This document shows, one piece after another, positions 1 to 64,000 of a DNA stretch of 64,000 bases (positions within the stretch are counted from its first letter, which is position 1; each line of letters starts with the position of its first letter). The notes under the pieces are model-generated. The model saw nothing but the letters and a program-made list of their open reading frames with translations. It had not been told where the DNA came from and ran no database searches. The translations under genes were made by a program, and so were the position numbers. The DNA comes from Candidatus Heimdallarchaeum aukensis. GTDB taxonomy: Archaea; Asgardarchaeota; Heimdallarchaeia; Heimdallarchaeales; Heimdallarchaeaceae. Where the stretch lies: the NCBI GenBank assembly GCA_021513695.1, contig CP084166.1, positions 352,001-416,000 of the forward strand, given 5' to 3'.

Positions 1-78
1 GTGAATATTGATGCTGGAGTAAGTGCTGGAGCTTTTGCTGCAAAGATTGCAAAAAGAGCAAGTAGGAAAAAAACTTAA
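1..78 (+). CDS. 3' end of an upstream CDS (C-terminal 25 codons, ...NIDAGVSAGAFAAKIAKRASRKKT*); product unknown
   Basis: Open frame running from the window edge to TAA at 76-78; no start in the window. Confidence 0.3.
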   Translation: MNIDAGVSAGAFAAKIAKRASRKKT

Positions 79-160
79 TGTTACAATAATTGTCTGTGAT
101 TAGTAGATCCTCTTTATTTTATTCAGATAAACTTAAATCCAATTTATTTTCTTTTTCATT

Positions 161-1717
161 ATGCCTTCATTGCGGACAGTAGAAGACAAGAACAATAAAA
201 ATCAACTAGACAAATCACGTTATTTTGATGTTATTATAACTGTAATTACAGCAATGCTAATTTTAGTCTTATCTTGTTATGTAAAAAACTTAATCAGTGA
301 AAAAATCAAATTTCTTAGTAAGACTTTTTACTATACTTATACAAATCAACAAGGAGATACTGTTACTTGGTATTTTGAAAGTTATGGTGATGCAAGTTAT
401 TATTATGAACCCTTCTTGCAAGCATTTCGCTTTGAAGGCTGGAATCCTTATAAAAGGTATGTAGGTTCAAAATTGGATTATTATATGTATGGACCAATTT
501 TTATCTATAGTAAGTACATAACCTCACTAATAATTGGATTGTTAAAACCTGATTTATCACAAATAGAACTAATTGAAGCTTCAATAAAGTGGTCAGCTAT
601 TATAATTGATTCTCTTTCTGTAATGATGATCTATATCGTAATAATAAATCTGAAATTCTTAAGAAAAAAACTTATAGTTAAACATGTTGTAGGTATTTCA
701 GCTTCTATTGTATTAATGCTAGCTCCTATAAATCTATACTATTCAGATACTTTATACCTAAACGGACCTCTAATGACTTTTTTTGCTTTAATAGGGATGC
801 TTTACTTTTTGAAAGAGAAATATACTCTCTCGGGCATTTTTCTTTCTTTTTCTTTCTTAAGTAAACAACTTTCTTTGTTTCTTGTTATTCAATTTTTCAT
901 ATTAATCTGGAAAAGTAAAGACCTAAAAACAGCTTTTACAAAATTTCTGAACCCATTTATGTTAACAAGCTTTCTTTTAAGTATTCCATGGTTATTTATC
1001 ACACCAATACTTTATATTGGGAGAATATTTGCAGCAGGACATCCACAGTTCTATCTAAATGAAGAATATAGTGTAGCTCAAACTTTAGCTAATTCTATAA
1101 CAAGTTTAGGATGTGAACTGTGCGCTCAAATATATTGGTACCTAAATTTTGTAATGTTACCCTTCCTTATTTTTTATGGAGGATGTCTAGTATTTGCCCA
1201 TTTTAATGCTCAAGAAATTATGAAAAATGAAGAAAATATTATTTTATATACAACTTGGTCTGTTCTCATACTACATACATTTATTTCTAGGGGGATTTAC
1301 AAGTATTATAATATCTATATTAATGTATTTTTAGTTCTTTCAATCATTGTTGTCTCTTATAGAATAATAAAATACATATTTAAGAGGGAAAAAGAATTCA
1401 GTGTAAAAGAAAAAATTATTCTTTCGTTTATTATATTTTTATGTTATATTCTTCTCACGAGCCTTTTTTGGGGAGAAAATTTACTAATTATGAAAACTCA
1501 AAGAGAAAGACATCCACTAATATTGTTATTAGTGACAATACTATTCTCTTTTAATTTCTCATTAAAAAATTATAGAAATCTCCTTATTAAGAAAAATTAC
1601 AAAGTTTTAGTTATAGATGTAAAAAGCTTCTTTATTTACATTTATTCATCAACAAAGATTAAAATCTCAAAAATGGGAAAAATAATTGATAAGATATTAA
1701 AAAAAGAAAGTGATTAA
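161..1717 (+). CDS. Polytopic integral membrane protein (about 12 predicted TM helices); possibly a GT-C-fold glycosyl/mannosyltransferase-like protein
   Basis: 518-aa ORF with many hydrophobic segments and an aromatic-rich first extracytoplasmic loop (YYYEPFLQAFRFEGWNPYKRY). I recognise no diagnostic catalytic motif, so the function is an inference. Confidence 0.3.
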   Translation: MPSLRTVEDKNNKNQLDKSRYFDVIITVITAMLILVLSCYVKNLISEKIKFLSKTFYYTYTNQQGDTVTWYFESYGDASYYYEPFLQAFRFEGWNPYKRYVGSKLDYYMYGPIFIYSKYITSLIIGLLKPDLSQIELIEASIKWSAIIIDSLSVMMIYIVIINLKFLRKKLIVKHVVGISASIVLMLAPINLYYSDTLYLNGPLMTFFALIGMLYFLKEKYTLSGIFLSFSFLSKQLSLFLVIQFFILIWKSKDLKTAFTKFLNPFMLTSFLLSIPWLFITPILYIGRIFAAGHPQFYLNEEYSVAQTLANSITSLGCELCAQIYWYLNFVMLPFLIFYGGCLVFAHFNAQEIMKNEENIILYTTWSVLILHTFISRGIYKYYNIYINVFLVLSIIVVSYRIIKYIFKREKEFSVKEKIILSFIIFLCYILLTSLFWGENLLIMKTQRERHPLILLLVTILFSFNFSLKNYRNLLIKKNYKVLVIDVKSFFIYIYSSTKIKISKMGKIIDKILKKESD

Positions 1718-2213
1718 TTTGCTATAATATTCTTCTTCAATCTTATAAAGGTCAAAAGGCTTTAATACTTATTTTACTTTCTTCCTTTGTCTTATTTTTC
1801 TTATAATTACTACTATTAGTAGAATTAAGTTTAAAACAAAAGCAATAGGAAAAGTGATAATAAATAAGAATACAGCACCACAACTCTCATTAGATGGACC
1901 AAACGAATCTTTCAAGATACTGTAAATCGCAGTGAGAGAAAAAAAAGCATCAATGCTTAGAAAAACCACTTTATTATTGTATAATAAATCGAATTTCCAC
2001 TACTTTCATTCTCATTAGTCATAATAATTAAAAAACTGGAGTTAGTTATATTTTTTTTCTAGCTAATTGCGTTTAGATTATTTTGAAAATGGTTTTTACA
2101 TCACATTTCTCTTTTTTTTCTGTCTTTCTTTTCTCATTTTTTCATTACCTAATCGGAAAAAAATAAATAGCTTTAATAGTAAATATTTTTGATTCTTTAT
2201 GAAATAGGGGGTA

Positions 2214-5200
2214 ATGATGAAAAAAAATGTCAAAGGATTTCACCAAAATAATTTTAGAAAAAAATATATGTTTCAAAGGATAAAGAGAATTCTTATTTTC
2301 AATATTTTCTTATTAATTCTATTATCACAATACTTATTTGTTTATTCTAGTTCAACTAGTTCACAGTCTAATAATTTTCAAGAACAAGAAATTCAAATTG
2401 AAAGAAGAATTATTAATAATAAAAATAATTTACAAGGACAAAAAAATTTTGAGTATATAATTAACGATGTAGAAGAAAAAATAGAAAGATTAACTCAGTC
2501 TTTAAATTCAAAGACAGAAAGAGTAATAACGAAGGCCAATCAGAAATTGGATAATCAAAAATTGTTCAATCCCTCCTTATCAATATTTGAACCTGAACCT
2601 TCTACTTTTCTATCCTACACTTCTCACTCTCCAATTGCAATAAATGGAAATGATGATTTTATTGCTCAAGCAATCTCTGAAGGGTGGGTAGGTAGCGGAA
2701 CAGAAAGTGATCCTTATATTATATCAGGATTGAATATTACGCCATCTGACACAGAGAAAGGAATTTCAGTTTATAACACAACTCTATTCTTTAATATTGA
2801 AAATTGTGTAATTACAGGAGGAACAGAAGGTATACATTTTAACCTTGTCTCGAATGCAAAAATAATTAATATATCAATTACAAATTCATTAGAAAATAGT
2901 ATTGGTCTTTATACTTCTTCAAAAATACTAATTGACAGTTGTTCAGTTTCTGGATCTAATGTAGGAATGAATATACAGTCATCGGAAGAGATAGAAATAA
3001 ATTCATGTAAAATATTTGATACTAATGACAATGGTGTTCAAATAGCTGAAAATTCAAGATACATAACTGGAATAGATAATGTTTTTCGAAATGTTCTTTT
3101 TGGATTTCATGTAATGCATAGGTGTTATAATATTACAATAACTGGAAACCAATTTTATGAAATGATATTTGATAATGCTGTTCTTTCTGATTGGGAAAGT
3201 TCATGGAATTTCACTATCTCAGAAAACATATTTTACAACAATTCTCTAATATCTATTTTTGATTATTCATACAATAACATAATCTTAAATAACACTTTCT
3301 ATGGAGGTTCATTATTTATTAGAGGAGATAATAATAAAGTATTCAATAATTTATTTATCGCCAACGGAGAAGTTTTTGGTCAAATAACCATTTGCGATGG
3401 AAGTTATAATGAAATTGAAGAAAACATAATGGAAGCAAATATTATTATCGCTAACTTAACAAATAGCGTTATTGAAAACAATATTATTAGCTCATTAGAA
3501 GCTTTTCGACATGGATTAAATATTGAAAGTTCAAGTTACATAACTGTAAAAAACAATACGATATATAACATTACCAAAGGAACTGGAATATGCATTTCAG
3601 AAAGCTTCAAAATAGAAATGATTGAAAACTCAATTGGTTTTTTAGGAACAGAAATTGATCAAAGAGAAGGTATCAACCTATATTTATCTTCTAATCTTTC
3701 GATTATTTATAATGAAATCTTTAATGCTACAAGAATGGGTATAGCTAGTTACAAAACTAATTCTACTACTATAGAAAGCAACTTTTTCTACAATATAAGT
3801 TTGTATGGTTTACACTTTCCTGCACCGAATTATAACATTATTATTCAAAACAACACTTTTGAAACTATGCTGGATCGGGCTATTGATATAGGAGGAACAA
3901 ATAGCATTATTCAAGATAATACAATAAGACATTGTTATTCTTCAGGAATATCGTTACCCTCTCTTTCATTTAGTAAGATAATAAACAATAATATTATAGA
4001 TATTGGAGGAAGTGCAATTTCCAGCTATTGGGGATGTCTGAATCTTGAAATCGCTAATAATTTTATTTCAAACTCGTCATATGGTCTTGGTTTATCAGAT
4101 TCTTTAGATCTAATAATTCAAAAAAATACAATAACAAATATTTTGGATGTATCCATTCATATTTCTTTCACTGGTGATTATCCAATAGATTCTTTCCATT
4201 CTGCCACAAATCAAATAATAATAAACAATAATGAACTTTCTTATTCTCGAGTGGGAATTTGTATAGGTGGCCGAAATATTGATTCTAACATTCTTAATTT
4301 ATTCATCTTTGGGAATACAATTAGTAATCATGCTGATAATGGAATACAATTGCACGAGTTTAGTGGATTATTTAACATATATGACAATTTTATTGACAAT
4401 TGTGGTTGGGCAGGAATTGAACTTTGGGGAGATGAAAATGGTATAGTAGAAAACAATTCCATTTACTATTGTGACAATACTGCAAGAGATACAAGAGCTA
4501 TACAATTAGATTTTTCTTACAATGTACAAATAACTGAAAATCACATTGAAAGTAATAATATAGGCATTTATATCTATGGAAGTAGAAATTCTTCGATTAC
4601 ACTGAATTCATTCATTTCCAATGCTAACGATGGAATAATAATAGATGAAAATAAAGATAGTATAACTGAAATAGTAGTTATGCATAATAACTTTATTAAT
4701 AACAATATTGGCGGAAAACAAGCTTCAGATTTCGGTTCAAATAATGTTTTCATCTTAAATTATTGGTCTGATCACACTAACACAGATGCTAATGGAGATG
4801 GAATAGCTGATGAACCTTATTATCTCGGAGGAAATACTGGAAATGCTGATAACTTTCCTTTAGTGGACTTGGTAACTGAACAATCACCTACACATGTTAT
4901 GACGATTCCTTCAATTATTTATCCAGTTTCAGGAATAACATTGTCAGGTGTAGAAGAAATAAAATGGAAAAAAGCTTATGATTCAATGGAACATGAAGTT
5001 TTTTATGATCTTTATTATTCAAAAGATGATGGAAATAGCTGGATAATGATTGCCAATACTATAAAAGGAAACTCATATAACTGGGATACAACTAGTGTCC
5101 CTGATGGCGATAACTATAAACTTAAGGTTGTAGCAGATGATAATCATGGATTAACTTCTGTAGCTATATCTAAAACTTTTAGAATCTTAAACACTCAAAA

Positions 5201-5321
5201 TTCAGATTCAACAGATACAAAACAAACAGTTGAAGTTTCAAGCTGGTCTATATTTATTTCTTTGTCAAGCTTTCTGTTTGTTATCTACACTTTACGAAAA
5301 AGATTATTCTTCAAAAGATAA
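2214..5321 (+). CDS. Large secreted surface protein with right-handed parallel beta-helix (PbH1/pectin-lyase-fold) repeats and a C-terminal TM anchor
   Basis: 1035 aa. N-terminal hydrophobic signal/anchor (ILIFNIFLLILLSQYLFVYSS). Dozens of about 22-residue repeats of the I-x-N-N-x-I / G-I-x-L type, typical of parallel beta-helix proteins. Many N-x-S/T sequons. C-terminal hydrophobic helix plus basic tail (WSIFISLSSFLFVIYTLRKRLFFKR). Confidence 0.6.
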   Translation: MMKKNVKGFHQNNFRKKYMFQRIKRILIFNIFLLILLSQYLFVYSSSTSSQSNNFQEQEIQIERRIINNKNNLQGQKNFEYIINDVEEKIERLTQSLNSKTERVITKANQKLDNQKLFNPSLSIFEPEPSTFLSYTSHSPIAINGNDDFIAQAISEGWVGSGTESDPYIISGLNITPSDTEKGISVYNTTLFFNIENCVITGGTEGIHFNLVSNAKIINISITNSLENSIGLYTSSKILIDSCSVSGSNVGMNIQSSEEIEINSCKIFDTNDNGVQIAENSRYITGIDNVFRNVLFGFHVMHRCYNITITGNQFYEMIFDNAVLSDWESSWNFTISENIFYNNSLISIFDYSYNNIILNNTFYGGSLFIRGDNNKVFNNLFIANGEVFGQITICDGSYNEIEENIMEANIIIANLTNSVIENNIISSLEAFRHGLNIESSSYITVKNNTIYNITKGTGICISESFKIEMIENSIGFLGTEIDQREGINLYLSSNLSIIYNEIFNATRMGIASYKTNSTTIESNFFYNISLYGLHFPAPNYNIIIQNNTFETMLDRAIDIGGTNSIIQDNTIRHCYSSGISLPSLSFSKIINNNIIDIGGSAISSYWGCLNLEIANNFISNSSYGLGLSDSLDLIIQKNTITNILDVSIHISFTGDYPIDSFHSATNQIIINNNELSYSRVGICIGGRNIDSNILNLFIFGNTISNHADNGIQLHEFSGLFNIYDNFIDNCGWAGIELWGDENGIVENNSIYYCDNTARDTRAIQLDFSYNVQITENHIESNNIGIYIYGSRNSSITLNSFISNANDGIIIDENKDSITEIVVMHNNFINNNIGGKQASDFGSNNVFILNYWSDHTNTDANGDGIADEPYYLGGNTGNADNFPLVDLVTEQSPTHVMTIPSIIYPVSGITLSGVEEIKWKKAYDSMEHEVFYDLYYSKDDGNSWIMIANTIKGNSYNWDTTSVPDGDNYKLKVVADDNHGLTSVAISKTFRILNTQNSDSTDTKQTVEVSSWSIFISLSSFLFVIYTLRKRLFFKR

Positions 5322-5350
5322 TTTTTAATCTTTATCCTTTTCTTTTTTTA
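5322..5350 (+). terminator. T-rich tract (archaeal-type oligo-T terminator candidate) after the beta-helix protein gene
   Basis: Run ttttaatctttatccttttctttttttat immediately 3' of the stop codon. Confidence 0.3.
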
Positions 5351-5443
5351 TATTCTGGCGAGAAAGGAGCACCTAGCACAATACTCAAAATTATTTTTTC
5401 TATACAAATCTGAATATTTTTTAAGTGTATTATTTTTCTTGAA

Positions 5444-6199
5444 ATGTTTATGTCGAAACTTATTCTAGAAACTGTCAATTTAACTCTTAAAATTGAAGAT
5501 AAGATAATATTTCAAAACATTAATTTAAAGATTGAAAAAGGTACAATTCACGCTTTGATTGGAGTAAATGGCTGTGGTAAGTCTTCTATTGCTAGTGTTC
5601 TTATGGGGTTGAAAAAGCCATCAAGTGGAGAAATACTTCTTGAGGGAGAAAGTATAGTTGATCTTTCAATAACTGAACGAGCGCAAAAAGGGTTAACACT
5701 AGCTTGGCAAGAACCAGTAAGGTTTGAAGGTCTTTCAGTTAAAGATTACTTATCCATTTCAAGAAAGACGAAGAATGAAAAATCTATTAAAGATGCTCTT
5801 GAATCTGTTGGGCTTATATCAGAGAAATACCTTGAACGGTTCGTTGATGATACTTTGTCTGGAGGAGAAAGAAAGAGAGTAGAACTTGCATCTATATTAC
5901 TTATGAAACCGAAAGTTGCTATTCTAGATGAAATTGATAGTGGAGTAGATTTCATTGGTATAGACAAAGTACTTGACACAATTAGAAAAATAGCTCAAAA
6001 TGGAAGCGTGCTTTTAATTACTCATCAAGATGAGTTTTTGAAAATAGCTGATAAGGCTACTTTGATTTGTAATGGAAATATCCTTAGAACAGGTGAACCT
6101 CAAGAAATTAGTAAATTTTACAGATATGAATGTACATATTGTGTAGATGAGAATAATCCTGATTTAGCTTTGGAGGAACTCTTAAATGTCAATAGATAG
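5444..6199 (+). CDS. sufC: Fe-S cluster assembly ATPase SufC (ABC-type ATPase)
   Basis: Walker A GVNGCGKSS, ABC signature LSGGERKRVE, Walker B ILDEIDSGVD, H-loop ITHQ. Length 251 aa. Overlaps the downstream sufB/D-like gene by 14 nt. Confidence 0.85.
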   Translation: MFMSKLILETVNLTLKIEDKIIFQNINLKIEKGTIHALIGVNGCGKSSIASVLMGLKKPSSGEILLEGESIVDLSITERAQKGLTLAWQEPVRFEGLSVKDYLSISRKTKNEKSIKDALESVGLISEKYLERFVDDTLSGGERKRVELASILLMKPKVAILDEIDSGVDFIGIDKVLDTIRKIAQNGSVLLITHQDEFLKIADKATLICNGNILRTGEPQEISKFYRYECTYCVDENNPDLALEELLNVNR

Positions 6200-7136
6200 A
6201 AAGAATGAATACGAAGCACTCCTTAAGCTATTAGAAAAAGGAGGAGGGAATGCTGAAGAAATCAAAAATAACATTGGAGCAAATATGATTCTTAATAAAG
6301 ATGAAGTTATTTCTGTCAATGAAACAGAGGGAATCAAGCTAAAAGCTACTAAAATACCTGATGGGGTTAAAGCTTCTATAATTATAAAAGAAGGATATAA
6401 AGAAACAAAACCTGTTCATCTTTGTTTTGGTATGTTACCTAAAGAAGGAAAACAAATAATTAAATCTGAAATTATAGCTGGAAAGAATTCTAAAGTTAAA
6501 ATTTTAAGTCATTGTATTTTTCCAAACGCTGTACATATTCAACACATCATGGAAGGAAAAATAATTTTGGAAGAGGGAGCAGAGTTAATTTATGAAGAAG
6601 AACATTATCATTCTGAAGAAGGATTAATAGAAGTTGTTCCTGTTCAAGAAGTTGTCGTAGAAAAAAATGCAAAATATTTCAATAATTTTAAAATGAAAAA
6701 CGGAAGAGCAGGGAAGATAAATATAGACTATCTAGTTACTCTGAAAGAAAAGGCAATTGCAGAACTTACAACAAAAATAGGCGCAAAATTCGATGATGAA
6801 ATAAAAATGAAAGAAAAAATAATATTAGAAGGAAAAGAATCTAGAGGATTAATACTTTCTCGAATTGTATTAAGAGATAATTCTACAAGTGAGTTTGTAG
6901 GTATAACTGTAGGAAAAGGTGCATATTCAAAAGCTCATGTTGATTGTAGTGAAATAGTAATGGATAATGCAAAAGCTTCTGCAATACCTGAAATACAAGC
7001 TTTTGATTCTACTGCCAAGCTAACACATGAGGCTGCAATTGGAAGAATTGATCAAAAACAATTATGCACTTTAATGGCAAAAGGATTAAGTGAGAAACAA
7101 GCAATAGAATATCTAGTAAATGGTTTACTAAATTAG
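6186..7136 (+). CDS. sufB: SufB/SufD-family Fe-S assembly scaffold protein (short archaeal form)
   Basis: C-terminal motif AAIGRIDQKQLCTLMAKGLSEKQAIEYLVNG matches the conserved SufB/SufD C-terminus (GRLDeeqlFYLmsRGl...). Translationally coupled to sufC. Confidence 0.7.
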   Translation: MSIDRKNEYEALLKLLEKGGGNAEEIKNNIGANMILNKDEVISVNETEGIKLKATKIPDGVKASIIIKEGYKETKPVHLCFGMLPKEGKQIIKSEIIAGKNSKVKILSHCIFPNAVHIQHIMEGKIILEEGAELIYEEEHYHSEEGLIEVVPVQEVVVEKNAKYFNNFKMKNGRAGKINIDYLVTLKEKAIAELTTKIGAKFDDEIKMKEKIILEGKESRGLILSRIVLRDNSTSEFVGITVGKGAYSKAHVDCSEIVMDNAKASAIPEIQAFDSTAKLTHEAAIGRIDQKQLCTLMAKGLSEKQAIEYLVNGLLN

Positions 7137-7270
7137 TAACTTATTATTTTAGATTTTTGAATATAATAAACTTAAAAACCATGATTCATAATTTAGCATA
7201 TCTTAAATGTTAATATTAAGTAACTCAAGATAAATTTTTAACTTCCATGGGTTCTTAATTTTGTAAAAAA

Positions 7271-9034
7271 ATGAAATGGCAATTTGACAATGATAACCTT
7301 TTGACTAAGTGGAGTAAAAATATCAATCCAAAGTTTCCTTTACCAGAGTATCCTCGTCCTAATTTCCAAAGAGAAAAATGGATAAACCTTAATGGATTAT
7401 GGGATTACGCTATAACAAAAAGAAATGACATCAGTACTTTCATAGATAAAGGTGAAATTCTTGTTCCTTTTCCAATAGAATCTGCTTTATCAGGAGTAAA
7501 ACGCACTTTAAATCCTTATGAAAATTTAATTTATGTAAGAGATTTTGAGATACCTTCCTCTTGGACTAATGGTAGAATAATTTTGCACTTTGGAGCTGTT
7601 GATTGGCAAGCAAGAGTATTTGTTAATTCGAATTATATTGGCGAGAATAAAGGTGGCTATATTCCTTTTAGTTTTGATGTAACAAAATTTGTTTGTATGA
7701 ATGATACTAACACTCTAGAGGTACATGTTTTTGATCCTACAAATAAGGGGAGACAAGAAAGAGGAAAACAAGTGTTAAAACCGTGGGCTGTATTCTATAC
7801 TGCTGTTTCAGGTATTTGGCAAACAGTATGGTTAGAATATGTGCCTGAAGTATATATAAAAAGCATGACTATAACCCCTAAAGTTGATTCTAATTCAGTA
7901 CTTATTACTAATTTCTGTACTAGTGCTAAGGTAACAGATTTTGAAATTCGTTATTCTATATTTTTCAAAGGAAAAAAAATTGAAGAAAGAACTAGCAAAA
8001 TTAATTCATCAGAAACTATTAAATTACCAAACATTCATCTGTGGTCTCCTAAGGAGCCAAATTTATATGATTTAGAAGTAGAATTAGTTAAGCGAAATGA
8101 AACTCTTGATAAAGTTAAGAGTTACTTTGGTGTAAGAAAAATCGAATATAAGAAAGATGAAAATGGACATTTAAGATTCTATCTTAATAATGAAAAAATA
8201 TTCATGTTCGGAGTTTTAGACCAAGGTTATTGGCCTGATGGTTTATATACAGCCCCAACAGATGAAGCTCTTTTATTTGACATTAAGAAAGCTAAAGAAC
8301 TAGGCTTTAATACTATAAGAAAGCACATCAAAGTTGAACCTCTCCGATGGTATTATCATTGTGATAGAGAAGGGATGTTAGTTTGGCAAGATTTTCCTAA
8401 TGGAGGTAGTTTATGGGCTGGGTTTCTAAGTATGTTTACTGGTAAAAAAATTAATTTTAAGTTTGGAAGGAAAAAAGAATCAATTAAATCTCAATTCTAT
8501 AAAGAATTAACTAATATTGTAAGAACTCTTTATAACTTTCCATCAATTGTCGTTTGGGTTCCATTTAATGAAGGTTGGGGGCAATTTGAAACACGAAAAG
8601 TGACAGATTATGTACGAACTTTAGATTTTACAAGATTAATAGATAGTGCTAGTGGATGGGTAGATAAAGGGAGTGGAGATATAGCAGATATTCACAAATA
8701 TTTAGGCCCTGGTATTCCAAAAAGAGACAAAAAAAGAGTATTAACTCTTGGTGAATTCGGAGGTCTAGGACTCGTTGTTGAAAATCATGTGTGGAAGAAT
8801 GTTAAACCATGGGCATATAAAATTATGAAAAATAAAGACGATTTGTTAAAAAAATATGAAGAAATTATTAATAAAACGTTAGAATTGACAAAAAAGGGTT
8901 TAAGTGCAGCAATTTATACCCAAATCACTGATGTAGAAAAAGAAGTTAATGGTTTACTTACTTATGACAGGTTACAAAAAGTTGAGACAGAAAAAATGAG
9001 AAAAATTAATGAAAAACTTTCCAATTTTTATTGA
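7271..9034 (+). CDS. Glycoside hydrolase family 2-like protein (beta-galactosidase/beta-mannosidase-type sugar-binding plus TIM-barrel domains)
   Basis: 587 aa. The N-terminal region (WDYAI...FPIESALSGV...NLIYVRDFEIP...GRIILHFGAVDWQARVFVNSNYIGENKGGYIPFSFDVT) matches the GH2 jelly-roll sugar-binding domain pattern. Family recognition is from memory, not a search. Confidence 0.6.
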   Translation: MKWQFDNDNLLTKWSKNINPKFPLPEYPRPNFQREKWINLNGLWDYAITKRNDISTFIDKGEILVPFPIESALSGVKRTLNPYENLIYVRDFEIPSSWTNGRIILHFGAVDWQARVFVNSNYIGENKGGYIPFSFDVTKFVCMNDTNTLEVHVFDPTNKGRQERGKQVLKPWAVFYTAVSGIWQTVWLEYVPEVYIKSMTITPKVDSNSVLITNFCTSAKVTDFEIRYSIFFKGKKIEERTSKINSSETIKLPNIHLWSPKEPNLYDLEVELVKRNETLDKVKSYFGVRKIEYKKDENGHLRFYLNNEKIFMFGVLDQGYWPDGLYTAPTDEALLFDIKKAKELGFNTIRKHIKVEPLRWYYHCDREGMLVWQDFPNGGSLWAGFLSMFTGKKINFKFGRKKESIKSQFYKELTNIVRTLYNFPSIVVWVPFNEGWGQFETRKVTDYVRTLDFTRLIDSASGWVDKGSGDIADIHKYLGPGIPKRDKKRVLTLGEFGGLGLVVENHVWKNVKPWAYKIMKNKDDLLKKYEEIINKTLELTKKGLSAAIYTQITDVEKEVNGLLTYDRLQKVETEKMRKINEKLSNFY

Positions 9035-9035
9035 T

Positions 9036-10292
9036 TCATTTGTTTTCTTCTTTTTTTTCATTTGCAAATAGTAAAGGAATAATGGCAGTTAAAACAAGTA
9101 TTCCTGCAACGATAAACATTAGTGGAGGAGGAATATAGCCTATTTGACCAAATTCATCAATAAAGGTTTTACCCGAAGTTTTTGCTATAGCACTTCCTAT
9201 AAAAGGTCCTATTCCCATTGCTGCAAGTACAGTGAATACAATATAATAGCCAGAAAATTGTCCTCTCTTATCTTCAGGATAGAGATCTCTTATCCAAGTT
9301 ACTGAAGAAATGTCCCACATTGCCATAGCAAACATCATTCCGACACCAGAAAGTCCCAGAAAAATTAACTTTTCTGATAATCCAAAGAAAATCAATGAAA
9401 TCGATTCTATAAAAACAGAAATTATTGCTATCTTCTTTCTTCCTATTTTGTCTACAATAAAACCGACAGGAATAGAAATGAGTATAGCAATTAAAATTGC
9501 TACAAATATTAAGAGAGACGATTCTTCTAAACCTAGTTCAAGATGTTTTTGCATGTAAATAATCAAGAATGGGAAAAAGACATTAAAAGCAATTCCCCAT
9601 AACATTGCAGCGCTTAAGGTGAGGAAAACATCTCTATTATTTCTTAATTCAGATATACTAAAAGTAGTTTTAATTGTTTCCCAATATTTTTTCTCTGGTT
9701 TTTTTATCTCTACTTCTGGTGCAATAATTGCTCCTATTATTCCTAATACACCCACAGAAGCTCCAATTATGTAAAAGAAATCATAATAACCTAAAGATTC
9801 TATAATAAAGCCTGAAGCCCCATAGACCACCAATGTAGCAAATAAAACAGTGAATTCCATTACTGCACTTATTCTTCCTCGATTTTTTAGTGTGGTTACA
9901 TCAGTAGCATAAGCTTTTAGTGCAGCATCATTTGACATGCTTCCAAAAAAAGTCATTATACAATCAAAAACAATTGCTAAACTAGCAGCTAAAATTACTG
10001 GACGAACAAGTCCTGCAAGAGGAAATATGGCAGTAGTTAAAGCCCAAAAGGGTAAACCAATAAGAAAGAAAATTTTTCTTTTACCAATTTTATCAGAAAG
10101 AGCCCCAAAAAAAATAGATGTAAAAGTTGCAGTAAGAGCACTAGCAGCAACCATTATTGAAATATATAATGGATCAGGAATGATAACATTATACAAAAAT
10201 ACATTGAAATATTGATTTTCAACTCCCCAAGCCAGTTCACCAGCGAAACTAAGTAAAGTTATAGCTATAGTTGTTTTAGCAGAAATTTTCAT
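9036..10292 (-). CDS. Major facilitator superfamily (MFS) transporter
   Basis: About 12 hydrophobic helices. MFS-like loop motifs (GALSDKIGKRK; GFIVDKIGRKK). The likely start is the internal Met (MKISAKTT) rather than the ORF-track start at 10316. Confidence 0.7.
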   Translation of the reverse strand: MKISAKTTIAITLLSFAGELAWGVENQYFNVFLYNVIIPDPLYISIMVAASALTATFTSIFFGALSDKIGKRKIFFLIGLPFWALTTAIFPLAGLVRPVILAASLAIVFDCIMTFFGSMSNDAALKAYATDVTTLKNRGRISAVMEFTVLFATLVVYGASGFIIESLGYYDFFYIIGASVGVLGIIGAIIAPEVEIKKPEKKYWETIKTTFSISELRNNRDVFLTLSAAMLWGIAFNVFFPFLIIYMQKHLELGLEESSLLIFVAILIAILISIPVGFIVDKIGRKKIAIISVFIESISLIFFGLSEKLIFLGLSGVGMMFAMAMWDISSVTWIRDLYPEDKRGQFSGYYIVFTVLAAMGIGPFIGSAIAKTSGKTFIDEFGQIGYIPPPLMFIVAGILVLTAIIPLLFANEKKEENK

Positions 10293-10342
10293 ATCAGAAA
10301 AAAAATAAAACAACAATTAAATTTTGTCACAAAAAAAGAGAT

Positions 10343-12343
10343 TTAGATTTTTTCATTTATCCAAATTTGCATCTCTGTTTTTCCTCTGTTTTCCCACAAA
10401 AAGTAAGGTGTCGCAATTATTTTTTCTCCAGATTGGTTTCTTGTTTCAATTATTTTTATATTACCAAAGTTTGGAAATAGAAAATCTTTAACTTCTATCT
10501 GTGAAGTATCTATTGTTTCAAAAGGAATCTTGGAATTAGGATTGTCGATTTTTTCAAAACAATAAACTAATGGACCATAACTCAAAGCTATTTTTCTTCT
10601 ATTTTCTTTTATTTTCTTATGTGAATAAAGTTTGGTTACATTCATTTGAAATTCTAAGTCTATTTCTGTTTTGTTAGAAAAGTTATCTTCAAGGGTAACA
10701 TATTCTGAAAGAAGAGGGTTGTATCCTGAAGCGGTAGTAATAGTTTCACTATTAGTTTGGTGATTAAATTCTTTGTTTTGACCATTAATACTAATCTTCA
10801 TTTTTTTTGTCCAAGAAGGAAAGCGAAAATGTAATTTAGAAAGTTTATAATTTGATTTTTTAAAATTGATAAACAACTTTACCTTTCCTTCCCAAGGAAA
10901 ATAAGAAACAAGAGAAAGATTGATTTCTTGGCCAATTTTTGAGCTGTTACTTATGTATTGATGTATCCATAATTCTGATTCTTTCATAGAGTAAATATAA
11001 TCTCCAACTTTAGCAATTGTTCTTGAATAGTTGGAAGGGCAACAAGCAGTTCGATACCAGTTTTGTCTTTCATAATTGCCATTTGAAATCATTGGATTGT
11101 AATAAAAATACTTTGTTCCATCGATTGAGGATGAAACTAAAATTGCATTGTATAATTGCCATTCAATCAAATCAGAATAACATGCTTTTCCAGTTAATTT
11201 TAACAACTCATTAGACCAGAAAACACTTCCAATGGCAGCACAAGTTTCACAATAGGCATATTTTTGAGGAAGTTCATAGGCTTTACCAAAACCTTCAAGC
11301 ATAGGTAGAGAACCTATTCCTCCTGTTGCATACATATATTTTGTAACCATTTCTTTCCAGATTCTCTCAAGTTGTTGTAGGTAAATTTTATTTTCTAATT
11401 CTTGTTGTAGTAGAGCAGCAGCTGTCATAAAATAAGTAAATCGCACACTATGACCTACAGGATGTTTCATTTTAAAAAAAGGTTTGTTATGTTGCATATA
11501 TTTACCTGTGAGAGCACTATAATAAAATCTAAATTTAAGAAAAGGAATATCATCAATTTTTAAGTCACTCATAACTTTTTTTTCATATTCCTTATTATGA
11601 GTTAATTTTTCTATCTGCTTGTTAACTTCTTTTGTTCGCTCTTCTACAGATAAAAATTCCTTTATCATTTGAATAAAGAATAGTTTTTTTCTTCCTCTGT
11701 TTTCAATAAATTTTTTAGCTAAATTTAGGTATCTCCTATCATTATTAACTCTAAATAACTTTATTAAAGCAATTTCAATTTCTTGATGCCCAGGAACTTC
11801 TATTTTTTTTGAATTAAAAAATTGGATATAGATCGCTTCAGCTAGTTTTTCAGCAATCTGGAGAAAAGTTTTTTCTCTTGTAGTTTGATAATGTTCAACT
11901 GCAGCTTCAATTAAATGTCCTGCAGTATATAGTTCGTGTTCAATTAAGAGATTCTTCCACTTTGTTTCAGGAAAGAAGAATTGATTGTATGTAAAAATAT
12001 ACCCATCTTCATCTTGAGCTTCTTGAAGGAGTTTAATATATAGATCTATTAATTCTTTTAATTTCGTGTTTTTTCTTGCTGAAGAGATCCTAATTGCAGC
12101 TTCTGACCACTTATGGGCGTCTGAGTCCCAGTAAGAAAGACCTTTTCTGTATCCCTCTTTGTTCTTTGCAATAATTCTGAAATTGTCAATACAACCACTT
12201 TTTTCTAACATTTTCCATTGGTGAAAAATAGCTTTTTCTGCATTGACATCCTGTTTATTTTTCCAAAAACCGTTGTTAATTTTAATTTGTGAATATGGAA
12301 TAGATATGAAAAAAATGTTAGGAGAATTAGTATTTTCGCTCAT
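10343..12343 (-). CDS. Glycoside hydrolase family 127-like (DUF1680 / beta-L-arabinofuranosidase-like) protein
   Basis: About 666 aa. N-terminal IPYSQIKINNGFWKNKQDVNAEKAIFHQWKMLEKSGCIDNFRIIAK resembles the DUF1680/GH127 N-terminus. Cys-rich C-terminal part (CETC, CCPSN). The start was moved to MSENT to avoid overlap with mtd. Assignment is from memory. Confidence 0.45.
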   Translation of the reverse strand: MSENTNSPNIFFISIPYSQIKINNGFWKNKQDVNAEKAIFHQWKMLEKSGCIDNFRIIAKNKEGYRKGLSYWDSDAHKWSEAAIRISSARKNTKLKELIDLYIKLLQEAQDEDGYIFTYNQFFFPETKWKNLLIEHELYTAGHLIEAAVEHYQTTREKTFLQIAEKLAEAIYIQFFNSKKIEVPGHQEIEIALIKLFRVNNDRRYLNLAKKFIENRGRKKLFFIQMIKEFLSVEERTKEVNKQIEKLTHNKEYEKKVMSDLKIDDIPFLKFRFYYSALTGKYMQHNKPFFKMKHPVGHSVRFTYFMTAAALLQQELENKIYLQQLERIWKEMVTKYMYATGGIGSLPMLEGFGKAYELPQKYAYCETCAAIGSVFWSNELLKLTGKACYSDLIEWQLYNAILVSSSIDGTKYFYYNPMISNGNYERQNWYRTACCPSNYSRTIAKVGDYIYSMKESELWIHQYISNSSKIGQEINLSLVSYFPWEGKVKLFINFKKSNYKLSKLHFRFPSWTKKMKISINGQNKEFNHQTNSETITTASGYNPLLSEYVTLEDNFSNKTEIDLEFQMNVTKLYSHKKIKENRRKIALSYGPLVYCFEKIDNPNSKIPFETIDTSQIEVKDFLFPNFGNIKIIETRNQSGEKIIATPYFLWENRGKTEMQIWINEKI

Positions 12344-12356
12344 TTTCTCCCCGATG

Positions 12357-13193
12357 TTATTTTGCTTCTTCAAAGAAGTTTTCTTTGTAAAGTCTTTTTC
12401 CATCTGCTTTATTATGTGGTTGCCTTACAAGCATATTTGTACTTTTTTCTAGTTCTCTTATCTCATCAGCAAGTAAACCAGCTTGTCTAACAATTTCATG
12501 TGCTGCTGCAAGGTATATTAATGATTTAGATTTATCTTTCTCTACATACAAACCTTTGATATCAAGTTTAGCTACTTTTGTTAACATTTCTAGAGCAGCG
12601 ACTGCTTTAGCTTTGGAGTAGTCGTTTTTGAAAGGATATGATTGAACAACTGTCATGCTTGATAGATTTCTTTTGGGTAACATCAGTTCTTTTCCTTCTT
12701 TTATTTGTTCAATTACATTATCTATTTCTTTGGTTATTAGTTCAAAAACACCAGCTGCACTAAGAACATTGATTACATAACCATTGAAAATTCCCATTTC
12801 TGTAGGATCTAGAAAATCTTTTTTTGCACCAATCATTGGATCAAAAGGAGCGATTAAATAACCTACACCTTCATTTCTCCATGATTCTCTTAGTTCTTTA
12901 TCAGCTTCGTCAGAGACAACAATGAGTGGATATTTTCCTTTTAATTCATTAACAAGCTTTTTGGGACCATCCAAATTAGCATTGGGAGAAACAACGACAA
13001 TTAAATCAGATTCTACATATTCTAGAAGTGAAAGGATTCGTTCTGCATCAGATGGAGAAAGCTTTGTAGAAGAGGATAAGACAGTTCCTTGAATGTCATC
13101 CCTACTTGCTCGTTCATCTAACATAATATCAACTAAAGTTGTTAGAGTAATATTTCCTATTTTTAAGAATGTGACCTTTACCATTTTTATCAC
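12357..13193 (-). CDS. mtd: F420-dependent methylenetetrahydromethanopterin dehydrogenase (Mtd) homolog
   Basis: 278 aa. Strong similarity over the full length to Mtd as I recall it: KIGNITLTTLVDIMLDERASR ... VVVSPNANLDGPKKL ... GYLIAPFDPMIGAKKDFLDPTEMGIFNGYVINVLSAAGVF ... ELEKSTNMLVRQPHNKADGK, against the Methanopyrus Mtd pattern (GNLGTSMMMDMLLDERADR ... PNPAAPGP ... FLDPVEM ... LAATGVF ... ELEKSND). Confidence 0.8.
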   Translation of the reverse strand: MIKMVKVTFLKIGNITLTTLVDIMLDERASRDDIQGTVLSSSTKLSPSDAERILSLLEYVESDLIVVVSPNANLDGPKKLVNELKGKYPLIVVSDEADKELRESWRNEGVGYLIAPFDPMIGAKKDFLDPTEMGIFNGYVINVLSAAGVFELITKEIDNVIEQIKEGKELMLPKRNLSSMTVVQSYPFKNDYSKAKAVAALEMLTKVAKLDIKGLYVEKDKSKSLIYLAAAHEIVRQAGLLADEIRELEKSTNMLVRQPHNKADGKRLYKENFFEEAK

Positions 13194-13290
13194 AAAGTGT
13201 CCTAAGCATTCTTATTAAAAAATCATTTTGTCAAATTTAAATAAATGAATAATTTTATAATGGTTAATATTTTTCAATCAATGTAGAAAG

Positions 13291-14040
13291 ATGAGAGATA
13301 AAGTACTAGTAGCAACTACTTCAGTCTTAATTATAGCATTTTCAATTTCATTGTTAAACATCTATGTCTTACCTGACATACGTTTTCAACTTAATGTTAA
13401 CAGAGAATACACTAATGACTCTCAATATGAAATTCTTCTAAATATGGAAAATATAGCTATTTCTTCTTCTTATTTTGAAGGTATAAACTTGAGCCACATA
13501 GTTTATGATATACCTGAACATTCTATTATGAATATTACTTACATGCTTGAACAAGTAAAAAAACATGAGTCTGCAGCTTATGATACTTTGAAGGATGTAT
13601 ATTTTGATACAAATGAAGTTATTCCTCAACCAAAACAAATCAAAATGTCATATAATGGTTCAATATCGTTTGTAACAAGTAATTCTACAAATTATATCAA
13701 AAAAATACTCTCTTTTTATAAAGAAGGAGGAAATAACGCAACTTATTTTGTTGTTCTAAACTCAAGTTCCTACATAACAAAATGTAATATTTCTGAAGTT
13801 GGATTAAGTCAGTTTGATATTTATGAATCAATTTTGCTACTAAACAATTTATTTGATGATGTGAATACAAAACCATTCTATGTTATTTATCAACATGTAT
13901 ATTATGAGGAAACAAGAGGTTTTCTACTTTCATATTCCACATCATTTACAAGAATGATTTTTCTGAATGTCTTTGGCGACTTACTTTATTTTATTACTAA
14001 CGAAGGATATTGGATAAAACCTCTAGATTTACTAATTTGA
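13291..14040 (+). CDS. Hypothetical membrane-anchored protein (N-terminal TM/signal, extracytoplasmic domain)
   Basis: 249-aa ORF. N-terminal hydrophobic segment VLVATTSVLIIAFSISLLNIYVL. No recognisable motif. Confidence 0.4.
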   Translation: MRDKVLVATTSVLIIAFSISLLNIYVLPDIRFQLNVNREYTNDSQYEILLNMENIAISSSYFEGINLSHIVYDIPEHSIMNITYMLEQVKKHESAAYDTLKDVYFDTNEVIPQPKQIKMSYNGSISFVTSNSTNYIKKILSFYKEGGNNATYFVVLNSSSYITKCNISEVGLSQFDIYESILLLNNLFDDVNTKPFYVIYQHVYYEETRGFLLSYSTSFTRMIFLNVFGDLLYFITNEGYWIKPLDLLI

Positions 14041-14098
14041 GTGTAAAATCAAGAATTTTTTGCAAAAAAAATATATACATTGATTACTAGTACATTTT

Positions 14099-14602
14099 AT
14101 GTCTCAAGAAATTAAACCAATGGGATTCAAAGTTCAACAAAAGATATTAGCTCTAGTTGCAACATATAATATCTATGATTTGGCAACAGATCAGCAAATA
14201 TTTCAAGCAAAAAGAAAAATGTTTTCATGGACACCAACAATTATAATAAAAGATATGGCAGAAAATGAAGTAGCAAAAATCGTTTCTAACTTCTTCTTCC
14301 AAAATAACTGGAAAATATACGCTCCAGACGGAGCATTGATAGGTGAAGTTAAGTTTCCTCTTATTCGTTTTTGTGGTATCAAATTTGATGTAATGCTGGC
14401 TGGAAACACATATACTGCTTCTGATATTTTTGGTTATTCATTCTCTGCTGTTGATGTTAATGGAAACTTAGGTTTTAAATTGGATAGAAAAGTATTTGCG
14501 ATAAGAGACACTTACAAAGTAGAAACCTATCCTCCTCTAGAACCTGTTTTTGCTTTAGCTGCTGCTTTAGCTATAGATTCAAAATACTTCCAAGGAAAAT
14601 AA
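14099..14602 (+). CDS. LURP-one-related / tubby C-terminal-like (DUF567, scramblase-fold) protein
   Basis: 167 aa. The beta-rich pattern F-x-V-x-Q-K ... Y-x-I-x-D ... K-x-K-x-F-S-W ... I-x-D ... G ... I resembles the LOR/tubby-like family. Assigned from memory. Confidence 0.45.
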   Translation: MSQEIKPMGFKVQQKILALVATYNIYDLATDQQIFQAKRKMFSWTPTIIIKDMAENEVAKIVSNFFFQNNWKIYAPDGALIGEVKFPLIRFCGIKFDVMLAGNTYTASDIFGYSFSAVDVNGNLGFKLDRKVFAIRDTYKVETYPPLEPVFALAAALAIDSKYFQGK

Positions 14603-14603
14603 A

Positions 14604-14636
14604 CGTTTTTTTCTTTTTTTTCTCTTTTTTTGGTAT
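14604..14636 (+). terminator. T-rich terminator-like tract
   Basis: acgtttttttcttttttttctctttttttgg directly after the stop codon of the LOR-like gene. Confidence 0.3.
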
Positions 14637-14676
14637 ATTCAATAAAAGTTAAAATATTAGATTTGAATCTCTTTTT

Positions 14677-15822
14677 GTGAGAGAAAAAATAGATGAGATT
14701 ATAGAGTTCTTAAAAAGTGAACTTGCAGAGGATTGCTCTTATTATTCTGGAAAAGTTTTTGGCAGTATGAGTAGTTATCCTGATGATGATGTAGTGAAAG
14801 TTTTCACTGAATTTATAGAAAAAAATGCTGGTGATGCAAATATCTTTGCTGGTACAGCTAAGATTGAAAACAAAGTAATTAACCTCTTAGGAACTTTTTT
14901 TAACAATCCTACAGCTGGTGGAAATTGTGTTAGTGGAGGAAGTGAAGCAAATGTAGTAGGGCTGTGGGCAGCAAGAAATTTTTTCAAAGAAAGGAAAAAC
15001 TTAGCTTTCCTCAATGGAGAATATGAAATAATTGCTCCTGAAACTAGACATACTTCAATTGCAAAAGCAGCTGATATATTGAATTTGAAATTAGTAGAAG
15101 TTCCTGTAAACAAAGATTTTGAAGTAGAAGCAAAAATTGTGGAAGAGAAAATATCTGAAAAAACTATTGCAATTGTGGGTATTGCAGGAAACACTGTTTA
15201 TGGAGCAATAGATAACATCGAAGATCTGTCTCTTATTGCATTAAATAATAATTGTTGGTTACATGTAGATGCAGCTTTTGGAGGGTTTGCAATACCTTTC
15301 TTAAAAAATCCACCAAGATTCGATTTTATTTTTGAAGGAGTAAAATCATTGGTAGCTGACCCTCATAAAAATTTAGGTAGCCCAATTCCAAATGGTTGTA
15401 TACTATTCAGAGACTTAGACCATTCAAAACATATTATTCATCACTTACCTTATTTTTCGGGGAAAAAAACTGAAAATCGAACAATTATAGGAACAAAATC
15501 AGGAGCTGCGATAATAGCTACTTATTATTTATTAAATTTTAAAGGGATTGATTGGTTAAAAAAACGAATGAAAAGTGCTTTTGAAAACAAAGATTACCTA
15601 AAACAAAGACTAGAAAAGTTAGGTTTTGAAATTTTTGGAAAAGCTCAACTGAACGTTCTTGCAGCTAAACCCCCTGATAGTATAAGAAAAAGAAGAAATG
15701 AGCTATTCAAAAAAGGTTGGAGAATAGGCAAATATGGAGATCTTTGGAGATTTGTTGTAATGCCTACTATAAGTAGAGAAAATATAAACGAATTAATATC
15801 TGTTTTAGAAGAAAATTGTTAG
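14677..15822 (+). CDS. mfnA: PLP-dependent L-tyrosine/L-aspartate decarboxylase MfnA (archaeal group II decarboxylase)
   Basis: 381 aa. Matches the MfnA pattern (GSMSSYPDD ... SGGSEANVVGLWAARN ... the PLP-lysine region HVDAAFGG...DPHKNLGSPIPNG). Confidence 0.8.
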   Translation: MREKIDEIIEFLKSELAEDCSYYSGKVFGSMSSYPDDDVVKVFTEFIEKNAGDANIFAGTAKIENKVINLLGTFFNNPTAGGNCVSGGSEANVVGLWAARNFFKERKNLAFLNGEYEIIAPETRHTSIAKAADILNLKLVEVPVNKDFEVEAKIVEEKISEKTIAIVGIAGNTVYGAIDNIEDLSLIALNNNCWLHVDAAFGGFAIPFLKNPPRFDFIFEGVKSLVADPHKNLGSPIPNGCILFRDLDHSKHIIHHLPYFSGKKTENRTIIGTKSGAAIIATYYLLNFKGIDWLKKRMKSAFENKDYLKQRLEKLGFEIFGKAQLNVLAAKPPDSIRKRRNELFKKGWRIGKYGDLWRFVVMPTISRENINELISVLEENC

Positions 15823-15891
15823 GCACTGAGATTAGGGTTTACAAATGTTATTCATTTGTAATAATTTTTTCCTCTTTCACATCATTTATAA

Positions 15892-17877
15892 ATGAAAAGT
15901 GACAAAGATATAATGGGGTGTTTCTGGATGAATAATAAGAAACTATCAGTATTATATATTATAACATTTTTAGTTGTTTCCATGGCTTTTGGAAACAATT
16001 ACGGAATAAATGTTCAATCTGAAACCAGTTTGAATTCTTATCAAGCACTTCAAGCAGGAGATACCCTGTTATATGAAGTTTATAACTGGTTTGAAGATGA
16101 ATACAATCATTTACTCTATTTAGAACAAGAAACTCCAGATGTTTTCTCAGATAAATCATATGACAATTTCTTCTTTGAACAGATTGAGCTTCACTCATTT
16201 GTAGTTACTGGAGCTGCTGATCCTACATACCTTACAGCAAATGAAACAATGTCATCATATCCAAAGACTAATTATAATTATCATGAATATTGGCACTACG
16301 ATTATAGTCAAAACAAATGGGTAAGTGATTGGGTAGATGAATATAGTTTTGAAGATCCTCCAAAGAGTGATGTATTTTTCGATATCAGTTTTGATGTATA
16401 TCAGGATACCTTGAACCTAGATTTAGGTTTTTGGTTTTATGAAGCAGTATATGTTGAAAATTACAATCAAACCTACATAATCAATGGTGTTCCATTTGAA
16501 ATAAATATTACTCACTACAGTGTTTATCATGAATATACTTCTTCTTGGGAAGACGGATTTTATGATCTTCCTCTGTATGTAGAGCAAAATAATACCAATC
16601 AAATTGATTATTACATTGACACTGATACAGGATTTTTGATCGAATATGAAGAGTTTAACACTTTTGAAGAAAAAAGATGGGTAGATGATTATAGCAGTGA
16701 ACTACAAACCCATGTAATATTAAATGATACATTGTACAATGAAAATTACTTTAATTGGAAATTGGTAGGAGCAAATTGTCAATATGCACCATTAGCAGAA
16801 GTAGATTTGCCTTATATAGTGAACTATTATGATGTTTCGTTTTTAACCATAGAAAATGATACAGACTATGTTGTATTACCTTTAGAGCTTTATACATCCT
16901 CCAATAATTTAACAGCAGAAATATCTCTTGTTAATTGGGACATGGATGGACCTAATGTTACATTGTATGACAGAGTAGAAAATCTAACAAATGGATATTG
17001 GGAATATTGGATACCAGTTACAGAGTTTGAATATGTTGGTCCATACTATTACTATGATGTTTTAGTAACTCTATATGATGGATACAATGTTTCACATAAT
17101 TCAACATGGCATATAGGACTACAAGACAATAGAGTAATCATACCTGATTGGCCATCTTGGTATGAAGGACCAGACTACATTGAAGTAGGAGAATGGGAGT
17201 TCTGGGATCAACCCTACGATGTTTATTCTGATACTTATTGGTTTGTTGATATTTACAGATATACAGATGACCCAATGTATCCAATGGAATTCATTGATCA
17301 CTGGGAAGGATATCAGAATGGAACATTTTGGCTACATCATCGTGAAGAACCTGAAGGAGAATATCAATATGAAATTGTATTCTGGGACCAAAGCGGTGCT
17401 TATATCAATATGACTGTTACAGTTAAAGTAGTTAGTGGTTCGACTTCTCCAGAAGATACCGATCCTCCTGTTATTACTGGTGAAGGGCCAGACATTTACA
17501 TCAAAGAAGGAGAAGATAAAACTCTAACTTATAAGATTACAGATGAAAACCCTGACCATGTTATGGTTAAGAGGAACGGTACTGTTATTATAGATGAAGA
17601 CATGACAAGTTCTCCATACTACATTGATATAGACCTCTCAACTTTAGGTGAAGGAACTTACATATTTAGTATTGATGCTTGGGATATTTATGACAATCAT
17701 AATATCTGGGACATTACTGTCTATGTTTCTTCCAGTTCTTCTGACACAAATGATACTTCACCCACAGATGATACTGGAACAAATACTTTCGATTTAGATG
17801 CTCCTAATGGATTAATTGTTGGTATAAGTCTATTTTCTGTTAGTGCTTTAGTAGTTTTACTAAAGAAAAAACGCTAA
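15892..17877 (+). CDS. Secreted, extremely acidic and aromatic-rich (D/E/Y/W) cell-surface protein with a C-terminal TM anchor
   Basis: 661 aa. Signal-like segment (LSVLYIITFLVVSMAFG). Very Tyr/Trp/Asp/Glu-rich. Ig-like segment (PPVITGEGPDIYIKEGEDKTLTYKITDENPDHVMVKRNGTV). Ser/Thr/Asp-rich stalk, then a hydrophobic helix plus KKKR. Confidence 0.55.
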   Translation: MKSDKDIMGCFWMNNKKLSVLYIITFLVVSMAFGNNYGINVQSETSLNSYQALQAGDTLLYEVYNWFEDEYNHLLYLEQETPDVFSDKSYDNFFFEQIELHSFVVTGAADPTYLTANETMSSYPKTNYNYHEYWHYDYSQNKWVSDWVDEYSFEDPPKSDVFFDISFDVYQDTLNLDLGFWFYEAVYVENYNQTYIINGVPFEINITHYSVYHEYTSSWEDGFYDLPLYVEQNNTNQIDYYIDTDTGFLIEYEEFNTFEEKRWVDDYSSELQTHVILNDTLYNENYFNWKLVGANCQYAPLAEVDLPYIVNYYDVSFLTIENDTDYVVLPLELYTSSNNLTAEISLVNWDMDGPNVTLYDRVENLTNGYWEYWIPVTEFEYVGPYYYYDVLVTLYDGYNVSHNSTWHIGLQDNRVIIPDWPSWYEGPDYIEVGEWEFWDQPYDVYSDTYWFVDIYRYTDDPMYPMEFIDHWEGYQNGTFWLHHREEPEGEYQYEIVFWDQSGAYINMTVTVKVVSGSTSPEDTDPPVITGEGPDIYIKEGEDKTLTYKITDENPDHVMVKRNGTVIIDEDMTSSPYYIDIDLSTLGEGTYIFSIDAWDIYDNHNIWDITVYVSSSSSDTNDTSPTDDTGTNTFDLDAPNGLIVGISLFSVSALVVLLKKKR

Positions 17878-17889
17878 TTTATTCCTTTT

Positions 17890-18954
17890 TTATTTTTTTA
17901 TTACCTTTTTTAATTGATCAAGAGTTAAAACTCCTTCACTAGTGATATAACCCTTTATTAGCTCTGCTGGAGTGATGTCAAAAGCATAATTTAATACTGG
18001 AGATTTTTCATTAGAAATAAGAATTCTTTTCTCCATTGATGTTACAAACTTTACTTCTTCTTCGTCTCTTTCTTCAATAACTATATCACTAGCTTTTCTT
18101 CCTGATAAGTCAATTGTGGACCACGGTAAAGCTACAAAGAAATCTATTCCAAAATATTTTGCTGAAATAGCTAAAGATAATGTACCTATTTTATTAGCAA
18201 TTGTCCCATCTTGTAAACATCTATCAGCTCCAACGATTATCTTATCAATTTCTCCTTTTGACATAAGAAAAGCTGCAGAATTATCAGTAATAATTGAATG
18301 TTCAATTCCTGCTTCATAAAGTTCCCAAGCAGTTATTCTAGCTCCTTGAAGTCTTGGACGAGTTTCATCTACAATCACTCTTACTTTTTTATTTTTGGAA
18401 TGAGCAACATAAATAGGTGCTAGAGCAGTGCCATAATCCACTGTGGCAGGAGCTCCTGCATTACAATGAGTTAAGATTGTATCTCCATTCTTAATTATTT
18501 TTTCTCCTTGTATTCCAATATTTTTACATTCATCTATTACTTTTTCTCTTAAAGAATGAGCTTTGTTCAAAACATTTTCTACTGATAAATTTGTATTTAT
18601 TGCTTCTTCTAGAATTATTCGTGCAAAATTTTCTAAATCTACTGCTGTAGGACGGGAAGAAATTAAAGTGCTGTAACTTGCTTTAAGAAATTCTATCTGT
18701 TTTTCTTGTCGCTTGAATTTACTTAATGCTTGAATTGCAGCAAATACCATACCATAAGCAGCAGTAACACCTATTGCTGGAGCTCCTCTGACTACCATGT
18801 TTTTAATAGCTTCGCTAACATCTTTCACACTATGGTATTCATTGAATTTTACATCCCAAGGTAATAACCTTTGATCTAGTAAGACCAATGAATTATTTTG
18901 ACTATTCCAAAAAACACTTGTCACATTTTTCAACTTTCTACTCTTTATCTGCAT
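17890..18954 (-). CDS. mtnA: eIF-2B alpha/beta/delta-like isomerase: methylthioribose-1-phosphate isomerase (MtnA) or ribose-1,5-bisphosphate isomerase
   Basis: N-terminal LLDQRLLPW ... VRGAPAIGVTAAYGM and the Rossmann-like C-terminal part are typical of the MtnA/e2b2 family. The start is probably the internal Met (MQIKSRK) rather than the track start at 18993. Confidence 0.75.
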   Translation of the reverse strand: MQIKSRKLKNVTSVFWNSQNNSLVLLDQRLLPWDVKFNEYHSVKDVSEAIKNMVVRGAPAIGVTAAYGMVFAAIQALSKFKRQEKQIEFLKASYSTLISSRPTAVDLENFARIILEEAINTNLSVENVLNKAHSLREKVIDECKNIGIQGEKIIKNGDTILTHCNAGAPATVDYGTALAPIYVAHSKNKKVRVIVDETRPRLQGARITAWELYEAGIEHSIITDNSAAFLMSKGEIDKIIVGADRCLQDGTIANKIGTLSLAISAKYFGIDFFVALPWSTIDLSGRKASDIVIEERDEEEVKFVTSMEKRILISNEKSPVLNYAFDITPAELIKGYITSEGVLTLDQLKKVIKK

Positions 18955-19005
18955 ACTTAGAAAAAAGAAAGAAAGCAATAAAAATCTATGCAAAAAAAAT
19001 CGGAA

Positions 19006-19869
19006 TTATTTTTCTCTTTCTTTAATATATTCTCTTAAAGCTTGAACTACGGGTAAAGAGTGAGTGTTTTTATTGTTTCCTAAATTTTTATAGGTTGAAT
19101 TCTTTATTAATTTGGCTATTTCTTTAGTTATTTTCGCATCATGCATTTTATCTGCTTCTGCAGCTATTAATAGAACTTCACTTTTTACATTAGCATAAGT
19201 ATCCCACCATTTAGGAAGAGCTAAAGGTTTGCCAAATTTTTTCCATTTTCTACCTTGAGCTTCATTTAAGACTCTGATATACTTTGCTGCTTGCTCTGGT
19301 GATTCAGATTTTGCTCTTTTAATCCAAATTTTAAGAAGAGGTTTTAAAACATTAAAACTCCAGAAAGGGACAATTGGCACAATATATCTCGTTAAAGGAG
19401 GTAAATCAAATCTTGCAGGAGGAGCAATCAAGACAGAAAATAATGGGTTATATTTGTTATTAGCTAATCCATGTGCAATTACAGTAGCACCAAAACAAGA
19501 GCCAAAAAGGATAGTTTTGTTTTGATCAAGTTCTTTAAGATTAATGATCTCTTTTAGATCATCACTCATTCTATCCATTCCTGTCTGAGACTTCTTTGGA
19601 ATGATACTAGACCCTTTTTCTCTGCTTTCTATGTATAAAACATTAAAGTCTTTACTGAGTTCCATTAAAACTTCATCCCAACCTAAGACTACAGAACCCC
19701 ATCCAGCAAAAAGAACTATATTGTAAGTTTTTTCTGTTTCATTGTCAACTTTAGTAGATAGAACTCTTAATTGGGCTCCGTCTGACATTGTTAGGTATTC
19801 TTCTGTTGCGAATTTCTCATATTCTGCTTGTTGTAGCTCCAGAAAATTTTTCACACTTTCAGCTGCCAT
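19006..19869 (-). CDS. Alpha/beta-hydrolase-fold protein with a Cys nucleophile (G-S-C-F-G elbow); paralog 1 of 3
   Basis: 287 aa. Nucleophile elbow FGSCFGATVIAHG. Candidate acid/His in EADKMHD and THSLP. Clear paralogy with 30349..31278 and 31445..32329 (shared Y-x-E-x-x-M-S-D-G-A-x-L N-terminus). Lies 50 nt upstream of mtnA on the same strand. Confidence 0.6.
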   Translation of the reverse strand: MAAESVKNFLELQQAEYEKFATEEYLTMSDGAQLRVLSTKVDNETEKTYNIVLFAGWGSVVLGWDEVLMELSKDFNVLYIESREKGSSIIPKKSQTGMDRMSDDLKEIINLKELDQNKTILFGSCFGATVIAHGLANNKYNPLFSVLIAPPARFDLPPLTRYIVPIVPFWSFNVLKPLLKIWIKRAKSESPEQAAKYIRVLNEAQGRKWKKFGKPLALPKWWDTYANVKSEVLLIAAEADKMHDAKITKEIAKLIKNSTYKNLGNNKNTHSLPVVQALREYIKEREK

Positions 19870-19955
19870 TGTTTTAAAAAAAAATAGCTTATTTAAAAAA
19901 GTAACTAAAATTCAAAAAAGAAATAAATAGGAAAAATGCAAGAAATAGTACTCGA

Positions 19956-20675
19956 TTAATTAGGAAGAAAAAGATTAGCAATCCAAATATAAATCAAAAC
20001 AAAAGAAATTGAAAACCAAATAATAATTCTAAACCAATTTTCTTTTCTAAATTCAACCTTTTTATAATGTGATCTTTTAGATAATCCAAAACCCTTGAAA
20101 TATAAAGCTTGAGCCAAAAATTCAGAACGATAAAGAACAGAGGCTATAAAAATAGCTAGAATTTTAGGTAACCATTTGAAAATTGTTCCCTTTGTTTCTC
20201 TTAATCTTATTGTTTCAAAAGTTTCTTCTGCGTCTTTAATTATTCGTGGAGAAAGAGTTAACACTAAAGAAGGAAGTAAAGCAATCTTAGAGGGAAAATG
20301 TAAATTTTCTAGTGCTCTTGTTAATTCTGAAGGATTAGTTTTGGAAAAAAAGAAAACAAAACTTAATCCCCCATTTAGAATTCTAGTTATTGTTAAAATA
20401 CTGAAATACAATCCTGAAAAAATATAGGTCATTCCTCCTAAAAGAATTAATAGAGGAAATATAGCAATAATAATATTAAAAGCGCCGATACTATTTCCAA
20501 AAATGATGTTTTCGAACACGATTATTGCCAACATTATTACTTGAACAGCAATATTTGAAGAGAAAACGAATGAAAACTGAATTATTAAAATAATTATGCT
20601 TAGTATAGGGTTGAATATAATACCTTCAGATTGAAAAATTATTCCGCTGTAAATTCTGTTTAATAAGTAAGACAT
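19956..20675 (-). CDS. ecfT: ECF transporter transmembrane (T) component, EcfT/CbiQ family
   Basis: 239 aa, multi-TM. Immediately downstream of the duplicated ECF ATPase on the same strand. Confidence 0.55.
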   Translation of the reverse strand: MSYLLNRIYSGIIFQSEGIIFNPILSIIILIIQFSFVFSSNIAVQVIMLAIIVFENIIFGNSIGAFNIIIAIFPLLILLGGMTYIFSGLYFSILTITRILNGGLSFVFFFSKTNPSELTRALENLHFPSKIALLPSLVLTLSPRIIKDAEETFETIRLRETKGTIFKWLPKILAIFIASVLYRSEFLAQALYFKGFGLSKRSHYKKVEFRKENWFRIIIWFSISFVLIYIWIANLFLPN

Positions 20676-22397
20676 CTAGTTTCCTCCTTGATCAAAAACC
20701 CCATTAAGAGCTAATTCTGAAATTTCTTCAACAGTAATGATATGGGGAAGTTCAGCTTTGAAACTTTCTTCTAATTCTAAAATAAACCTAACTAACTGAT
20801 TAGGAACGAGTTTTGTTTTTTTCTCTAATTCGTATAAAATTTTCTGTGGAGTTCCCTTTAGTGCGATTTTTCTCTCTTCAATTACAACTAATTTATCAAA
20901 AAAAGGTAGAATACGTTGATCGTTTGTAGCAATAATTACAATCTTTCCTTCTTTTTTAGCTCTTTCAATACAAGTGTATAATAGATTTCTCCCTTCTTCG
21001 TCTAATCCAATTGTAGGTTCATCCAGAAGGATGAATCGTTTGTCAGATAGAAAAGCTGTATATATTGCCAGTATTCTTCTTTCTCCTTCACTCATATGAT
21101 AAAGCTTTCTAGAGATTAAGTGCCAAAAACCGAATTTAGATAACTCTTCTTTAACAATATCCAAATCTACTTTTGTTTTCTTTATATCATCTAGAGGAGT
21201 AGGGCCCATTAAAAATAATTTAGCATTTTCAGGAACATAAGCTACATACTTACTTGTGTGTCTTAAACCCTTTATCTTGTTTCCAAATAGGAGTACTTTA
21301 CCTTTATTTGGTTTGAGAATACCAGAAATCAACCGAAGTAGAGTACTCTTCCCACTTCCATTTATTCCGAGCAACCCTATAATGTTTCCAGGATAGATTT
21401 CGAAATTTATATTTTCCAAAATAGGTCTCCTGTTATACCTAAACGAAACATCTTCAACGTTTAGAACGATTTCATGTTTATCTTTTTTTAATTCTTCTTT
21501 CTTCTCTTGAAATCTATTTTTTAGCTTTAGAATCTTCTCCACTAGTTCTTTTTTCCCTTCTTCTTTTTCTAAACTTTGTTCAACTTTAAGCTTTTCTGCA
21601 AGCAAATAAATTTCTGGTAAGTCAACTCCAGTTAGTTCAGATATTAATTCATGTGATTTTCCTGATTTAATAATTGTCCCATTCTCTATGAAATATATCT
21701 TATCTGCTAAAGAAAACAAATAATCTAATCTATGCTCAAAAACTATAACAAGATGGCCCTTTTCTGCTAGTTTCTTTAATGTTTCTGCAATTTTTATCTC
21801 TGAAGCGGGGTCTATTCTAGCCATTGGCTCATCCAATACTAGAATTTTGGGATAGCAAATTAAAGATAAACAGAGTTCAACTCTTTGAATTTCTCCAGAA
21901 CTAAGTTCAGTCATTATTCTATTTTTTAGATGATCAACTTCTGTGACTTTTACAGTTTCTGAAATTCTTTCGTGAATGATTTCACGCGGAAAAGATAGAT
22001 TTTCCAAAGGAAAAGCTATTTCTTCTTCTACAAGCATGTTAGTTATAAAATCTGAAGGATACTGTGGAATGTAGCCTACAGTTCTGATAAGTTCAAATCT
22101 TGTTAAATTTTCAGTTGGTACTCCATTAATTAGTATTTTTCCTTTAATTTCTGCAGGAATAAACTTAGGAATCAGACCCAAAATAGCTTGTGCAAGAGTG
22201 CTCTTTCCACTTCCACTTTTACCAGCGAAAACAACAAGCTGTCCCTTCTCTAAACTAAAACTAATATTTTTAAGATTCCACTTGCTACTTGTTTTATATT
22301 TAACTGAAAGATTTTCTAACTCTAGCACTCGCACCAACCCAATAAATAAAGAAAGAAAAAAAAAGATTTGTATAGGGCTAGATTTCGTCTTCTTCAT
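20676..22397 (-). CDS. ecfA: Fused tandem ABC ATPase (EcfA-EcfA') of an ECF-type transporter
   Basis: Two complete ABC cassettes: Walker A GKSGSGKST and GINGSGKST, signatures LSSGEIQRV and MSEGERRIL, Walker B LVLDEP and ILLDEP. The start was set to the internal Met (MKKTKSS) to reduce overlap with the upstream S component; the ORF-track start is 22457. Confidence 0.85.
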   Translation of the reverse strand: MKKTKSSPIQIFFFLSLFIGLVRVLELENLSVKYKTSSKWNLKNISFSLEKGQLVVFAGKSGSGKSTLAQAILGLIPKFIPAEIKGKILINGVPTENLTRFELIRTVGYIPQYPSDFITNMLVEEEIAFPLENLSFPREIIHERISETVKVTEVDHLKNRIMTELSSGEIQRVELCLSLICYPKILVLDEPMARIDPASEIKIAETLKKLAEKGHLVIVFEHRLDYLFSLADKIYFIENGTIIKSGKSHELISELTGVDLPEIYLLAEKLKVEQSLEKEEGKKELVEKILKLKNRFQEKKEELKKDKHEIVLNVEDVSFRYNRRPILENINFEIYPGNIIGLLGINGSGKSTLLRLISGILKPNKGKVLLFGNKIKGLRHTSKYVAYVPENAKLFLMGPTPLDDIKKTKVDLDIVKEELSKFGFWHLISRKLYHMSEGERRILAIYTAFLSDKRFILLDEPTIGLDEEGRNLLYTCIERAKKEGKIVIIATNDQRILPFFDKLVVIEERKIALKGTPQKILYELEKKTKLVPNQLVRFILELEESFKAELPHIITVEEISELALNGVFDQGGN

Positions 22398-23145
22398 TTG
22401 AGAGGAAGCCAATTTTATGTAGGTAAGAAACAATTGGAATTGCAATTGCTGTTCCAAAAACTACTTGTCCAAAGTTAAATGGGATCTCTACTAAAGCAGC
22501 GCCTATACCAAAAAGTAACCACTCATAAAGGAAATAACCTACAACGATGATTAATCCACCAGAAACGCAAGAAATAATCATCTTTCCTTTCTCTCCCCAC
22601 AATAGGGTTGAAACCCAGATGAGGGTTATTAACAGTAAAGAAATAATTAATATTACATATCCAGGAAATGTAAAAGTTAATTCCAGTCCTCCAAGTCCAA
22701 GAAGAGAAAGACCTCCCTCGATATTATTGTTAAACAACAATGCGGATGCAGTTATCATAAGAGCTGAAATTATAGAAACAAATGTTATCTGAATCTTTTT
22801 TGAAAATTTGCGTAAGAGCATAAATAGTAACCCAACAGTAAAACCTTCAGCTGATTTTAAAACGAATGTTGCCGGAGCAAAGATAGCATATCCTAAAACT
22901 ATATCCGCAAGAGCAGCTCCTACTCCTCCAGCGATCATCCCTACTATGGGCCCACCTACTAATGCTGCTACGTAGATAAATGCTTCTCCTAAATTAAAAA
23001 AACCTTCAGAAGTTAATGCTAAATAGAAAATAGATGTTGCTAGAAATACTAATGTTGTAAAAGAAGCTGTTGTTGCTAACCCTCTTAAACTCGCTATTTC
23101 TGCAAAATCTTTTTTTATTGAATACCTCTCTATCATTTTTATCAC
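22378..23145 (-). CDS. ECF transporter substrate-specific (S) component-like membrane protein
   Basis: 255 aa. About 6 TM helices rich in Gly/Ala. First gene of the ECF operon. Substrate unknown. Confidence 0.5.
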   Translation of the reverse strand: MIKMIERYSIKKDFAEIASLRGLATTASFTTLVFLATSIFYLALTSEGFFNLGEAFIYVAALVGGPIVGMIAGGVGAALADIVLGYAIFAPATFVLKSAEGFTVGLLFMLLRKFSKKIQITFVSIISALMITASALLFNNNIEGGLSLLGLGGLELTFTFPGYVILIISLLLITLIWVSTLLWGEKGKMIISCVSGGLIIVVGYFLYEWLLFGIGAALVEIPFNFGQVVFGTAIAIPIVSYLHKIGFLSNEEDEI

Positions 23146-23227
23146 TATTCAAGTTTCAACTTTAATATTCAAGATTCAACTTGTATACTCCTTTAAAAAA
23201 TTTGTGGTATATCGTTAATGAGAAAAA

Positions 23228-24031
23228 CTAATCATATCGTTGTTTTTCAGTAGGAAAAGAGCCACTTTTCACTTCTTCATGATATTTTTTTACAGCATTA
23301 GAAATTATTTCCTTGATGTCAACATATTGCTTAATAAACTTGGGTTTAACTTGAAAATTCAACCCTAAAATATCATCAATTACTAAAACTTGACCGTCAC
23401 AATATTCTCCTGCTCCAATTCCAATAGTAGGTATGGTTAAACTTTCAGTTATTTTCTTTGCAAGTTTCCATGGAATGGATTCCAAAACTATAGCAAAAAC
23501 TCCGGCTTCTTCTAGTAGTTGTGCATCTTCAAGAAGAATCTGTGCTTGTTTTTCTTCTCTTCCTTGAACTTTGAATCCACCAAAAATATTAACATACGTA
23601 GGAGTAAGTCCAATATGTCCTAACACAGGGATACCAATTCGAATAATTTTTTTAATATCTTCAATTCTTTCCCTTCCCCCTTCAAGTTTTACTGCTTCTG
23701 CATTTCCCTCTTTAACTAGTTTATGGGCATTTCTAGCTGTTTCAGAGGGATTAATACCATATGTTCCAAAAGGGAGATCTCCAATCAGTAAAGCTCTATT
23801 TACTGCTCTTGATACAGCTTGAGTGAGCATAATAGTATTTTCTAAAGTTACTTTCAAGGTGTTATTATGACCTAAAATTGTCATTCCTAGCGAATCTCCA
23901 ACAAGAATAGAATCAATTCCTGCATCATCAACAATTTTAGCTATTGGATATGTATAAGATGTAAGCATAGTTATCTTTTCTTTGTCTTCTTTCATTCTCT
24001 GAAAATCTTTTACTGTAACTTTATCTTGCAT
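23228..24031 (-). CDS. panB: 3-methyl-2-oxobutanoate hydroxymethyltransferase (ketopantoate hydroxymethyltransferase)
   Basis: 267 aa. PanB motifs: LTSYTYPIAKIVDDAGIDSILVGDSLGMT ... HIGLTPT ... GGFKVQGR. Confidence 0.85.
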   Translation of the reverse strand: MQDKVTVKDFQRMKEDKEKITMLTSYTYPIAKIVDDAGIDSILVGDSLGMTILGHNNTLKVTLENTIMLTQAVSRAVNRALLIGDLPFGTYGINPSETARNAHKLVKEGNAEAVKLEGGRERIEDIKKIIRIGIPVLGHIGLTPTYVNIFGGFKVQGREEKQAQILLEDAQLLEEAGVFAIVLESIPWKLAKKITESLTIPTIGIGAGEYCDGQVLVIDDILGLNFQVKPKFIKQYVDIKEIISNAVKKYHEEVKSGSFPTEKQRYD

Positions 24032-24100
24032 TATTATCAGTCTACGATTTGAATTCTACTATAAATTTTTTCGCTGTATCGAGAAATTTATAGAAAAAAA

Positions 24101-24817
24101 CTATTGTCTCTCTTTACTAAGAAGTAGATAGTTTATTATCATTAGAAACAAAGCAAAAGCTTGATATCCAAGGATATAAGGTAAAATAATAAAATCCTCT
24201 GCAATGATTATTCCAGTAGTAAAAAGAGCCATTGCTAAAATCAAAAATAGAAAAAACCACAGAATGATATTTCTATTTTCTTTCTTTAAACCCATTGCTA
24301 TCCAAAGCATGAGAAAAGAAAGAATAAAGGGTTGGTAAAAACCATTAATTGGCGAAATGGCTAAACTAGGAGCAAAGATAGCAACTAAATAAAAAAGAGA
24401 ACTAAAGAAGAATAAAAGAATAAGAGAGAGTTTTCTTACAATTCTAGGATAGGTATTTAGTTTTTTTTTCCAATTGACTTTTCTTGAAAATTTGTGAATT
24501 ATCTTGTTACTATCCTTAAAAAAACTGTATTTTTCTATGTTATTCATTTTTAAATTATTAATTATAGACAAAATTAAAGGAAGAATAAAAAGAGTGTAAG
24601 GTACATAAATAAGATAAGGGAACCAGTAAATCGCTGGGTCTTTTATTTCTTGGTCAACAGTATCCAAGTGAGATAACACATAACCAGATTGAACAATTGT
24701 ACCAATGGTTATTAATATTAAACTCACAAACATAAAGTAAAGCAAGCTTATCCATATTTTATAACGTTGTTCAGTGAAGAGAACTTTTATTCCAGACCTT
24801 TTTCTTTCCAGATTCAT
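24101..24817 (-). CDS. Hypothetical integral membrane protein
   Basis: 238 aa with 6-7 hydrophobic helices. Lies between the PPS gene and panB on the same strand. Confidence 0.5.
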   Translation of the reverse strand: MNLERKRSGIKVLFTEQRYKIWISLLYFMFVSLILITIGTIVQSGYVLSHLDTVDQEIKDPAIYWFPYLIYVPYTLFILPLILSIINNLKMNNIEKYSFFKDSNKIIHKFSRKVNWKKKLNTYPRIVRKLSLILLFFFSSLFYLVAIFAPSLAISPINGFYQPFILSFLMLWIAMGLKKENRNIILWFFLFLILAMALFTTGIIIAEDFIILPYILGYQAFALFLMIINYLLLSKERQ

Positions 24818-24861
24818 TATTTTACTTTACTTTTTTAAATATATATAGTTTCTTAATTTTT

Positions 24862-25647
24862 TTACTTTGAATCTTTGAATTTTTTTAATTTCTCAGCATC
24901 GAAACTCTTTAATCTTTCACTTATAAAAGTAAGCGATGTGTGTAATGAATCAAAATTTTCAAAATTGCTGATTATTTCTTGAAGATTTAGAGAATCTTCT
25001 TTTTTCATCTCTTGAGCCATTTTTATCATTTCAGGAATTGCTCTAATCACATTATTTACAATAGTTATATTTGACCATAAAGAAGTGCGAGAAAGAGGAT
25101 TTAGATCAATACTTATTACAGTTTTACTTAACTTTCTTAGAGCCATGGTTCTATCTCCATCTTCCAATGGTACCATTACAACATCAGCAGAAAAGATACC
25201 TCTTTTATCTACAATTCTTCTTAAATGTGAAAGTTCTTTTATTTCTGTTTGATAATTAGGATCTAAACCGTATATTTTTTCTGCACCGTTTTCTCTTAAT
25301 ACTTTTTCTAACGCTTTCATCCTTTTTTCGCTGCGATAGAATAAATTAACCTCTAACTTTGAATTTGTTTCTTCTGCTAGTTTTATTATTTCTCTTGGAC
25401 ATAAAGCTGCGACATTTCCATTAACGCTAATAACAGGATTTTTCGCTAAAAGAAGGCTTGCGACTGCAGCTTTTTCCTGTTCTAAAGCAAAAGAAGGAGT
25501 TTTTTCTCCTATTAAGTAATCAAATGCTTCTCCTCTACCATGTGCAATTAATCCAGCTTCTGCGACAATGTTAGAGTGCATTCCATCAATAATTAATTCT
25601 CTGACTCTAAGTGATTCTGCTCTCGGATGATCTTCAGGAATCTTCAT
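24862..25647 (-). CDS. Archaeal 4-phosphopantoate--beta-alanine ligase (phosphopantothenate synthetase, DUF137 family)
   Basis: 261 aa. The N-terminus IPEDHPRAESLRVRELIIDGMHSNIVAEAGLIAHGRGEAFDYLIGEKT matches the conserved start of archaeal PPS (MJ0209/TK1686 family) as I recall it. Adjacent to panB. Confidence 0.65.
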   Translation of the reverse strand: MKIPEDHPRAESLRVRELIIDGMHSNIVAEAGLIAHGRGEAFDYLIGEKTPSFALEQEKAAVASLLLAKNPVISVNGNVAALCPREIIKLAEETNSKLEVNLFYRSEKRMKALEKVLRENGAEKIYGLDPNYQTEIKELSHLRRIVDKRGIFSADVVMVPLEDGDRTMALRKLSKTVISIDLNPLSRTSLWSNITIVNNVIRAIPEMIKMAQEMKKEDSLNLQEIISNFENFDSLHTSLTFISERLKSFDAEKLKKFKDSK

Positions 25648-25738
25648 TAAAATAAGGACTTTTTTTCATATTTATATTGATTTAGATAAAATAAGAAAAT
25701 AGAAAAAGAAAATAAAAAGAAAATAAAAAAAGGAGAAT

Positions 25739-27916
25739 TTAATTTTTTCTTCTTCTGAATAAGAAAGTTGTCATAAATACAGTACTCAAAACAATGAATG
25801 CTCCAAAACCAGGAGTATTAGTAGGTTGAGTGTCAGTTGGTTCTGTTGGTTCTGTTGGTTCTGTAGGCTCTGTAGGCTCTATGGGTTGAGGATTAGGTTC
25901 AAAGTATGTTTTGAATTCTGGATCGTGGTTTATTTCTTTTCCATCCCAAACAGGATAGTTGATTATAATCAAATCTTTTCTGTATAACCAGTTTAGAGTA
26001 GTTTCTTGCTTTTCTGAATCTGTCATTACTTGACCTATATCATCGCTTTCACTTTCAAATTCTCCTACTTCTGTTGAATTAGAAAATGTTTTCTGTCCTG
26101 TTAAATAAACCAAATTTAGCACTGTAGTATTTGTATTATGTGTTGAACCTTCTATCGAATATTCTAGTTTCGAACCACCTAAACTAATGTCAATAAGCGC
26201 TGTGTCATCACTGTATTCTATTGATACCTCTGTTGTGGTTGTTGGAACAGAAGAACCTATTCCTTCTTCATCAGTTTTAGCCGTTACATCTTCTACTGTT
26301 AGCATTTCACTTACTTGATAAGTCGCAAGTGACAGACCCTCCATGCTATTCTTAAGTGTGGAATCTGTTATTCCTCCAAAGACACTTGTTGTAGCTAAAC
26401 TTGCTTCTCCAGTATCTAAGTTAACTGTATAAGAATAATCATAACTTATATCCATTGGATCTGTTGTTACTGTAGTATCTGAAGTGTTATACCATAAAAC
26501 TGGATAATCATTATAATCAATACCCCAACTAAAAGTAACACTACCATCATCGTTTTCTACAGGATCAGTCCATCTAGGAGTATAGTTAATTTCAGCGTCT
26601 ATATCTCCTACTTCTTCCACCACATACTTTTCTCCAACTTCAGTATTGTTAATGTTGATATTGTTATATATTCCTGCACCAGGAGCATAAACAATACTAG
26701 TGTAATTGTTGGTAATGTTATAAGTTACAAAGTATTCATTCTTGTGAGCTTCTGGAAAACCGATATACTTAACCCAATCAATAGGATCATGCTTTACATT
26801 TCCACTATCGTCCAAATATACATCAAGTTGATTGTTGTAATTTCCATCATAGTAAGCTATCATTCTAGAAGGATTAAGTGTTCCCCATACAGCAAAATGG
26901 TCAATAGTTGCATTAGTTGATCTGCTAACAAAAGCTTGTACAACAGCTTGAGCTGTAGATCTACTTTGTAATCGCCCATAAGCTGTAAATTCAAAGCTTT
27001 GGTGACCTTGATCTGCAATTAGTTTAGGTAACATATTTCTTGGATAATAATTATAAGGTACATTTCCTCCATAGTCGTTAAATTCTGGGTCATCTGAAGT
27101 TATTGTAACATTGTGGAGATAAAATCTAAAGAACCCTATTTCCATCTTAAAGACTTCTGCATATTCAATACTAGATTTAATACAACCAAAGTAATTTAGA
27201 GCGATATTACTTCCATCCGTTATAATTACATTATAACCAGTCATTGTTGCATTATATTCAAAACCATAGGCCATATATCCACCTATTATATTTCTTGCAT
27301 AAAAAGTAGAGTTCACTGTTACTTGGAAAGTCTGTGTTGTTATCTGAATAAACATTGCTACAGGTATAATAGCTACTAAATGATAAAACTTGAATAGACC
27401 ATATTCGTCAACACTGTCGATAAATTCTATAAGAGTGCTGTTTACAAAGGATTGGCCAAGATACTCTTTTTCAGTTGATAGAAAAAGTACTTCATTTGGT
27501 AGATCTGAAGTTACATTTAGACTAACATTATAATGCGCACTTCTAGCCCAAATGCGTGGCATAAGATCGTTGTTAACGTAATCTACCATAGTTTCATTAT
27601 TTACTAAAACCTTAAACTCTGATTCACTTCCATTTCCCCAAACACGGAAGTCAACTATTAAATAAATAGCATCTACTAACTCATAACCAGTCACTAAATC
27701 TAAAGGACCAGTATACATCGTAGTTTCTTTATATTCTTCATCTACAAGCATATAATCAAAATAACTATAAGAGCCTGATTCACTGAAAGTTTTTACTTCG
27801 TGAGAATAGTAGATACCATTAATTTCATTAGTTTCTCCCACTGAAGGGGGAGTTAGCGAAACAACCGAGAAAATAACCAAAGATATAACTAAAAAAGTTA
27901 ATTTCTGTTTGTTCAT
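25739..27916 (-). CDS. Secreted surface protein with a (PTE)n linker and a PGF-CTERM archaeosortase (ArtA) sorting signal
   Basis: 725 aa. N-terminal signal peptide. The C-terminus reads ...PTEPTEPTEPTEPTDTQPTNTPGFGAFIVLSTVFMTTFLFRRRKN: PGF, then a hydrophobic helix, then a basic tail. Confidence 0.7.
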   Translation of the reverse strand: MNKQKLTFLVISLVIFSVVSLTPPSVGETNEINGIYYSHEVKTFSESGSYSYFDYMLVDEEYKETTMYTGPLDLVTGYELVDAIYLIVDFRVWGNGSESEFKVLVNNETMVDYVNNDLMPRIWARSAHYNVSLNVTSDLPNEVLFLSTEKEYLGQSFVNSTLIEFIDSVDEYGLFKFYHLVAIIPVAMFIQITTQTFQVTVNSTFYARNIIGGYMAYGFEYNATMTGYNVIITDGSNIALNYFGCIKSSIEYAEVFKMEIGFFRFYLHNVTITSDDPEFNDYGGNVPYNYYPRNMLPKLIADQGHQSFEFTAYGRLQSRSTAQAVVQAFVSRSTNATIDHFAVWGTLNPSRMIAYYDGNYNNQLDVYLDDSGNVKHDPIDWVKYIGFPEAHKNEYFVTYNITNNYTSIVYAPGAGIYNNININNTEVGEKYVVEEVGDIDAEINYTPRWTDPVENDDGSVTFSWGIDYNDYPVLWYNTSDTTVTTDPMDISYDYSYTVNLDTGEASLATTSVFGGITDSTLKNSMEGLSLATYQVSEMLTVEDVTAKTDEEGIGSSVPTTTTEVSIEYSDDTALIDISLGGSKLEYSIEGSTHNTNTTVLNLVYLTGQKTFSNSTEVGEFESESDDIGQVMTDSEKQETTLNWLYRKDLIIINYPVWDGKEINHDPEFKTYFEPNPQPIEPTEPTEPTEPTEPTDTQPTNTPGFGAFIVLSTVFMTTFLFRRRKN
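25838..25880 (-). repeat. Tandem 9-nt repeats (ggttctgtt/ggctctgta) encoding the PTEPTEPTEPT linker
   Basis: Direct reading: ggttctgttggttctgttggttctgtaggctctgtaggctct. Confidence 0.8.
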
Positions 27917-28112
27917 ATATTATTATTTGCATCAAAATATAAAAGTATATTTTTCGAATTTTCTCGAATAATTTAAAATCATTGTTTTTTCTTTTATAAC
28001 CAATCTAACAATTTCTAAATAGAATGTAGATATTTTGTTAAAAAAAATTAATAACTTTCTTGTACTATTTATATTTCTTAAAATTTATATAACATAATGT
28101 TTGTTCTTTCCC

Positions 28113-29696
28113 ATGAGTAATGAAAAAGGCAGTAAAATTAATCATTTGGTCGGAATAATACTTTACATTGGCATATTTACTTATTTTATCACTTCCTTAG
28201 TTTCTCTTATATTGCATTTTTCTGATTTAAAAGTTCATGGTTTTATCTTAAATCTATTTGCCTTACTTTTTGAAACACTTGGTCCTTTATATGCTGTTTA
28301 TTTTATGATACAATTAATTGACGGTATTCTAAATGTTGGAGAAATTAGTTATAATATTGATAAGATGACAGAATTTCCTAAAGTAACAGTTATTGTACCT
28401 ATTCACAATGTGAATCCTGCTGTTTTAAGGGATACATTATTGGGTTTCAAAAACCAAGATTACCCCAATTTTGAACTGTGGGTTGGTGATGACAGTACAG
28501 ATGTTAAATTACGTGAAGAATGTGAAAAAATTACAAAGGAAACAGGTTTTATTTACTTTTATAGAGAAAATGATCGTTTCAAAGCACATATGGTTAATAT
28601 GATTTTGGAACAACCTCAAGTCAAAGAGTCAAAATATGTTGCCTTTTTCGATGTCGATCACATTCCTGAACCAAATATTTTGAAAAAATTTGTAGCTATA
28701 TTAGAAGAGCATCCTGAATTCGTTTTTGTTCAAGGTAAATTCGGCTTTAGGAATGCGAAGAACTATCTTCATGTGTGGGAAGCTATGTCTCTCACACAGA
28801 TGTTTGCTAGCCAGAATGCAAGAAGAAAAACTGGTAATGTTCTCTTCTGTGGGAGTACAGCTTGTTTTAGAAGGGATATACTCAAAGGTTTACCAGAAGG
28901 GACTTTAACAGAGGATTATGATTTAACTATTAGACTCGCTTCTGAAGGTTACAGAGGATATTGGCTAGATGAGATAAGTTCAATGAGTTTGGTACCGGAA
29001 AATATAGGACATCAAATGTCACAGCTTAATAGATGGATGACTGGGCAAGCTGGAGCATTATCAGACCATGTTGGTAAGTTATTTAGAAGCAAAATGACTT
29101 TCAAACAAGCAATTGACTTTGTAGTTTCTTCTACTGTTGTGCTTGTAGCTACTTCATTCTATTTTTTAGGTATCTTTTATGCTCTGATTTATGCATTTAA
29201 AATACCTATCTATCGTGCATTAGGACTAGATGCTTTTTCGCTAGTAATAATGCCTATATTGACCTTTATTATTTACATCTCCACTCTAACAGCGACAACA
29301 ATATATACTGCAAAATCTGGTACTTATCCTTTAAGATGGTGGCACGTACCCTTCTTTTTGGCTTTTGGAGGGATGACAGCTCCTTTCTTAGTTTTTCCAG
29401 TAATTAAAGGACTATTTAGAAAAAATAAAATAGTTCCAGGAAAAACAAAATGGAATAAACAAGTACCTCTGATTCCATTGTCTATCTTCTTTTCATTACT
29501 TGGAATGGTTTTTATAGGTCTAACAACATCTTCAGTTTTAGATTTCTTATCAATTACAAATTGGTACGGATATAATTATTTCTTTATTTTATTTGGAGTA
29601 ATAGGCATTACGCTCGTGTTTGCTTTTCCATTTATAGTGATTTCTAAAATGATGTTTAAATCACAACACTATGAAGAAGTAATGATATATCATTAA
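28113..29696 (+). CDS. Processive family-2 glycosyltransferase (cellulose/chitin/hyaluronan-synthase-like) with an integrated membrane domain
   Basis: GT2 motifs: TVIVPIHNV, DDS, FDVDHIP (DxD), TEDYDLTIR, QLNRW (the Q-x-x-R-W motif of processive beta-glycosyltransferases). Two N-terminal and about six C-terminal TM helices. The ORF track used a TTG at 28101; I prefer the ATG at 28113. Confidence 0.8.
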   Translation: MSNEKGSKINHLVGIILYIGIFTYFITSLVSLILHFSDLKVHGFILNLFALLFETLGPLYAVYFMIQLIDGILNVGEISYNIDKMTEFPKVTVIVPIHNVNPAVLRDTLLGFKNQDYPNFELWVGDDSTDVKLREECEKITKETGFIYFYRENDRFKAHMVNMILEQPQVKESKYVAFFDVDHIPEPNILKKFVAILEEHPEFVFVQGKFGFRNAKNYLHVWEAMSLTQMFASQNARRKTGNVLFCGSTACFRRDILKGLPEGTLTEDYDLTIRLASEGYRGYWLDEISSMSLVPENIGHQMSQLNRWMTGQAGALSDHVGKLFRSKMTFKQAIDFVVSSTVVLVATSFYFLGIFYALIYAFKIPIYRALGLDAFSLVIMPILTFIIYISTLTATTIYTAKSGTYPLRWWHVPFFLAFGGMTAPFLVFPVIKGLFRKNKIVPGKTKWNKQVPLIPLSIFFSLLGMVFIGLTTSSVLDFLSITNWYGYNYFFILFGVIGITLVFAFPFIVISKMMFKSQHYEEVMIYH

Positions 29697-29707
29697 TTAA
29701 AAAAAAA

Positions 29708-30277
29708 TTATCTTCTTCTTTTTCTTTTACTCTTTTTACTCTTTTTAATAGTTCTAAAAGCAATAATTAAAGACAGAATAGTAAAGATCAATCCAACAAT
29801 GGCATAAATAGGAAAGTTAGTGTCATAGTCACTTCCATATCGATCAATAAAGGTAAGATAAGAGACAAAACCCATAATGGTTGTACCTAAAATAAGTATG
29901 TCTGCAATGAATGCACCAATAGCTCCATGAATGAATAATAAAAGTAAAGCAGCTAGCAATAAATAAGGAATGATCAAAGTAAGTAATCCTTCTGTAGATA
30001 AATTGTTGTCGATATCTAAGAAACTTATTTCAACATCACTCACATAAAGAATGGCAAATAACTTTGTTCTATCAGTTAAAGCATCTCCTGCATATTCCCA
30101 TCTTCCATCTTCACTAAACCAGTTAAAGTTGTAAAAAGCTATTTCAAATTCATTATCATGAACAGATACTGCTCCTAGAGGAGTCATCATATATGTTGTA
30201 TCAAAACTATCAACATGATGAATACCAATAGGCATAATAAAAAGTATCAAAATAAAAACTACATTAAGAGCTTTCAT
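29708..30277 (-). CDS. Hypothetical membrane protein with a highly basic C-terminal tail
   Basis: 189 aa. N-terminal signal/anchor, then an extracytoplasmic segment, then two TM helices, ending KKSKKSKRKRRR. Confidence 0.45.
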   Translation of the reverse strand: MKALNVVFILILFIMPIGIHHVDSFDTTYMMTPLGAVSVHDNEFEIAFYNFNWFSEDGRWEYAGDALTDRTKLFAILYVSDVEISFLDIDNNLSTEGLLTLIIPYLLLAALLLLFIHGAIGAFIADILILGTTIMGFVSYLTFIDRYGSDYDTNFPIYAIVGLIFTILSLIIAFRTIKKSKKSKRKRRR

Positions 30278-30348
30278 ACGGGAAGGAAAGTGACATCATT
30301 CTTATTTTTTTCTAGAAACGTGAAACTAAACAAAAAAAGATAATAAAA

Positions 30349-31278
30349 TTAGTGAGAAATAGATTGTTCTACCTCAATCATTCCTGCAAGCTCTTCGACA
30401 TTTTCGATTATTTTCTTTGCAAATTCTTTTGAACCTGGATTGTGATGCATAAAGTAATAATTGGGAACTTCTACATAGGTACCGTTTTTCATATTTTCAG
30501 CTATTTTAACTGCATCTCCTCCTTTATGCATCCTATCCTTCATTGTACCATATAGCCATGAGCGTACATCAACCCTAATGTAATCATCGTAACAATTGTG
30601 ATTTATTATTGGGAAGCTCTTTTTCCAGTTTGAACCTTTTCCATTATCAAAGAGTTCAAAATAGGTTTTTCTCTGAATACCTTTAGGGATAGTCATCTTT
30701 ATCCATAATTTAAGTAAGGGTTTTGCTATGAAATTGTAAGTAAAGTCTGCTGGAAAATAAGCAAGAGGGATAAGTTGTCTAGGTATTGGAAAGCGTATTG
30801 TTGGGCTCATAAAAATAGACCCTCTAGGTTTAACAAATCCTTCTGCAATAGCGTGGGCATTAACTGCTGCACCAAAACAAGGACCTAACAAAACAGTTTT
30901 TTCAAGATCTAAACCATAATAGTCTATAGCTTCTTTTACATCAAGAGCATGTCTATCCATCGTTCCAGTGTGTTTCTTGTTCATTTTAGAAAAACGTTTT
31001 TCTCTAGTTTCTAGAACATATAAATCAAAATATTTGTACAATTCATCCCACGTGTCATTCCAACTGTAAGGAGCTGTTGACCAACCTGGAACAAAAAACA
31101 AACTAAACTTGGATGGATGCTTACCTTTTTTTGTATAATAAGAATAAAGTTCTGCTCCATCACTCATTGTGATAAATTCTTTTTTAGCTTCATTGTAGAA
31201 GAGTGCTTTTTGTGTATAATTTTTTGAAAAACTACTGTATATGTTCTCCTCCTCTTCTTCATCAATGGTATCATTCAT
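30349..31278 (-). CDS. Alpha/beta-hydrolase-fold protein with a Cys nucleophile (G-P-C-F-G); paralog 2 of 3
   Basis: 309 aa. Elbow LLGPCFGAAVNAHA. DRMH and MHHNPG motifs. Paralogous to 19006..19869 and 31445..32329. Confidence 0.6.
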   Translation of the reverse strand: MNDTIDEEEEENIYSSFSKNYTQKALFYNEAKKEFITMSDGAELYSYYTKKGKHPSKFSLFFVPGWSTAPYSWNDTWDELYKYFDLYVLETREKRFSKMNKKHTGTMDRHALDVKEAIDYYGLDLEKTVLLGPCFGAAVNAHAIAEGFVKPRGSIFMSPTIRFPIPRQLIPLAYFPADFTYNFIAKPLLKLWIKMTIPKGIQRKTYFELFDNGKGSNWKKSFPIINHNCYDDYIRVDVRSWLYGTMKDRMHKGGDAVKIAENMKNGTYVEVPNYYFMHHNPGSKEFAKKIIENVEELAGMIEVEQSISH

Positions 31279-31444
31279 TTTAGTCTGTTTGTAAAAAAAA
31301 CAGTTGCTTAAAAATTTTATCGGTAGTACAAAAATAAAATTACAATATTTTATAAATGTGTTTAGAAATTCATAAAAAAAGAAAACTTAGTCTATGTCTG
31401 TTCTAATTTAGAAAAGAAAAAGTAGAAAACAAAAATAAACAAGA

Positions 31445-32329
31445 TTAATTAGCTGTAGAAATTATTTTTTCAATGAAATCTTTAATAATTTGAGCATATT
31501 CTTTAGCTCCAGGATTATAATGAGCAAAATAGTATGAAGGAGTATCAACATATTCACCTTTAGGAATCATTTCAGCAACTTGTTTAGCTATAACTGCTTC
31601 ATGCATTCTGTCTTCAGTAGCTCCTGTAATCAAAGCAGGACAGTCAACATGAGGATAGTCAACAAAGGAGTCGTGCCAAGCAACAGCTAAAAACTTTTTC
31701 CAACGCATTCCAGTAGCGTTTCTAATATTGTTGATGTAAATATCTCTCTGCTTTCCTTTAGGCATGGACAAACTCAACCAAATAACAAGTAAAGGTTTAC
31801 CGATAATACCCATAAAAAATGCAGGGAGAACATAAGCTAAAGGAAGCAAAGCTTTGGGAAGGAAAAATTTCTTAGGGGGACCATTTAGAATAACACCTAA
31901 AGGTTCTATCTTTTTAGTTGCTACAGCATGTGAAATAATAGAAGCTCCAATACATGGCCCCATAAGAAAAGTCTTTTTTTCATCAAGATTGAAATAATCC
32001 ATAGCTTCTTTAACATCTAAAGATAAACGATCCATATTTGCTTTGTGTCCCCACTTAACTTTAGCACTTTTCGTCTCTCTTTTCTCTTGTACATAAAGAT
32101 TGTAGTCTTTATAGAGATGACTCCAAAGATCATTCCAAGAAAAAGGACCGGTGTTAAATCCAGGAACGAAAAAAATAGTGTAATCTTTATTCTTGTTAGT
32201 GTAATAGTGGAGTAACTCAGCACCATCAGACATTGGAACATATTCTTTTTTTGCTTCATCATAAAAGGATGTATCTTGAATATAATCTTCTGGAAATTTG
32301 TGCATGTTAATCAAGAGTAAATGAAGCAA
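31445..32329 (-). CDS. Alpha/beta-hydrolase-fold protein with a Cys nucleophile (G-P-C-I-G); paralog 3 of 3
   Basis: 294 aa. Elbow LMGPCIGASIISHA. EDRMHE and AHYNPG motifs. Tandem to paralog 2. Confidence 0.6.
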   Translation of the reverse strand: MLHLLLINMHKFPEDYIQDTSFYDEAKKEYVPMSDGAELLHYYTNKNKDYTIFFVPGFNTGPFSWNDLWSHLYKDYNLYVQEKRETKSAKVKWGHKANMDRLSLDVKEAMDYFNLDEKKTFLMGPCIGASIISHAVATKKIEPLGVILNGPPKKFFLPKALLPLAYVLPAFFMGIIGKPLLVIWLSLSMPKGKQRDIYINNIRNATGMRWKKFLAVAWHDSFVDYPHVDCPALITGATEDRMHEAVIAKQVAEMIPKGEYVDTPSYYFAHYNPGAKEYAQIIKDFIEKIISTAN

Positions 32330-32552
32330 TGAGTATTTATTTTTTTGCTTGAAAAGTTGCTAATTTGTTTGAAACAATGCAACAAACTTCTCAATAATTG
32401 GCTAATTTAGTATTGTAAGTTTATCAGGTTAAAAATTGTAAAAATAAAAAAATGAAAAATAATTAATAAAAATAAGAGATTTTTTGCTTTAAATGCTTGA
32501 TCTTTTATTTAGGCACTATTTATTTAACGAAGAACCTTGATTTTTTTATTAT

Positions 32553-32900
32553 TCATTGTGGCCAAGTTATTCTTATTATAAACTTTTTAGCTCTAGCACG
32601 ATAAAATTTCATTAAAATTGAATATTCGTTGATTTTTTCTCTAGAGATAAATATTAAATTATGCTTCAGCAAATCAGTAATATGCCTCTTTATTGTTCCA
32701 GGGTTCATTCCTGTTTTATTTTTTATGTCTATAATTGTCATTTCTTTATCTATTAACATTTTTAGAATAAAACCTTTTTTTTCGTGAAACAAAATGGGTA
32801 CTACTTCAGGATTAGAAATAATTATCTCCTCTTGTTGTTCATTTCTTTCTTTTTCTTCTCTTGTTTTGCCCATTTTTTCAACTTCCATCTCTTTATTCAT
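32553..32900 (-). CDS. ArsR/SmtB-like winged-helix transcription regulator
   Basis: 115 aa. HTH region ILKMLIDKEMTIIDIKNKTGMNPGTIKRHITDLLKHNLIF. Last gene of the ABC operon, overlapping the upstream membrane-protein gene by 8 nt. Confidence 0.5.
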   Translation of the reverse strand: MNKEMEVEKMGKTREEKERNEQQEEIIISNPEVVPILFHEKKGFILKMLIDKEMTIIDIKNKTGMNPGTIKRHITDLLKHNLIFISREKINEYSILMKFYRARAKKFIIRITWPQ

Positions 32901-33837
32901 TCTGTTCTTTTTTCTTGTTCATAATTTCTTTCTTTTCCGTTTCTCCTTCTGTTTTTTGAACATTTGCAAAAATCAAACTATTATAAATTCTAGTTGCCAG
33001 CAATGCTCTCATTGGCATTCCAATAAATATAATTAGCAAGTATGATAAAACTACAAAAACTAACATTATTCTTATTAAAATTATATCTATTCCTGCTACA
33101 GTTAATGAAATGGTTAGAAGTGAGAATACCAGCAAGGGTAGCTGAAAGACTAAGAAATATACTCCCCATGTAGTTATCAAACGTTTAGGATTTTCTTTTA
33201 ATATTTTAAATGACTCATCAAAACTTTTAGTAAAACTTCCTTGTGCTGTAACGCTAGGTAAAGTAATACTAAATATAACTAAAAATATCCAAGATAAAAC
33301 AAACTGTAGAATTCTGAGTGTAATTACAAGAGTTATCTCGACAGAGGTAATAGAAGTTATTTTTACAGGATGAATAAACCTCCTATCAGGAATAAACATA
33401 CTTATTCCCATAATAAAAGTGAGTAAAACATATTTCCACCAATGTTTTCTGAAATAGCTAAAAGAACTCTTAAACTCTGCAAACATATCTCCAGAAGAAA
33501 AAATATCATAAGCTAGTCCATATTGGCAGTTCAAAAAACCAACTAACACAATGTATGATAATAAGGTTATTAAAGCAACAAATAATCTTGAAGAATTGTA
33601 ATTTTGCTTTATTGAAACAAAAAGATCACTTACAGATAAATTAGGAAGAATAATATAAATTAGAGATAATATTGAAAATAGAACCATATAAGTAATTAAG
33701 AAAGCAACAATAGCAAATAATTCTGTTGCAATAAAAGCTTTATAATTCTCCTTTAACATAGTAAAACTAACTTTAAAATCAGTTTTTGTACTCTCACCAA
33801 TTGTTTTTTTCTGCGTTTTTTGGTTCATTACTATCAC
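32893..33837 (-). CDS. Hypothetical polytopic membrane protein
   Basis: 314 aa with about 8 TM helices, inside the ABC-2/ArsR operon. Confidence 0.45.
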   Translation of the reverse strand: MIVMNQKTQKKTIGESTKTDFKVSFTMLKENYKAFIATELFAIVAFLITYMVLFSILSLIYIILPNLSVSDLFVSIKQNYNSSRLFVALITLLSYIVLVGFLNCQYGLAYDIFSSGDMFAEFKSSFSYFRKHWWKYVLLTFIMGISMFIPDRRFIHPVKITSITSVEITLVITLRILQFVLSWIFLVIFSITLPSVTAQGSFTKSFDESFKILKENPKRLITTWGVYFLVFQLPLLVFSLLTISLTVAGIDIILIRIMLVFVVLSYLLIIFIGMPMRALLATRIYNSLIFANVQKTEGETEKKEIMNKKKEQNE

Positions 33838-34001
33838 TGTAAGTTTTCATTATTTATTTGTTGTGTGATTCTTTTCTTAACTTACTTTATTTTTCTAATT
33901 AACTTCCTAACGAAATTACTATTGGTTCATTGTGCTAAAGGAAAACAAAAGAAAATAAAGAAAACGAAAGAATAGAGAAAAAGCTTACTCTCTTTGTTCA
34001 T

Positions 34002-34883
34002 CTATCCTTGTTTTTGTTGCCTTCTTCTGAAGAAATAGTAAGCAAAGCCAAGTAATATCGCAGAATATACTAACATTCCAATTATTGCTCCTGTAACACT
34101 TGGAGTGATCCAACTCATATAAGTTGGTCCAGTACCTGTTCGAGACCTTAGTGCTCTTTCTACATATCTTTCTTCTGGCATAGCAAAGGATTCTGTGATA
34201 ATTGAACTATAATAAGTCAGTATAAAGAATGGCTCCCATGTTACTCCAGTAAACATAAGTATTGAGTTTACCAAATTGAATACCATTAAAATCATAAGTA
34301 TGCTTGTGACTACTGTTGCACTAGTACTTTTCATAAAACTACTAAAGAATGCTACAAAAGACAATACCAGAAAAGTATATAATAGAGCCCATAGCATTGA
34401 AATCCAAATAGTTCCAGGTAAAGAATTGTATTTTATTGCTGTTGTTATACCAACTAACAAATAGTAGATTATAACTGAAAGCGCTGAAAGTAGGTATCGA
34501 GCTAGCATTCTACCAGTAAAAAGTCGTCCTTTTGTAATTTTGGGGAAAATCAAGTTTCCTGTATGACTGTTATAATCTTCTGCAATTATTGAACCACCAA
34601 AAGTTGTCGCTATAATCATTATTAGAAAGTCAATTAGTATAAGATAACTTTTAATGTAGTCTACGGGATCCTCAGGGGCATCAGCTCCTCTACCTTCTTG
34701 AATAAGATTGATAGCCATTGACATCAAATAAATTAAAAGTAAAGCAATAAACATCATAAAGAAATTCTTTAGATTACGCTTAATTTCAAAATTTACTGTA
34801 GATTTTATCTGAACAAAACCTCTCCTTAACCCAGTTTTTGTTCTTTCTATTTCTAGATTTTCATTTTTATTGATTGTTATCAT
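34002..34883 (-). CDS. ABC-2-type transporter permease
   Basis: 293 aa. N-terminal cytoplasmic segment followed by 6 TM helices. Directly downstream of the ABC ATPase. Confidence 0.55.
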   Translation of the reverse strand: MITINKNENLEIERTKTGLRRGFVQIKSTVNFEIKRNLKNFFMMFIALLLIYLMSMAINLIQEGRGADAPEDPVDYIKSYLILIDFLIMIIATTFGGSIIAEDYNSHTGNLIFPKITKGRLFTGRMLARYLLSALSVIIYYLLVGITTAIKYNSLPGTIWISMLWALLYTFLVLSFVAFFSSFMKSTSATVVTSILMILMVFNLVNSILMFTGVTWEPFFILTYYSSIITESFAMPEERYVERALRSRTGTGPTYMSWITPSVTGAIIGMLVYSAILLGFAYYFFRRRQQKQG

Positions 34884-34917
34884 TTTTTTTACCTCATATG
34901 TATTTTAATTCGTTTGT

Positions 34918-35994
34918 TTAATTCGCTACAGAGACAGCTACCCTTGTTTTTTCAATTTCGCCGTTTTCATGCTCAAAACCCAAGTCAGTTTGTGAAATGT
35001 ATTTAAGATACAAATCTTCCAACAAGTTAGTTCTTGGAACCGAAACTCCCAAAACTTTTAATCCGCTGTGAGCAAGAGCATCAAAAATAACTTGCTGTTT
35101 TTCAGGACTTCCATCAAATGTAACTTCAAACAGTTTTAAATCAGTGTTATAAGTAACTGCTTCTTTACCTAAATTACTTAAACCATTTATTTTACCTATA
35201 ATATCGTTTAAAACAACCAAAGTTTTTTCAGTATCATATGGTTGCAATATCTCTATTTGTAAGACACTTCTCTTTGACATCTTTTCGAGGTTTTCTAAAG
35301 TATCAAAAGCAATTAACTGACCATTATAAATAATACCTATCCTGTCAGCAAGCTCACTAATCTCATATAATAAATGACTACTAATGAAAACAGTCTTACC
35401 TTTGGCTTTTAGGCCTTTTATAAATGCCCGCACCTCTTTCCTCGCTTTAGGATCCAAACCAGTCTGGGGTTCATCAAGAATAACAACTTCAGGATCATGA
35501 ACTATGGCAGAAACAATACCTATTTTCTGTCTCATACCCTTAGAAAAAGTACCAAGCTTTTTGTCAATCCAATCAGACATACCAATTATCTCAACAACCT
35601 CTTCAACTCTGCTATTGATCAACTTTTTAGGATAACCCTTTAACTCAGCAAAATAACTTAAAACCTGTCTAGGAGTCATATGCTTATAAAAAGCAGGATT
35701 TTCAATGAGAAAACCAACATTGTCTAAAAGATAGTCTTTGGACTTATGAGTTAATTTCTGCAAAGAACCATTACCCTTTATCCAAATTTCACCATCGTCA
35801 GGAATTAATAACCTGGCAATCATTTTCATTGTAGTAGATTTTCCTGCTCCATTAGGACCCAAAAAACCTATTATCTCTCCCTTCTTTATGTCCAAGGAGA
35901 TATTATTAACTGCAATAAAACTTCCAAATGTCTTAGTGACATTCCTTAAGCTTATCACAATATCTTCATCATTTTTCAAACTAGCATTGTTCAT
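34918..35994 (-). CDS. ABC transporter ATP-binding protein (ABC-2 subfamily, with a C-terminal regulatory extension)
   Basis: Walker A GPNGAGKST, Q-loop, signature FSKGMRQKIG, Walker B VILDEPQTGLD, H-loop SSHLL. Confidence 0.85.
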   Translation of the reverse strand: MNNASLKNDEDIVISLRNVTKTFGSFIAVNNISLDIKKGEIIGFLGPNGAGKSTTMKMIARLLIPDDGEIWIKGNGSLQKLTHKSKDYLLDNVGFLIENPAFYKHMTPRQVLSYFAELKGYPKKLINSRVEEVVEIIGMSDWIDKKLGTFSKGMRQKIGIVSAIVHDPEVVILDEPQTGLDPKARKEVRAFIKGLKAKGKTVFISSHLLYEISELADRIGIIYNGQLIAFDTLENLEKMSKRSVLQIEILQPYDTEKTLVVLNDIIGKINGLSNLGKEAVTYNTDLKLFEVTFDGSPEKQQVIFDALAHSGLKVLGVSVPRTNLLEDLYLKYISQTDLGFEHENGEIEKTRVAVSVAN

Positions 35995-36042
35995 TTAATC
36001 ACCTTTCTATCTAAGAATAGAACAATTTTCAAGATATAAAAA

Positions 36043-36063
36043 CGTTTGCATTTTTCGCAAACG
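36043..36063. promoter_or_regulatory. Perfect 7-bp inverted repeat, CGTTTGC-N7-GCAAACG (operator candidate), in the divergent promoter region
   Basis: Direct reading of aaacgtttgcatttttcgcaaacgctt. It lies about 50 nt upstream of the ABC-ATPase start (35994, minus strand) and in the 350-nt gap before the plus-strand gene at 36348. Confidence 0.4.
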
Positions 36064-36347
36064 CTTGACAAATATGAAAAAGGTGGAATAATCAGTGAAT
36101 ATCATTCATAAACTTAAACAACTTTAATCAGATAGTAACTGTTGATAAAGACAATGGGGTTATTCGTTTTCTTAACAAATATAATAATTTATGAAACAGT
36201 GGACGAAGATAAAAAGAAAAGATAGTTGGAAAACATTTTTTTCCTGTAAATTTGTGATTTATTGTTTAAATAGAAATATATTCGAGAATAATCTCTTTTA
36301 TGAATTTTCTAAAAATGCTTTTATGCTAGAACCCTAAGTTTGTTTAT

Positions 36348-36998
36348 ATGAAAAAGTCTTCTGAAAAAATAATTTTGACTATTTGTTATAATAACGAGGA
36401 AACATGTGATAGTTGTTCTCTTTTTGGTAATTTAATGTGTAAGTTAGATCACAAAGACTCGATTATATTTATTTGGCCATTTTTAACAATGATTGGCCTT
36501 TTAACTGCAGGTATTGTAATAACAAGAGTAAAGGTTGGTACTCCTTGGTGGGCAATAATTACTTTCATAGGGGTATATTTTCTGTATATGCTTTTTTTCT
36601 TTAACATCTGGGAAAGTAAGATTCTCTGCAGTCATTGTCCTTTCTATATTATCGACGATTCAAAGATTCTAAAATGTTATGCGAATTATGGTTTCTTAAA
36701 AACAGCTAAATACAACCCTGCACCCATTTCTAAATCTGAGCAAATACAGTTTTTAATAGGAGCTTTGTTGCTTTTTTTTATTCCGATAACTTTTCTTTTG
36801 ATTATTCAGAACTTTCTTTTTGCAGGGTTAGTTTCTTTAAGCACAATAATCTTTTTTGTTAATACTATGAATACTTCTTGTAAGAAATGTCCTAATTTCT
36901 CTTGTATCCTAAATAGGGTTCCTGAAGAGTGGAAAGAAGAATATTTTAAAAAGAATGAACTTATGAAAAAAGCATGGGAAGAAAGCAAACAAAAGTAA
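36348..36998 (+). CDS. Cys-rich integral membrane protein (putative metal-binding; CxxC-type pairs)
   Basis: 216 aa. Cys clusters TCDSCSLFGNLMC, CSHCPFY and CKKCPNFSC flank four hydrophobic helices. Confidence 0.45.
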   Translation: MKKSSEKIILTICYNNEETCDSCSLFGNLMCKLDHKDSIIFIWPFLTMIGLLTAGIVITRVKVGTPWWAIITFIGVYFLYMLFFFNIWESKILCSHCPFYIIDDSKILKCYANYGFLKTAKYNPAPISKSEQIQFLIGALLLFFIPITFLLIIQNFLFAGLVSLSTIIFFVNTMNTSCKKCPNFSCILNRVPEEWKEEYFKKNELMKKAWEESKQK

Positions 36999-37082
36999 TT
37001 TTTATTAACATTTTTTCTTCAATTTCTCTTTTTTGTAAATAAAATTAAAAAAATTTAAAAACAACTGACTATTTTAGAAACC

Positions 37083-38525
37083 ATGAGCATTGTAAAAAAA
37101 ACAAATAAAAAGAATGTTTTTCTATTTAGTTTCTACGACATTGCTAATACAGTTTATTCACAAGTTATACAAAGTACAATTATTTTGCGTTATATTCAAA
37201 TTATAGGTCAAGTAGAGAATGGAATGACTAAAGATCAAGCCTATTTTGTTTTTACCACAATTCAAGCTTTGAGTCAAATTTTAGTTGTTGCTCTCATTCC
37301 TCTTTTTGGAGCAATGATGGATAGAGCTGGTAGAAAAAAACCTTTTGTACTTACTATCACTGGAATTACTTTAATTAGCACTTCCCTTTTCTGGATTAAG
37401 AAGAGTATAGCTGTTGTGATGACGCTTTTTATTTTAGCGAACCTCGCTTATTGGGCTGCTCTTGCCGCTTATGATGCGATGATACCTTCTTTGGCTGCAG
37501 AAAAAGATATTGGTAAGACTTCAGGGATAGCAATGGGTTTAGGTTGGGTTTCTATAATTCCCGCTATAGGAATAACTATACTTGCTAATTCTCTTTGGGG
37601 ACAACCAAACGCTGACCCCAATCAAGGACCAGTTGTTTATGGTTATTATGCTAACCCTTGGACATATATTATGACTGTAGGTTTGTTTATTCTATTCTTA
37701 ATACCATTCTTGTTCACAAAAGAAAAAGCTAAACCTGGCGAGTTTCCTAAATTTAAGGAGTTACTAAATGATTCATTTGGAGAACTCTATCGTACCTTTA
37801 GAGATATTAGAAAACATAAAGAGATGTTCAAATTCATAATTGGCTACTTCTTCATTGTTGACATGGCCAACACAGCAAATATCATCCTCTTAGATGTTCT
37901 TAGAGATGCAATAGGTTTTCCTGAAAGTCAAAGTCTAATACTCCAGCTTCCTGTAGTCTTTGCAGCTATATTTGTTATTCCTATAATTGGTTGGATGGGT
38001 GATAAATTTGGTGCTAAAGCAACAGTATGGACTGTAGGAGCACTATATATTACAGGACTTATTTCAGGAATATTTGCTATATGGTATGGTAAGAAATCTG
38101 TCTCTCCTGGACTAACATTAATGTTCATTCTTACTTTCGTTATGATGATCTGTGTAGGTATAGGTTTAGGTTCAACGTGGGTAGTTCAAAGGGTAATGAT
38201 ACTAAAACTTGCTCCACCAGAAAAAGTAGGTGAATACGTGGGTTTCTCTTACATTGCAGGGAGATTGAACGCTTCTGTGGCGATTTTTATCTGGGGAGGA
38301 ATAATTAAGGTGTTCTATCCTATTTTCAATGCTAAAGGGTATGATTATCGAACTTATTCTGTAGGACTACTATTCTTGCTCTTTTTACTAGTTGTAGGAA
38401 TGGTAATAACATTCTTCGTTAAAATACCCACAGATGAAGAAAGAAAGAAGTGGGCAGAGGATTATATAAATAAAGGAATGAAAACACAAACTGAACTAGA
38501 AAAAGAGCAGATGAAGAAATCTTGA
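37083..38525 (+). CDS. MFS transporter
   Basis: 480 aa, about 12 TM helices. Motif MDRAGRKKPF after TM2. Confidence 0.7.
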   Translation: MSIVKKTNKKNVFLFSFYDIANTVYSQVIQSTIILRYIQIIGQVENGMTKDQAYFVFTTIQALSQILVVALIPLFGAMMDRAGRKKPFVLTITGITLISTSLFWIKKSIAVVMTLFILANLAYWAALAAYDAMIPSLAAEKDIGKTSGIAMGLGWVSIIPAIGITILANSLWGQPNADPNQGPVVYGYYANPWTYIMTVGLFILFLIPFLFTKEKAKPGEFPKFKELLNDSFGELYRTFRDIRKHKEMFKFIIGYFFIVDMANTANIILLDVLRDAIGFPESQSLILQLPVVFAAIFVIPIIGWMGDKFGAKATVWTVGALYITGLISGIFAIWYGKKSVSPGLTLMFILTFVMMICVGIGLGSTWVVQRVMILKLAPPEKVGEYVGFSYIAGRLNASVAIFIWGGIIKVFYPIFNAKGYDYRTYSVGLLFLLFLLVVGMVITFFVKIPTDEERKKWAEDYINKGMKTQTELEKEQMKKS

Positions 38526-38651
38526 TCCCTCTTTTACTCATAATTTTTTAAAAGAAATCTTAATTTCTCTTTTTTTATCATTTTTTTATCTATAAGAATC
38601 ATTTAAAGCTGAATAAGAAGATTTTTTTATTACGCTTCTATTGTTGTTTTA

Positions 38652-39692
38652 ATGAGGATTCTACAGAATAAAAAAAATAAAATCCTAGTTATCTTTACTT
38701 TTACGGTCTTTTGTTTAATGTTTGCTTACAACATTGTGGGAAAACCCACAAAAGATGAAAATGCAATGCTTTATTCTTATCAGAACATGTTAATCGTTCG
38801 ATATCACGATATAAGAGTAGATATTAGTTCTGTAGATGAGATTTTATGTAAGGAATCTTTTATTATTGAAAACTTTGAAAATAGTAGTCTTGACACAATT
38901 CCTTTGTGGTTCAATTATTCTATTAGTTCAATTAAAATTAAAGACATTAACGGTTCTCTTCTCTATAATTGGAAAGTTGTTGAAACTAATTCTAACTTTG
39001 TAGAAGTTTATTTAAGGAAAAACATAACATTACATGAAATTGCTTCCTTTTCGGTAGAATATGAACTGTTAAAAGATATTCCTCTGATACCAGCAGAAAA
39101 AAATTATTACTTATTTGAGTTTTATACATCTATTACCTATTCAACATCTGTATTAAATGTGGAGTTTTCTCTACCTGAAAATAGTTTTATTCATCAGAGT
39201 GATGAATCAATTTATCCAAACAATGGAGTACAGAAAATAAATTATAATAGAATAACTGTTTCATGGCAAAGCAATAATGTAAGTGCTTTCTCTAATCCCT
39301 TATTTTATGCTAAGTTTAACGAGCCCATAACTGTTGAAGAAAAACAAGGTTTTTTTGAAAAAGCTCTTAATCTTTTTCTTTCTGGTTTATTACTTGGCTT
39401 TTTCTTGGGTATAAGTTTTCTTTCTTGGTTTGCAAGATATAAAGAAAAAAGAGCAAAGAAGCAACTAGGTTTAACTCTTCTAGATGAAAATCAAAAAGAA
39501 TTGATTAAAATAGTTTATGAACACAATGGAAAAATAAGTCAGAAAGAAATGTGTACAGTTACAGGTTTTTCTAAATCAAAGATTAGCAGAAATTTGATTC
39601 CTTTAGAAAAAAGAGGGCTGATTTACAGAGAAAAATGGGGAAGAACATATGTTATCCACCTTACTAAAGAAGGAAAAACAGTTATTGAGTAA
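38652..39692 (+). CDS. Membrane-anchored transcription regulator: extracytoplasmic domain, then a TM helix, then a C-terminal cytoplasmic winged HTH (MarR/TrmB-like)
   Basis: 346 aa. N-terminal anchor ILVIFTFTVFCLMFAYNIV. About 200-aa extracytoplasmic region. Second TM LFLSGLLLGFFLGISFLSWF followed by RYKEKRAKKQ. wHTH region LTLLDENQKELIKIVYEHNGKISQKEMCTVTGFSKSKISRNLIPLEKRGLIYREKWGRTYVIHLTKEG. Confidence 0.55.
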   Translation: MRILQNKKNKILVIFTFTVFCLMFAYNIVGKPTKDENAMLYSYQNMLIVRYHDIRVDISSVDEILCKESFIIENFENSSLDTIPLWFNYSISSIKIKDINGSLLYNWKVVETNSNFVEVYLRKNITLHEIASFSVEYELLKDIPLIPAEKNYYLFEFYTSITYSTSVLNVEFSLPENSFIHQSDESIYPNNGVQKINYNRITVSWQSNNVSAFSNPLFYAKFNEPITVEEKQGFFEKALNLFLSGLLLGFFLGISFLSWFARYKEKRAKKQLGLTLLDENQKELIKIVYEHNGKISQKEMCTVTGFSKSKISRNLIPLEKRGLIYREKWGRTYVIHLTKEGKTVIE

Positions 39693-39821
39693 AACAAATG
39701 AAATTATAGATAGCAAATTCTTGTAGACTAGTTACTTTTTCAATTTTAGTTTCTAATTTCCTTTATTTGTTTATTTGTTTATTATAGGCCGTGATTTTAT
39801 ATGATTGTAAGTTTTTCAAAT

Positions 39822-39876
39822 CGTTTCACTTTTGTTTCACAAGTCATGCAACCGTTTCTATACTGTTTCACTTTTG
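39822..39876 (+). promoter_or_regulatory. Two direct repeats of GTTTCACTTTTG (plus a degenerate third copy, CGTTTCTATAC) about 45-100 nt upstream of the surface-protein gene
   Basis: Direct reading: tcgtttcacttttgtttcac ... accgtttctatactgtttcacttttgatg. The repeats are spaced 42 bp apart, centre to centre. Confidence 0.4.
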
Positions 39877-39920
39877 ATGAATCCAACTTTTAATAAATCA
39901 TCATTTCAACATTTAATCAG

Positions 39921-41000
39921 GTGAAAAAAATGAACAAGAAACTAACCACATATTTGGCTATTACAGGAGTATTATTTTTAGTACTTATGAGTTCTTTACC
40001 ACTAACTTCTTTGGCTTACAAAGAAGATAATGTAAATGTAGGTAAAGATAATGGATCTTTTATTATTGATACTCCACTATTAAAAGTAAAGCTAATGGAC
40101 AATAAACCTGATATTATGTTCTGGATTGCAAACGATACTGATTCGAATAAAAGAAACCCTGTACCTGCTTATCACGTAGGATTCAACTATGTAACAGAGC
40201 TATTTGGAGATGATTTAGTAGTAGATAACAGAACTGAACTCGGTGGAAAATCATACAATTTAGCAGCAATTGATTGGACTTTAACAACTGAAAATTATAC
40301 TAACGAAATTGTTTCAACTTTAACTTCTGAGATTTTATCTAATGGTGCAACAATTAGTTTTATTTTCCATGTTTTCACAGAAGATACAACTGTTACAAGA
40401 GTATTAAATGATAGCACTACTGTGACCTATGATGTAAAAGCTCTCTCTGAAGTCAAATTTGATATTGTTGTTTCAAATTGGACCTTCACAGAAGGAGCAG
40501 TAGGATTAACTTTTATTACAACTATACATGAACTTGCATATAGACACAGAGTAAGGGCAGGAAATGCTACACATACCCAAGGTGAAACAGAAAATAGAAA
40601 CAGTACTGAAACCTATCCAAGCGATAAAAGAAATAATGACCCTGAAAGATGGGGTGTAGAATTTACTGATGAAAAAGGAAATCTACAAAGCTATTTTGCT
40701 TGGACACCAGAAGCTGATGTTTTTGATGCAGACGACAATTACTTAAAAACGGTAAACGTAACTGCCACTACAGCTGAGAAAGGTTTCAAAGAAACAGATC
40801 ACTTTAACAAAAGATTTGGAATTGATTACTTATTCCTCTACCTTACTTATCCAAATTACGGAGACAATTTAAAACTTGTACACGACCCAACAATTGGAGT
40901 AGTTGAAAGTACAGGCGGTATTTCATGGTCAACAACTGCATCAATAGTCTTACCTTTAGTAATCGTAGGTTTAATAGTAATAAATAGAAGAAGAAAATAA
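39921..41000 (+). CDS. Secreted surface protein with a C-terminal TM anchor and RRRK tail
   Basis: 359 aa. Signal peptide LAITGVLFLVLMSSLPLTSLA. C-terminus IVLPLVIVGLIVINRRRK. Confidence 0.55.
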   Translation: MKKMNKKLTTYLAITGVLFLVLMSSLPLTSLAYKEDNVNVGKDNGSFIIDTPLLKVKLMDNKPDIMFWIANDTDSNKRNPVPAYHVGFNYVTELFGDDLVVDNRTELGGKSYNLAAIDWTLTTENYTNEIVSTLTSEILSNGATISFIFHVFTEDTTVTRVLNDSTTVTYDVKALSEVKFDIVVSNWTFTEGAVGLTFITTIHELAYRHRVRAGNATHTQGETENRNSTETYPSDKRNNDPERWGVEFTDEKGNLQSYFAWTPEADVFDADDNYLKTVNVTATTAEKGFKETDHFNKRFGIDYLFLYLTYPNYGDNLKLVHDPTIGVVESTGGISWSTTASIVLPLVIVGLIVINRRRK

Positions 41001-41819
41001 TTATCCTTTTTCTTTCTTTTTACTTTTTTTCATTTTACTTAAACTTTTAGCGTATTCTAAAGCTTCTTTGTATCTTTCTATAGTCTCAACTTGTAATTCG
41101 TCATCTGAATCTAAATTGGAAATTTTTTCTCTTAAAGTTCTTATAAAGAGTTTGAGTTCATCATCAGGAAGTTCTTCAATTATTGTCTTCGCCAAAGAAA
41201 TATTAGCTGTATCGACATTCGGAATGTCTAATTCTAAAGGGTTTTTTTCCCATTCTTCTATAGAATAAGCTAATTGTTCTGTTCCTAAAAGATCTATTAT
41301 TTGATCAATCTTGAAAGGAACAAGTTCTTTAAATCTTTTAAAGGCATTAGCATATTTTTCACTTTCTGCAATCCTAGTTGCAAAAAATCTGTCTGTTGGA
41401 AACAGAATTTTGACAGCACTTAATACAAAAGTACCTGACTGAAAAATCAAAACTAATGAGTTTGCTTCTGTTGAGTTTTCATTTGGTGAGGATAGAAAAG
41501 CCTTTTCCAATCTCTCTTTGTTGGTTAGTTTCCATATTCTTCTTAATAACTTTATTTCAAAAGCTCCTTTTACCTTCTTATTTTTACTTTCAATGAATAT
41601 TATGTAATCTTTTTTTCTAATTGTTCCAGTGTAATTTTTCCTTAATTGAGTTAGATCTACTTCTTCTCCTTCTTCTTTCTTCTCTCTATAATAAAAAATA
41701 ATTTTCTTCTCACTACTAATGAAAGATTTTTTACTTTCAGTTACCTCTCTGTCTGTGTCTCTAAGAAGTAAAATCTTCTCAAGAATAAAAGGAAGATTTT
41801 CTTCAGAAACATCAATCAT
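41001..41819 (-). CDS. Hypothetical acidic cytoplasmic protein
   Basis: 272-aa ORF with no recognisable motif. Its stop abuts the stop of the convergent surface-protein gene. Confidence 0.4.
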   Translation of the reverse strand: MIDVSEENLPFILEKILLLRDTDREVTESKKSFISSEKKIIFYYREKKEEGEEVDLTQLRKNYTGTIRKKDYIIFIESKNKKVKGAFEIKLLRRIWKLTNKERLEKAFLSSPNENSTEANSLVLIFQSGTFVLSAVKILFPTDRFFATRIAESEKYANAFKRFKELVPFKIDQIIDLLGTEQLAYSIEEWEKNPLELDIPNVDTANISLAKTIIEELPDDELKLFIRTLREKISNLDSDDELQVETIERYKEALEYAKSLSKMKKSKKKEKG

Positions 41820-41855
41820 AAAAGAACTATATGAAAATAAGTTTTTAACCTTTGC

Positions 41856-43205
41856 TCAATTTTGACAATATTTTTTAAAAACTTTAAATAGGTATAATTG
41901 TTTGATGTACCAGTCGTGATAAGGTTTAGGATCGTATTCTTTAGGAATTTTAGTATAGTGGTTGAAAATGTAGTTAATTTTTCTCAAACCTTTCAAAAAT
42001 CTATAAGTAGTTTTTATGTCTGTCAGTCCCTTGAAGAATTTAACTAAAAAATCGAAAAATGTCTGTTTGGGATATTTATTAAGAAACATCCTGTGTATTT
42101 CTGCTTTACTAATTAATCCTTTGCTGAATAAAAAGTATAACTTTTCTTTATCAAAACTCAAAATAAGGCTTCTAAAAGCTTCTAAAGCTGCAAGATGTCT
42201 TCCAGCTATTTTGAAAAATTCTACATGATATTTCCATAATCGATAGATTGATACTTCTTTTTTCTGTAAGGCATCTAAAATTACTTCAGATAGAATGTTT
42301 AAAGCAATAAGAGATAAATTCTTCCCTTCAACAGTGAAAGGATTTGTCTGAAATGCTGCTTCTCCAATTGAAAGAAAACCATACCAAGCTAGAGTTATTG
42401 GTCTTCTTACAACAACTTTTTCTGAAAAGGAATTTATAGGTGAAAGGTTTATTCCTTTAGATCTGTTAATTATTTCATTAGTTACAGCTTTTGCTTTTCT
42501 TTTTGTGAGATTCTTGTTAACAACAGTGAAAAAAGATAGAGTATTATTTTCTTTTTCTACATTAGTTACAAACTCTCTATCGAATAAACAGTAGAAAGAA
42601 TCACCTTCTAGCTGGATTTGGTTGAGTATCTTTTCACTTTTCTCGATTTTATTTCTGGAATAAAAAGTATCAACATATTCTTTAGAGGAAATTTTTATGT
42701 TTAGGTCAAGTATTTCGATGTTTTTAGTCAAAATTCGTTCTGTTCCTGAACAGTCGACAATGATTTTTCCATTAACTATTTTCCCTTCTTTTGTTTTTAC
42801 ACCAATAACCCATTGCCCTCTTCCTACAGGGTCAGTAATTTCTGTTTCAAAATTGAACTTTGCTCCCGCTTTAATCGCACTTTCAACCATGTAATTGATA
42901 TATTCCTTAAGGTTGAACCTAACATATTCTCTTTTTTGTAAGGAAATAGAGAAATTTAAATCACTAGAATAAAAGAAAGTTTTTCTAACAACATTTTCTA
43001 TGTCCTTGTAGGTTTGAAGAAGTTTAGAAGAGTTGAAAATTTTTTTATCTAAATATATGATTTGATCTTGTCCAATTTCTTCTCTTTTCTTCTTATCAAA
43101 TACAATCACTTTTTTTCCAGTAATAGCTAAACTAAAAGCTAGAGTTGCTCCTGTGAAACCAGTACCTACAATTATTACATCATATTGTTCTTCTTTCTTT
43201 GACAT
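41856..43205 (-). CDS. FAD-dependent oxidoreductase, geranylgeranyl-reductase-like
   Basis: N-terminal dinucleotide-binding motif YDVIIVGTGFTGATLAFSLAITGKKVIVFDKK. 449 aa, longer than a typical GGR, with an extra C-terminal helical domain. Confidence 0.5.
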   Translation of the reverse strand: MSKKEEQYDVIIVGTGFTGATLAFSLAITGKKVIVFDKKKREEIGQDQIIYLDKKIFNSSKLLQTYKDIENVVRKTFFYSSDLNFSISLQKREYVRFNLKEYINYMVESAIKAGAKFNFETEITDPVGRGQWVIGVKTKEGKIVNGKIIVDCSGTERILTKNIEILDLNIKISSKEYVDTFYSRNKIEKSEKILNQIQLEGDSFYCLFDREFVTNVEKENNTLSFFTVVNKNLTKRKAKAVTNEIINRSKGINLSPINSFSEKVVVRRPITLAWYGFLSIGEAAFQTNPFTVEGKNLSLIALNILSEVILDALQKKEVSIYRLWKYHVEFFKIAGRHLAALEAFRSLILSFDKEKLYFLFSKGLISKAEIHRMFLNKYPKQTFFDFLVKFFKGLTDIKTTYRFLKGLRKINYIFNHYTKIPKEYDPKPYHDWYIKQLYLFKVFKKYCQN

Positions 43206-43266
43206 TAAGTAAGCTTTCAGAATGAATTATTTGAACATTTTCTATTGCTTTGTTAGAGAGTGGATT

Positions 43267-43896
43267 TTACCCTGTTCCTCCAGTCACTAGTTCAAGCAAA
43301 AATGTTAGTAATGCAAGAATTATAATTGCTGGGAGAATTTTTAATGCGTAGATAATCTTATTTTCTTTTGAAATTGCTCCTAAAAGCATCCCCAGAATCA
43401 CTACTTCTACGACTATTAGAGAAATAGATATAATGTATCCCACTTGCATATTAAAAGCTTTAACTAGAACTAATAGAAACGGTGAAATTGAAATCGTGGC
43501 AAAGAGAAAGGGAGACAATCCATCTACAGCTGAAATGATCCAAGAGACCTTTAAATTTGCTTTGGCGAGCCTGGTGTTATTTAAGTTTGTAATCATATCT
43601 GCTTCCAAATCTTTAATTTCTTTAGTTCTTTCTGCTCGTTCAGTAAGATAAGCTATCCAAAAGCCTGAGATGCCCATAGCCATAGAAGCACTTATTCCAA
43701 GGATCAGCAATGTTTTAGCAGCAACCATGTCTTGTTCAGGGGTGCCAGACTTGAAACCGTGAGCTATCATCGATCCTATTATTAACCCTAAAGCTGTTAA
43801 AGCTCCATCAAAACCATTCATCACAAAATACCTGCGAAGGATATTTTCTCCTCCAGTTAAGGTGAGAATTTTACCTATGTCATTATCACTTTTCAA
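43267..43896 (-). CDS. VIT1/CCC1-family (DUF125) membrane protein, putative Fe/Mn transporter
   Basis: 209 aa. NGFDGALTALGLIIGS motif. Two blocks of hydrophobic helices separated by a charged loop. Confidence 0.45.
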   Translation of the reverse strand: MKSDNDIGKILTLTGGENILRRYFVMNGFDGALTALGLIIGSMIAHGFKSGTPEQDMVAAKTLLILGISASMAMGISGFWIAYLTERAERTKEIKDLEADMITNLNNTRLAKANLKVSWIISAVDGLSPFLFATISISPFLLVLVKAFNMQVGYIISISLIVVEVVILGMLLGAISKENKIIYALKILPAIIILALLTFLLELVTGGTG

Positions 43897-44016
43897 TTTT
43901 GTATTCCCAAAGAAAACTTCTAAAATATTTTTTTTTGAATTCTTTAAAGATTTTTCGGAATGAATGTTTTTTTAAATAAGTTACTTTTTCACTTTCAAAC
44001 AAGTGTCTAAAAAAGA

Positions 44017-44030
44017 TTTTAAATAGTATA
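44017..44030 (+). promoter_or_regulatory. TATA-box-like element (ttttaaatagtata) about 20-30 nt upstream of the nurA start, pointing to a near-leaderless operon start
   Basis: Direct reading. Position relative to the nurA ATG at 44049. Confidence 0.3.
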
Positions 44031-44048
44031 AGATTTAGAAAAATAAAG

Positions 44049-45362
44049 ATGCAAACTTTCTTTGACTCAGCTTTAGAAGCAGAATTTAATAAAATATACG
44101 AAAAATTGAAAAAACTTGAACGAAAAAACGATGACGAGTATCAAAGTGACTTGTCTTTCCTACTTGAACATTTTAGGATTTTTGAACCACTTGATACTAC
44201 TTGTCAAAGAGAAGACTTTAGCGTTTCTGCAATAGATGGGAGTGGAGCCAGCGATTTAATTAAATTGAATAATATTTCAGTACACCTTATCACTGCAGGC
44301 TTTTCTGCAGATCAAACAGATTTTAAAAAAGGAACCACAACAGAATTAGATATTAGACCTGAAATTAGTACATATCCCAACGGTGTAACTAAACTTGTTT
44401 TAATAAGAGAAGATGAAGAACTAGAAGTATGGGAAGAAATTACCAATTTTGTAAGAGAAAATTATGGTAAAGAACCAAAAGAAATAGTTTTTGATGTTCT
44501 TAGGACCATGATTTTAAGAAAAATGGAAAATGAAGGTAAAGATATTTCCAAAATACGAATAAAAAACACTTTCGAATTATTACATCAAGCTAAACTTGCA
44601 GGTTTTACTCTTTATAATAAACCATTAGAAAAATTTCATGAATGGATGATAAGTCCGAGACCACAGACTGGATGGTATGACCAGTTTAGAGAAATATTAG
44701 AATATTCTCTGGCATTTTCTATTTTGAAAACTAATAAAAAAATAAAATATTTATTCATTGATGGTTCAATGAACATGCTAATCTCAAAGAATCATAATCA
44801 ACCAAGATTAATTTCTAATTACCTTTTACGTGATTTATGTACAGAAGCTCTAAAGCGAGACACATGTGTAGTAGCTGTAAGTAAAACAACTACTTTTCCT
44901 TTTATTTACAAAATAGCTCAAGATGTTAGAAATCATCTTAAAGGAGAAAAAAAATGGTTTTTCCGTGTTCCTTCTAAGGAATTAGGAGAGACTCCTCTTC
45001 GTCTGTTAGAAGGAAAAAGTATTCCTCCAGAGAATGCTATTACTTATCTTTTCCATTTTTCTGCAGATTTACCTGTTTTAAGGATAGACTTCGATTTAGA
45101 TTGGTGGAAGAAGAATATTCATTCAGAAGATAAAGAAAAAGAGAAAGAGAGAGAAGTTGAGATGTTTAAAGAAATTGATTGGTTGTCTCGAGATGTAAGA
45201 TATCATGGTTATCTTTTTGATCTTGCTTTCTCTCATTTTAATGCTCTAATAACTTTCAAAGAGAGAGATTTAATTGCGGATAGATTAATTGATTTCTTTA
45301 CTGAAAAAGGTGAAGATCCAAGGAGATATATACACCCAAGAAAAAGATTAGGATTAATGTAA
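44049..45362 (+). CDS. nurA: NurA-family 5'-3' nuclease (HerA partner)
   Basis: 437 aa. N-terminal VSAIDGSGAS (the NurA motif-I Asp in an IDGS context), plus a second FIDGSMN. Immediately upstream of herA with a 12-nt gap. The operon context supports the call. Confidence 0.55.
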   Translation: MQTFFDSALEAEFNKIYEKLKKLERKNDDEYQSDLSFLLEHFRIFEPLDTTCQREDFSVSAIDGSGASDLIKLNNISVHLITAGFSADQTDFKKGTTTELDIRPEISTYPNGVTKLVLIREDEELEVWEEITNFVRENYGKEPKEIVFDVLRTMILRKMENEGKDISKIRIKNTFELLHQAKLAGFTLYNKPLEKFHEWMISPRPQTGWYDQFREILEYSLAFSILKTNKKIKYLFIDGSMNMLISKNHNQPRLISNYLLRDLCTEALKRDTCVVAVSKTTTFPFIYKIAQDVRNHLKGEKKWFFRVPSKELGETPLRLLEGKSIPPENAITYLFHFSADLPVLRIDFDLDWWKKNIHSEDKEKEKEREVEMFKEIDWLSRDVRYHGYLFDLAFSHFNALITFKERDLIADRLIDFFTEKGEDPRRYIHPRKRLGLM

Positions 45363-45374
45363 AAAGGTGAAAAA

Positions 45375-47255
45375 ATGGTAAAATTAGAATTAACAGAACC
45401 AATAGGAATATTAGCAGAAGGAGATATCTCATCGTTAAAAGTGATATCAAAGGATATTAGATATCAAGTTGGTGAAATATTAATTATCACCCATCCTGAA
45501 ACTCCGGAAATCTATTTGTTTCGGGTGATGAATTATGAAAATATTCTCCGATCAAGTTCTGATATGAGCTATGTTGCTTCAAATATTTTGAAAAACAGAA
45601 CAGCATATATTGCGAGGGTAGAAAATGAGAAAATGGTAAAAGTATCTGGAATCTTGATGGGTTACTCTCTTTATGATGAAAATAAGAAAAAGTGGATTCT
45701 ACATAAACCTCGCTCTCTCCCTCCTCATTTTTCATATGTTTATCGAGGGTCTGAGTGTAAAGCAGCCTTACAAGATCTCTTATGGTCAGAATTTGGTAAT
45801 GATATAGAAATAGGAAAATTACAAGTAGGTGCTACAACCTTAGATATCCCAATTAAACTAGATGTAGAAGCTCTTCCAATGCATGTACAAGTAGCAGGAA
45901 CAACAGGAGCAGGAAAATCTTTCTTCATGTTGACAATGATTACTTCAAGTCTTAAAAATAATGTAATTAACGCTTTAAAACCTTCAAAGGCAGATACTAT
46001 TAACAAGAAAATTTCTTTCTTCATGGTAGACGTACATGATGAATACATGAGAGGAATGAAAGAACCTGAAACAAATGCAAGATATGGTATAAAAGATATA
46101 GCTGAAGCAAGCTTAAAGCAAGATAAAGATATTTACAACCTTCTATTTGGAAAGAATTTCTATCTTACTTCTGATATGGAAAGTGTAGAAAAAGATATGC
46201 AAAAATATGCTAAAGCCTTACGTTTCAGACTTGAAGATATAGAGGTAAGTGATATCATTTCAGTAATGGAAGTCACAGATCAAATGGCTTCATTCATGTA
46301 TTGGATTAAATCTCATAATGAAAATTGGATTTCAACTATTTTAGAATTAGGAGAAGAAGATGATCAAGGAGGATTTTCTAAAGGGACAGTAAATGCAGTA
46401 AAAAGAAGGCTCAGGAGTATATACAACTCTCCTATTTTCAGAGAGTCGAGAACTATCACAACTTCTGATGAAAAAAATCAAGAACAATCAAGCGTTAGTT
46501 TTAGTGATTTAGCAGAAATAGTTTACAATTTAGAACAAGGACATTTCTATAATTTTAGTTCAGCACTATTAAGTTCGACAGAACAATTTATCGTTTTAAC
46601 TATGTTAGCAAGAACAATCTTTGCTTTAAGACAATCTTTAATGTCTTCTACAAGATGGTCTCAGTTTGAAAAACAAGTAGAGTCAAGATTACCAAGACAA
46701 ATAAGTAACGAATTGCTAGGAAAAACAAATTCTTCTTTTTCGATAAAGGATCTCTATATTAAAAATAAAGAAGGAAACGACTATATTCTTAAAAAAGTGA
46801 ATGAACTTCCTGTAATTCTTCTCACAATTGAAGAAGCTCCAAGTATTTTGGGAGTACAGATGTCTAAACAAGGAAATGTGTTCGTTGACATTAGTAGACA
46901 AGGAAGAAAGTTTGGAATAGGCATGTTACTTATTACTCAAAATATTTCAGCGATGGAACCTTTGATTTTAGCCAATACAAACACAGAAATAAACATGATG
47001 CTAGGAAATGAGATAGAGATAAAACAAGCAATCATCAACGCCAGTAACAACATTACAGGATACGAACATGAGTTTAGAGTATTAAACAGAGGTGAAGCTA
47101 TAGTTACTAACTCTTTACGCAATATTCCCATGCCTGTGAAGATACACAATGCACCAGTTTTAATTAAAGAAAATTTGTCTTTCTTTGAAAATCCTTATGA
47201 TAGTTTGAAAATAAAAAAAGAAAAAAGGATATCTAAAGATATTCCTCTTCTTTAA
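45375..47255 (+). CDS. herA: HerA-family (FtsK/HerA superfamily) hexameric DNA translocase/helicase
   Basis: 626 aa. Walker A VAGTTGAGKS. Candidate Walker B FFMVDVHDEY. Conserved C-terminal RQGRKFGIGMLLITQNIS (the HerA arginine-finger region). The N-terminal region before the ATPase core is consistent with a HAS barrel. Confidence 0.75.
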   Translation: MVKLELTEPIGILAEGDISSLKVISKDIRYQVGEILIITHPETPEIYLFRVMNYENILRSSSDMSYVASNILKNRTAYIARVENEKMVKVSGILMGYSLYDENKKKWILHKPRSLPPHFSYVYRGSECKAALQDLLWSEFGNDIEIGKLQVGATTLDIPIKLDVEALPMHVQVAGTTGAGKSFFMLTMITSSLKNNVINALKPSKADTINKKISFFMVDVHDEYMRGMKEPETNARYGIKDIAEASLKQDKDIYNLLFGKNFYLTSDMESVEKDMQKYAKALRFRLEDIEVSDIISVMEVTDQMASFMYWIKSHNENWISTILELGEEDDQGGFSKGTVNAVKRRLRSIYNSPIFRESRTITTSDEKNQEQSSVSFSDLAEIVYNLEQGHFYNFSSALLSSTEQFIVLTMLARTIFALRQSLMSSTRWSQFEKQVESRLPRQISNELLGKTNSSFSIKDLYIKNKEGNDYILKKVNELPVILLTIEEAPSILGVQMSKQGNVFVDISRQGRKFGIGMLLITQNISAMEPLILANTNTEINMMLGNEIEIKQAIINASNNITGYEHEFRVLNRGEAIVTNSLRNIPMPVKIHNAPVLIKENLSFFENPYDSLKIKKEKRISKDIPLL

Positions 47256-47288
47256 TAATAGAATCAAAAATAATTTGAATGAAAGAAG

Positions 47289-48570
47289 GTGAAATTAGTG
47301 GTAAAAATAGCTCATATGTCTGATACTCATTTATCACATAGAAGAGTAAGAAATGTTAGAGATAGTTGGAAAGAAAGATATAGAGTAAGTTGGATAGAGA
47401 ATGACTTTTCATTAGCTTTTCAAAGAGCTTTAGATGCAGCTATTGAAACTAAATGTGATTTTCTAGTTCATTCAGGAGATTTGTTTGATGTTCCTGTAAA
47501 AAGAAATACAACTTCACCTTCTGAATATGCAAGAGCTATTGCAATAAGTGAAATAAGAAGATTTTTGGAAGCTACACATTTTAAAGTACCTATAATTATA
47601 ATTGATGGAAATCATGGAACTTATCTTTACAGGAATAATAGTACTATAGAATTCATAAAATCAGCTTTCCCTGAAAATGTGTTTATAGCCACAAATTATG
47701 ACCTTAAACGAGCAATAGTAAAAAATGAACCTTTGAAAGTAGAGTTTGAAGAGATTAACTTTTATCTGTTTCCTTATTTAGAATTCAAATCTATGGCTAA
47801 TTATGAAGAACTCTATGATGAATGGATAAGTAAATGCCAAGAGCCTGAAGACGGAAAAATTAATGTTGCAGTAGCTCACGGAATGTTTAGGAATTTGGAT
47901 TTGCATGAAAAATTATTCTCTTTTCCTTATGATTATGTAGCTTTAGGACACGATCACCAACAAAGAAAATATGCTCCAAACGCTTGGCAAGCAGGAAGTA
48001 CAGAAAAATATACCTTTGCTGAAAGAGGACAAGAAAAGTATTTTAGAAGTTATTATTGAGAAAGGAAAAAATTTACACATTAATCCAATAAAGGTTGTTA
48101 GCCAAAGAGAAATGAAACAATTCGAAGTAGAATTAAGTTCAGACATGAGTGCATTAACTGTAGAAGAAAAAATAAGAGAACTTGTAGCAAGTTATAGAAA
48201 GAACTTTGATGGAAACACAGCTGCGAGAATAAAAGTTAAGTTACAAGGAAAAACTTCTCTCTCCTACTGGTGGACAATAGAAGATCGTTTAGTAGAAATA
48301 CAGAAAAATGTTCTAACTGAAGAATATAACATCCTAGAATTTAGATGGGATGAAGAAGAGTTAAAGAAATCTATACCTCAAAGCCTAGCCAAAACACCAC
48401 AAATGGATCAATACCTAATTGAAGATCCAGTCAGGGATTTTGTAAATTATTTGAAAAACTTAGAAATAGATGATGAAGTAAAATTTGAACAATATGCAAA
48501 ACTAGGACCAGAAATAATTAAAGAGGTTTTTAGTGAAGGATTTATTTCTTCAAAGGAGGAGTTAGAATGA
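47289..48570 (+). pseudogene. mre11: mre11 copy 1, disrupted by a frameshift (split into ORFs 47289..48059 and 47971..48570)
   Basis: All Mre11 phosphoesterase motifs are present (DTHLS, GDLFD, GNHG, VAHG, GHDHQ). The reading frame changes at caagaaaag|tatttt (about 48036). Copy 2 has caagaaaaaggtatttt and a single 427-aa ORF. Confidence 0.8.
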
Positions 48571-50699
48571 AAATTCTTTGGATACACATGGAGAATTTTA
48601 AATGCTACCGCAATGAGAGGATTCCAGAAACAGGTATCCTTCCAAAAGGATTGATTTTTGTAGAGGGAGAGAATTCGGTAGGAAAAACTTCTTTGTTTGA
48701 TGCAATATATTACGCTCTTTTTTACGAACCTACAAAGGACAAAGCCATTTTAGGTACAAAAGATATGCTAGTAAAAAGAGGAGAAAAAGAGACTATCGTA
48801 GAAGTTGCTTTTGAAATAATGAATAAATACTTTGTAGTACAAAAGCAACATGGAATATCAACTCCTCTAAAAGTAGTTTTACTTCAAATTGATAGAGAGA
48901 TGGCTGAAAAAGGAGAATTAAAAAATCCCATTAAAATAGCAGAAGGACTAGAGGATGTAAACAAGAAATTGTTTGAACTATTAAATATCACAAGCGAAAG
49001 CGTGTTGAGCACTCTAATAGTAAATCAAGGAGAAGTGCAAAAACTAGCAGAAGCTAAAGGAGCAGAACTTAGAGATATAATTTACAAACTTTTTCATTTA
49101 GATGATATAAGAGAAAAGTTGAAACGTGTGATTAATAGAAAAATGGAGATTTTAGATGAAGAATGGGAAAAATACAAAATTGAGCGCACAACAGAGAATA
49201 TTCTTGAAGAAATTAAAGAAATAGAGATAGAGAAAGAAACGAAAGAGAAAGAGTTAGTAAAAGCAAAAAATGAACTGGAAAAAATAGAAGAGAAAATCTC
49301 TCAATATCCTAAACATGAAGATATTCAATCAATAAGCAATATTTTAACTCAAATACAGCAAACCAAAGAAACTATTTCTAAGCAAGAAAGAATAATTAAA
49401 CAAAAATCTGAAACTTTAGAAATCAAGGAACTAACACAAGAAGAAATAAAGGATAAAATCTTAGAAATAGAGAAGATTATTCAGAAAACTAACAATAACA
49501 TAGAAAATTTAAGAAACAAAAGAGATAAAGTCCAGAAAAAGTTGCATAGTCTCCAAAGAGATCTTGCTGAAATAAAAGAAAAAATCAAGAAACTAGAAAG
49601 TCATGAAGTAGGACATGAAGAAGATTTTACTTGCGAATTATGCGAACAAACGATGCCCTACTCGAAATTTAAGGAATTAGTAGAGAGTAAAAAACAATCA
49701 ATTACAAATATTGAATTAGGGATTAAGAAAAGAACTGCAGAAAAAAGAGAAGTAGAGAAACAAATTGAAAAAGAAAGCAATTATATTAATAAGCTAAAAG
49801 AACAAATTTTTTCACTTAATAATGTCAAAGATAGGCTAGATAATCTAGAGAATAACAAGAAAGAATTGGATAAAAAACAAAATAATTTAATAACACAACT
49901 TAAAAAATTCAAAGTCCAGACAGTTGATCAGCTTTCAAAGAAATATAATGTCGAAAACTTTGAGGAATTCTTTTCAATTATAAGTCAACTGAAATCTGAT
50001 AAAGCTAGTCTAAATGCATCAATAAGTCATCTAAATAAAACTATTGAAAAACTAAAACAAAGGAAAAATCAATTAGAAAAAGAAATAGACAAAAATAAGG
50101 AAAAGGAAGAGAAACAAGAGAGTATTCTTCAAGAACAAGCTGCACTAAAAGATGTAGAAGGTGTAGTTTCAAGTTTTATAGCTGAGGAGCTAATCTCCAA
50201 TAGATTGCTTGCAGGAATACAGCAGACAACTAATCCTAATATAAACTTGTTTACGAGAGGAAAATACTCAGAGATATATCTAGAAGCAACTACAAAGAAA
50301 ACTTTAAGGTTAAGCGTTTTAGACAAAGAAGAAGAATTCGTAAAAAATCAAGAGTTCCTTTCAGGAGGAGATAAAGCAGCTATAGGACTAGGATTGAGAT
50401 TAGGTATAAGCGAATTACTAAAACAAATTAGACCATTCAAAGATTCTCCTCATAATCCTCCAAGGATGGATATAATGATACTTGATGAGCCTTTGGGTTC
50501 ACTTGATAGTGAAAGAAGGAAAAAAGTTCTAGAAGGATTGTTGATACAGAAGAAATTCAGTCAAATATTTCTGATTACACATACAAATGTTAGAGAAGAA
50601 CTTCGAGCTCCTTCAATTCGAGTAAGTAGAACAGAAAAAGGTAGCTCTACAGCCTATTACCCTGCTCCAAGTAAAATAGAGTTAGAATCTGAAGAATGA
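48567..50699 (+). CDS. rad50: Rad50-family SMC-like ATPase (copy 1)
   Basis: 710 aa. Walker A GENSVGKTSLFDAI. Long central coiled coil with a CxxC zinc hook (CELC) near the mid-point (about residue 354). Signature LSGGDKAAIGLGLRL. Walker B IMILDEP. H-loop LITHT. The start overlaps the mre11 stop (ATGA). Confidence 0.8.
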   Translation: MKILWIHMENFKCYRNERIPETGILPKGLIFVEGENSVGKTSLFDAIYYALFYEPTKDKAILGTKDMLVKRGEKETIVEVAFEIMNKYFVVQKQHGISTPLKVVLLQIDREMAEKGELKNPIKIAEGLEDVNKKLFELLNITSESVLSTLIVNQGEVQKLAEAKGAELRDIIYKLFHLDDIREKLKRVINRKMEILDEEWEKYKIERTTENILEEIKEIEIEKETKEKELVKAKNELEKIEEKISQYPKHEDIQSISNILTQIQQTKETISKQERIIKQKSETLEIKELTQEEIKDKILEIEKIIQKTNNNIENLRNKRDKVQKKLHSLQRDLAEIKEKIKKLESHEVGHEEDFTCELCEQTMPYSKFKELVESKKQSITNIELGIKKRTAEKREVEKQIEKESNYINKLKEQIFSLNNVKDRLDNLENNKKELDKKQNNLITQLKKFKVQTVDQLSKKYNVENFEEFFSIISQLKSDKASLNASISHLNKTIEKLKQRKNQLEKEIDKNKEKEEKQESILQEQAALKDVEGVVSSFIAEELISNRLLAGIQQTTNPNINLFTRGKYSEIYLEATTKKTLRLSVLDKEEEFVKNQEFLSGGDKAAIGLGLRLGISELLKQIRPFKDSPHNPPRMDIMILDEPLGSLDSERRKKVLEGLLIQKKFSQIFLITHTNVREELRAPSIRVSRTEKGSSTAYYPAPSKIELESEE

Positions 50700-50775
50700 T
50701 TCTTTTTTCATTATCTTTATCTTTTTTGAGAATAATATTTATATCTAAAAATGGAAATGTTCTCTAGGGTTTGAA

Positions 50776-52146
50776 ATGATACCTGGAACACTTAGACCTT
50801 TACCAAAAAGATTAGCTAAAGTAAAAACAGAAGCTGAAAGGCTTTTTAGAGCAGTGGACTATGATTACGAGACTATTAAAGAAATACTAAAATCTAGTAA
50901 AAATTTTGAATTTGAAGAAATAAGAAGACAATATATTAATTGTATAAATCATCACATAAGAATAGTTCCACTCGTAAAAGAAGCAGATAAATTGTTAGTT
51001 AAATATTCAAGAGATCCACTTCTAAAAGAAATGGTTTTCAAACTATTTGATAAGTTGGAAAAATATGAATACAGATTGAATGGTGATATTCAACGACTTG
51101 ATACTATTTTAATGTCGAAAAGAAAAGAATACATCAATAAAACAATTCCACTAGTGAAATCAGAAATAAGAAGCAAGTTATCTTTCTTAAGAGACCTAGA
51201 TTTTGAGCAATTACTCGCTGACAGTGAAAAATATTCTGCTATTATTTCAGGCATCGTAGATCGTGTAAATATATTAAAAGACGAGTATCAAAAATTAATC
51301 GAAAATGCTCTTGAAAGCGCAGTAGAAGCTTATAAAGAGTTAAAAGAAAAACTAGACGAACTTGAAGATGAACTAAAAGAGTATGTTCTTATTCTTGCTA
51401 CTTGTAAGATGGAATTGCTAATTAACGATTCAAAAACTTTGCTTGAAGAAGGAGTTAAAATATTCGAACGTTTTGAATTAGAACAAACAACTGAACTCAT
51501 AGAAGAAGCACAAGAGTACCTAGAAAAAGCAAAACCAACTCTAAAAGAGATGAATGAATTAAAGGTAGATATTCCTAAAAAAGCAATGAAAAAGAGCTTT
51601 GAAACAAAATTCCGAGAATTAAGAAATAAATTCGAAGAAAATAAATTTACTCTAGATGAATTGATAAACAACATCGAAACTAGAAATAGGTTACTATCGA
51701 CAAATATTGAAAGAATTGATGCATTAAAAGAGCTAGCAAAATCAATGTCGAGTGACATCAAAGAAACAGGAGAAATATTAAAAATAAAAAGAATGGGTAC
51801 ATTTAAACTATACTTGAAAGAAAATCTTATTCCACACATGGAGTTGCAAGAAAATGGTATAGTAAAAATACCAAAGGCAGAAGAACTCACGGCAACTTTT
51901 ATAGATGAAATAATCTTGACTCTTGAAGATGTAGATAATAAAAATATAGTTAAGGACTGGTTCAATGCTTTTAGAGCAACAAAAGTAGGTAAGTGGATAT
52001 ATGAAACTTCAATCAAAATTAAAAATAAAATAGTAGACATAACAAAGAAGATTGTAAAAAAAACTAAAAAATGGATCCAAGAAATGAAAGAAAAAAGAGA
52101 ACAGAAAAAATCGCAAGAAAATCAACAAAAAGAAGAGAAGAAATAG
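50776..52146 (+). CDS. Uncharacterised 456-aa coiled-coil protein (copy 1), co-oriented immediately after rad50
   Basis: Highly charged sequence with heptad-like K/E/L content throughout. No enzymatic motif. Lysine-rich C-terminal tail. Duplicated with mre11-rad50. Confidence 0.6.
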   Translation: MIPGTLRPLPKRLAKVKTEAERLFRAVDYDYETIKEILKSSKNFEFEEIRRQYINCINHHIRIVPLVKEADKLLVKYSRDPLLKEMVFKLFDKLEKYEYRLNGDIQRLDTILMSKRKEYINKTIPLVKSEIRSKLSFLRDLDFEQLLADSEKYSAIISGIVDRVNILKDEYQKLIENALESAVEAYKELKEKLDELEDELKEYVLILATCKMELLINDSKTLLEEGVKIFERFELEQTTELIEEAQEYLEKAKPTLKEMNELKVDIPKKAMKKSFETKFRELRNKFEENKFTLDELINNIETRNRLLSTNIERIDALKELAKSMSSDIKETGEILKIKRMGTFKLYLKENLIPHMELQENGIVKIPKAEELTATFIDEIILTLEDVDNKNIVKDWFNAFRATKVGKWIYETSIKIKNKIVDITKKIVKKTKKWIQEMKEKREQKKSQENQQKEEKK

Positions 52147-52311
52147 CAACATTATGTGATTTTGTGTTTTTGTGTAAAAATTCTCTATTTTTTTGTTAAA
52201 TTTATTACTATATAATAATGAATACAAAAAGAAATTAGGTTGAAATTATATCATTCATTGAATTTTTGAAAAAATTTTTGCCAAAAAAAATAAATATTTA
52301 GTTATATATAT

Positions 52312-52542
52312 GTGGTATGTATTAAAATGACTTCAGATTCATCTTGTTATTGTATTGTAAGAATAACTTGGCCTAAATGGATAGTTGCAACTGGACAGAT
52401 AGCTTTAGGTATTGGAATACTCTTATTGATCATTTTTTCGATCTTTTACACAAAGACAAGTTGGGAAAATTTTTCGCTATACGGAATCTACGTGGGAGCA
52501 GGTTTTTTGCTACTTGGGGCACTAATTAGCTATAGTTACTAA
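52312..52542 (+). CDS. Small 2-TM membrane protein (copy 1). The last 5 codons are replaced by the duplication junction, so it ends ...LISYSY instead of ...LILSSNDW
   Basis: 76 aa, two hydrophobic helices. Its C-terminus reads into the herA 3' fragment at 52528. Confidence 0.4.
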   Translation: MVCIKMTSDSSCYCIVRITWPKWIVATGQIALGIGILLLIIFSIFYTKTSWENFSLYGIYVGAGFLLLGALISYSY

Positions 52543-52687
52543 CTCTTTACGCAATATTCCCATGCCTGTGAAGATACACAATGCACCAGTTTTAATTAAA
52601 GAAAATTTGTCTTTCTTTGAAAATCCTTATGATAGTTTGAAAATAAAAAAAGAAAAAAGGATATCTAAAGATATTCCTCTTCTTTAA
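52528..52687 (+). pseudogene. herA: Orphan herA 3' fragment (last 53 codons plus stop) created by the tandem duplication
   Basis: Identical to 47096..47255. No start codon and no upstream herA body. Confidence 0.8.
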
Positions 52688-52720
52688 TAATAGAATCAAA
52701 AATAATTTGAATGAAAGAAG

Positions 52721-54004
52721 GTGAAATTAGTGGTAAAAATAGCTCATATGTCTGATACTCATTTATCACATAGAAGAGTAAGAAATGTTAGAGATAGTTG
52801 GAAAGAAAGATATAGAGTAAGTTGGATAGAGAATGACTTTTCATTAGCTTTTCAAAGAGCTTTAGATGCAGCTATTGAAACTAAATGTGATTTTCTAGTT
52901 CATTCAGGAGATTTGTTTGATGTTCCTGTAAAAAGAAATACAACTTCACCTTCTGAATATGCAAGAGCTATTGCAATAAGTGAAATAAGAAGATTTTTGG
53001 AAGCTACACATTTTAAAGTACCTATAATTATAATTGATGGAAATCATGGAACTTATCTTTACAGGAATAATAGTACTATAGAATTCATAAAATCAGCTTT
53101 CCCTGAAAATGTGTTTATAGCCACAAATTATGACCTTAAACGAGCAATAGTAAAAAATGAACCTTTGAAAGTAGAGTTTGAAGAGATTAACTTTTATCTG
53201 TTTCCTTATTTAGAATTCAAATCTATGGCTAATTATGAAGAACTCTATGATGAATGGATAAGTAAATGCCAAGAGCCTGAAGACGGAAAAATTAATGTTG
53301 CAGTAGCTCACGGAATGTTTAGGAATTTGGATTTGCATGAAAAATTATTCTCTTTTCCTTATGATTATGTAGCTTTAGGACACGATCACCAACAAAGAAA
53401 ATATGCTCCAAACGCTTGGCAAGCAGGAAGTACAGAAAAATATACCTTTGCTGAAAGAGGACAAGAAAAAGGTATTTTAGAAGTTATTATTGAGAAAGGA
53501 AAAAATTTACACATTAATCCAATAAAGGTTGTTAGCCAAAGAGAAATGAAACAATTCGAAGTAGAATTAAGTTCAGACATGAGTGCATTAACTGTAGAAG
53601 AAAAAATAAGAGAACTTGTAGCAAGTTATAGAAAGAACTTTGATGGAAACACAGCTGCGAGAATAAAAGTTAAGTTACAAGGAAAAACTTCTCTCTCCTA
53701 CTGGTGGACAATAGAAGATCGTTTAGTAGAAATACAGAAAAATGTTCTAACTGAAGAATATAACATCCTAGAATTTAGATGGGATGAAGAAGAGTTAAAG
53801 AAATCTATACCTCAAAGCCTAGCCAAAACACCACAAATGGATCAATACCTAATTGAAGATCCAGTCAGGGATTTTGTAAATTATTTGAAAAACTTAGAAA
53901 TAGATGATGAAGTAAAATTTGAACAATATGCAAAACTAGGACCAGAAATAATTAAAGAGGTTTTTAGTGAAGGATTTATTTCTTCAAAGGAGGAGTTAGA
54001 ATGA
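52721..54004 (+). CDS. mre11: Mre11 nuclease (calcineurin-like phosphoesterase), intact copy
   Basis: 427 aa, uninterrupted. Motifs I-V: HMSDTHLSH, DFLVHSGDLFD, IIDGNHG, VAVAHG, ALGHDHQ. The C-terminal capping/DNA-binding domain is present. Confidence 0.85.
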   Translation: MKLVVKIAHMSDTHLSHRRVRNVRDSWKERYRVSWIENDFSLAFQRALDAAIETKCDFLVHSGDLFDVPVKRNTTSPSEYARAIAISEIRRFLEATHFKVPIIIIDGNHGTYLYRNNSTIEFIKSAFPENVFIATNYDLKRAIVKNEPLKVEFEEINFYLFPYLEFKSMANYEELYDEWISKCQEPEDGKINVAVAHGMFRNLDLHEKLFSFPYDYVALGHDHQQRKYAPNAWQAGSTEKYTFAERGQEKGILEVIIEKGKNLHINPIKVVSQREMKQFEVELSSDMSALTVEEKIRELVASYRKNFDGNTAARIKVKLQGKTSLSYWWTIEDRLVEIQKNVLTEEYNILEFRWDEEELKKSIPQSLAKTPQMDQYLIEDPVRDFVNYLKNLEIDDEVKFEQYAKLGPEIIKEVFSEGFISSKEELE

Positions 54005-56130
54005 AAATTCTTTGGATACACATGGAGAATTTTAAATGCTACCGCAATGAGAGGATTCCAGAAACAGGTATCCTTCCAAAAGGATTGATTTTTGTAGAGG
54101 GAGAGAATTCGGTAGGAAAAACTTCTTTGTTTGATGCAATATATTACGCTCTTTTTTACGAACCTACAAAGGACAAAGCCATTTTAGGTACAAAAGATAT
54201 GCTAGTAAAAAGAGGAGAAAAAGAGACTATCGTAGAAGTTGCTTTTGAAATAATGAATAAATACTTTGTAGTACAAAAGCAACATGGAATATCAACTCCT
54301 CTAAAAGTAGTTTTACTTCAAATTGATAGAGAGATGGCTGAAAAAGGAGAATTAAAAAATCCCATTAAAATAGCAGAAGGACTAGAGGATGTAAACAAGA
54401 AATTGTTTGAACTATTAAATATCACAAGCGAAAGCGTGTTGAGCACTCTAATAGTAAATCAAGGAGAAGTGCAAAAACTAGCAGAAGCTAAAGGAGCAGA
54501 ACTTAGAGATATAATTTACAAACTTTTTCATTTAGATATAAGAGAAAAGTTGAAACGTGTGATTAATAGAAAAATGGAGATTTTAGATGAAGAATGGGAA
54601 AAATACAAAATTGAGCGCACAACAGAGAATATTCTTGAAGAAATTAAAGAAATAGAGATAGAGAAAGAAACGAAAGAGAAAGAGTTAGTAAAAGCAAAAA
54701 ATGAACTGGAAAAAATAGAAGAGAAAATCTCTCAATATCCTAAACATGAAGATATTCAATCAATAAGCAATATTTTAACTCAAATACAGCAAACCAAAGA
54801 AACTATTTCTAAGCAAGAAAGAATAATTAAACAAAAATCTGAAACTTTAGAAATCAAGGAACTAACACAAGAAGAAATAAAGGATAAAATCTTAGAAATA
54901 GAGAAGATTATTCAGAAAACTAACAATAACATAGAAAATTTAAGAAACAAAAGAGATAAAGTCCAGAAAAAGTTGCATAGTCTCCAAAGAGATCTTGCTG
55001 AAATAAAAGAAAAAATCAAGAAACTAGAAAGTCATGAAGTAGGACATGAAGAAGATTTTACTTGCGAATTATGCGAACAAACGATGCCCTACTCGAAATT
55101 TAAGGAATTAGTAGAGAGTAAAAAACAATCAATTACAAATATTGAATTAGGGATTAAGAAAAGAACTGCAGAAAAAAGAGAAGTAGAGAAACAAATTGAA
55201 AAAGAAAGCAATTATATTAATAAGCTAAAAGAACAAATTTTTTCACTTAATAATGTCAAAGATAGGCTAGATAATCTAGAGAATAACAAGAAAGAATTGG
55301 ATAAAAAACAAAATAATTTAATAACACAACTTAAAAAATTCAAAGTCCAGACAGTTGATCAGCTTTCAAAGAAATATAATGTCGAAAACTTTGAGGAATT
55401 CTTTTCAATTATAAGTCAACTGAAATCTGATAAAGCTAGTCTAAATGCATCAATAAGTCATCTAAATAAAACTATTGAAAAACTAAAACAAAGGAAAAAT
55501 CAATTAGAAAAAGAAATAGACAAAAATAAGGAAAAGGAAGAGAAACAAGAGAGTATTCTTCAAGAACAAGCTGCACTAAAAGATGTAGAAGGTGTAGTTT
55601 CAAGTTTTATAGCTGAGGAGCTAATCTCCAATAGATTGCTTGCAGGAATACAGCAGACAACTAATCCTAATATAAACTTGTTTACGAGAGGAAAATACTC
55701 AGAGATATATCTAGAAGCAACTACAAAGAAAACTTTAAGGTTAAGCGTTTTAGACAAAGAAGAAGAATTCGTAAAAAATCAAGAGTTCCTTTCAGGAGGA
55801 GATAAAGCAGCTATAGGACTAGGATTGAGATTAGGTATAAGCGAATTACTAAAACAAATTAGACCATTCAAAGATTCTCCTCATAATCCTCCAAGGATGG
55901 ATATAATGATACTTGATGAGCCTTTGGGTTCACTTGATAGTGAAAGAAGGAAAAAAGTTCTAGAAGGATTGTTGATACAGAAGAAATTCAGTCAAATATT
56001 TCTGATTACACATACAAATGTTAGAGAAGAACTTCGAGCTCCTTCAATTCGAGTAAGTAGAACAGAAAAAGGTAGCTCTACAGCCTATTACCCTGCTCCA
56101 AGTAAAATAGAGTTAGAATCTGAAGAATGA
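54001..56130 (+). CDS. rad50: Rad50-family ATPase (copy 2; one Asp codon shorter, HLDIREK instead of HLDDIREK)
   Basis: 709 aa. Identical to copy 1 except for the in-frame 3-nt deletion. Confidence 0.8.
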   Translation: MKILWIHMENFKCYRNERIPETGILPKGLIFVEGENSVGKTSLFDAIYYALFYEPTKDKAILGTKDMLVKRGEKETIVEVAFEIMNKYFVVQKQHGISTPLKVVLLQIDREMAEKGELKNPIKIAEGLEDVNKKLFELLNITSESVLSTLIVNQGEVQKLAEAKGAELRDIIYKLFHLDIREKLKRVINRKMEILDEEWEKYKIERTTENILEEIKEIEIEKETKEKELVKAKNELEKIEEKISQYPKHEDIQSISNILTQIQQTKETISKQERIIKQKSETLEIKELTQEEIKDKILEIEKIIQKTNNNIENLRNKRDKVQKKLHSLQRDLAEIKEKIKKLESHEVGHEEDFTCELCEQTMPYSKFKELVESKKQSITNIELGIKKRTAEKREVEKQIEKESNYINKLKEQIFSLNNVKDRLDNLENNKKELDKKQNNLITQLKKFKVQTVDQLSKKYNVENFEEFFSIISQLKSDKASLNASISHLNKTIEKLKQRKNQLEKEIDKNKEKEEKQESILQEQAALKDVEGVVSSFIAEELISNRLLAGIQQTTNPNINLFTRGKYSEIYLEATTKKTLRLSVLDKEEEFVKNQEFLSGGDKAAIGLGLRLGISELLKQIRPFKDSPHNPPRMDIMILDEPLGSLDSERRKKVLEGLLIQKKFSQIFLITHTNVREELRAPSIRVSRTEKGSSTAYYPAPSKIELESEE

Positions 56131-56206
56131 TTCTTTTTTCATTATCTTTATCTTTTTTGAGAATAATATTTATATCTAAAAATGGAAATGTTCTCTAGGG
56201 TTTGAA

Positions 56207-57577
56207 ATGATACCTGGAACACTTAGACCTTTACCAAAAAGATTAGCTAAAGTAAAAACAGAAGCTGAAAGGCTTTTTAGAGCAGTGGACTATGATTACG
56301 AGACTATTAAAGAAATACTAAAATCTAGTAAAAATTTTGAATTTGAAGAAATAAGAAGACAATATATTAATTGTATAAATCATCACATAAGAATAGTTCC
56401 ACTCGTAAAAGAAGCAGATAAATTGTTAGTTAAATATTCAAGAGATCCACTTCTAAAAGAAATGGTTTTCAAACTATTTGATAAGTTGGAAAAATATGAA
56501 TACAGATTGAATGGTGATATTCAACGACTTGATACTATTTTAATGTCGAAAAGAAAAGAATACATCAATAAAACAATTCCACTAGTGAAATCAGAAATAA
56601 GAAGCAAGTTATCTTTCTTAAGAGACCTAGATTTTGAGCAATTACTCGCTGACAGTGAAAAATATTCTGCTATTATTTCAGGCATCGTAGATCGTGTAAA
56701 TATATTAAAAGACGAGTATCAAAAATTAATCGAAAATGCTCTTGAAAGCGCAGTAGAAGCTTATAAAGAGTTAAAAGAAAAACTAGACGAACTTGAAGAT
56801 GAACTAAAAGAGTATGTTCTTATTCTTGCTACTTGTAAGATGGAATTGCTAATTAACGATTCAAAAACTTTGCTTGAAGAAGGAGTTAAAATATTCGAAC
56901 GTTTTGAATTAGAACAAACAACTGAACTCATAGAAGAAGCACAAGAGTACCTAGAAAAAGCAAAACCAACTCTAAAAGAGATGAATGAATTAAAGGTAGA
57001 TATTCCTAAAAAAGCAATGAAAAAGAGCTTTGAAACAAAATTCCGAGAATTAAGAAATAAATTCGAAGAAAATAAATTTACTCTAGATGAATTGATAAAC
57101 AACATCGAAACTAGAAATAGGTTACTATCGACAAATATTGAAAGAATTGATGCATTAAAAGAGCTAGCAAAATCAATGTCGAGTGACATCAAAGAAACAG
57201 GAGAAATATTAAAAATAAAAAGAATGGGTACATTTAAACTATACTTGAAAGAAAATCTTATTCCACACATGGAGTTGCAAGAAAATGGTATAGTAAAAAT
57301 ACCAAAGGCAGAAGAACTCACGGCAACTTTTATAGATGAAATAATCTTGACTCTTGAAGATGTAGATAATAAAAATATAGTTAAGGACTGGTTCAATGCT
57401 TTTAGAGCAACAAAAGTAGGTAAGTGGATATATGAAACTTCAATCAAAATTAAAAATAAAATAGTAGACATAACAAAGAAGATTGTAAAAAAAACTAAAA
57501 AATGGATCCAAGAAATGAAAGAAAAAAGAGAACAGAAAAAATCGCAAGAAAATCAACAAAAAGAAGAGAAGAAATAG
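56207..57577 (+). CDS. Uncharacterised 456-aa coiled-coil protein (copy 2)
   Basis: Identical to 50776..52146. Confidence 0.6.
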   Translation: MIPGTLRPLPKRLAKVKTEAERLFRAVDYDYETIKEILKSSKNFEFEEIRRQYINCINHHIRIVPLVKEADKLLVKYSRDPLLKEMVFKLFDKLEKYEYRLNGDIQRLDTILMSKRKEYINKTIPLVKSEIRSKLSFLRDLDFEQLLADSEKYSAIISGIVDRVNILKDEYQKLIENALESAVEAYKELKEKLDELEDELKEYVLILATCKMELLINDSKTLLEEGVKIFERFELEQTTELIEEAQEYLEKAKPTLKEMNELKVDIPKKAMKKSFETKFRELRNKFEENKFTLDELINNIETRNRLLSTNIERIDALKELAKSMSSDIKETGEILKIKRMGTFKLYLKENLIPHMELQENGIVKIPKAEELTATFIDEIILTLEDVDNKNIVKDWFNAFRATKVGKWIYETSIKIKNKIVDITKKIVKKTKKWIQEMKEKREQKKSQENQQKEEKK

Positions 57578-57742
57578 CAACATTATGTGATTTTGTGTTT
57601 TTGTGTAAAAATTCTCTATTTTTTTGTTAAATTTATTACTATATAATAATGAATACAAAAAGAAATTAGGTTGAAATTATATCATTCATTGAATTTTTGA
57701 AAAAATTTTTGCCAAAAAAAATAAATATTTAGTTATATATAT

Positions 57743-57979
57743 GTGGTATGTATTAAAATGACTTCAGATTCATCTTGTTATTGTATTGTAAGAATAACTT
57801 GGCCTAAATGGATAGTTGCAACTGGACAGATAGCTTTAGGTATTGGAATACTCTTATTGATCATTTTTTCGATCTTTTACACAAAGACAAGTTGGGAAAA
57901 TTTTTCGCTATACGGAATCTACGTGGGAGCAGGTTTTTTGCTACTTGGGGCACTAATTCTATCAAGTAATGACTGGTAG
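57743..57979 (+). CDS. Small 2-TM membrane protein (copy 2, presumed original C-terminus)
   Basis: 78 aa. Identical to copy 1 up to residue 71. Confidence 0.4.
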   Translation: MVCIKMTSDSSCYCIVRITWPKWIVATGQIALGIGILLLIIFSIFYTKTSWENFSLYGIYVGAGFLLLGALILSSNDW

Positions 57980-58014
57980 GTAGAAGAAAGAAAAAGAAAA
58001 GGAAAAAAGAAACT

Positions 58015-60051
58015 TTAGAAAAATGCAAACGTGATAAACAAAGGAAGAAGAGTGATTGAAAGTATATTTTGGAGTTTGATTAAAATATGTAGAGAAGGTC
58101 CGGCAGTATCTTTTAGAGGATCACCTACTGTGTCTCCTATTACTGCCGCATCATGCGTTTCTGTTCCTTTACCTCCAAAATGTCCAAGTTCTATGTATTT
58201 CTTAGCGTTATCCCATGCTCCACCAGCGTTAAACATAAACATCGCTAATATTCCAGAAACCACCTTAACTGCAACAAGATAAGCTGCTAGGTACCATACA
58301 CCAACAAGGAAACCCATTATTATTGGTGCCAAAATAGCTATGAAAGTGGGTACAATCATTTCTTTTAAAGCATTTGTTGTGCTTATTCCCACACATCGAG
58401 AATAATCTGCATTGGATTCTCCCTTCAAAATACCAGGGTTTTCTCTAAATTGTCTTCTTACTTCATCAGCCATTTTGAAAGAAGCTCTTCCAACAGCTTT
58501 GATGATTAATGCAGAGAAAAGAAAAGGCATCGTTGCTCCAATGAATATAGCAGCAATACCAATGGGACTTGCAATGTTAACAACAAGATTAGATAAATCA
58601 GAAGCATCCATTCCGAGTAAATCAGCTGCTTGTGTAAGAAAAGCAAACAAGATAACTACAGAAGTTAATATACAAGTGGACATGGCATAACCTTTGGTTA
58701 TTGCTTTAGTTACGTTTCCCACACCATCTAATTCTTCTAAAGCAGAGCCTACTTCATCATTTATACCAGACATTGTAGCTATTCCTTCTGCATTATCTGC
58801 AATTGGCCCAAAAGTATCTGAACTCATTATTATTCCTGTAGAAGCGAGAACACCCATAGTAGCAGCAGCTACTCCGAAAACTCCAAGCATTCCTCCTCCC
58901 ATAATGAAATATGAAGCTACAGAGACTCCAGCAACAACAATTAAGGGAATAACAGGACTTTCAAGACCATAAGCTAAACCTATTATTATGTTTAAAGCTG
59001 GCCCACTCTGAGAACTTTTAGCAATTTCTTTTGTTACTCTCCCTCCAGTAATTGTGTAATAATTTACAAGCATAGAAACTACAAGAGTAAGCACTAAACC
59101 TAAGCCTAAAGTATAAAATAATCGAATATCCTTCATTAACCAGAAAGCAATAGCAAAAAATCCAGCCAATGAAATGAGACCAGAGACCAAAAATGACATG
59201 TAAACATTAGTACTTGTTTTACTTTTTGTTGCACGAACAAAGAAGACTCCTACGATTGAGCTTATTATTCCCACAGATTCAATTAAAAGAGGAAATATAA
59301 GCGCATTGTAGCCATAAACAGGAATAAAAACTAAACCAAGTATCATTGTTGCGATAATATTGTCTGAAAATGATTCAAAGAGATCAGCTCCTCTGCCTGC
59401 GCAATCTCCTACATTATCTCCTACTTGGTCTGCTATAGCTGCTGGATTTCTAGGGTCATCTTCAGGAATCTTGTTTTCGACTTTACCAACGAGATCAGCT
59501 CCAACATCTGCTGCTTTTGTATATATTCCTCCTCCAATCTGAGCAAATAAAGCGGCCAAACTCGCTCCAAAACCATATCCTACAAGAACAGTAGGATCTT
59601 CGCCGAATATCATAAACAAAATACCAATTCCCAGTAAACTTAAACCAACGATTGAAATACCTGTAACAGCTCCTCCTCTAAAAGCTACAACTACAGCTTT
59701 TCGACTATCAGTTCGAGCTTTATTTGCGGTACGAACATTAGCTCTAACAGCAATGCTCATTCCAATATACGCTGCAACAAGAGAAGAAATTGAACCAATA
59801 ACAAAGCTTAAAGCCACTTCCCACTGTAAAACTAACCACAACAGTATAGCAAGCAGTACTATAAACACTCCTATAGTAATGAATTCTCTCTTAAGAAAGG
59901 CTTTGGCCCCTTCGCGTATGAAACCTGCAATTTCTTTCATTCTATCTGTTCCTTCATCTTCTTTCATTACTAGATAAATCAAAAGGAAGACTACTAAAAT
60001 AGCAACAGAGCCAACTATTATACTTATGTACGCCAAATCCACCGTTTTCAC
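58015..60051 (-). CDS. hppA: Membrane-bound proton-translocating pyrophosphatase (H+-PPase), probably the K+-independent type
   Basis: 678 aa, about 16 TM helices. Hallmark motifs GGGIYTKAADVGADLVGKVE, DNVGDCAGRGADLFES and GDTVGDPLKDTAGPSL. The GNVTKAITKG motif carries the Lys that established work associates with K+ independence. Confidence 0.9.
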   Translation of the reverse strand: MKTVDLAYISIIVGSVAILVVFLLIYLVMKEDEGTDRMKEIAGFIREGAKAFLKREFITIGVFIVLLAILLWLVLQWEVALSFVIGSISSLVAAYIGMSIAVRANVRTANKARTDSRKAVVVAFRGGAVTGISIVGLSLLGIGILFMIFGEDPTVLVGYGFGASLAALFAQIGGGIYTKAADVGADLVGKVENKIPEDDPRNPAAIADQVGDNVGDCAGRGADLFESFSDNIIATMILGLVFIPVYGYNALIFPLLIESVGIISSIVGVFFVRATKSKTSTNVYMSFLVSGLISLAGFFAIAFWLMKDIRLFYTLGLGLVLTLVVSMLVNYYTITGGRVTKEIAKSSQSGPALNIIIGLAYGLESPVIPLIVVAGVSVASYFIMGGGMLGVFGVAAATMGVLASTGIIMSSDTFGPIADNAEGIATMSGINDEVGSALEELDGVGNVTKAITKGYAMSTCILTSVVILFAFLTQAADLLGMDASDLSNLVVNIASPIGIAAIFIGATMPFLFSALIIKAVGRASFKMADEVRRQFRENPGILKGESNADYSRCVGISTTNALKEMIVPTFIAILAPIIMGFLVGVWYLAAYLVAVKVVSGILAMFMFNAGGAWDNAKKYIELGHFGGKGTETHDAAVIGDTVGDPLKDTAGPSLHILIKLQNILSITLLPLFITFAFF

Positions 60052-60350
60052 CTTAATATTTTCTTTTCAATATTTTACAAAAAACCAAAAAACATTACTT
60101 TCTTTTAAATGTATTGCTAATTTTTGTACAGAAATGTTAATTAATTAACTATTATAATAGTTGTCTATGATGCTTTATAGACATAAACCGTTAATAAACG
60201 TTAAAAGCTAATAAGAATTGAAAAACGATAATAAAAATAGAATAATACATATTGTTATTAAAACAATTTTAAGGTTAATAAAACAAAGATTGTGTTATAG
60301 AGCAAAGAAAAAAGTTAAATGTAATTATATGAAATAAATTTGTTAATAGT

Positions 60351-61121
60351 GTGGATAAAATGGTTGAAAATAACTTTTTAAACAATCTAAATAGCTTTTT
60401 GAAAGAGTTTAGTTTGGAAAGTTCTAAGATTATGGAGAATATTAATTTCTTCTTTTTATTCTTCAATGATCTAAATGTAGAGATAGAAAAAAGCAATTTT
60501 TCTGAAATTGATAAAAAACTTGTTTCTTATTCTTTTGAAGCTTTTGATTTAACCTTAAAAAAAACCTATAGATTTATTCAAGATAACTGTTTGTATATTT
60601 TTGAAAAAAAACAAGATTACAATAATGATGTGAAAAAACTAGACATGTATGAAACAATCGTAAAAGAGATTTATTATGCCTTAGGAGATTTTTATTTAGA
60701 GAAATATGCTGGGTTAGTTTCATTTATTAAGGATAATGATATTAAAATAAATCTCAAATTATACTCTAAATTTAGGACTATTTTTCTCAGATTACTAAAT
60801 CAAATCCAATCTTTGAAACAATATATAATCAAAGATGAAGAACTAAACAAATTAACTAATTGGAGAAAAAGTAAATTACAAGAATTGATTCACTCTTCAA
60901 CTTCAATTAATCTTGAAAAATTATCTGAACAACTACATTTTGATAACTCTATTGAACTTGAGCAGTGGATAATACAGATTTCTTCAGACATTTTTCTTAT
61001 TGATGATAATATTCTCAAAATATCAAGGTCTGTTACTGATGACGAAATAGCTGAATCTATAGATTCTTTGCTAAACGAGTTTAAGAAATATGAAACATTA
61101 GGTTTAGGAAAAAAAATCTGA
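60351..61121 (+). CDS. Hypothetical alpha-helical protein with a C-terminal winged-helix-like module shared with the next gene
   Basis: 256 aa. C-terminal LSEQLHFDNSIELEQWIIQISSDIFLIDDNILKI aligns with [33 protein letters not shown] of the downstream LRR protein. Confidence 0.45.
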   Translation: MDKMVENNFLNNLNSFLKEFSLESSKIMENINFFFLFFNDLNVEIEKSNFSEIDKKLVSYSFEAFDLTLKKTYRFIQDNCLYIFEKKQDYNNDVKKLDMYETIVKEIYYALGDFYLEKYAGLVSFIKDNDIKINLKLYSKFRTIFLRLLNQIQSLKQYIIKDEELNKLTNWRKSKLQELIHSSTSINLEKLSEQLHFDNSIELEQWIIQISSDIFLIDDNILKISRSVTDDEIAESIDSLLNEFKKYETLGLGKKI

Positions 61122-61130
61122 GGAGTTAAA

Positions 61131-61931
61131 ATGGATTTAGTAGAAATTAATTTCATAGTAGACGATAGGAATGAAATTATAACTGTAGAATCATCAGTTG
61201 AAGAATTAGATTTATCGAATAGAAACATCAAGGACATCAATTTAGCAGGGGTAGAAAGACTTCCTTTTCTCAAAAAGATTGATCTTTCAAACAATAGTAT
61301 TGAAAAAATATATGAAAAACCTTTGAAATATTGTCCAAGCTTACAAATAGTTAACTTGTCAAATAATGAATTAGATGAAATAGATCTATCTTTCTGTTAT
61401 TATTTACCTGACTTAAGAGTTTTAGATTTATCAAAAAACAAATTAAGAAAAGTAAACCTTTATCACCTTCTTTTGTGCAACTTTCTAAATACATTAGATT
61501 TACAAGAAAATAATTTCGAAGAAATTGATTTAACTCCACTTATTTCTTTGCCTTCTCTTAATCATCTTTCACTCTCTGAAAAAGAAAAGAAAGTGATGAA
61601 GTTAGAAGGAATGCTATCTTCTTATTTAAAATCCAACTCTCCTATAAAAACCCAACTAGTTGAACTAAAAAAGCTATATACACAGAATAATAGGATGCTG
61701 CTAATTAAACAAATAGTCAAAACCTACAAAAAAATAAGGAAATCTAAAATAGCTCAGTTTCTTTCTTTTGAAAGTGAAATTGAGTTTGAGAATTGGTTAC
61801 TTACTGAATATGGAGATATAAAAGCTTTTGAAATGACTGAAGAGTATCTTATTATTCACAAAGAAGCAGTAAATGAGTTAGACGAGATGCTCTCAAAATT
61901 AGAGAAATCGTTTGAATCTCTACGTAGATGA
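61131..61931 (+). CDS. Leucine-rich-repeat (LRR) protein with the same C-terminal winged-helix-like module
   Basis: Five to six LRRs of the LxxLxLSxNxIxxI type ([65 protein letters not shown]). A 10-nt gap from the upstream gene. Confidence 0.7.
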
Positions 61932-62369
61932 CAATCTATTGTTTTCTTTCACTTTTTTTTCAAATTTTAAAGACGTTGAATTAATACAATAGCGTAAACC
62001 TGTTTTATCTTTAGGCCCATCGTCAAAAACGTGTCCTAAATGACCTCCACAATTACTACAGACTATTTCTGTTCTAATCATTCCGTGAGAAGTATCTAAT
62101 TGTTCTTTTACGGCGTTTGGATCGACTGGTTCAAAAAAACTAGGCCATCCACAACCTGATTTGAATTTTGCAGATGATCTAAATAATTGTTGACCGCAAC
62201 CAGCACAACTGTAAATTCCACTTTCAAAATGGTCGTAATATTCTCCAGAAAAAGGTCTCTCTGTTCCCTTTAACCTTAAGATGTAATATTGGTCTTTGGT
62301 CAGCTTTTTTTTCCAATATTCATCTGTTGAATTTCCATTTTTAAATTTATTCACATTATAAAGTAGCAA
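61920..62369 (-). CDS. msrB: Peptide-methionine (R)-S-oxide reductase MsrB
   Basis: 149 aa. Zn-binding CxxC pairs (CAGCGQQLF; [16 protein letters not shown]). Catalytic RYCINS motif. Confidence 0.85.
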
Positions 62370-62408
62370 TCGAGCTTTAAATCAATATTGATTTCACAAA
62401 TTTAAAAA

Positions 62409-62930
62409 ATGAATAAAAAGTTTAAACAAATAATAGGTGACAATATGCACTTTGAAATTGGTGACAATATGCACTTTGAAATTAAACAAATTGGAATAAT
62501 TCATTCTCCTTTTAAAAAAATGGAAGAAGCTCCTATTCAACCTCGTTTTTCAGATAAGCCTGGCAAAATAGAAGTTTTTCCTGAATACAAAGAAGGATTA
62601 AAAGATCTTGAAGGTTTTTCTCATATAATCTTGCTTTATTACTTCCATCTAGTAAAAGAAGAACAGTTAACTATTCGACCTTTTATGGAGCCAGATAAAC
62701 CAAAAGGTGTTTTTGCAACGCGGTACAATAAAAGACCCAATAAAATAGGTTTATCCATTTGCGAAATTGATAGAATTGAGGATAATATAATTTATGTTAA
62801 ATATATAGACGTGCTGGATAATACTCCTCTAATTGATATTAAACCTCTTGTTCCTTTATTTGATTTCAGAAATATTGAAAACATAAAAGTAGGTTGGTTA
62901 TCTAATAAAAAAGAAAGACCTAAAGAGTAA
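62409..62930 (+). CDS. tsaA: TsaA/TrmO (YaeB, UPF0066) family tRNA methyltransferase-like protein
   Basis: 173 aa. IGIIHSPFK...EAPIQPRF N-terminal beta-barrel motif. FSHIILLYYFH and RPNKIGLSICEI are conserved TsaA blocks. The N-terminus carries an 8-residue tandem duplication (GDNMHFEI x2). Confidence 0.7.
   Translation: MNKKFKQIIGDNMHFEIGDNMHFEIKQIGIIHSPFKKMEEAPIQPRFSDKPGKIEVFPEYKEGLKDLEGFSHIILLYYFHLVKEEQLTIRPFMEPDKPKGVFATRYNKRPNKIGLSICEIDRIEDNIIYVKYIDVLDNTPLIDIKPLVPLFDFRNIENIKVGWLSNKKERPKE
62436..62483 (+). repeat. Perfect 24-bp tandem duplication (ggtgacaatatgcactttgaaatt x2) inside the tsaA 5' coding region
   Basis: Direct reading; in frame. Confidence 0.9.
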
Positions 62931-63051
62931 TATTTCTTTTCCAAATTTCAGCTCTTTTGTACAATGTTTTAAACAGACAAAAATAATTAATTTCAATTTT
63001 TGAAATATGTGTTTCAAGATAGCTATTTATTATATTTCTTAAGGTATTAAA

Positions 63052-63483
63052 TTGAGAAAAATGGCTACACTTGAAGCAATGAAAATAATTCCTGACAGAA
63101 CTGTTGAAGAGTTAGAAAAAATTGATGTTGAAATTGGTAAGATTTTAACTAAAATACTTAATGAAGATGGAAATAATTTAGATTTTATAGAAAAACAAAT
63201 TTATGCTATTCTTCTAATCTCAAAAGCTGGATTACCAATGTATTCAAACGTAAATGCTGATTTTAAAGTAAATGAACTTTTGCTGTCAGGATTGCTAGGG
63301 GCTTTACAAATAGTAGGAAATTCAATTTTCAGAGACGATACAGTTATATGTTCGATAAATTATAAAGGTTTCACGATTTTATTTGAAGAAATGTCGTTTG
63401 GAAGTTTGGTTTTAATTGTTTCAGAAAATAATCAATTAACAAGAAAAATAATTAAGATAATTAAAGAAACTTTAACTGAATAA
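63052..63483 (+). CDS. Hypothetical protein, possibly roadblock/LC7 (longin-like) fold
   Basis: 143 aa. The alternation of hydrophobic beta-like segments (AILLISKAGLPMY, FTILFEEMSFGSLVLIVSEN) with helices loosely resembles roadblock-domain proteins. The assignment is weak. Confidence 0.3.
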   Translation: MRKMATLEAMKIIPDRTVEELEKIDVEIGKILTKILNEDGNNLDFIEKQIYAILLISKAGLPMYSNVNADFKVNELLLSGLLGALQIVGNSIFRDDTVICSINYKGFTILFEEMSFGSLVLIVSENNQLTRKIIKIIKETLTE

Positions 63484-63621
63484 TGTCTGCTTCGATAATT
63501 CAATTAATCTGATAACATTATTGGGGTTATTTCTTACAAGGATAACATCTGCACTTTCTATTGCAACATCAGTTCCTGCCTTAAGCACAATTTTTGAAAA
63601 AATTAAAGAGTTTGCAAAACA

Positions 63622-63981
63622 TTAATTGAGAAAAGAATCCCAAAAAATATTAAGTTTACAAAACTCAAAAAAAAAACCAATAAAGAATATTGACCAAGCT
63701 ATATTAGTTCTTTTTTTATCTATTTTTGATTTTCGTGATTTATCTTTTTGAAATGTGAATTCTATTAATGGATAAGCTTCTATTAACATTCCTGAGACCA
63801 TAATAATTATACTTATTACAAGAATAAGTATATATACTGTATACTTGATAGTCCAGGATAATTCTATAAGAATGTTATCAATAAATGATGCTAGTAATAA
63901 AGATCCAAAGATTCCTATTATGGAAAGAAAAGATTGAATCTGTAGATTTTTTACATCAAAGTTAATATTTGTTTCATTCAT
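63622..63981 (-). CDS. Small hypothetical membrane protein (3 TM helices)
   Basis: 119-aa ORF with hydrophobic segments. No motif. Confidence 0.35.
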   Translation of the reverse strand: MNETNINFDVKNLQIQSFLSIIGIFGSLLLASFIDNILIELSWTIKYTVYILILVISIIIMVSGMLIEAYPLIEFTFQKDKSRKSKIDKKRTNIAWSIFFIGFFFEFCKLNIFWDSFLN

Positions 63982-64000
63982 TAATACTACCTACCTTATT

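What the first reader, a model, noticed from the sequence alone, without database searches (positions are those of the whole stretch)
19006..32329. Three paralogous alpha/beta hydrolases carrying a cysteine at the nucleophile elbow (G-x-C-x-G)
ORFs 19006..19869, 30349..31278 and 31445..32329 are clearly paralogous. They share the N-terminal Y-x-E-A-K-K-E-[FY]-x-x-M-S-D-G-A-E-L block, a nucleophile elbow with Cys in place of Ser (GSCFG, GPCFG, GPCIG), a D-[KR]-M-H motif and a C-terminal aromatic-H-x-x-P-G motif. That is a Cys-Asp-His triad arrangement like dienelactone hydrolase.

Two are tandem. The third sits 50 nt upstream of mtnA (methionine salvage), on the same strand and probably co-transcribed. 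A three-member Cys-hydrolase family in one 64-kb window suggests a lineage-specific expansion with an unknown substrate. The mtnA linkage hints at thioester or thioether chemistry.
Basis: partly seen in the sequence, partly recalled or inferred. Interest (0 to 1): 0.5.

Follow-up and report, generated by a model that had tools for sequence, protein, structure and literature searches.

The report
Cysteine-nucleophile hydrolase paralogs in Heimdallarchaeum
Three related genes in this Asgard-archaeon fragment encode alpha/beta-fold hydrolases whose catalytic serine has become a cysteine; one of them is always found just upstream of the methionine-salvage gene mtnA in related species, but what it acts on is unknown.

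Summary
Three minus-strand ORFs (19006-19869, 30349-31278, 31445-32329) are paralogs (32-45% identity, E 1e-44 to 1e-92). All have Cys at the nucleophile elbow, plus the Asp and His of a triad at the expected positions in confident AlphaFold models.

They are not dienelactone hydrolases. They are capped Abhydrolase_1/6-type enzymes of an uncharacterised family with a near-invariant E-[ST]-R-E-K motif. The family is expanded in Heimdallarchaeia and also occurs in sediment bacteria.

Ser is the ancestral and commonest nucleophile; Cys arose at least twice. Codons suggest a TCN (Ser) to TGT (Cys) to AGT (Ser) path.

The mtnA link is real. In 18 other Heimdallarchaeial contigs, 17 of them GTDB species-representative genomes, the Cys-bearing ortholog of the first gene lies at most about 76 nt upstream of mtnA on the same strand. 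None of 31 Ser paralogs does.

Bacterial Ser relatives pair instead with an XylB-like FGGY sugar kinase (50 of 72 testable loci).

My best reading is active Cys-His-Asp (thio)ester or lactone hydrolases, with the first one coupled to MtnA. The substrate is not known. This is a new variant of a known kind, of moderate interest.

The parts
19006..19869 (-). ABH1: 287-aa alpha/beta hydrolase. Proposed triad is C125 (codon 19495-19497), D240 (in EADKMH, 19141-19158) and H270 (in NKNTHS, 19057-19074). Family motif ESREK lies at 19615-19629.
18955..19005 (-). 51-nt spacer between the ABH1 stop and the first ATG of mtnA. It is T-rich, with a run of eight T directly after the stop.
   Evidence: Sequence read. 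Equivalent spacers are at most about 76 nt in the 18 other Heimdallarchaeial contigs (ORF ends against tblastn or called mtnA starts).
17890..18954 (-). mtnA (S-methyl-5-thioribose-1-phosphate isomerase). The likely ATG start is at 18954; the longest ORF runs to a TTG at 18993.
   Evidence: PF01008 E 5.6e-75. TIGR00512 368.6 bits against a cutoff of 279. The ortholog in L050 is called at 353 aa.
15892..17877 (+). 661-aa acidic surface or membrane-anchored protein, convergent with mtnA. It belongs to the conserved ABH-mtnA-surface-protein block that is inverted in this genus.
   Evidence: tblastn hits downstream of mtnA, on the opposite strand, in 15 loci.
13291..14602 (+). Two genes: a 249-aa signal-anchored protein and a 167-aa LOR-like protein. 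In most other Heimdallarchaeial genomes they lie directly upstream of the ABH1 ortholog on its strand.
   Evidence: Synteny clusters. Pfam LOR E 1.1e-4. Translations.
30349..31278 (-). ABH2: 309-aa paralog. C134 (codon 30877-30879), D248 and H251 (in MKDRMH, 30526-30543), H278 (in YYFMHH, 30442-30459).
   Evidence: AlphaFold model pLDDT 88.9 with C134 at the junction of strand 128-133 and helix 134-145. Foldseek returns the same esterase set as for ABH1.
31445..32329 (-). ABH3: paralog in tandem with ABH2. It is 294 aa from the TTG; the likely ATG start is at 32305, giving 286 aa. C126 (codon 31952-31954), TEDRMH at 31601-31618, YYFAHY at 31517-31534. Its family motif is the variant E-K-R-E-T.
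   Evidence: The close homolog P0001 starts at the internal Met.
32553..32900 (-). 115-aa ArsR/MarR-like winged-helix regulator directly upstream of ABH3 on the same strand.
   Evidence: Pfam HTH_5 E 4.7e-6.
37083..39692 (+). An MFS/ATG22-like transporter (37083-38525) and a MarR_2/DUF7343 regulator (38652-39692). The regulator follows the ABH2/3-type genes in four other Heimdallarchaeial contigs, and in three of them the transporter does too. Here the pair is about 5 kb away and on the other strand.
   Evidence: Pfam. Contexts of P0003 (L048 and L049), P0005 and P0010.

Best explanation
**What they are (shown).** The three genes encode soluble, catalytically competent alpha/beta-fold hydrolases with a helical cap. 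They belong to an uncharacterised family marked by E-[ST]-R-E-K after strand 4, D-K-x-H after strand 7 and a His after strand 8. In these three the ancestral Ser nucleophile has been replaced by Cys.

**How they most likely work (inferred).**
- A Cys-thiolate/His-imidazolium pair, oriented by Asp, attacks a carbonyl carbon.
- This forms a thioester acyl-enzyme, stabilised by the backbone NH groups of the residue after Cys and of the residue after the conserved Gly of the P/A-G-W motif.
- Water, or possibly another acceptor, then resolves the intermediate.
- The likely substrates are small soluble esters, thioesters or lactones.

**ABH1.** It forms a conserved and probably co-transcribed pair with mtnA in Heimdallarchaeia. 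It most likely acts in the same salvage or detoxification network for SAM by-products. Candidates are a lactone or thiolactone such as homoserine lactone or homocysteine thiolactone, or a derivative of the MtnA product.

**ABH2 and ABH3.** These are a recent tandem pair from a second, independently Cys-bearing clade. That clade travels with a MarR/DUF7343 regulator, usually together with an MFS transporter, and has unknown substrates.
For: **Fold and triad placement.**
- The AlphaFold models have pLDDT 90.3 and 88.9.
- Cys lies at the strand-5/helix junction, Asp after strand 7 and His after strand 8.
- The Cys aligns on the catalytic Ser of PhaZ.
- The Asp aligns on the Asp-Asp pair just after the equivalent strand of RsbQ; from my own knowledge the second of these is RsbQ's catalytic Asp.

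**Purifying selection on the triad.**
- D240 and H270 are at least 90% conserved and H243 is invariant across 60 divergent members.
- Cys is retained in 19 mtnA-linked orthologs, the window's included, that are only 43-93% identical to each other (median 57%).

**Active-site co-adaptation.** Position 151, just after strand 6, is Pro in 49 of 54 Cys members but in only 3 of 106 Ser members. It is Met in 13 of the 14 other Cys-bearing representatives, a distant mostly G-x-C-W-G group.

**Gene pairing.**
- All 17 Cys orthologs with downstream DNA in the GTDB species-representative genomes, plus L055 and the window, are followed by mtnA on the same strand.
- None of 31 Ser paralogs in the same set of loci is.
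- The ABH-mtnA pair stayed together through an inversion in Heimdallarchaeum and a rearrangement in L055.

**Family-level link to sugar or sugar-acid metabolism.** 50 of 72 testable bacterial loci have an XylB/GntK-like FGGY kinase directly upstream.

**Nearest characterised sequence models.**
- They are hydrolases of lactones and esters: PcaD enol-lactonase at E 4e-9, far below its cutoff.
Against: - No substrate or activity has been tested.
- I could not measure triad distances, because model coordinates are not exposed.
- The region around ABH1-mtnA is a broader conserved syntenic block. It includes genes with no evident metabolic link: MTD, a signal-anchored protein, a LOR-like protein and a surface protein. 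Adjacency may therefore partly reflect shared ancestry.
- A run of eight T follows the ABH1 stop and could act as an archaeal terminator.
- No alpha/beta hydrolase is part of any methionine-salvage variant described in the review I searched (PMC6302742).
- Engineered Ser-to-Cys exchanges in hydrolases usually destroy activity (abstract of PMC6642262). Full hydrolytic competence of the Cys forms therefore cannot be assumed.
Confidence: 0.55

Rival explanations
1. These are generic esterase paralogs, and the mtnA adjacency is inherited synteny with no functional coupling. The Ser-to-Cys change is a nearly neutral or mildly adaptive tweak, for example for low-oxygen sulfidic habitats, with no change of reaction.
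For: - The conserved block extends to functionally unrelated neighbours: MTD, a signal-anchored protein, a LOR-like protein and a surface protein.
- Each genome holds several paralogs in varied contexts.
- The spacer is T-rich.
- No known methionine-salvage route uses an alpha/beta hydrolase.
Against: - The ABH-mtnA pair is the most stable element of the block: 18 of 18 loci, against 13-16 for the other genes.
- It survived an inversion and a rearrangement intact.
- Spacers are uniformly short.
- The association is specific to the Cys clade (0 of 31 Ser paralogs).
Confidence: 0.28
2. The Cys forms are acyltransferases or synthases rather than hydrolases. They would form a thioester acyl-enzyme from an acyl-CoA or acyl-pantetheine donor and pass the acyl group to an acceptor, in the manner of PHA synthase or Cys-type thioesterase domains.
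For: - A Cys nucleophile in this fold is typical of PHA synthase (PMC5509742, listed).
- ABH1 sits inside a CoA-biosynthesis cluster in this window: an MfnA-like decarboxylase, panB and PPS.
- A clade-B Cys member in another contig lies next to panE, a GHMP kinase, panB and PPS.
Against: - No PhaC model matched at E up to 1. The only PHA-related NCBIfam hit is the intracellular depolymerase at 20.7 bits against a cutoff of 300.
- The proteins are about 290 aa and have no extra domain.
- Close Ser paralogs and bacterial Ser relatives share the same architecture.
- The link to CoA genes is not conserved for ABH1 outside this genus.
Confidence: 0.12
3. They are members of the dienelactone hydrolase family (carboxymethylenebutenolidase) acting on dienelactones.
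For: They share a Cys-His-Asp triad in an alpha/beta fold and a G-x-C-x-G elbow.
Against: - Pfam DLH scores E 0.16 and 12 bits against a cutoff of 21, on a short stretch of ABH1 only.
- An approximately 80-residue cap is present. From my own knowledge, DLH lacks one.
- The family's ancestral nucleophile is Ser.
Confidence: 0.03
4. They are non-catalytic pseudoenzymes, or redox or ligand sensors of the RsbQ/KAI2 type, in which the Cys is not a nucleophile.
For: RsbQ and KAI2 are among the closest structures. ABH2/3-type genes travel with MarR-like regulators.
Against: All triad positions are conserved in every Cys clade. RsbQ and KAI2 are themselves hydrolases that use their triads. This point comes from my own knowledge.
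Confidence: 0.02

Closest known systems
Capped Abhydrolase_1/6-type esterases and lactonases (RsbQ 1wom, PcaD enol-lactonase 2xua, P. fluorescens aryl esterase 1va4, B. thuringiensis PhaZ 8ynv, PA hydrolase 3om8)
   Different: Sequence identity is only 13-20%. All of these use Ser. The usual D-x-R-G-x-G after strand 4 is replaced by E-[ST]-R-E-K. None of their curated models is passed: PcaD TIGR02427 scores 36 bits against a cutoff of 256.
Dienelactone hydrolase (Pfam PF01738)
   Same: It has a Cys-His-Asp triad on an alpha/beta hydrolase scaffold and hydrolyses a lactone. It therefore probably 'works like' these proteins at the level of covalent thioester catalysis.
   Different: These proteins are not members. 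The Pfam score is below the cutoff and no entry described as a dienelactone hydrolase is among the top structural matches. A cap domain is present here, and the Cys is derived from Ser within the family.
PHA synthase PhaC (lipase-box G-x-C-x-G-G)
   Same: It has a Cys nucleophile at the elbow of an alpha/beta fold and forms a thioester acyl-enzyme.
   Different: No PhaC model matched at E up to 1. These proteins are about 290 aa rather than 355 aa or more (from my own knowledge). They lack the second Gly of the box.
BPHL / valacyclovir hydrolase (PDB 2ocg), a homocysteine thiolactonase
   Different: BPHL uses Ser and shares 16% identity. There is no evidence that ABH1 acts on this substrate.
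Bacterial Ser-type members of the same E-T-R-E-K family (Calditrichota, Marinimicrobia, KSB1)
   Same: They share the family motifs and length. HMMER E-values reach about 1e-50 to 1e-30 against the Heimdall profile.
   Different: All listed ones have Ser, encoded by TCN codons. They pair with an FGGY kinase, not with mtnA. They are also uncharacterised.

Membership tests
Alpha/beta hydrolase fold superfamily (Abhydrolase_1/6 class) | Core beta-sheet with the nucleophile on a sharp turn between strand 5 and the following helix, the acid after strand 7 and the His after strand 8. | tested here: met
Alpha/beta hydrolase fold superfamily (Abhydrolase_1/6 class) | Pfam Abhydrolase_1 or Abhydrolase_6 score above the gathering cutoff. 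| tested here: inconclusive
   ABH1 passes Abhydrolase_1 (31.2 bits against 25.8). ABH2 (18.1 against 26.3) and ABH3 (no hit) fall below the cutoffs. Their membership rests on homology to ABH1 (E 1e-44) and on the fold.
Dienelactone hydrolase (PF01738) | Match to the DLH profile above the gathering score. | tested here: not met
   ABH1 scores E 0.16 and 12 bits against a cutoff of 21. ABH2 and ABH3 give no hit.
Dienelactone hydrolase (PF01738) | Cys-His-Asp triad with Cys at the elbow. | tested here: met
   C125/D240/H270, with equivalents in ABH2 and ABH3.
Dienelactone hydrolase (PF01738) | Closest structural neighbours are DLH structures, with a compact fold and no large cap. | tested here: not met
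PHA synthase (PhaC) | Match to PhaC models; G-x-C-x-G-G box; extra N-terminal region. | tested here: not met
   No PhaC family appears in the Pfam or NCBIfam output at E up to 1. The elbows GSCFGA, GPCFGA and GPCIGA lack the second Gly. Length is 287-309 aa.
3-oxoadipate enol-lactonase PcaD (TIGR02427) | Score above the equivalog cutoff of 255.85 bits. | tested here: not met
   36.1, 14.1 and 14.7 bits for ABH1, ABH2 and ABH3.
Unnamed 'E-T-R-E-K' alpha/beta hydrolase family (defined here) | E-[ST]-R-E-K after strand 4, D-K-x-H after strand 7 and a His after strand 8 (N-x-x-T-H-S in most members). Length about 280-300 aa. | tested here: met
   ABH1 has ESREK, DKMH and NKNTHS. ABH2 has ETREK, DRMH and YYFMHH. 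ABH3 has the variant EKRET, then DRMH and YYFAHY. The profile finds 129 cluster representatives at E up to 1e-30 and 317 at E up to 1e-10 among 1.84 billion. The motif is near-invariant in the 150 listed.
MtnA (S-methyl-5-thioribose-1-phosphate isomerase), for the neighbouring gene | TIGR00512 equivalog score above 279 bits. | tested here: met
   368.6 bits. The ribose-1,5-bisphosphate isomerase model TIGR00511 scores 182 bits against a cutoff of 314.

The most novel reading that the evidence does not exclude
The mtnA-linked Cys clade could be an undescribed enzyme of SAM by-product salvage in Heimdallarchaeia. It might hydrolyse homoserine lactone or homocysteine thiolactone, or process a derivative of methylthioribulose-1-phosphate without oxygen. 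In addition, the family could be a living example of Brenner's 'two serines' route. In that route a catalytic Ser encoded by TCN passes through a functional Cys (TGT) to reach Ser encoded by AGT.
Probability: 0.2. Interest if true: 0.7.

Novelty: new variant of a known kind. Interest (0 to 1): 0.45.

Why it matters
Natural alpha/beta hydrolases with a Cys nucleophile are few, and engineered Ser-to-Cys swaps usually kill activity. A family in which close paralogs carry Ser (TCN), Cys (TGT) or Ser (AGT) at the same catalytic position is therefore useful. It offers a direct test bed for how triads tolerate nucleophile exchange and for the old question of how catalytic Ser codons switch class.

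The strict pairing of the Cys clade with mtnA in the archaea closest to eukaryotes points to an unassigned step around methylthioadenosine or SAM by-product metabolism in organisms where that pathway has not been described. The pairing of the bacterial relatives with an unassigned FGGY kinase gives a second handle on the family's chemistry.

Tried and rejected
- The 60-sequence family alignment was too divergent for the search for related loci. A 16-sequence alignment of the ABH1 clade worked.
- The AFDB Foldseek library was unavailable, so no named AFDB relatives were obtained.
- The first Biopython neighbour-joining run timed out. I replaced it with my own identity matrix. These trees have no bootstrap support.
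- Literature searches found no paper describing this family or an alpha/beta hydrolase in methionine salvage. I searched for Heimdallarchaeum with methionine salvage, Heimdallarchaeota with methylthioribose, and mtnA with hydrolase.
- I tested whether the conserved genes upstream of ABH1 orthologs could be missing methionine-salvage enzymes such as MtnB. The 249-aa protein has no Pfam match and looks signal-anchored and N-glycosylated. The 167-aa protein is LOR-like. I rejected the idea.
- I tested whether the FGGY kinase partner of the bacterial relatives is present near the Heimdallarchaeial genes or anywhere in the window. It is not.
- I considered DLH, PhaC and PcaD membership and rejected each on profile scores.
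- Promoter and terminator scanning was not attempted. At about 30% G+C, TATA-like and oligo-T matches are uninformative.


Full report
**What is in the window.**
- ABH1 is 19006-19869 (287 aa).
- ABH2 is 30349-31278 (309 aa).
- ABH3 is 31445-32329 (294 aa from a TTG). It probably starts at the internal ATG at 32305, as its close homolog P0001 does.

They are clear paralogs.
- ABH1 is 32-34% identical to the other two (E about 3e-44).
- ABH2 and ABH3 are 45% identical (E 1e-92).

Each has Cys in a G-x-C-x-G elbow, encoded by TGT at 19495-19497, 30877-30879 and 31952-31954. Each also has D-[KR]-M-H and a C-terminal His.

ABH1's stop codon lies 51 nt upstream of the first ATG of a gene that passes the MtnA equivalog model (368.6 bits, cutoff 279).

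**Source organism.**
The window has about 30% G+C. Its closest genome is Candidatus Heimdallarchaeum endolithica PR6. That genome shares the local gene order at 82-93% protein identity.

**Fold and active site.**
AlphaFold models built on family alignments are confident: pLDDT 90.3 for ABH1 and 88.9 for ABH2. Both show a canonical alpha/beta hydrolase core with an approximately 80-residue helical cap.
- The Cys lies exactly between strand 5 and the next helix.
- The Asp of D-K-M-H follows strand 7.
- The His follows strand 8.

In profile-to-PDB alignments the Cys falls on the catalytic Ser of PhaZ. The Asp falls on the Asp-Asp pair just after the equivalent strand of RsbQ; from my own knowledge the second of these is RsbQ's catalytic Asp. 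I could not measure side-chain distances, because model coordinates are not exposed.

**Family.**
A profile search of 5.8 billion proteins found 135 relatives. All the named ones are Heimdallarchaeaceae or Heimdallarchaeota.

An exhaustive HMMER search of 1.84 billion cluster representatives gave 129 hits at E up to 1e-30, 317 at E up to 1e-10 and 1159 at E up to 1e-3. The listed members share a near-invariant E-[ST]-R-E-K after strand 4. This replaces the usual D-x-R-G-x-G.

The more distant members are bacterial. The named ones are Calditrichota, Marinimicrobia and KSB1.

No curated Pfam or NCBIfam family other than the generic Abhydrolase models is passed. DLH, PhaC and PcaD membership all fail. 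I found no literature on this family.

**Cys is derived and recurrent.**
- Among the 152 sequences examined from the exhaustive search, 131 have Ser and 18 have Cys at the nucleophile column.
- A neighbour-joining tree roots in Ser and needs four Ser-to-Cys changes. Two Cys clades are well separated.
  - The G-S-C-x-G clade contains ABH1.
  - The G-[PT]-C-x-G clade contains ABH2 and ABH3.
- A further distant, mostly G-x-C-W-G group exists.
- Asp and His stay conserved in all Cys clades.
- Position 151, just after strand 6, is Pro in 49 of 54 Cys members but in only 3 of 106 Ser members. It is Met in 13 of the 14 other Cys-bearing representatives of that distant group. This suggests the active site adapted to the Cys, though it reflects only two or three independent events.

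Codons add a twist.
- Bacterial relatives use TCN for the Ser (78 of 78).
- Deep Heimdallarchaeial Ser clades use TCT or TCC.
- The Cys clades use TGT (a few TGC).
- The GSSFG/SSSFG clade, which is sister to the ABH1 Cys clade, uses AGT.

TCT and AGT are two steps apart, and TGT is the one-step intermediate between them. The pattern therefore fits TCN to TGT to AGT. This is the route Brenner proposed in 1988 for catalytic serines. I cite that from memory and did not check it.

The trees have no bootstrap support, so this is a lead rather than a result.

**The mtnA link.**
A pattern scan of one genome for each GTDB species returned 47 loci.
- Every G-S-C-x-G ortholog with enough downstream DNA is followed by mtnA on the same strand. 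That is 17 loci, plus the truncated L047. Spacers are at most about 26-56 nt.
- Two further Cys orthologs end at contig edges and could not be tested.
- None of the 31 Ser-type family genes in the same loci is near mtnA.
- A further Cys ortholog (P0014, L055) also precedes mtnA, with a 76-nt spacer.
- A separate small Cys clade (P0047) does not.
- The 19 linked orthologs, the window's included, are only 43-93% identical to each other (median 57%).

In most genomes the block reads MTD(-), a roughly 240-aa signal-anchored protein(+), a LOR-like protein(+), ABH(+), mtnA(+), a surface protein(-). In Heimdallarchaeum the ABH-mtnA-surface-protein segment is inverted as a unit. In L055 the pair persists while the flanks differ.

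The pair is thus the most stable element. However, the wider block contains genes with no evident metabolic connection. Inherited synteny therefore cannot be excluded as the reason for the adjacency. The run of eight T after the ABH1 stop also leaves co-transcription unproven.

**Other contexts.**
- ABH2/3-type genes in four other Heimdallarchaeial contigs are followed by a MarR_2/DUF7343 regulator, and in three of them an MFS/ATG22-like transporter lies between. In the window the same transporter-regulator pair lies about 5 kb away at 37083-39692.
- One such contig also has panE, a GHMP kinase, panB and PPS next door.
- In the window ABH1 sits among CoA-biosynthesis genes: an MfnA-like decarboxylase, panB, PPS and an ECF transporter. 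That placement is genus-specific.
- The bacterial Ser relatives have their own strong partner. An XylB/GntK-like FGGY kinase of 528-530 aa, below every curated cutoff, lies directly upstream in 50 of 72 testable metagenome loci and in four further contigs. No such kinase is near the archaeal genes.

**Interpretation.**
Shown:
- These are homologous capped alpha/beta hydrolases with Cys at the canonical nucleophile position.
- The triad is conserved.
- The family is uncharacterised and expanded in Heimdallarchaeia.
- The Cys is derived.
- The ABH1 orthogroup is tightly and specifically adjacent to mtnA.

Inferred:
- They perform covalent catalysis through a thioester acyl-enzyme.
- Their substrates are small esters, thioesters or lactones.
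- ABH1 is functionally coupled to MtnA.

The lactone or thiolactone idea rests on three points.
- PcaD-type lactonases are the nearest characterised models, although far below their cutoff.
- The alpha/beta hydrolase BPHL is a homocysteine thiolactonase (PMC4198189).
- A lactonase plus sugar-acid kinase reading of the bacterial pair is plausible.

None of this has been tested.

**Verdict.**
This is a new variant of a known kind: a Cys-triad alpha/beta hydrolase that arose by recurrent nucleophile switching inside an unnamed family. It has a conserved but unexplained partnership with mtnA. Interest is moderate.

Noticed in passing
window 47096-57958: There is a head-to-tail tandem duplication of 5.43 kb at 99.9% identity (47096-52527 and 52528-57958). 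Each copy carries a Metallophos (Mre11-like) gene, an AAA_23/SMC_N (Rad50-like) gene and a 456-aa ORF. I did not resolve whether it is a real recent duplication or an assembly artefact.
   Followed up: partly
window 14677-25647: CoA and pantothenate biosynthesis genes are clustered around ABH1. They are an MfnA-like PLP decarboxylase (14677-15822), ECF transporter S, A and T components (19956-23145), panB (23228-24031) and archaeal phosphopantothenate synthetase (24862-25647). Another Heimdallarchaeial contig has panE, a GHMP kinase, panB and PPS directly beside an ABH2/3-type Cys gene.
   Followed up: partly
L001-L058 and the window, nucleophile codon (window 19495-19497, 30877-30879, 31952-31954): Codon classes at the catalytic position follow the clades. 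Bacterial relatives use TCN (78 of 78). Deep archaeal Ser clades use TCT or TCC. Cys clades use TGT. The sister GSSFG/SSSFG clade uses AGT. This fits a Ser(TCN) to Cys(TGT) to Ser(AGT) path.
   Followed up: partly
ABH1 residue 151 (window 19417-19419) and the same column in the family: Pro at this position after strand 6 co-occurs with the Cys nucleophile: 49 of 54 Cys members against 3 of 106 Ser members. It is Met in 13 of the 14 other Cys-bearing representatives, a distant mostly G-x-C-W-G group. I could not check its spatial proximity to the nucleophile.
   Followed up: partly
L051, L056-L058, L059-L138 (bacterial and metagenome loci): Ser-type bacterial members of the family lie directly downstream of an unassigned XylB/GntK-like FGGY kinase of 528-530 aa. 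This holds in 50 of 72 testable loci, with spacers of 12-381 nt. It is a conserved gene pair of unknown function.
   Followed up: yes
window 13291-19869 compared with L010-L031: The ABH1-mtnA-surface-protein segment is inverted in Heimdallarchaeum (the window and PR6) relative to the order in most other Heimdallarchaeial genomes. There the order is signal-anchored protein, LOR-like protein, ABH, mtnA. In the window an MfnA-like decarboxylase gene lies at the junction.
   Followed up: yes
window 37083-47255 compared with L048: The gene order is an MFS/ATG22 transporter, a MarR_2/DUF7343 regulator, an FAD oxidoreductase and then, further on, a HerA/FtsK-like ATPase. It matches the order downstream of the ABH2/3-type gene P0003 in another Heimdallarchaeial contig.
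   Followed up: partly
window 7271-13193: There is a sugar-utilisation cluster: a GH2 glycosidase (7271-9034), an MFS sugar transporter (9036-10316) and a GH127 beta-L-arabinofuranosidase (10343-12403). Next to it is a methylene-tetrahydromethanopterin dehydrogenase (MTD) gene (12357-13193).
   Followed up: no
L053 435-2301; contigs of P0005 and P0010: Family genes are often in tandem in other Heimdallarchaeial genomes. In L053 a TCC-Ser paralog sits directly upstream of the TGT-Cys paralog P0047. In the P0005 and P0010 contigs, unannotated ORFs of 286-295 aa precede the Cys gene, but their DNA could not be fetched to confirm that they are family members.
   Followed up: partly

Follow-up and report, generated by a model that had tools for sequence, protein, structure and literature searches.

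A membrane-anchored winged-helix protein with a ribophorin I-related ectodomain, its likely target gene and conserved intervening repeats in Candidatus Heimdallarchaeum aukensis

Candidatus Heimdallarchaeum aukensis encodes a membrane-anchored winged-helix-turn-helix (wHTH) protein with a ribophorin I-related ectodomain; this protein most likely switches the adjacent gene, which encodes a surface glycoprotein, via conserved repeats. The two genes are found in a 64,000 nt window (assembly GCA_021513695.1, contig CP084166.1, positions 352,001 to 416,000), and coordinates given here are positions within that window. The explanation that best fits the data, and which we consider probable, is a type I membrane-tethered transcription factor that controls the adjacent gene through an array of half-sites.

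The regulator gene (38652..39692, + strand, stop codon included) is an open reading frame of 346 aa. There are 46 homologues, and those with a named source are all from Heimdallarchaeota. The AF2 model of the protein has a mean pLDDT of 84. An N-terminal hydrophobic segment, an ectodomain, a second transmembrane (TM) helix and a C-terminal wHTH had been proposed, and the open reading frame, hydropathy and Pfam all show this arrangement. Two TM segments, residues 11–29 and 239–257, emerge from a hydropathy scan. The first (38682..38738, + strand) is preceded by four K/R residues, and in the alignment of homologues small residues close the hydrophobic stretch, which suggests signal-peptide cleavage. 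It is predicted to be a signal peptide or signal anchor. The hydrophobic segment of the original prediction is thus present, but it looks like a cleavable sequence rather than the permanent anchor that had been proposed.

The remaining features are also on the + strand. A predicted extracytoplasmic beta-sandwich (residues 45–232, 38784..39347) is followed by a TM helix (residues 236–260, 39357..39431), which is defined by invariant alignment columns, by hydropathy and by an hhalign comparison with OST1-like proteins that reaches into the helix. The pattern G245-x3-G249-x3-G253 is invariant in the homologue alignment; this glycine zipper probably mediates oligomerisation of the regulator. A basic juxtamembrane linker, ARYKEKRAKKQLGLTL (residues 261–276, 39432..39479), contains 6 K/R against 1 D/E, and in the AF2 model the TM helix carries on through it. 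The chain ends with a predicted cytoplasmic wHTH that is MarR-like and of the DUF7343 type (residues 277–346, 39480..39689).

Residues 279–337 match Pfam DUF7343 (PF24034) with an E-value of 7.5e-12 and a score of 45.4 bits, the cut-off being 27.6; the same family is matched by 30/30 aligned homologues. The C-terminal 70 residues also weakly match MarR_2 and HTH_24; the MarR and MarR_2 scores are below their cut-offs. The domain displays the three helices and beta-hairpin wing of the winged-helix fold, and the fold matches DNA-binding MarR domains. A PDB sequence search with the regulator profile gave MarR wHTH domains only, besides weak and spurious matches to haemagglutinin HA2. The helices that flank the wHTH in canonical MarR dimers were not found in the regulator: the chain continues for only about 70 residues beyond the linker, and in the model the wHTH is preceded by the TM helix and followed, after the wing, by a single short helix (339–345). 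In the homologue alignment the wHTH is the best conserved part of the protein, and both the wing and the recognition helix, SKSKISRNL, are invariant.

The original prediction also placed the sensor outside and the HTH inside the cell, and three lines of evidence point the same way. The 15 residues after the second TM segment contain 6 K/R and 1 D/E, and this ratio is reversed before the segment, in 30/30 homologues. N-X-S/T sequons number 2.5 per 100 aa of the middle domain but only 0.12 per 100 aa of the C-terminal domain. The protein is also collinear in its homology with the lumenal domain and TM helix of OST1. The predicted topology is therefore type I, with the wHTH in the cytoplasm and the beta-sandwich outside.

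The ectodomain forms one beta-sandwich of about 190 aa (residues 47–223 in the model), and its best structural match is yeast Ost1. Structure prediction had been proposed as a way to find ligand-binding folds in this domain, and it gave an OST1-like beta-sandwich. A profile search with the ectodomain leads to proteins of about 580 aa, from Bathyarchaeota where named, that match Pfam Ribophorin_I above threshold; profile-profile alignment of the ectodomain with these OST1-like proteins (hhalign 98.7%, E ~1e-16) extends into the TM helix and covers columns 214–412 only of their alignment. Pfam Ribophorin_I (PF04597) itself gives no match at E up to 5 in any of 30 regulator family members, thus the homology is visible only by profile search and profile-profile comparison. 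The ectodomain profile also matched a bacterial Calx-beta protein (P0164), which was taken as generic beta-sandwich repeat similarity. As judged from the profile comparisons, the regulator ectodomain is derived from the OST1/ribophorin I domain that lies nearest to the membrane.

The regulator shares a type I topology with OST1, and its ectodomain and TM helix have homologous counterparts in the membrane-proximal lumenal beta-sandwich and TM of archaeal OST1-like proteins. However, OST1 has two tandem lumenal beta-sandwich domains and the regulator one, and a bona fide Asgard OST1 has about 607 aa compared with 346 aa. In the cytosol OST1 has a four-helix bundle which binds ribosomes (PMC11417166), and the regulator carries the wHTH in its stead. 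The homology of ectodomain and TM helix, together with ribosome binding by the OST1 cytosolic domain, would suit a protein that is no gene-specific regulator but a paralogue of this translocon/OST subunit, with a wHTH that docks nucleic acid, ribosomes or proteins and with the repeats bound by another, soluble factor. Some wHTH domains bind RNA or proteins. This reading is nevertheless improbable: no other part of the chain is as conserved as the wHTH, whose recognition helix and wing are invariant, its fold matches DNA-binding MarR domains, and the distribution of the repeats among genomes, given below, also argues against it.

The gene next to the regulator, its predicted target, had been described as a secreted surface protein starting at 39921 after a gap of 228 nt. 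A surface protein is indeed encoded, but the start codon is most likely ATG 39930 and not GTG 39921, since GGTGA at 39920..39924 (+ strand), 5 nt before this ATG, is a ribosome-binding site (GGTG is likewise placed in the orthologues) and since the resulting 356 aa product has the same sequence as the deposited protein K9W45_01515 (100% identity). The spacer between the two genes is thus 237 nt. A putative BRE and TATA box, AATCCAAC TTTTAATAAA, is found at 39880..39897 (+ strand) and is identical in H. endolithica in 18/18 nt; TATA-like elements in the orthologues are 30–38 nt ahead of the start codon.

The target (39930..41000, + strand) is predicted to be a type I membrane glycoprotein with a signal peptide at residues 5–23, a TM segment at 333–351, an RRRK tail and 9 sequons. 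The model is beta-rich (pLDDT 83) and shows a supersandwich ectodomain. GLMP (NCU-G1) is its most similar fold and the top match in two structure-comparison methods, with TM-scores of 0.44–0.50, although the fold class, a galactose-mutarotase-like supersandwich, is widespread. Like the target, GLMP has a type I topology, a beta-sandwich ectodomain with multiple potential N-glycosylation sites, a single C-terminal TM helix and a short basic cytosolic tail. However, the target shows no sequence similarity to GLMP: a 38-sequence profile gave no match among PDB sequences at E up to 10, and Pfam and NCBIfam scans found nothing. Membership in the GLMP family is therefore unsupported at the sequence level.

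GLMP is an accessory subunit of the MFSD1 dipeptide transporter, and an MFS transporter gene stands two genes upstream of the target in 11 loci. In the window this putative partner gene, at 37083..38525 (+ strand), shows Pfam MFS_1 and ATG22 matches, and in the 11 loci it is directly upstream of the regulator. Its profile gave no match among PDB sequences at E up to 10, nor did the single sequence at E up to 0.01; a link to MFSD1 is unsupported, as there is no sequence tie to MFSD1 or to any solved MFS structure. The transporter is syntenic in these 11 loci only and is missing from others, including L033 and L034, so it is rejected as an obligatory partner.

The spacer contains two exact copies of GTTTCACTTTTG at 39823–39834 and 39865–39876, 42 bp start to start, as first noted. 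A search of the 64-kb window with up to 1 mismatch allowed gave these two copies only. A degenerate third copy had also been described, but that list was incomplete: there is a further GTTTCAC at 39834–39840, 11 bp past the start of the first GTTTCACTTTTG copy, a GTTTCT at 39854–39859 and an inverted TGCAAC at 39847–39852. The same-strand half-sites stand at offsets of 0, 11, 31 and 42 bp and form two pairs. The distal tandem pair GTTTCAC-N4-GTTTCAC (39823..39840, + strand; half-sites at 39823 and 39834, 11 bp apart) is the core of the conserved element and differs from H. endolithica by 1 nt. The proximal pair (39854..39871, + strand), 31 bp downstream, consists of the degenerate GTTTCT at 39854 and GTTTCAC at 39865, also 11 bp apart; H. 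endolithica keeps CGTTTCT, but its copy corresponding to 39865 reads GTTTTAT. The inverted half-site at 39847..39852 (TGCAAC on the + strand, GTTGCA on the − strand) reads TACAAT in H. endolithica and is thus not conserved in this sister species, although inverted copies are similarly placed in most orthologous spacers. Elsewhere in the window only two weak groups of three half-sites (14156 and 15976) are found, both in longer open reading frames and neither with a 10–12-bp tandem, and the spacer holds the sole half-site cluster with a tandem.

Taken alone, the exact 12-mer pair is only weakly significant, as simulating the 228-nt spacer with a Markov-1 model yields a direct repeat of at least 12 nt in about 4% of cases; that the repeats are more than chance follows from their conservation in other genomes. 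A surface-protein gene follows the regulator in 27/32 related genome loci, with protein identities of 41–87%. Each of the 28 orthologous spacers carries at least two GTT[T/G]CA half-sites at the same position, which bears out the expectation that the repeats should recur in orthologous promoters. These counts come from related genomes and are hence non-independent samples. The half-site is kept although the spacers are otherwise unalignable. Its density is 26/kb in the spacers compared with 2.5/kb for the remainder of these loci and 2.8/kb over 19.7 kb of non-coding DNA from elsewhere, a 9–10-fold enrichment, and tandem pairs at 10–12 bp number 20 in 3.4 kb of spacers against 15 in 318 kb, about 120-fold. 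Several of those 15 are upstream of further secreted-protein genes nearby.

In a typical orthologous spacer a tandem pair 10–11 bp apart stands just past the regulator stop codon and upstream of a TATA-like box. Within the genus, by comparison with H. endolithica, the tandem pair, the BRE/TATA and the ribosome-binding site are conserved islands in a diverged spacer. The repeats first noted are thus conserved, but the 42-bp geometry is degenerate in the sister species, and as read from the aligned spacers the conserved unit is a 10–11-bp tandem, often with inverted copies.

Low-complexity sequence arising by chance, a terminator of the regulator gene or a structured RNA (5′ UTR or small RNA), rather than protein sites, could in principle produce such repeats. 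The 12-mer pair alone is only marginally unexpected (p ~0.04), and in most orthologues the half-sites begin 1–5 nt past the regulator stop codon, so that they are in its 3′ end region. Against this stand the enrichment and the persistence of the half-site in unalignable spacers. The spacer folds no better than shuffled sequences (z = +1.18) and shows no Rfam match anywhere near the gathering score of a family, on which grounds an RNA explanation is rejected; the repeats are also outside of the target transcript, as they are upstream of the TATA box. Such an origin of the repeats is highly improbable.

Association of the repeats with the regulator extends beyond this target. The same GTT[T/G]CA repeats also adjoin paralogous regulators that have different secreted proteins, not homologous to this one, as their targets, and the regulator and target pair is duplicated as one unit in the distant loci L033 and L034. 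The half-site GTTKCA goes with the invariant recognition helix. In L034, which belongs to a subfamily with the helix SKSK[IV]SQIL, three cttGAACCat repeats with 10–11 bp spacing occupy the corresponding position; for L033 the alternative repeat is read only tentatively. This covariation of helix and half-site comes from two related loci. Repeats that follow the regulator family beside unrelated targets and that shift along with the recognition helix are not what a separate soluble factor would predict, and one regulator per target and duplication of the pair as a unit fit a dedicated regulator rather than a translocon subunit. The original view of the repeats as candidate sites of the regulator is thus favored by their conservation in the spacers, by the 9–10-fold density, by the paralogues and by the helix-linked change. 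Tandem pairs are not found upstream of any regulator gene among the loci examined, nor is there a half-site cluster upstream of this regulator gene, and autoregulation through the same half-sites is unsupported.

The type I membrane-tethered factor that we favor would work as follows. The N-terminal signal sequence would put the beta-sandwich outside of the cell, and the glycine-zipper helix and 16-residue basic linker would keep the wHTH, a minimal MarR-like domain, at the cytoplasmic face of the membrane. The wHTH units are predicted to bind the array of GTT[T/G]CA half-sites, candidate binding sites which would be on one face of the DNA, given the 10–11 bp spacing. The regulator would thereby control transcription of the adjacent target gene, since the array stands just upstream of its BRE/TATA. 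Activation appears more likely than repression because the half-sites precede the TATA box, in the way known for EarA or ArnR. The TATA/BRE is directly adjoined by a half-site in some orthologues, and in the spacers of L010 and L016 one is found about 10 nt downstream of it; such placements would also be compatible with repression. The ectodomain would supply the input, and by analogy with OST1 the signal is most likely some feature of a protein or glycan that belongs to the cell envelope or to the secretion/glycosylation machinery, perhaps the target itself.

The wHTH is only about 16 residues from the membrane, so that the promoter would need to be brought there. Access to DNA is sterically demanding with so short a basic linker, and it is conceivable that the membrane-bound regulator is inactive and that an ectodomain signal leads to proteolysis in or next to the TM helix, with the freed wHTH binding the repeats, as happens to ATF6, SREBP and Notch in the regulated intramembrane proteolysis of eukaryotes. 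A type I protein with a C-terminal effector resembles Notch. However, no protease gene is conserved beside the gene pair, the fragment of about 85 aa, when detached from the glycine-zipper helix, would be left without an obvious surface for dimerisation, and ToxR, CadC and ArnR act while membrane-bound. Release of the wHTH is therefore unlikely, and action from the membrane is preferred.

One-component regulators bound to the membrane have been described in bacteria (ToxR, CadC), where they function in the membrane-bound form, and in one archaeal case (ArnR). The bacterial ToxR/CadC/TcpP type and the regulator are both single polypeptides in which one TM helix links a sensor outside the cytoplasm to a wHTH within it. 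ToxR-type proteins bind direct repeats, acting on DNA while membrane-bound, and the candidate sites of the regulator also stand in tandem and in helical phase. As had been predicted, the order of the domains is the opposite: ToxR and CadC have an N-terminal wHTH, a TM helix and a C-terminal sensor, whereas the regulator is type I with the sensor N-terminal and the wHTH C-terminal. The ToxR/CadC wHTH is of the OmpR/PhoB type whereas that of the regulator is MarR/DUF7343-like, with no match to Trans_reg_C, and the sensor domains are unrelated; the ToxR-type hosts are bacteria whereas the regulator is in an archaeon with a TBP/TFB promoter. Thus the regulator works like the ToxR/CadC class but is outside of it.

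ArnR and ArnR1 of Sulfolobus acidocaldarius are membrane-bound activators of a surface-structure gene that act through promoter boxes (PMC6396743). Their arrangement is different from that of the regulator: the HTH is N-terminal, a HAMP-like/sensing domain follows in the cytoplasm, two TM helices are C-terminal and an ectodomain is lacking. No sequence relationship between the regulator and ArnR was seen. The euryarchaeal EarA is a wHTH activator whose binding site is upstream of an archaellum gene promoter, and BRE mutations bypass the need for EarA (PMC13286277). The candidate sites of the regulator are similarly upstream of the promoter of a surface-structure gene; however, EarA is soluble, without sensor or TM helix, and no kinship was seen beyond the wHTH fold class. 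CsmR of Haloferax was also considered as a characterised relative and is not relevant.

To our knowledge, almost nothing is known of gene regulation in Heimdallarchaeia, the lineage closest to eukaryotes, and the literature searched contained no paper that mentions DUF7343 or that links ribophorin to an HTH domain in archaea. Three aspects are new. The arrangement is type I, with the predicted DNA-binding domain at the cytoplasmic C-terminus. The sensor appears descended from OST1/ribophorin I, a eukaryotic signature protein of Asgard archaea, so that the regulator is in effect an OST1 paralogue with its ribosome-binding tail swapped for a putative DNA-binding domain. The cis-element and target are computationally well defined and give a candidate regulator-operator-target triplet, a rare thing in this lineage.

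It is also imaginable, though quite doubtful, that the regulator keeps the place of OST1 beside the Sec/OST (AglB) translocon, senses secretion or N-glycosylation load or client folding, and tethers the client promoter to the membrane. If so, transcription, translation, insertion and glycosylation of the target would be spatially coupled, in an archaeal, Asgard-specific forerunner or analogue of ER-membrane-tethered factors and ER-stress signalling. GLMP is so far known to us only from eukaryotic lysosomes, and a true GLMP-like target, possibly together with the MFS transporter nearby, would then represent a eukaryote-like membrane module that had gone unrecognised. If either structural link, to OST1 or to GLMP, reflects function, it would bear on how surveillance of the envelope and the secretory pathway came about before eukaryogenesis.

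The 346 aa open reading frame first proposed as a regulator is present at positions 38652–39692 (+). Residues 279–337 match DUF7343, a winged helix-turn-helix (wHTH) family (Pfam, E-value = 7.5e-12, exceeding the threshold), with weaker matches to MarR_2, HTH_24 and MarR. Hydropathy gives transmembrane (TM) segments at residues 11–29 and 239–257 (TM2). An AlphaFold2 model, with 30 homologues as input (mean pLDDT 84), displays an N-terminal helix (residues 7–26), an all-beta sandwich (residues 47–223, pLDDT mostly >90), one long helix (residues 234–274) and a winged helix (residues 279–345). The 15 residues after TM2 carry six K/R and one D/E, the 15 before it one or two K/R and three to five D/E, and this pattern is kept in essentially all 30 homologues. 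Per 100 aa, the middle domain has 2.5 N-X-S/T sequons and the C-terminal domain 0.12. The TM2 flank charges and sequon distribution thus predict that the beta-sandwich lies outside and the wHTH inside; together with the two TM segments, they agree with the sensor-outside, HTH-inside topology of the original prediction.

TM2 contains a glycine zipper, G245-x3-G249-x3-G253, that is invariant in the alignment of homologues. Glycine zippers typically mediate helix-helix association. Conservation is also complete or nearly so in the recognition helix SKSKISRNL and the wing REKWGRTY, in contrast to the ectodomain (the middle beta-sandwich), where identity among homologues goes down to 23–50%. The best-supported reading of the sequence is that of a membrane-tethered, one-component transcription factor, in which the TM helices would hold the wHTH units together and parallel. 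Release of the wHTH by proteolysis is an unlikely alternative to such tethered action.

No member of the regulator family matches Pfam Ribophorin_I (OST1). Searching 1.84 billion representative proteins with a profile built from just the ectodomain yields 165 proteins at E-values up to 1e-3. Most are 300–390 aa long; a C-terminal DUF7343 is present in 7 of 7 scanned of that size, and those with names come from Heimdallarchaeota and Wukongarchaeota. A second group consists of OST1-like proteins of about 540–640 aa, those with names being from Bathyarchaeota; of ten sampled, eight reach the Ribophorin_I threshold, one falls just under it (23.4 vs 25 bits) and one shows no match. In profile-profile comparison, the ectodomain matches 16 OST1-like proteins with 98.7% probability (E-value = 3.6e-16), and the full-length alignment covers their second, membrane-proximal beta-sandwich and continues into the TM helix (196 columns). 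The profile also matches six to seven repeated stretches in P0164 (Maribacter, 1653 aa, a bacterial Calx-beta domain protein) and P0173 (1188 aa), probably through generic beta-sandwich repeat similarity; these call for caution with matches that cover the N-terminal half of the domain alone.

Asgard OST1 proper is about 607 aa long, with lumenal domains at residues 33–425 and, on the cytosolic side, a four-helix bundle to which ribosomes bind (PMC11417166). Given this layout of a two-domain lumen and a ribosome-binding bundle, the regulator is, by these comparisons, not an OST1 orthologue but a derivative of OST1. It retains one lumenal domain and the TM helix, but the wHTH takes the place of the ribosome-binding bundle. 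That it is instead a translocon-associated OST1 paralogue and not a gene-specific regulator is quite improbable.

The next gene on the same strand (39930–41000) encodes a 356 aa surface glycoprotein, the putative target, with a signal peptide, a beta-rich ectodomain bearing nine sequons and, at the C-terminus, a TM helix followed by an RRRK tail. The gene was earlier taken to begin at GTG 39921. ATG 39930 is most likely the start codon instead, since GGTGA at 39920–39924 forms a ribosome-binding site and the 356 aa product agrees at every residue with K9W45_01515, the protein deposited for Candidatus Heimdallarchaeum aukensis. The protein shows no Pfam, NCBIfam or PDB sequence match; homologues are found in Heimdallarchaeaceae, Kariarchaeaceae, Gerdarchaeota and other Asgard archaea. 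In both of two structure comparisons the top rank goes to eukaryotic GLMP, the glycosylated lysosomal membrane protein (Foldseek: 6nyq_C, E-value = 6.7e-8; next family 2e-5), with TM-scores of 0.44–0.50. The predicted likeness is at the fold level only. Other structural matches are to galactose-mutarotase-like supersandwich domains, which accords with the published GLMP fold (PMC11252000). GLMP is an accessory subunit of the lysosomal MFS transporter MFSD1, and an MFS transporter gene (37083–38525) lies two genes upstream of the target in the window and in 10 other loci; no sequence-level link was found between the target and GLMP or between the MFS gene and MFSD1.

With one genome scanned per species, homologues of the regulator turned up in 32 loci, nearly all labelled Heimdallarchaeota; the loci are phylogenetically related, so their counts are not independent trials. 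The nearest homologue (81% identity) is in the closed genome of Ca. H. endolithica. A target homologue of 41–87% identity lies directly downstream on the same strand in 27 of the 32 loci, usually after a spacer of just 90–120 nt, and the upstream MFS transporter gene is syntenic in 11 loci only. More distant regulator paralogues (L029, L030 and L031) are followed by other secreted-protein genes, whose products have a C-terminal anchor in L030 and L031. The L031 regulator is flanked on both sides by genes (3309–4508 and 6022–7218) for paralogous, C-terminally anchored secreted proteins of about 398 aa, Kelch-like by eye. L033 (2921–7455) and L034 (1–4092), which are more distant again, carry a surface-protein homologue and a regulator twice in alternation, the surface protein first, so that the pair is duplicated as a unit, in tandem. 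A hydrolase gene follows the duplicated pairs. In L035 a protein of >970 aa with thrombospondin-type repeats is encoded after the regulator.

Several other features of the window were recorded. A 216 aa open reading frame (36348–36998) has no Pfam match; its product has a Cys-rich motif at the N-terminus (CDSCSLFGNLMC), a number of hydrophobic segments and CKKCPNFSC at the C-terminus. Convergent with the target gene, 41001–41819 (−) encodes a 272 aa acidic, lysine-rich protein with no significant Pfam match; it is kept in H. endolithica (89%) and in two further loci. Segments 47569–52527 and 53001–57958 form a direct duplication of 4,961 nt (99.9% identity, period about 5.43 kb), just downstream of a HerA-like DUF87 gene (45375–47255). 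The unit carries a Metallophos (Mre11-like) gene, a 710 aa AAA_23 (Rad50-like) gene and a 456 aa gene without assigned function. The repeat represents either mre11-rad50 duplicated in tandem very recently or an artefact of assembly.

In the window's spacer the 12-mer GTTTCACTTTTG occurs in two exact copies 42 bp apart, as the original prediction stated; they lie at 39823–39834 and 39865–39876, and the 12-mer is found nowhere else in the 64 kb, even allowing one mismatch. By itself the exact pair is only slightly unlikely to arise by chance: direct repeats of 12 nt or more turn up in about 4% of Markov-1 spacer simulations. Further core copies are GTTTCAC at 39834 and GTTTCT at 39854, with an inverted core, TGCAAC, at 39847. 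Same-strand cores are offset by 0, 11, 31 and 42 bp and therefore lie on one face of the helix. The H. endolithica spacer is largely diverged, with conserved islands: the distal tandem pair, CGTTTCT, the BRE/TATA block AATCCAACTTTTAATAAAT and the ribosome-binding site. There the second 12-mer reads GTTTTATCGTTG, so the 42 bp geometry is partly species-specific and the 11 bp tandem is the conserved feature. Nothing in Rfam scores close to a family threshold against the spacer, and shuffled sequence folds at least as well (z = +1.18).

The motif does recur in orthologous promoters, with two or more copies of GTT[T/G]C[A/C] in each of 28 spacers. Usually two tandem copies 10–11 bp apart begin 1–18 nt past the regulator stop codon in most loci (1–5 nt in about 16). 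At least one inverted copy follows, then a TATA-like element (CATATA; TTTAATAA in the window) and, 30–38 nt past it, the start codon preceded by GGTG. Half-sites (GTT[T/G]CA) number 26/kb in these spacers; their density is 2.5/kb over the remaining sequence of the loci (280 kb) and 2.8/kb in other non-coding segments totalling 19.7 kb. The regulator-to-target spacers (3.4 kb) contain 20 same-strand pairs at 10–12 bp, versus 15 in 318 kb elsewhere; six or seven of these 15 precede more secreted-protein genes one or two genes downstream, or the second surface-protein gene of L031. It is very improbable that the repeats have no protein-binding role.

Some loci have extra tandem GTTGCA/GTTTCA pairs beyond the regulator and target, at a distance of one or two genes downstream and ahead of genes for secreted, C-terminally anchored proteins (L009 ~7360, L010 ~7262, L013 ~7226, L016 ~7224, L004 ~8367, L021 ~9444), which suggests a small local regulon in some genomes; at that position the window has a convergent gene instead. 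GTTGCA/GTTTCA repeats also directly follow the stop codons of paralogous regulators with non-homologous targets, and each of the two genes flanking the L031 regulator is preceded by GTTTCA/GTTGCA repeats in tandem and by the same TATA-like box, ATATTTAATG. In L034 the recognition helix reads SKSK[IV]SQIL, versus SKSKISRNL, and the same position (1724–1790) holds three copies of cttGAACCat at 10–11 bp spacing, then TTTAAAATAA. L033 shows a comparable, less clear AAACC repeat. Thus the half-site appears to change with the recognition helix while the layout stays constant, as seen in two related loci, L033 weakly.

The protein family itself is not new, being named "helix-turn-helix transcriptional regulator" at NCBI and represented in Pfam by DUF7343. 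The regulator is functionally similar to ToxR/CadC and to ArnR but lacks the defining features of both, as well as those of OST1 and canonical MarR. The literature library searched yielded no report of the OST1 ancestry of the sensor domain, of archaeal membrane-bound regulators with type I architecture as a class, of the putative operator with its apparent covariation with the recognition helix, or of the conserved pairing with a GLMP-like protein, and these are new here.

Functionally, on the basis of comparative genomics and predicted structures, the tethered wHTH units would bind the phased half-site array upstream of the BRE/TATA of the adjacent surface-glycoprotein gene. The position of the sites upstream of the TATA box, as in activation by EarA (PMC13286277) and from ArnR boxes (PMC6396743), makes activation somewhat likelier than repression; in a few orthologues a site abuts the TATA box or sits just past it, which would fit repression as well. 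The ectodomain would recognise a partner at the membrane surface, more likely a protein or glycan than a small molecule, since it appears to descend from OST1. Given the tight evolutionary coupling of the regulator to one surface-protein family, the target itself is a candidate ligand.

Follow-up and report, generated by a model that had tools for sequence, protein, structure and literature searches.

The window analysed here, 64,000 nucleotides of the genome of Candidatus Heimdallarchaeum aukensis PM71, carries genes resembling nurA, herA, mre11 and rad50, and part of the array is deposited twice in tandem. The locus raises the question of what this gene set does, and whether the deposited arrangement is that of the organism. 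PM71 derives from hydrothermal vent sediment and was enriched at 37 °C. Its genome was built from metaSPAdes contigs that were scaffolded with long reads (LRScaf) and polished with pilon at 346x. The locus is the ordinary archaeal DNA-break end-resection set NurA, HerA, Mre11 and Rad50. We give a probability of about 0.78 to the reading that it is a chromosomal double-strand break (DSB) end-resection module, in which assembly errors in the deposit account for the tandem duplication and for both indels, one of them the mre11 frameshift. The features are as follows.

44018–44025, plus strand: TATA-box-like TTTAAATA, 23 nt 5′ of the nurA ATG and preceded by an A-rich stretch
44049–45362, plus strand: divergent nurA-like gene, 437 aa; RNase H-like nuclease with a predicted active site
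45375–47255, plus strand: herA, 626 aa; FtsK/HerA-type hexameric translocase ATPase, from motifs, Pfam and profile-versus-PDB comparison
47096–52527, no strand: tandem repeat copy 1, 5432 nt, starting 160 nt before the herA stop codon
47289–48570, plus strand: mre11 copy 1, broken at codon 250, where 2 nt are deleted (48037/48038), from the ORF map
48567–50699, plus strand: rad50 copy 1, 710 aa, with short coiled coil and CxxC hook; identical to the 710-aa product of contig L035
50776–52146, plus strand: ORF456 copy 1, 456 aa, conserved after rad50 and specific to Heimdallarchaeaceae
52312–52542, plus strand: chimeric ORF spanning the junction of the copies, in which the small membrane gene runs into a herA 3′ fragment (52528–52687)
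52528–57958, no strand: tandem repeat copy 2, 5431 nt, ending 21 nt short of the small membrane gene's stop codon
52721–54004, plus strand: mre11 copy 2, intact, 427 aa, the version found in independent assemblies
54001–56130, plus strand: rad50 copy 2, 709 aa, one GAT codon (Asp) fewer than copy 1 and L035
56207–57577, plus strand: ORF456 copy 2, identical to copy 1
57758–57979, plus strand: small membrane protein gene, intact, 73 aa, bounding the cluster

The open reading frames that the original prediction placed at 44049–45362 (437 aa), 45375–47255 (626 aa) and 48567–50699 (710 aa), all on the plus strand, were found again. Re-measurement returned the same spacing, with 12 nt between nurA and herA, 33 nt between herA and mre11 and ATGA (4 nt) shared by mre11 and rad50; every motif that had been named was located in the four sequences, and the AT-rich character of the genome was borne out (G+C ~30% in the window). 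The operon had also been called complete. This is literally untrue of the deposited first copy because mre11 is frameshifted there.

The TATA-like element reported before nurA is present. In the window, TTTAWATA octamers are rarer than expected (13 against 38.4), so TTTAAATA is more than a chance occurrence; two of the 13 lie in the 152-nt gap before nurA and none inside the cluster. The position of TTTAAATA suggests that the nurA mRNA is leaderless or has a short leader. The four co-directional, tightly packed genes would stand under this one promoter and be followed by a lineage-specific fifth gene.

That fifth gene, ORF456, encodes a protein that forms an all-helical, spectrin-like bundle and has a tail rich in Lys, and in Heimdallarchaeaceae it always lies directly 3′ of rad50. 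The 76-nt gap between the two genes contains T6 runs and TTTATATC. ORF456 may have its own promoter, and the T6 runs suggest that it is separately controlled, perhaps with some read-through. Heimdallarchaeaceae have been termed the archaeal family closest to eukaryotes, and ORF456 could be an unrecognised fifth component or regulator of Mre11-Rad50/HerA-NurA, in a role like that of Nbs1 or CtIP/Sae2 in eukaryotes. We consider this unlikely; the conserved adjacency to rad50 says little about such a role because unrelated genes upstream are equally syntenic. Beyond the small membrane gene lies a H+-pyrophosphatase gene on the minus strand.

The original prediction described an intact single locus, missing both the tandem repeat (47096–52527/52528–57958) and the split in mre11. 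The repeat contains the 3′ end of herA, mre11, rad50, ORF456 and most of the small membrane gene. No substitution separates the copies, which differ by only two indels: a 2-nt deletion in mre11 of copy 1 and the loss of a GAT codon in rad50 of copy 2. They meet where GGGGCACTAATT is followed directly by AGCTATAGTTAC, a junction that lacks microhomology and truncates two genes. In the independent Logan assembly of run SRR15988954, a 115.9-kb contig (L035) agrees with the left flank over 17.2 kb and with the right flank over 10.2 kb, without a mismatch in either. The contig crosses both repeat boundaries unbroken and contains the unit once, with mre11 intact and a GATGAT rad50 (710 aa). The junction sequence is absent from L035, and the junction 24-mer is absent from the JGI metagenome contigs. 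In the sister genome, Ca. H. endolithica PR6, and in 24 further species loci the array also occurs only once. On the evidence of these single-copy loci, tandem copy and frameshift are both most likely assembly artefacts, as judged from assembled contigs and presuming SRR15988954 to be the library of the deposit. They would have arisen by scaffolding and polishing of overlapping contigs, not by biology, and the true PM71 genome would hold one intact copy of the array.

It is quite unlikely that PM71, or part of the enrichment population, truly underwent a very recent duplication of mre11-rad50-ORF456, after which one mre11 decayed and the rad50 of the other copy lost a codon. Such an event would fit the single private indel of each copy relative to the consensus of L035, L001, L002 and PR6, as if independent mutations had followed duplication. 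It would also fit a deposit polished at 346x, and two related short-read contigs that stop ~100 nt short of the junction position, as is usual for contigs close to the end of a repeat. However, L035 represents the same strain and shows no branch and neither indel, and two copies without a substitution in 5.4 kb, joined at a microhomology-free junction that cuts two genes and is missing from the metagenome contigs, are hard to reconcile with it, as is the single copy in PR6 and all other species. LRScaf-type scaffolding of overlapping contigs is presumably prone to just this kind of error.

The five phosphoesterase motifs predicted for Mre11 are present (DxH 12–14, GD 63–64, GNH 107–109, H197 and GHxH 220–223), but the gene is not one ORF at 47289–48570. 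Copy 1 is divided into ORFs at 47289–48059 (256 aa) and 47971–48570 (199 aa), with all of the motifs upstream of the break, and the 48037/48038 deletion is absent from mre11 of L035, L001, L002 and PR6. Mre11 matches PF00149 (Metallophos, 1.1e-10); its best models are SbcD/Mre11, the solved structures nearest to it are SbcD (7dog) and Pf Mre11 (1ii7), and no HMM matched its C-terminal 200 aa. A capping domain and Rad50-binding helices may lie in this part; the ATGA overlap, which would couple translation of mre11 and rad50, supports them indirectly. It is a predicted calcineurin-type phosphoesterase closest to SbcD/Mre11.

Rad50 has a split ABC head with Walker A (34–41), Q-loop, signature LSGG (598), Walker B (IMILDE 636–641) and H-loop (ITH 670), and matches AAA_23 in Pfam (3.8e-13). 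Its best PDB matches are the heads of Methanocaldococcus (Mj) and Pyrococcus (Pf) Rad50. The central CELC hook (356–359) is flanked on each side by ~165–185 aa of Gly/Pro-poor, E/K/Q/L-rich sequence, from which we infer an antiparallel coiled-coil geometry around the hook. The claim of a short Rad50 was correct: the 710-aa length is typical of relatives at ~700 aa (692–712 aa), with 856 aa in a Sifarchaeia/Borrarchaeum-type relative.

HerA carries Walker A GTTGAGKS (175–182), Walker B LLTIEE (482–487), an arginine-finger RQGRK (508–512) and TQN (521), and matches PF01935 (DUF87/HerA central domain, 4e-12) above its cut-off. When its family profile was compared with the PDB, the repair HerA structures of Thermococcus and Sulfolobus came first (9x1l, 5.5e-23; 4d2i, 1e-19). 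The 626-aa ATPase lies outside any VirB4/TraG-type clade, and an identity as a conjugation ATPase of that type was rejected. Pfam gave no match to an N-terminal HAS-barrel in HerA at E<=0.1, and the PDB matches span the ATPase core only. Against the curated NCBIfam clades, the putative HerA ranks as a divergent member rather than an equivalog (50 bits against a cut-off of 970 for NF040819; 47 bits against 800 for NF040937). More generally, HerA, Mre11 and Rad50 all score far under the NCBIfam equivalog cut-offs.

The nurA-first order, which had been singled out as worth documenting, is no oddity of this genome: locus comparison shows that it is the rule in several Asgard lineages. In 26 species loci, one of them in the complete PR6 genome, the array occupies the same place, downstream of DAO-like and VIT1-like genes, and the order nurA-herA-mre11-rad50 also occurs in more distant Asgard lineages. 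Gene order and spacing in other Heimdallarchaeaceae species, PR6 and AB_125 among them, and in Sifarchaeia/Borrarchaeum-type contigs are identical to those of PM71, and the flanking genes are the same within Heimdallarchaeaceae. The PM71 proteins are 83–95% identical to those of PR6 and 40–62% to those of other members of the family. Among these Asgard arrays, only the PM71 deposit shows a tandem repeat and a broken mre11; the Sifarchaeia/Borrarchaeum-type relative differs in its longer Rad50 and in having no ORF456.

TdpAB, the HerA-like TdpA and NurA-like TdpB of the phosphorothioate-based tdpABC defence system (PMC12914056), resembles the PM71 pair in composition, with identity of only 11% (PDB 8wet). 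In bacterial SbcCD, the likeness lies in Mre11, which scores similarly against SbcD and archaeal Mre11 models, and in Rad50, which matches the SbcC model at 83 bits. The differences are that the four top NCBIfam matches of Rad50 are Rad50 equivalogs (113–120 bits, against cut-offs of 700–1087), that HerA-NurA is linked to the pair, and that the host is archaeal. We weighed whether the cluster could be an anti-mobile-element defence, combining a TdpAB-type pair of HerA/NurA-like proteins with a SbcCD/Lamassu-like SMC nuclease. In PADLOC, HerA matches several anti-phage HerA models and mad8, and Rad50 matches LmuB and mad3; all four proteins have diverged to an unusual degree, a frequent trait of defence genes. 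Even so, this is very unlikely. The chromosomal position is fixed in the core genome, with a single copy in 26 of 26 species loci, and the identities to PR6 track the reported amino acid identity (AAI) of 90% between the two genomes. The neighbours are housekeeping genes (transporters, pyrophosphatase, MsrB and TrmO); defence genes, mobile genes and a methylase partner are all missing, and a tdpC-like modification gene is absent from the window and all related loci. Repair HerA and Rad50 rank above their defence relatives, and unlike TdpAB the pair is linked to Mre11-Rad50, here with a zinc-hook Rad50.

The end-resection reading requires that the 437-aa protein be a NurA. Searches of Pfam (PF09376, E<=0.1–1), NCBIfam and PADLOC gave no match for it, and a narrow family profile found nothing significant among PDB sequences. 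However, PF09376 is matched by 16 of 28 homologous family members (best 2.2e-8) and faintly by the orthologue in L005 (E 0.035), and a 29%-identical relative bears NCBI's NurA name. Fold comparison gives the protein the RNase H-like fold of solved NurA, with NurA structures ranking above PIWI, although the AF2 model is poor over residues 57–98 (pLDDT <50), which include D63. The predicted active site consists of D63 (in the IDGS motif), E218 and D238, plus K279 and Y388; a helical insertion of ~100 aa separates D63 from E218. Sso NurA has the catalytic triad D58, E116 and D133, with a conserved Lys (K202) and Tyr (Y298). In profile alignments to 2ygk and 3tai, E218 corresponds to E116, D238 to D133 and Y388 to Y298, and D63 to the aspartate of Pf AVDGS; K279 would be the counterpart of K202 from motif order. 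Thus direct HMM placement in NurA failed, but the protein was not placed in another family either, and its membership of the NurA superfamily is supported by fold, transitive homology, alignment of catalytic residues and the name of its relative. We propose that it represents a small, fast-evolving subfamily whose ~100-residue helical insertion accompanies its escape from standard HMMs. It is highly improbable that the protein, RNase H-like or PIWI-like, does something other than NurA-type 5′ resection, for instance as an inactive protein or a structural partner of HerA. The missing HMM match, the low-confidence model around D63 and the loss of DGS or DG[ST]L aspartates in some distant family members would allow such a role, but the Heimdallarchaeaceae clade keeps D63, D238, K279 and D347 invariant and E218 conserved, the motifs align to NurA catalytic residues, and nurA lies directly upstream of herA in every related locus (gap ~12–20 nt).

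The resection function originally proposed for the four proteins is supported. By homology to the Sulfolobus and Pyrococcus systems, an Mre11 dimer and a Rad50 dimer would recognise and tether DNA ends, the short Rad50 arms (~165–185 residues each) being joined by the CxxC zinc hook, and Mre11-Rad50 would make the first cuts. The HerA hexamer would push the duplex through the NurA dimer ring, where the 5′ strand would be degraded at the RNase H-like sites (D63, E218 and D238), leaving a 3′ tail for RadA.

According to the original prediction, the genes of thermophilic archaea usually stand in the order herA-mre11-rad50-nurA, as opposed to nurA-herA-mre11-rad50 in PM71. The PM71 array otherwise resembles the HerA-NurA/Mre11-Rad50 operon of Sulfolobus and Pyrococcus (Constantinesco 2002/2004; Blackwood 2012; PMC3326311) in having the same four families on one strand: a NurA of RNase H-like fold with a shared Asp-Glu-Asp site, an FtsK-type HerA ATPase, an Mre11 with phosphoesterase motifs, and a Rad50 ABC head with a CxxC hook. 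It differs in a NurA that carries the ~100-aa helical insertion and escapes PF09376, in a Rad50 ~170–190 aa shorter with short coiled coils, in a host enriched at 37 °C, and in the extra lineage-specific gene after rad50.

The cluster encodes, on the + strand, a NurA-like protein, HerA, Mre11, Rad50 and a 456-aa protein (ORF456). The original prediction of a complete nurA-herA-mre11-rad50 set at 44049-50699 holds for the genes, for the gaps of 12 nt and 33 nt, for the ATGA overlap of mre11 and rad50, and for the quoted motifs, all of which we located in the proteins. However, the mre11 gene in this range is split, and a tandem repeat had been overlooked.

Features of the cluster and its second copy
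44018-44025: TATA-like TTTAAATA, 23 nt 5' of the nurA ATG
44049-45362, + strand: NurA-like ORF, 437 aa (ORF scan)
45375-47255, + strand: HerA ORF, 626 aa (ORF scan)
47289-48059 and 47971-48570, + strand: mre11 copy 1, split into ORFs of 256 aa and 199 aa (ORF scan)
48567-50699, + strand: Rad50 ORF, 710 aa, copy 1 (ORF scan)
52721-54004, + strand: mre11 copy 2, intact, 427 aa (ORF scan)
54001-56130, + strand: rad50 copy 2, 709 aa, 3' of the intact mre11

A second copy of ORF456 comes after the second rad50. Exact mapping places the two units at 47096-52527 (copy 1) and 52528-57958 (copy 2), from 160 nt 5' of the herA stop to 21 nt 5' of the stop of a gene for a 73-aa membrane protein. They meet without microhomology at GGGGCACTAATT|AGCTATAGTTAC, where a chimeric ORF (52312-52542) arises. 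The copies differ by no substitutions and only two indels. The first (GAAAAGTATT in copy 1, GAAAAAGGTATT in copy 2) is a 2-nt deletion that shifts the mre11 frame at codon 250; the second (GATGAT in copy 1, GAT in copy 2) removes one Asp codon from rad50 copy 2. At 100% identity, ORF456 corresponds to K9W45_01580, a Candidatus Heimdallarchaeum aukensis protein encoded on a 3,081,793-nt contig, the circularised PM71 genome; exact look-ups of the H+-pyrophosphatase, ORF456 and 709-aa Rad50 sequences returned no record.

The circularised PM71 genome (Wu et al. 2022, PMC8813620) comes from an enrichment of Auka vent sediment grown at 37 C, and was assembled from metaSPAdes Illumina contigs by two LRScaf rounds with Nanopore reads of amplified DNA, followed by pilon polishing (PMC8813620). 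Run SRR15988954 has also been assembled independently by Logan; a 115.9-kb contig (L035) of that assembly encodes exactly the HerA of the window and has no mismatches to the window over 35375-52527 and over 52528-62684, and thus represents the same strain. This contig carries a single copy of nurA, herA, an intact mre11 (AAAAAGG), a 710-aa rad50 (GATGAT), ORF456, the small membrane-protein gene and the pyrophosphatase gene. It runs unbroken across both repeat boundaries and lacks the junction 40-mer. A fixed tandem repeat would make both boundaries impassable for a de Bruijn assembler without branching, so that the junction is presumably absent or rare in the reads of this run. The locus is also single-copy in the complete sister genome PR6 (Ca. 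H. endolithica) and in 24 other species loci. In L001 and L002, related contigs from short reads at ~98.5% identity, mre11 is unbroken and rad50 encodes 710 aa. An exact search of JGI metagenome contigs did not find the junction 24-mer; the right boundary was not found there either, which is uninformative because related strains differ at that point. Judging from assemblies rather than from the reads themselves, we consider it roughly 85-90% probable that the repeat, along with the two indels, is an error of the deposited assembly; end-to-end joining of two overlapping contigs, followed by polishing, is the likely cause.

The one observation that would fit a genuine, recent duplication as well is the private indel in each copy; such a duplication is improbable given that the same strain in L035 has one copy, neither indel and no junction. 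Programmed frameshifting in mre11 copy 1 was rejected, as the deletion is simply missing from the independent assembly, and a circular 5.4-kb element was rejected because unique chromosome flanks the repeat on both sides. The deposited "complete" genome thus probably contains a false 5.4-kb repeat and a false mre11 frameshift, which would lead astray anyone counting gene copies, calling pseudogenes or analysing repeats.

The NurA assignment fails on its face in the HMM check proposed with the original prediction, as the 437-aa protein does not match PF09376. Searches of Pfam (E<=0.1-1), NCBIfam and PADLOC gave no NurA match, and a profile of the narrow Heimdallarchaeaceae family matched nothing among PDB sequences. 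It is a small family, with 29 clusters at 90% identity, and an exhaustive profile search of 1.84 billion proteins recovered only 54 representatives, with no canonical NurA among them. Four independent lines (fold, transitive homology, active site and annotation) nevertheless place the protein in the NurA superfamily.

Fold comparison of the 437-aa protein model (structure, score)
TdpB (8wet), 10.8
Sulfolobus NurA (2ygk), 10.7
Thermococcus NurA (9x1l_G), 7.6
Deinococcus NurA (7f6d_G), 6.4
TM1739 (1zup), 6.3
PIWI domains, about 6

PF09376 is matched by 16/28 diverse family members (best E 2.2e-8) and faintly by the orthologue at a further locus (L005). With a profile of the diverse family (A2), the top two PDB sequences are Sulfolobus NurA (E 0.014) and Pyrococcus NurA (E 0.027). 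IDGS motifs occur at D63 and again at D238. The profile alignment pairs E218, D238, Y388 and F390 with E116, D133, Y298 and F300 of the Sulfolobus enzyme, and D63 with the aspartate of the Pyrococcus AVDGS motif; in Sulfolobus NurA D58, E116 and D133 are catalytic and K202 and Y298 conserved (Blackwood et al., PMC3326311). D63, D238 and K279 are invariant across the Heimdallarchaeaceae clade, and a 29%-identical relative carries the NCBI name "DNA double-strand break repair nuclease NurA". The weak points of the case are the poor model over residues 57-98, which include D63, and a ~100-residue helical insertion between D63 and E218. Because of its high divergence the PM71 protein is publicly annotated as a "hypothetical protein", and HMM-based surveys of Asgard repair genes will score NurA as absent. 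Recognition of this hidden Asgard NurA subfamily and the flagging of a reference-genome assembly error are useful by-products of the analysis. The divergent family (proteins P0099 and P0184) has members in a cyanobacterium, Pleurocapsa minor, in addition to those in Asgard archaea, a hint that the subfamily has moved between domains.

HerA matches the Pfam DUF87/HerA central domain (4e-12) as well as FtsK_SpoIIIE, and its profile ranks the Thermococcus (5.5e-23) and Sulfolobus (1e-19) repair HerAs above anti-phage HerAs and FtsK in the PDB; its motifs are GTTGAGKS (175-182), LLTIEE (482-487), RQGRK (508) and TQN (521). Mre11 matches Metallophos (1e-10) and SbcD/Mre11 models and structures, with DxH (12-14), GD (63-64), GNH (107-109), H197 and GHxH (220-223). 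For Rad50 the best four NCBIfam matches are Rad50 equivalogs (~113-120 bits), followed by an archaea-specific SMC-related protein (84 bits) and SbcC (83 bits), and the nearest solved structures are Methanocaldococcus and Pyrococcus Rad50; it has Walker A (34-41), Q154, CELC (356-359), LSGG (598), IMILDE (636-641) and ITH (670). All three proteins score far below the equivalog cut-offs and so are divergent members rather than equivalogs. The predicted function as a break-resection set is supported. Rad50 is short, as expected (710 aa), and its hook is flanked on either side by some 165-185 residues that look like coiled coil; relatives have 692-712 aa, and a Sifarchaeia/Borrarchaeum-type relative has 856 aa. 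This clade-conserved, short-armed Rad50 (~700 aa) is a natural variant for studying coiled-coil length in Mre11-Rad50 function.

A genome scan with the narrow family alignment found 26 Heimdallarchaeaceae species loci, each with nurA, herA, mre11, rad50 and an ORF456-like gene, preceded by DAO-like and VIT1-like genes on the - strand; the array is never in more than a single copy. For the NurA-like protein and HerA, all homologues come from Heimdallarchaeaceae. The same four-gene order occurs in remoter Asgard contigs (HerA 34-37% identical) and in a Sifarchaeia/Borrarchaeum-type lineage; the nurA-first order is the Asgard norm rather than an oddity of PM71. In thermophilic archaea the usual order is herA-mre11-rad50-nurA, in contrast to this Asgard arrangement. 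Heimdallarchaeia are the closest archaeal relatives of eukaryotes known, and their break-resection module is of the archaeal HerA-NurA type, linked to Mre11-Rad50. The four genes are also clustered in thermophiles (PMC3326311, PMC7776575), and the PM71 locus is a divergent member of this known system. Protein identities to PR6 (NurA 93%, HerA 95%, Mre11 91%, Rad50 83%, ORF456 90%) are in line with the reported genome-wide amino-acid identity of 90% (PMC8813620). The neighbours are transporters, pyrophosphatase, MsrB and TrmO. The cluster is a vertically inherited core locus; a defence island was rejected on its fixed position, single copy and housekeeping neighbours.

If the cluster works like its Sulfolobus and Pyrococcus homologues (PMC3326311, PMC7776575), Mre11-Rad50 would bind, bridge and first cut the broken ends. 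A HerA hexamer on a NurA dimer ring would then feed the duplex to the active sites of NurA, which would remove the 5' strand to leave a 3' tail for RadA. The analysis itself provides domain content, motif conservation, fold, gene linkage and cross-species conservation.

The predicted TATA-like element before nurA is borne out by octamer counts. TTTAWATA occurs 13 times in the window (30% G+C) against 38.4 +/- 6.9 expected, a roughly three-fold depletion. Two of the 13 copies (43971-43978 and 44018-44025) lie in the 152-nt gap 5' of nurA and none inside the cluster, which makes the call better than chance. Its position fits a single promoter with a very short leader, and the depletion suggests selection against spurious promoters. 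A sigma-70 scan of the window gave chance-level results with a model irrelevant to archaea, and searches for tRNAs and Rfam families there found none. Just 3' of the rad50 stop, the gap at 50700-50775 (and 56131-56206) holds two T6 runs, and TTTATATC is located 32 nt 5' of the ORF456 ATG; these suggest that transcription ends behind rad50 and that ORF456 has a promoter and transcription unit of its own. A role of ORF456 with Mre11-Rad50 is possible from adjacency, which unrelated upstream genes share. In L001 (13804-15098) its orthologue is broken into 41-aa and 371-aa ORFs, reflecting either decay in that strain or a further mistake in assembly.

The 73-aa membrane-protein gene (57758-57979; also 52327-52527) is ~60% identical between PM71 and PR6, its flanks 90-94%, and L001 and L002 both end inside it; it is therefore a hypervariable spot that breaks assemblies. 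The pyrophosphatase gene (58015-60051, - strand) has 37% G+C, against ~30% in the rest of the window. Also near the cluster are a 266-aa leucine-rich-repeat protein (61131-61931) and a 24-nt tandem repeat of 2.2 copies (62432-62483), which doubles IGDNMHFE at the N-terminus of a TrmO-like ORF (62409-62930).

Follow-up and report, generated by a model that had tools for sequence, protein, structure and literature searches.

The closest described system to the locus analysed here is the archaeal nurA-herA-mre11-rad50 end-resection cluster. In the deposited genome of Candidatus Heimdallarchaeum aukensis, mre11 and rad50 of this cluster appear twice, within a head-to-tail repeat, and the repeat itself can be compared both with spontaneous tandem amplification in prokaryotes and with false duplications produced by long-read scaffolding. 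Prokaryotic populations often contain spontaneous tandem duplications, which are unstable, and a genuine tandem amplification is recognised by twofold read depth and by reads across its junction. Amplification of DNA by MDA or PCR, on the other hand, creates chimeric joins. LRScaf, by its own description, merges contigs that have a negative gap; an independent benchmark attributed inflated duplication largely to LRScaf scaffolding (PMC10166144).

Very few Heimdallarchaeial genomes count as 'complete'; that of Ca. H. aukensis is among them and serves as a reference for work on the origin of eukaryotes. The deposited MAG (3,081,793 bp; raw reads in BioProject PRJNA721962) is closed, circularised and pilon-polished, and the window was assigned to it by exact matches to its protein accessions. 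It was obtained from one DNA sample only, FW4588, from metaSPAdes contigs of Illumina PE150 reads (roughly 346x) that were passed through two rounds of LRScaf and then pilon (PMC8813620). The authors chose this Illumina-first route where Nanopore reads were few or short (PMC8813620). The Nanopore reads used for scaffolding were short and came from MDA-amplified and PCR-amplified DNA, and the resulting scaffold had identical sequences at both ends which needed trimming (PMC8813620). The genome is not a long-read assembly; its contigs are Illumina ones, and noisy Nanopore reads were used to join them into scaffolds. The pipeline is thus of a kind known for errors of this type (methods in PMC8813620; PMC10166144 on LRScaf). 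The source paper makes no mention of mre11, rad50 or herA (PMC8813620).

The repeat and its gene content

Coordinates refer to the window, the whole 64-kb stretch of DNA that was analysed. The features of the repeat and its surroundings are as follows.

44049-45362, + strand: nurA-like gene (437 aa, UJG41158), upstream of and outside the repeat; UniRef name 'NurA domain-containing'
45375-47255, + strand: herA (626 aa); final 160 nt inside copy 1
47096-52527, + strand: repeat unit copy 1 (5432 nt), lacking AG after 48037
47298-48570, + strand: mre11 copy 1, split by a 2-nt deletion into a 253-aa product and a second ORF
48037-48038, + strand: AG deletion site, AAAAAGG to AAAAG; derived form, unique to the deposit
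48567-50699, + strand: rad50 copy 1 (710 aa, canonical)
50776-52146, + strand: 456-aa helical protein, copy 1 (earlier called 'coiled-coil'); no family match
52327-52542, + strand: chimeric 71-aa mini membrane protein, copy 1 (UJG41164), spanning the junction; C-terminus from herA-derived sequence
52520-52535, no strand: novel junction CACTAATT/AGCTATAG, 0 nt microhomology; deposited assembly only
52528-57958, + strand: repeat unit copy 2 (5431 nt), lacking GAT after 54534
52528-52687, + strand: herA 3' relic (the last 160 nt of herA), which opens copy 2
52730-54004, + strand: mre11 copy 2 (424 aa, intact, canonical, UJG41165)
54001-56130, + strand: rad50 copy 2 (709 aa, one Asp fewer; HLDDIREK to HLDIREK)
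54534-54535, + strand: GAT deletion site, GATGAT to GAT; derived form, unique to the deposit
56207-57577, + strand: 456-aa helical protein, copy 2; no family match
57758-57979, + strand: canonical 73-aa mini membrane protein (UJG41168); C-terminus kept in H. endolithica
58015-60051, - strand: hppA, membrane pyrophosphatase, which truly adjoins the unit on its right

A global alignment of the copies bears out the near-perfect head-to-tail duplication at 47096-57958 that had been described from the sequence, with 0 substitutions and just two differences, a 2-nt indel in mre11 and a 3-nt indel in rad50. The start-to-start offsets of the genes (5432, 5434 and 5431 nt) also fall in the range of 5431-5434 nt given earlier. 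The unit begins within herA and finishes within the small membrane-protein gene, six sense codons before its stop rather than the five codons first counted, and both the herA 3' relic and the chimeric C-terminus are as claimed. The mini-protein of copy 1 ends in ...GALISYSY*, that of copy 2 in ...GALILSSNDW*. Identity between the copies ends abruptly on both sides, and the unit is the only repeat of at least 40 nt within the window. One sequence containing the junction is TTGGGGCACTAATTAGCTATAGTTACTAAC, and the two canonical boundary sequences are AACAGAGGTGAAGCTATAGTTACTAAC and TTGGGGCACTAATTCTATCAAGTAATGAC. Scans of the window supported the earlier statement that inverted repeats and junction microhomology are absent and that no integrase or transposase lies nearby: no inverted repeats were found in the 64 kb, and none of the genes called between ∼38.6 and 63.5 kb has an integrase or transposase domain. 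A scan for promoters and terminators at the junction gave nothing above shuffled expectation.

The gene identities also held: HerA, Mre11 (Metallophos/SbcD), Rad50 and the H+/Na+-PPase are confirmed, and NurA is so called by the source's name, the protein having no Pfam match. The locus thus has a HerA ATPase, an Mre11 phosphoesterase, a Rad50 ABC ATPase with a zinc hook and an adjoining NurA-like gene. The 710-aa Rad50 has the CxxC hook (CELC) and the Walker A, signature and Walker B motifs. In copy 1, mre11 is broken into the 253-aa product UJG41160 (47298-48059) and the second ORF (47971-48570).

An independent assembly and related genomes

Logan contig SRR15988954_191 (115,904 nt) was assembled independently from reads. 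Its sequence agrees with the window, with 100.000% identity and without gaps, at positions 343-47095 and 57959-63517; within the 63.2 kb compared, nothing differs but the second copy and the two indels. The contig passes both breakpoints unbranched, with one copy of the unit, an intact mre11 and a 710-aa rad50. Of the 200-nt probes used, those for the left and right breakpoints match this contig over their full length, whereas the junction probe matches as two separate halves only. In an independent assembly of this strain the duplication is therefore missing, and its junction was not found in these independent data from the same population. Since identity is perfect over 52 kb and a single sample is listed, SRR15988954 is probably an Illumina library of the same DNA as the deposit; we found no paper citing it in the literature searched.

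Logan contigs are produced by simplifying a de Bruijn graph (k=31) and reading out its non-branching paths. A contig of this kind is unable to show two copies, because all of its 31-mers are distinct, so the argument rests on the unit edges being without a break: a fixed duplication would give branches at both edges, and the Logan contig would be broken there. The unbroken edges also fit a junction of low relative coverage, because graph simplification drops low-coverage connections.

The same picture is given by the proteins. The 71-aa chimera, the 253-aa truncated Mre11 and the 709-aa Rad50, all specific to the deposit, have NCBI/UniRef sources only, and the 709-aa Rad50 forms a protein cluster of one. 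Logan also contains their canonical counterparts (73, 424 and 710 aa), and the 73-aa and 710-aa forms occur in JGI MAG contigs too, where, as in Logan, the 710-aa protein is identical to that of copy 1.

Among relatives, the closed H. endolithica genome and a JGI contig (L008) each contain the whole unit once. In related MAGs, five contigs run without disturbance across at least one breakpoint, two of them spanning the whole unit once; the right breakpoint is crossed by L009, and the left by L005, L006 and an ENA contig (L013). In H. endolithica, L008 and L009 the mini-protein gene is joined directly to hppA. Strain SNPs beside the breakpoints were considered as a reason for contig ends and proved unconvincing, the nearest lying 3 nt past the right breakpoint (L009) and 34 nt past the left (L008). 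In searches with short words, a 24-mer across the junction had no match among metagenome contigs, but a control from the canonical right boundary, present verbatim in JGI contig Ga0366833_1007746, was likewise unmatched, so that the missing match has no bearing on the junction. An exact search of genome contigs with a 19-mer from the unit end gave just three chance matches, in Bacteroidetes MAGs.

The differences between the copies

The AG at 53470-53471 in copy 2 is missing after 48037 in copy 1, where it causes the mre11 frameshift, and the GAT at 49101-49103 in copy 1 is missing after 54534 in copy 2, giving a Rad50 of 709 rather than 710 aa. AAAAAGG is present in all five loci which reach the AG site (L004-L008; L009 stops short of it), and GATGAT in six of six loci (L004-L009). 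No deletion is seen in any compared sequence that extends over an indel site. As natural divergence in this lineage comprises 176 substitutions to 6 gaps (L005 against the window), the chance of two out of two natural differences both being indels is ∼0.001. The differences between the copies, two indels unique to the deposit and 0 substitutions, thus do not follow the natural mutation spectrum.

The sequence-only reading described these as reciprocal lesions. Both indels are indeed present as described; as biology they most likely do not stand, since neither the independent assembly nor the relatives contain them. Because the junction and both indels exist in the deposited record only, the lesions are most likely sequence errors, and long-read errors in homopolymers or short repeats are a plausible source. 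Against an artefact, the copy-specific indels are not simply accounted for by one Illumina contig behind both copies.

Origin of the second copy

The sequence-only reading left the choice between a very recent duplication and an assembly artefact. The one-copy independent assembly favours the latter and disfavours the former: because a single intact copy is found both in a read-based assembly of this strain and in all relatives, we consider it very likely, judging from assembled contigs, that the 5.4-kb duplication is false, a scaffolding artefact in which both lesions are sequence errors. The duplication is thus most likely not a real feature, and the organism would most likely have one nurA-herA-mre11-rad50-(456-aa gene)-(73-aa gene) cluster beside hppA. 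Whilst the single-copy, lesion-free structure is what the independent same-strain assembly and the relatives contain, the route to the error is one that we infer. Two intermediate contigs or scaffolds with a common 5.43-kb stretch, or one contig used twice, may have been abutted rather than merged, with Nanopore reads of the MDA-amplified DNA, chimeric or short, possibly behind the false join. The one indel per copy would then be leftover sequence or polishing errors at places where short reads map ambiguously. Since LRScaf is described as merging contigs with a negative gap, the precise failure mode in this scheme stays conjectural.

A duplication truly existing in some or all cells of this close archaeal relative of eukaryotes, as a very recent mre11-rad50 amplification whose copies have complementary lesions, seems to us improbable. 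In one form of this explanation, a minority of H. aukensis cells would contain the tandem duplication, which would have been caught by some Nanopore reads and built into the consensus by the scaffolder. The unbranched Logan contig is compatible with such a low-coverage junction, but the explanation requires two more independent indels, one per copy and with 0 substitutions, in a rare recent variant. In addition, the Nanopore DNA was MDA-amplified and PCR-amplified, the junction is without microhomology or a flanking repeat, and it is seen in no other assembly; we regard a minority variant as unlikely. A duplication fixed in H. aukensis, with the copies of a recently amplified set of end-resection genes beginning reciprocal decay, would explain its presence in a circularised and pilon-polished genome and the complementary nature of the lesions, which leave one intact mre11 and one full-length rad50. 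It is nevertheless very improbable, as the independent assembly is unbranched at both unit edges and has neither lesion, collections built from reads lack the products that only the duplication yields, the inter-copy differences are all indels, and the mini-protein gene abuts hppA in the sister species, L008 and L009.

A tandem insertion of a mobile or excisable element has the repeat itself in its favour and nothing more. Neither terminal inverted repeats, nor a target-site duplication, nor junction microhomology, nor a nearby integrase, transposase or other recombinase gene was found; both ends of the unit lie within genes, herA on the left and a small gene on the right, and its content is a conserved chromosomal repair cluster at the same place in H. 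endolithica and related MAG contigs. A transposon or integrated mobile element is effectively refuted and its probability negligible, and it had been correctly stated that no mobile element is recognisable here.

If, as a scaffolding artefact implies, there is no second copy in the organism, ∼5.4 kb of the public sequence is spurious. Several proteins recorded there are then spurious or altered (UJG41160, the truncated Mre11; the product of the other mre11 fragment; UJG41164, the chimera; UJG41166, the Rad50 with one Asp fewer) or are duplicates (UJG41165 and UJG41167). The record would also give the wrong impression that mre11 and rad50 each occur twice and that one mre11 is a pseudogene. Biologically the locus is then ordinary, a single conserved repair cluster.

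Compared with known systems, the repeat resembles false duplications from LRScaf-type scaffolding in being a near-perfect head-to-tail copy with blunt, homology-free edges, and in occurring only in the scaffolded assembly, for which LRScaf was used twice. It differs in the one small indel per copy, which would not follow simply from a contig having been used twice. With spontaneous prokaryotic tandem amplification it shares a few-kb head-to-tail arrangement and a novel junction, but the independent assembly is unbranched at the unit edges and the breakpoints have no repeat or microhomology. The cluster itself is like the archaeal nurA-herA-mre11-rad50 cluster in its four adjacent genes, on one strand and in the order nurA, herA, mre11, rad50, and in the CxxC hook and ABC ATPase motifs of its Rad50. 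In contrast to that cluster, all four proteins fall far under the NCBIfam family cut-offs, Rad50 is short (710 aa), and two conserved extra genes without a family match, for the 456-aa helical and the 73-aa membrane protein, follow downstream.

Structure and products of the tandem unit

Copy 1 of the unit (47096–52527, 5432 nt) is directly adjoined by copy 2 (52528–57958, 5431 nt). Global alignment of the two gave no substitutions and two indels, so the near-perfect head-to-tail duplication described in the sequence-only reading is borne out. Copy 2 carries an AG at 53470–53471 that is missing after 48037 in copy 1, and copy 1 carries a GAT at 49101–49103 that copy 2 lacks after position 54534. 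Identity is lost sharply at both edges of the unit. The comparison of its three boundary sequences, together with a repeat search of the window, agreed with the earlier statement that there is no microhomology at the junction and that inverted repeats are absent.

Boundary sequences of the unit
Left boundary, within herA: ..GAGGTGA / AGCTATAG
Copy 1/copy 2 junction, 52527/52528: ..CACTAATT / AGCTATAG
Right boundary, end of copy 2: ..CACTAATT / CTATCAAG

The unit is the sole repeat of at least 40 nt in the whole window. As had been reported, it ends inside the gene of a small membrane protein (the mini-protein), although six sense codons before the stop, not five. The gene names assigned earlier proved correct, and the lesions expected of each copy were seen: in copy 1, mre11 in two pieces and a chimeric 71-aa mini-protein; in copy 2, a 160-nt herA relic at the start and a rad50 minus one Asp.

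Genes and products in and beside the unit (all accessions are exact protein matches)
Upstream of the unit; NurA-like gene; UJG41158, exact protein match
Upstream of the unit; HerA; UJG41159, exact protein match
Copy 1; truncated Mre11, 253 aa; UJG41160, exact protein match
Copy 1; Rad50, 710 aa; UJG41162, exact protein match
Both copies, 50776–52146 and 56207–57577; 456-aa helical protein; UJG41163/41167
Copy 1, spanning the junction; chimeric mini-protein, 71 aa; UJG41164
Copy 2; intact Mre11, 424 aa; UJG41165
Copy 2; Rad50, 709 aa, without one Asp; UJG41166
57758–57979; mini-protein, 73 aa; UJG41168
Right of the unit, opposite strand; membrane pyrophosphatase (PPase) gene

A mobile element was considered and rejected, in keeping with the sequence-only reading: inverted repeats, a target-site duplication and a recombinase are all absent, the unit starts within herA and ends within a small gene, and its content is a conserved chromosomal cluster.

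An independent assembly and related genomes

The Logan contig SRR15988954_191 (115,904 nt) was built directly from one public sequencing run. It is 100.000% identical, with no gaps, to 343–47095 and 57959–63517 of the window (three overlapping stretches compared), and over 63.2 kb it departs from the deposited genome only in lacking the extra 5.43-kb copy and in the two indels, of which each copy has one. Its gene order is NurA-HerA-Mre11 (424 aa, intact)-Rad50 (710 aa)-456 aa-73 aa-PPase. The 200-nt probes centred on either breakpoint, left or right, matched this contig end to end at 100%; the junction probe matched only as two separate halves. The contig ends at window position 63517, in an AT-rich intergenic stretch where no repeat was detected in the window.

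Each Logan contig represents a non-branching path through a k=31 de Bruijn graph that has been simplified in a SPAdes-like manner, and by construction no 31-mer recurs in the contigs (Logan paper). A single copy in such a contig is therefore uninformative in itself. What does appear informative is that the contig runs unbroken through both edges of the unit. Judging from how such assemblers behave, a fixed duplication would produce a junction path with flank-like coverage, making both edges branch points at which the contig would end. The run is probably an Illumina library of the same DNA as the deposit, as 52 kb are perfectly identical and a single sample is listed; H. aukensis was obtained from one DNA sample only, FW4588, from incubation DRS71 (PMC8813620).

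The relatives also show the single-copy arrangement. In the closed H. endolithica genome (CP084167.1) one copy of the unit is followed directly by the PPase gene, and JGI contig L008 holds the entire unit once. The right breakpoint is crossed into the PPase gene in MAG contig L009, and the left is crossed undisturbed in JGI contigs L005 and L006 and in ENA contig L013. The mini-protein C-terminus LILSSN[D/E]W is kept in both species, which makes the copy-1 ending the derived one. Products specific to the duplication are confined to the deposit.

Sources of duplication-specific and canonical products
Junction-spanning 71-aa protein; duplication-specific; NCBI/UniRef only
253-aa truncated Mre11; duplication-specific; NCBI/UniRef only
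709-aa Rad50; duplication-specific; NCBI/UniRef only
73-aa mini-protein; canonical; NCBI, Logan, JGI
424-aa Mre11; canonical; NCBI, Logan
710-aa Rad50 (identical in two other Heimdallarchaeaceae MAGs); canonical; NCBI, Logan, JGI

L005 and L006, independent JGI contigs from close relatives, end at window positions 52416 and 52431, both inside the 73-aa gene and 96–111 nt before the position of the unit's right edge. No adjacent SNP explains these ends, and the region may be one where assembly graphs in this lineage tend to break. L006 (Ga0366835_1010727) also lacks, at ~12329–12337, some 68 nt matching window 50903–50970, early in the 456-aa gene, and the gene is thereby broken into products of 41 and 371 aa. 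Either true variation or misassembly of that MAG may account for the loss.

Origin of the duplication and the indels

The duplication is present in the deposit as described, and the sequence-only reading had left it as either a real recent event or an artefact. The unbranched, single-copy Logan contig favours the latter, and we consider a scaffolding artefact very probable. A duplication fixed in all H. aukensis cells would account for the deposited sequence, yet is hard to square with that contig, and we regard it as highly improbable. A real duplication limited to a minority of cells fits somewhat better, since graph simplification would strip a low-coverage junction from the Logan assembly, and is still unlikely.

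The closed MAG (3,081,793 bp) was made from Illumina PE150 reads assembled into metaSPAdes contigs, the route its authors chose where Nanopore reads were few or short. Two LRScaf iterations followed; the Nanopore reads they used came from DNA that had first undergone multiple displacement amplification (MDA) and then, for the high-yield run, PCR. Identical sequences at the two scaffold ends were trimmed for circularisation, and pilon polishing was done at 346x coverage (PMC8813620). That paper makes no mention of mre11, rad50 or herA. Those identical ends show that, in at least one instance, this assembly included one sequence in two places. LRScaf joins contigs through long reads overhanging their ends, inserting Ns at positive gaps and merging contigs at negative ones (LRScaf description). 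In an independent benchmark, raised duplication was put down largely to LRScaf scaffolding (PMC10166144). Plausibly, the 5.43-kb stretch lay at the end of one intermediate scaffold and at the start of the next, and the two were abutted in the second round; chimeric MDA or PCR reads linking unit end to unit start may have helped. This is one plausible route among others, from which it is not distinguishable.

The indels are most likely errors too. Between the H. aukensis strain and L005 (98.7% identical) there are 176 substitutions and 6 gaps, a ratio at which the chance of two out of two natural differences being indels is ~0.001, or a few percent if the indel share is relaxed tenfold. Both indel discrepancies with Logan fall inside the 10.9 kb duplicated of the 63.2 kb compared (chance probability ~0.03). 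Every locus among L004–L009 that covers an indel site has mre11 AAAAAGG and rad50 GATGAT, which makes each deletion a derived state private to the deposit. Reads of 150 nt cannot place copy-specific alleles in two otherwise identical 5.4-kb copies. The indels most likely stem from long-read sequence that was noisy, or else were introduced by polishing under ambiguous mapping, and the 'reciprocal lesions' of mre11 and rad50 would be errors. In practice, these results are of value for correcting a reference genome in wide use.

The underlying repair cluster

The order rad50, 456-aa gene, 73-aa gene is common to H. aukensis, H. endolithica and related MAG contigs; the H. endolithica counterparts (locus L007) lie at 15403–16821 (90% identity) and 16989–17210 (85%), respectively. 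Comparison with Pfam, NCBIfam and PDB sequences gave no significant match for either protein, and the two may be partners of the repair cluster that are specific to this lineage. Within the 456-aa gene there is a 236-aa antisense ORF (51330–52040 and 56761–57471, minus strand). It is probably spurious, a consequence of the strong purine bias of the coding strand (AT skew ~0.3, GC skew ~0.2 in the unit).

The Mre11 of the unit is metallophosphoesterase/SbcD-like. Rad50 is short at 710 aa, and keeps its CxxC hook (CELC) and the Walker A, signature and Walker B motifs of the ATPase. For the NurA-like protein, neither Pfam nor NCBIfam gave any match, and HerA, Mre11 and Rad50 score far under the NCBIfam family cut-offs (117 bits for Rad50, against 700–1087). 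The repair proteins of window 44049–50699 are divergent Asgard versions, and the underlying biology is a single nurA-herA-mre11-rad50 cluster, divergent but ordinary, with two lineage-specific genes downstream.
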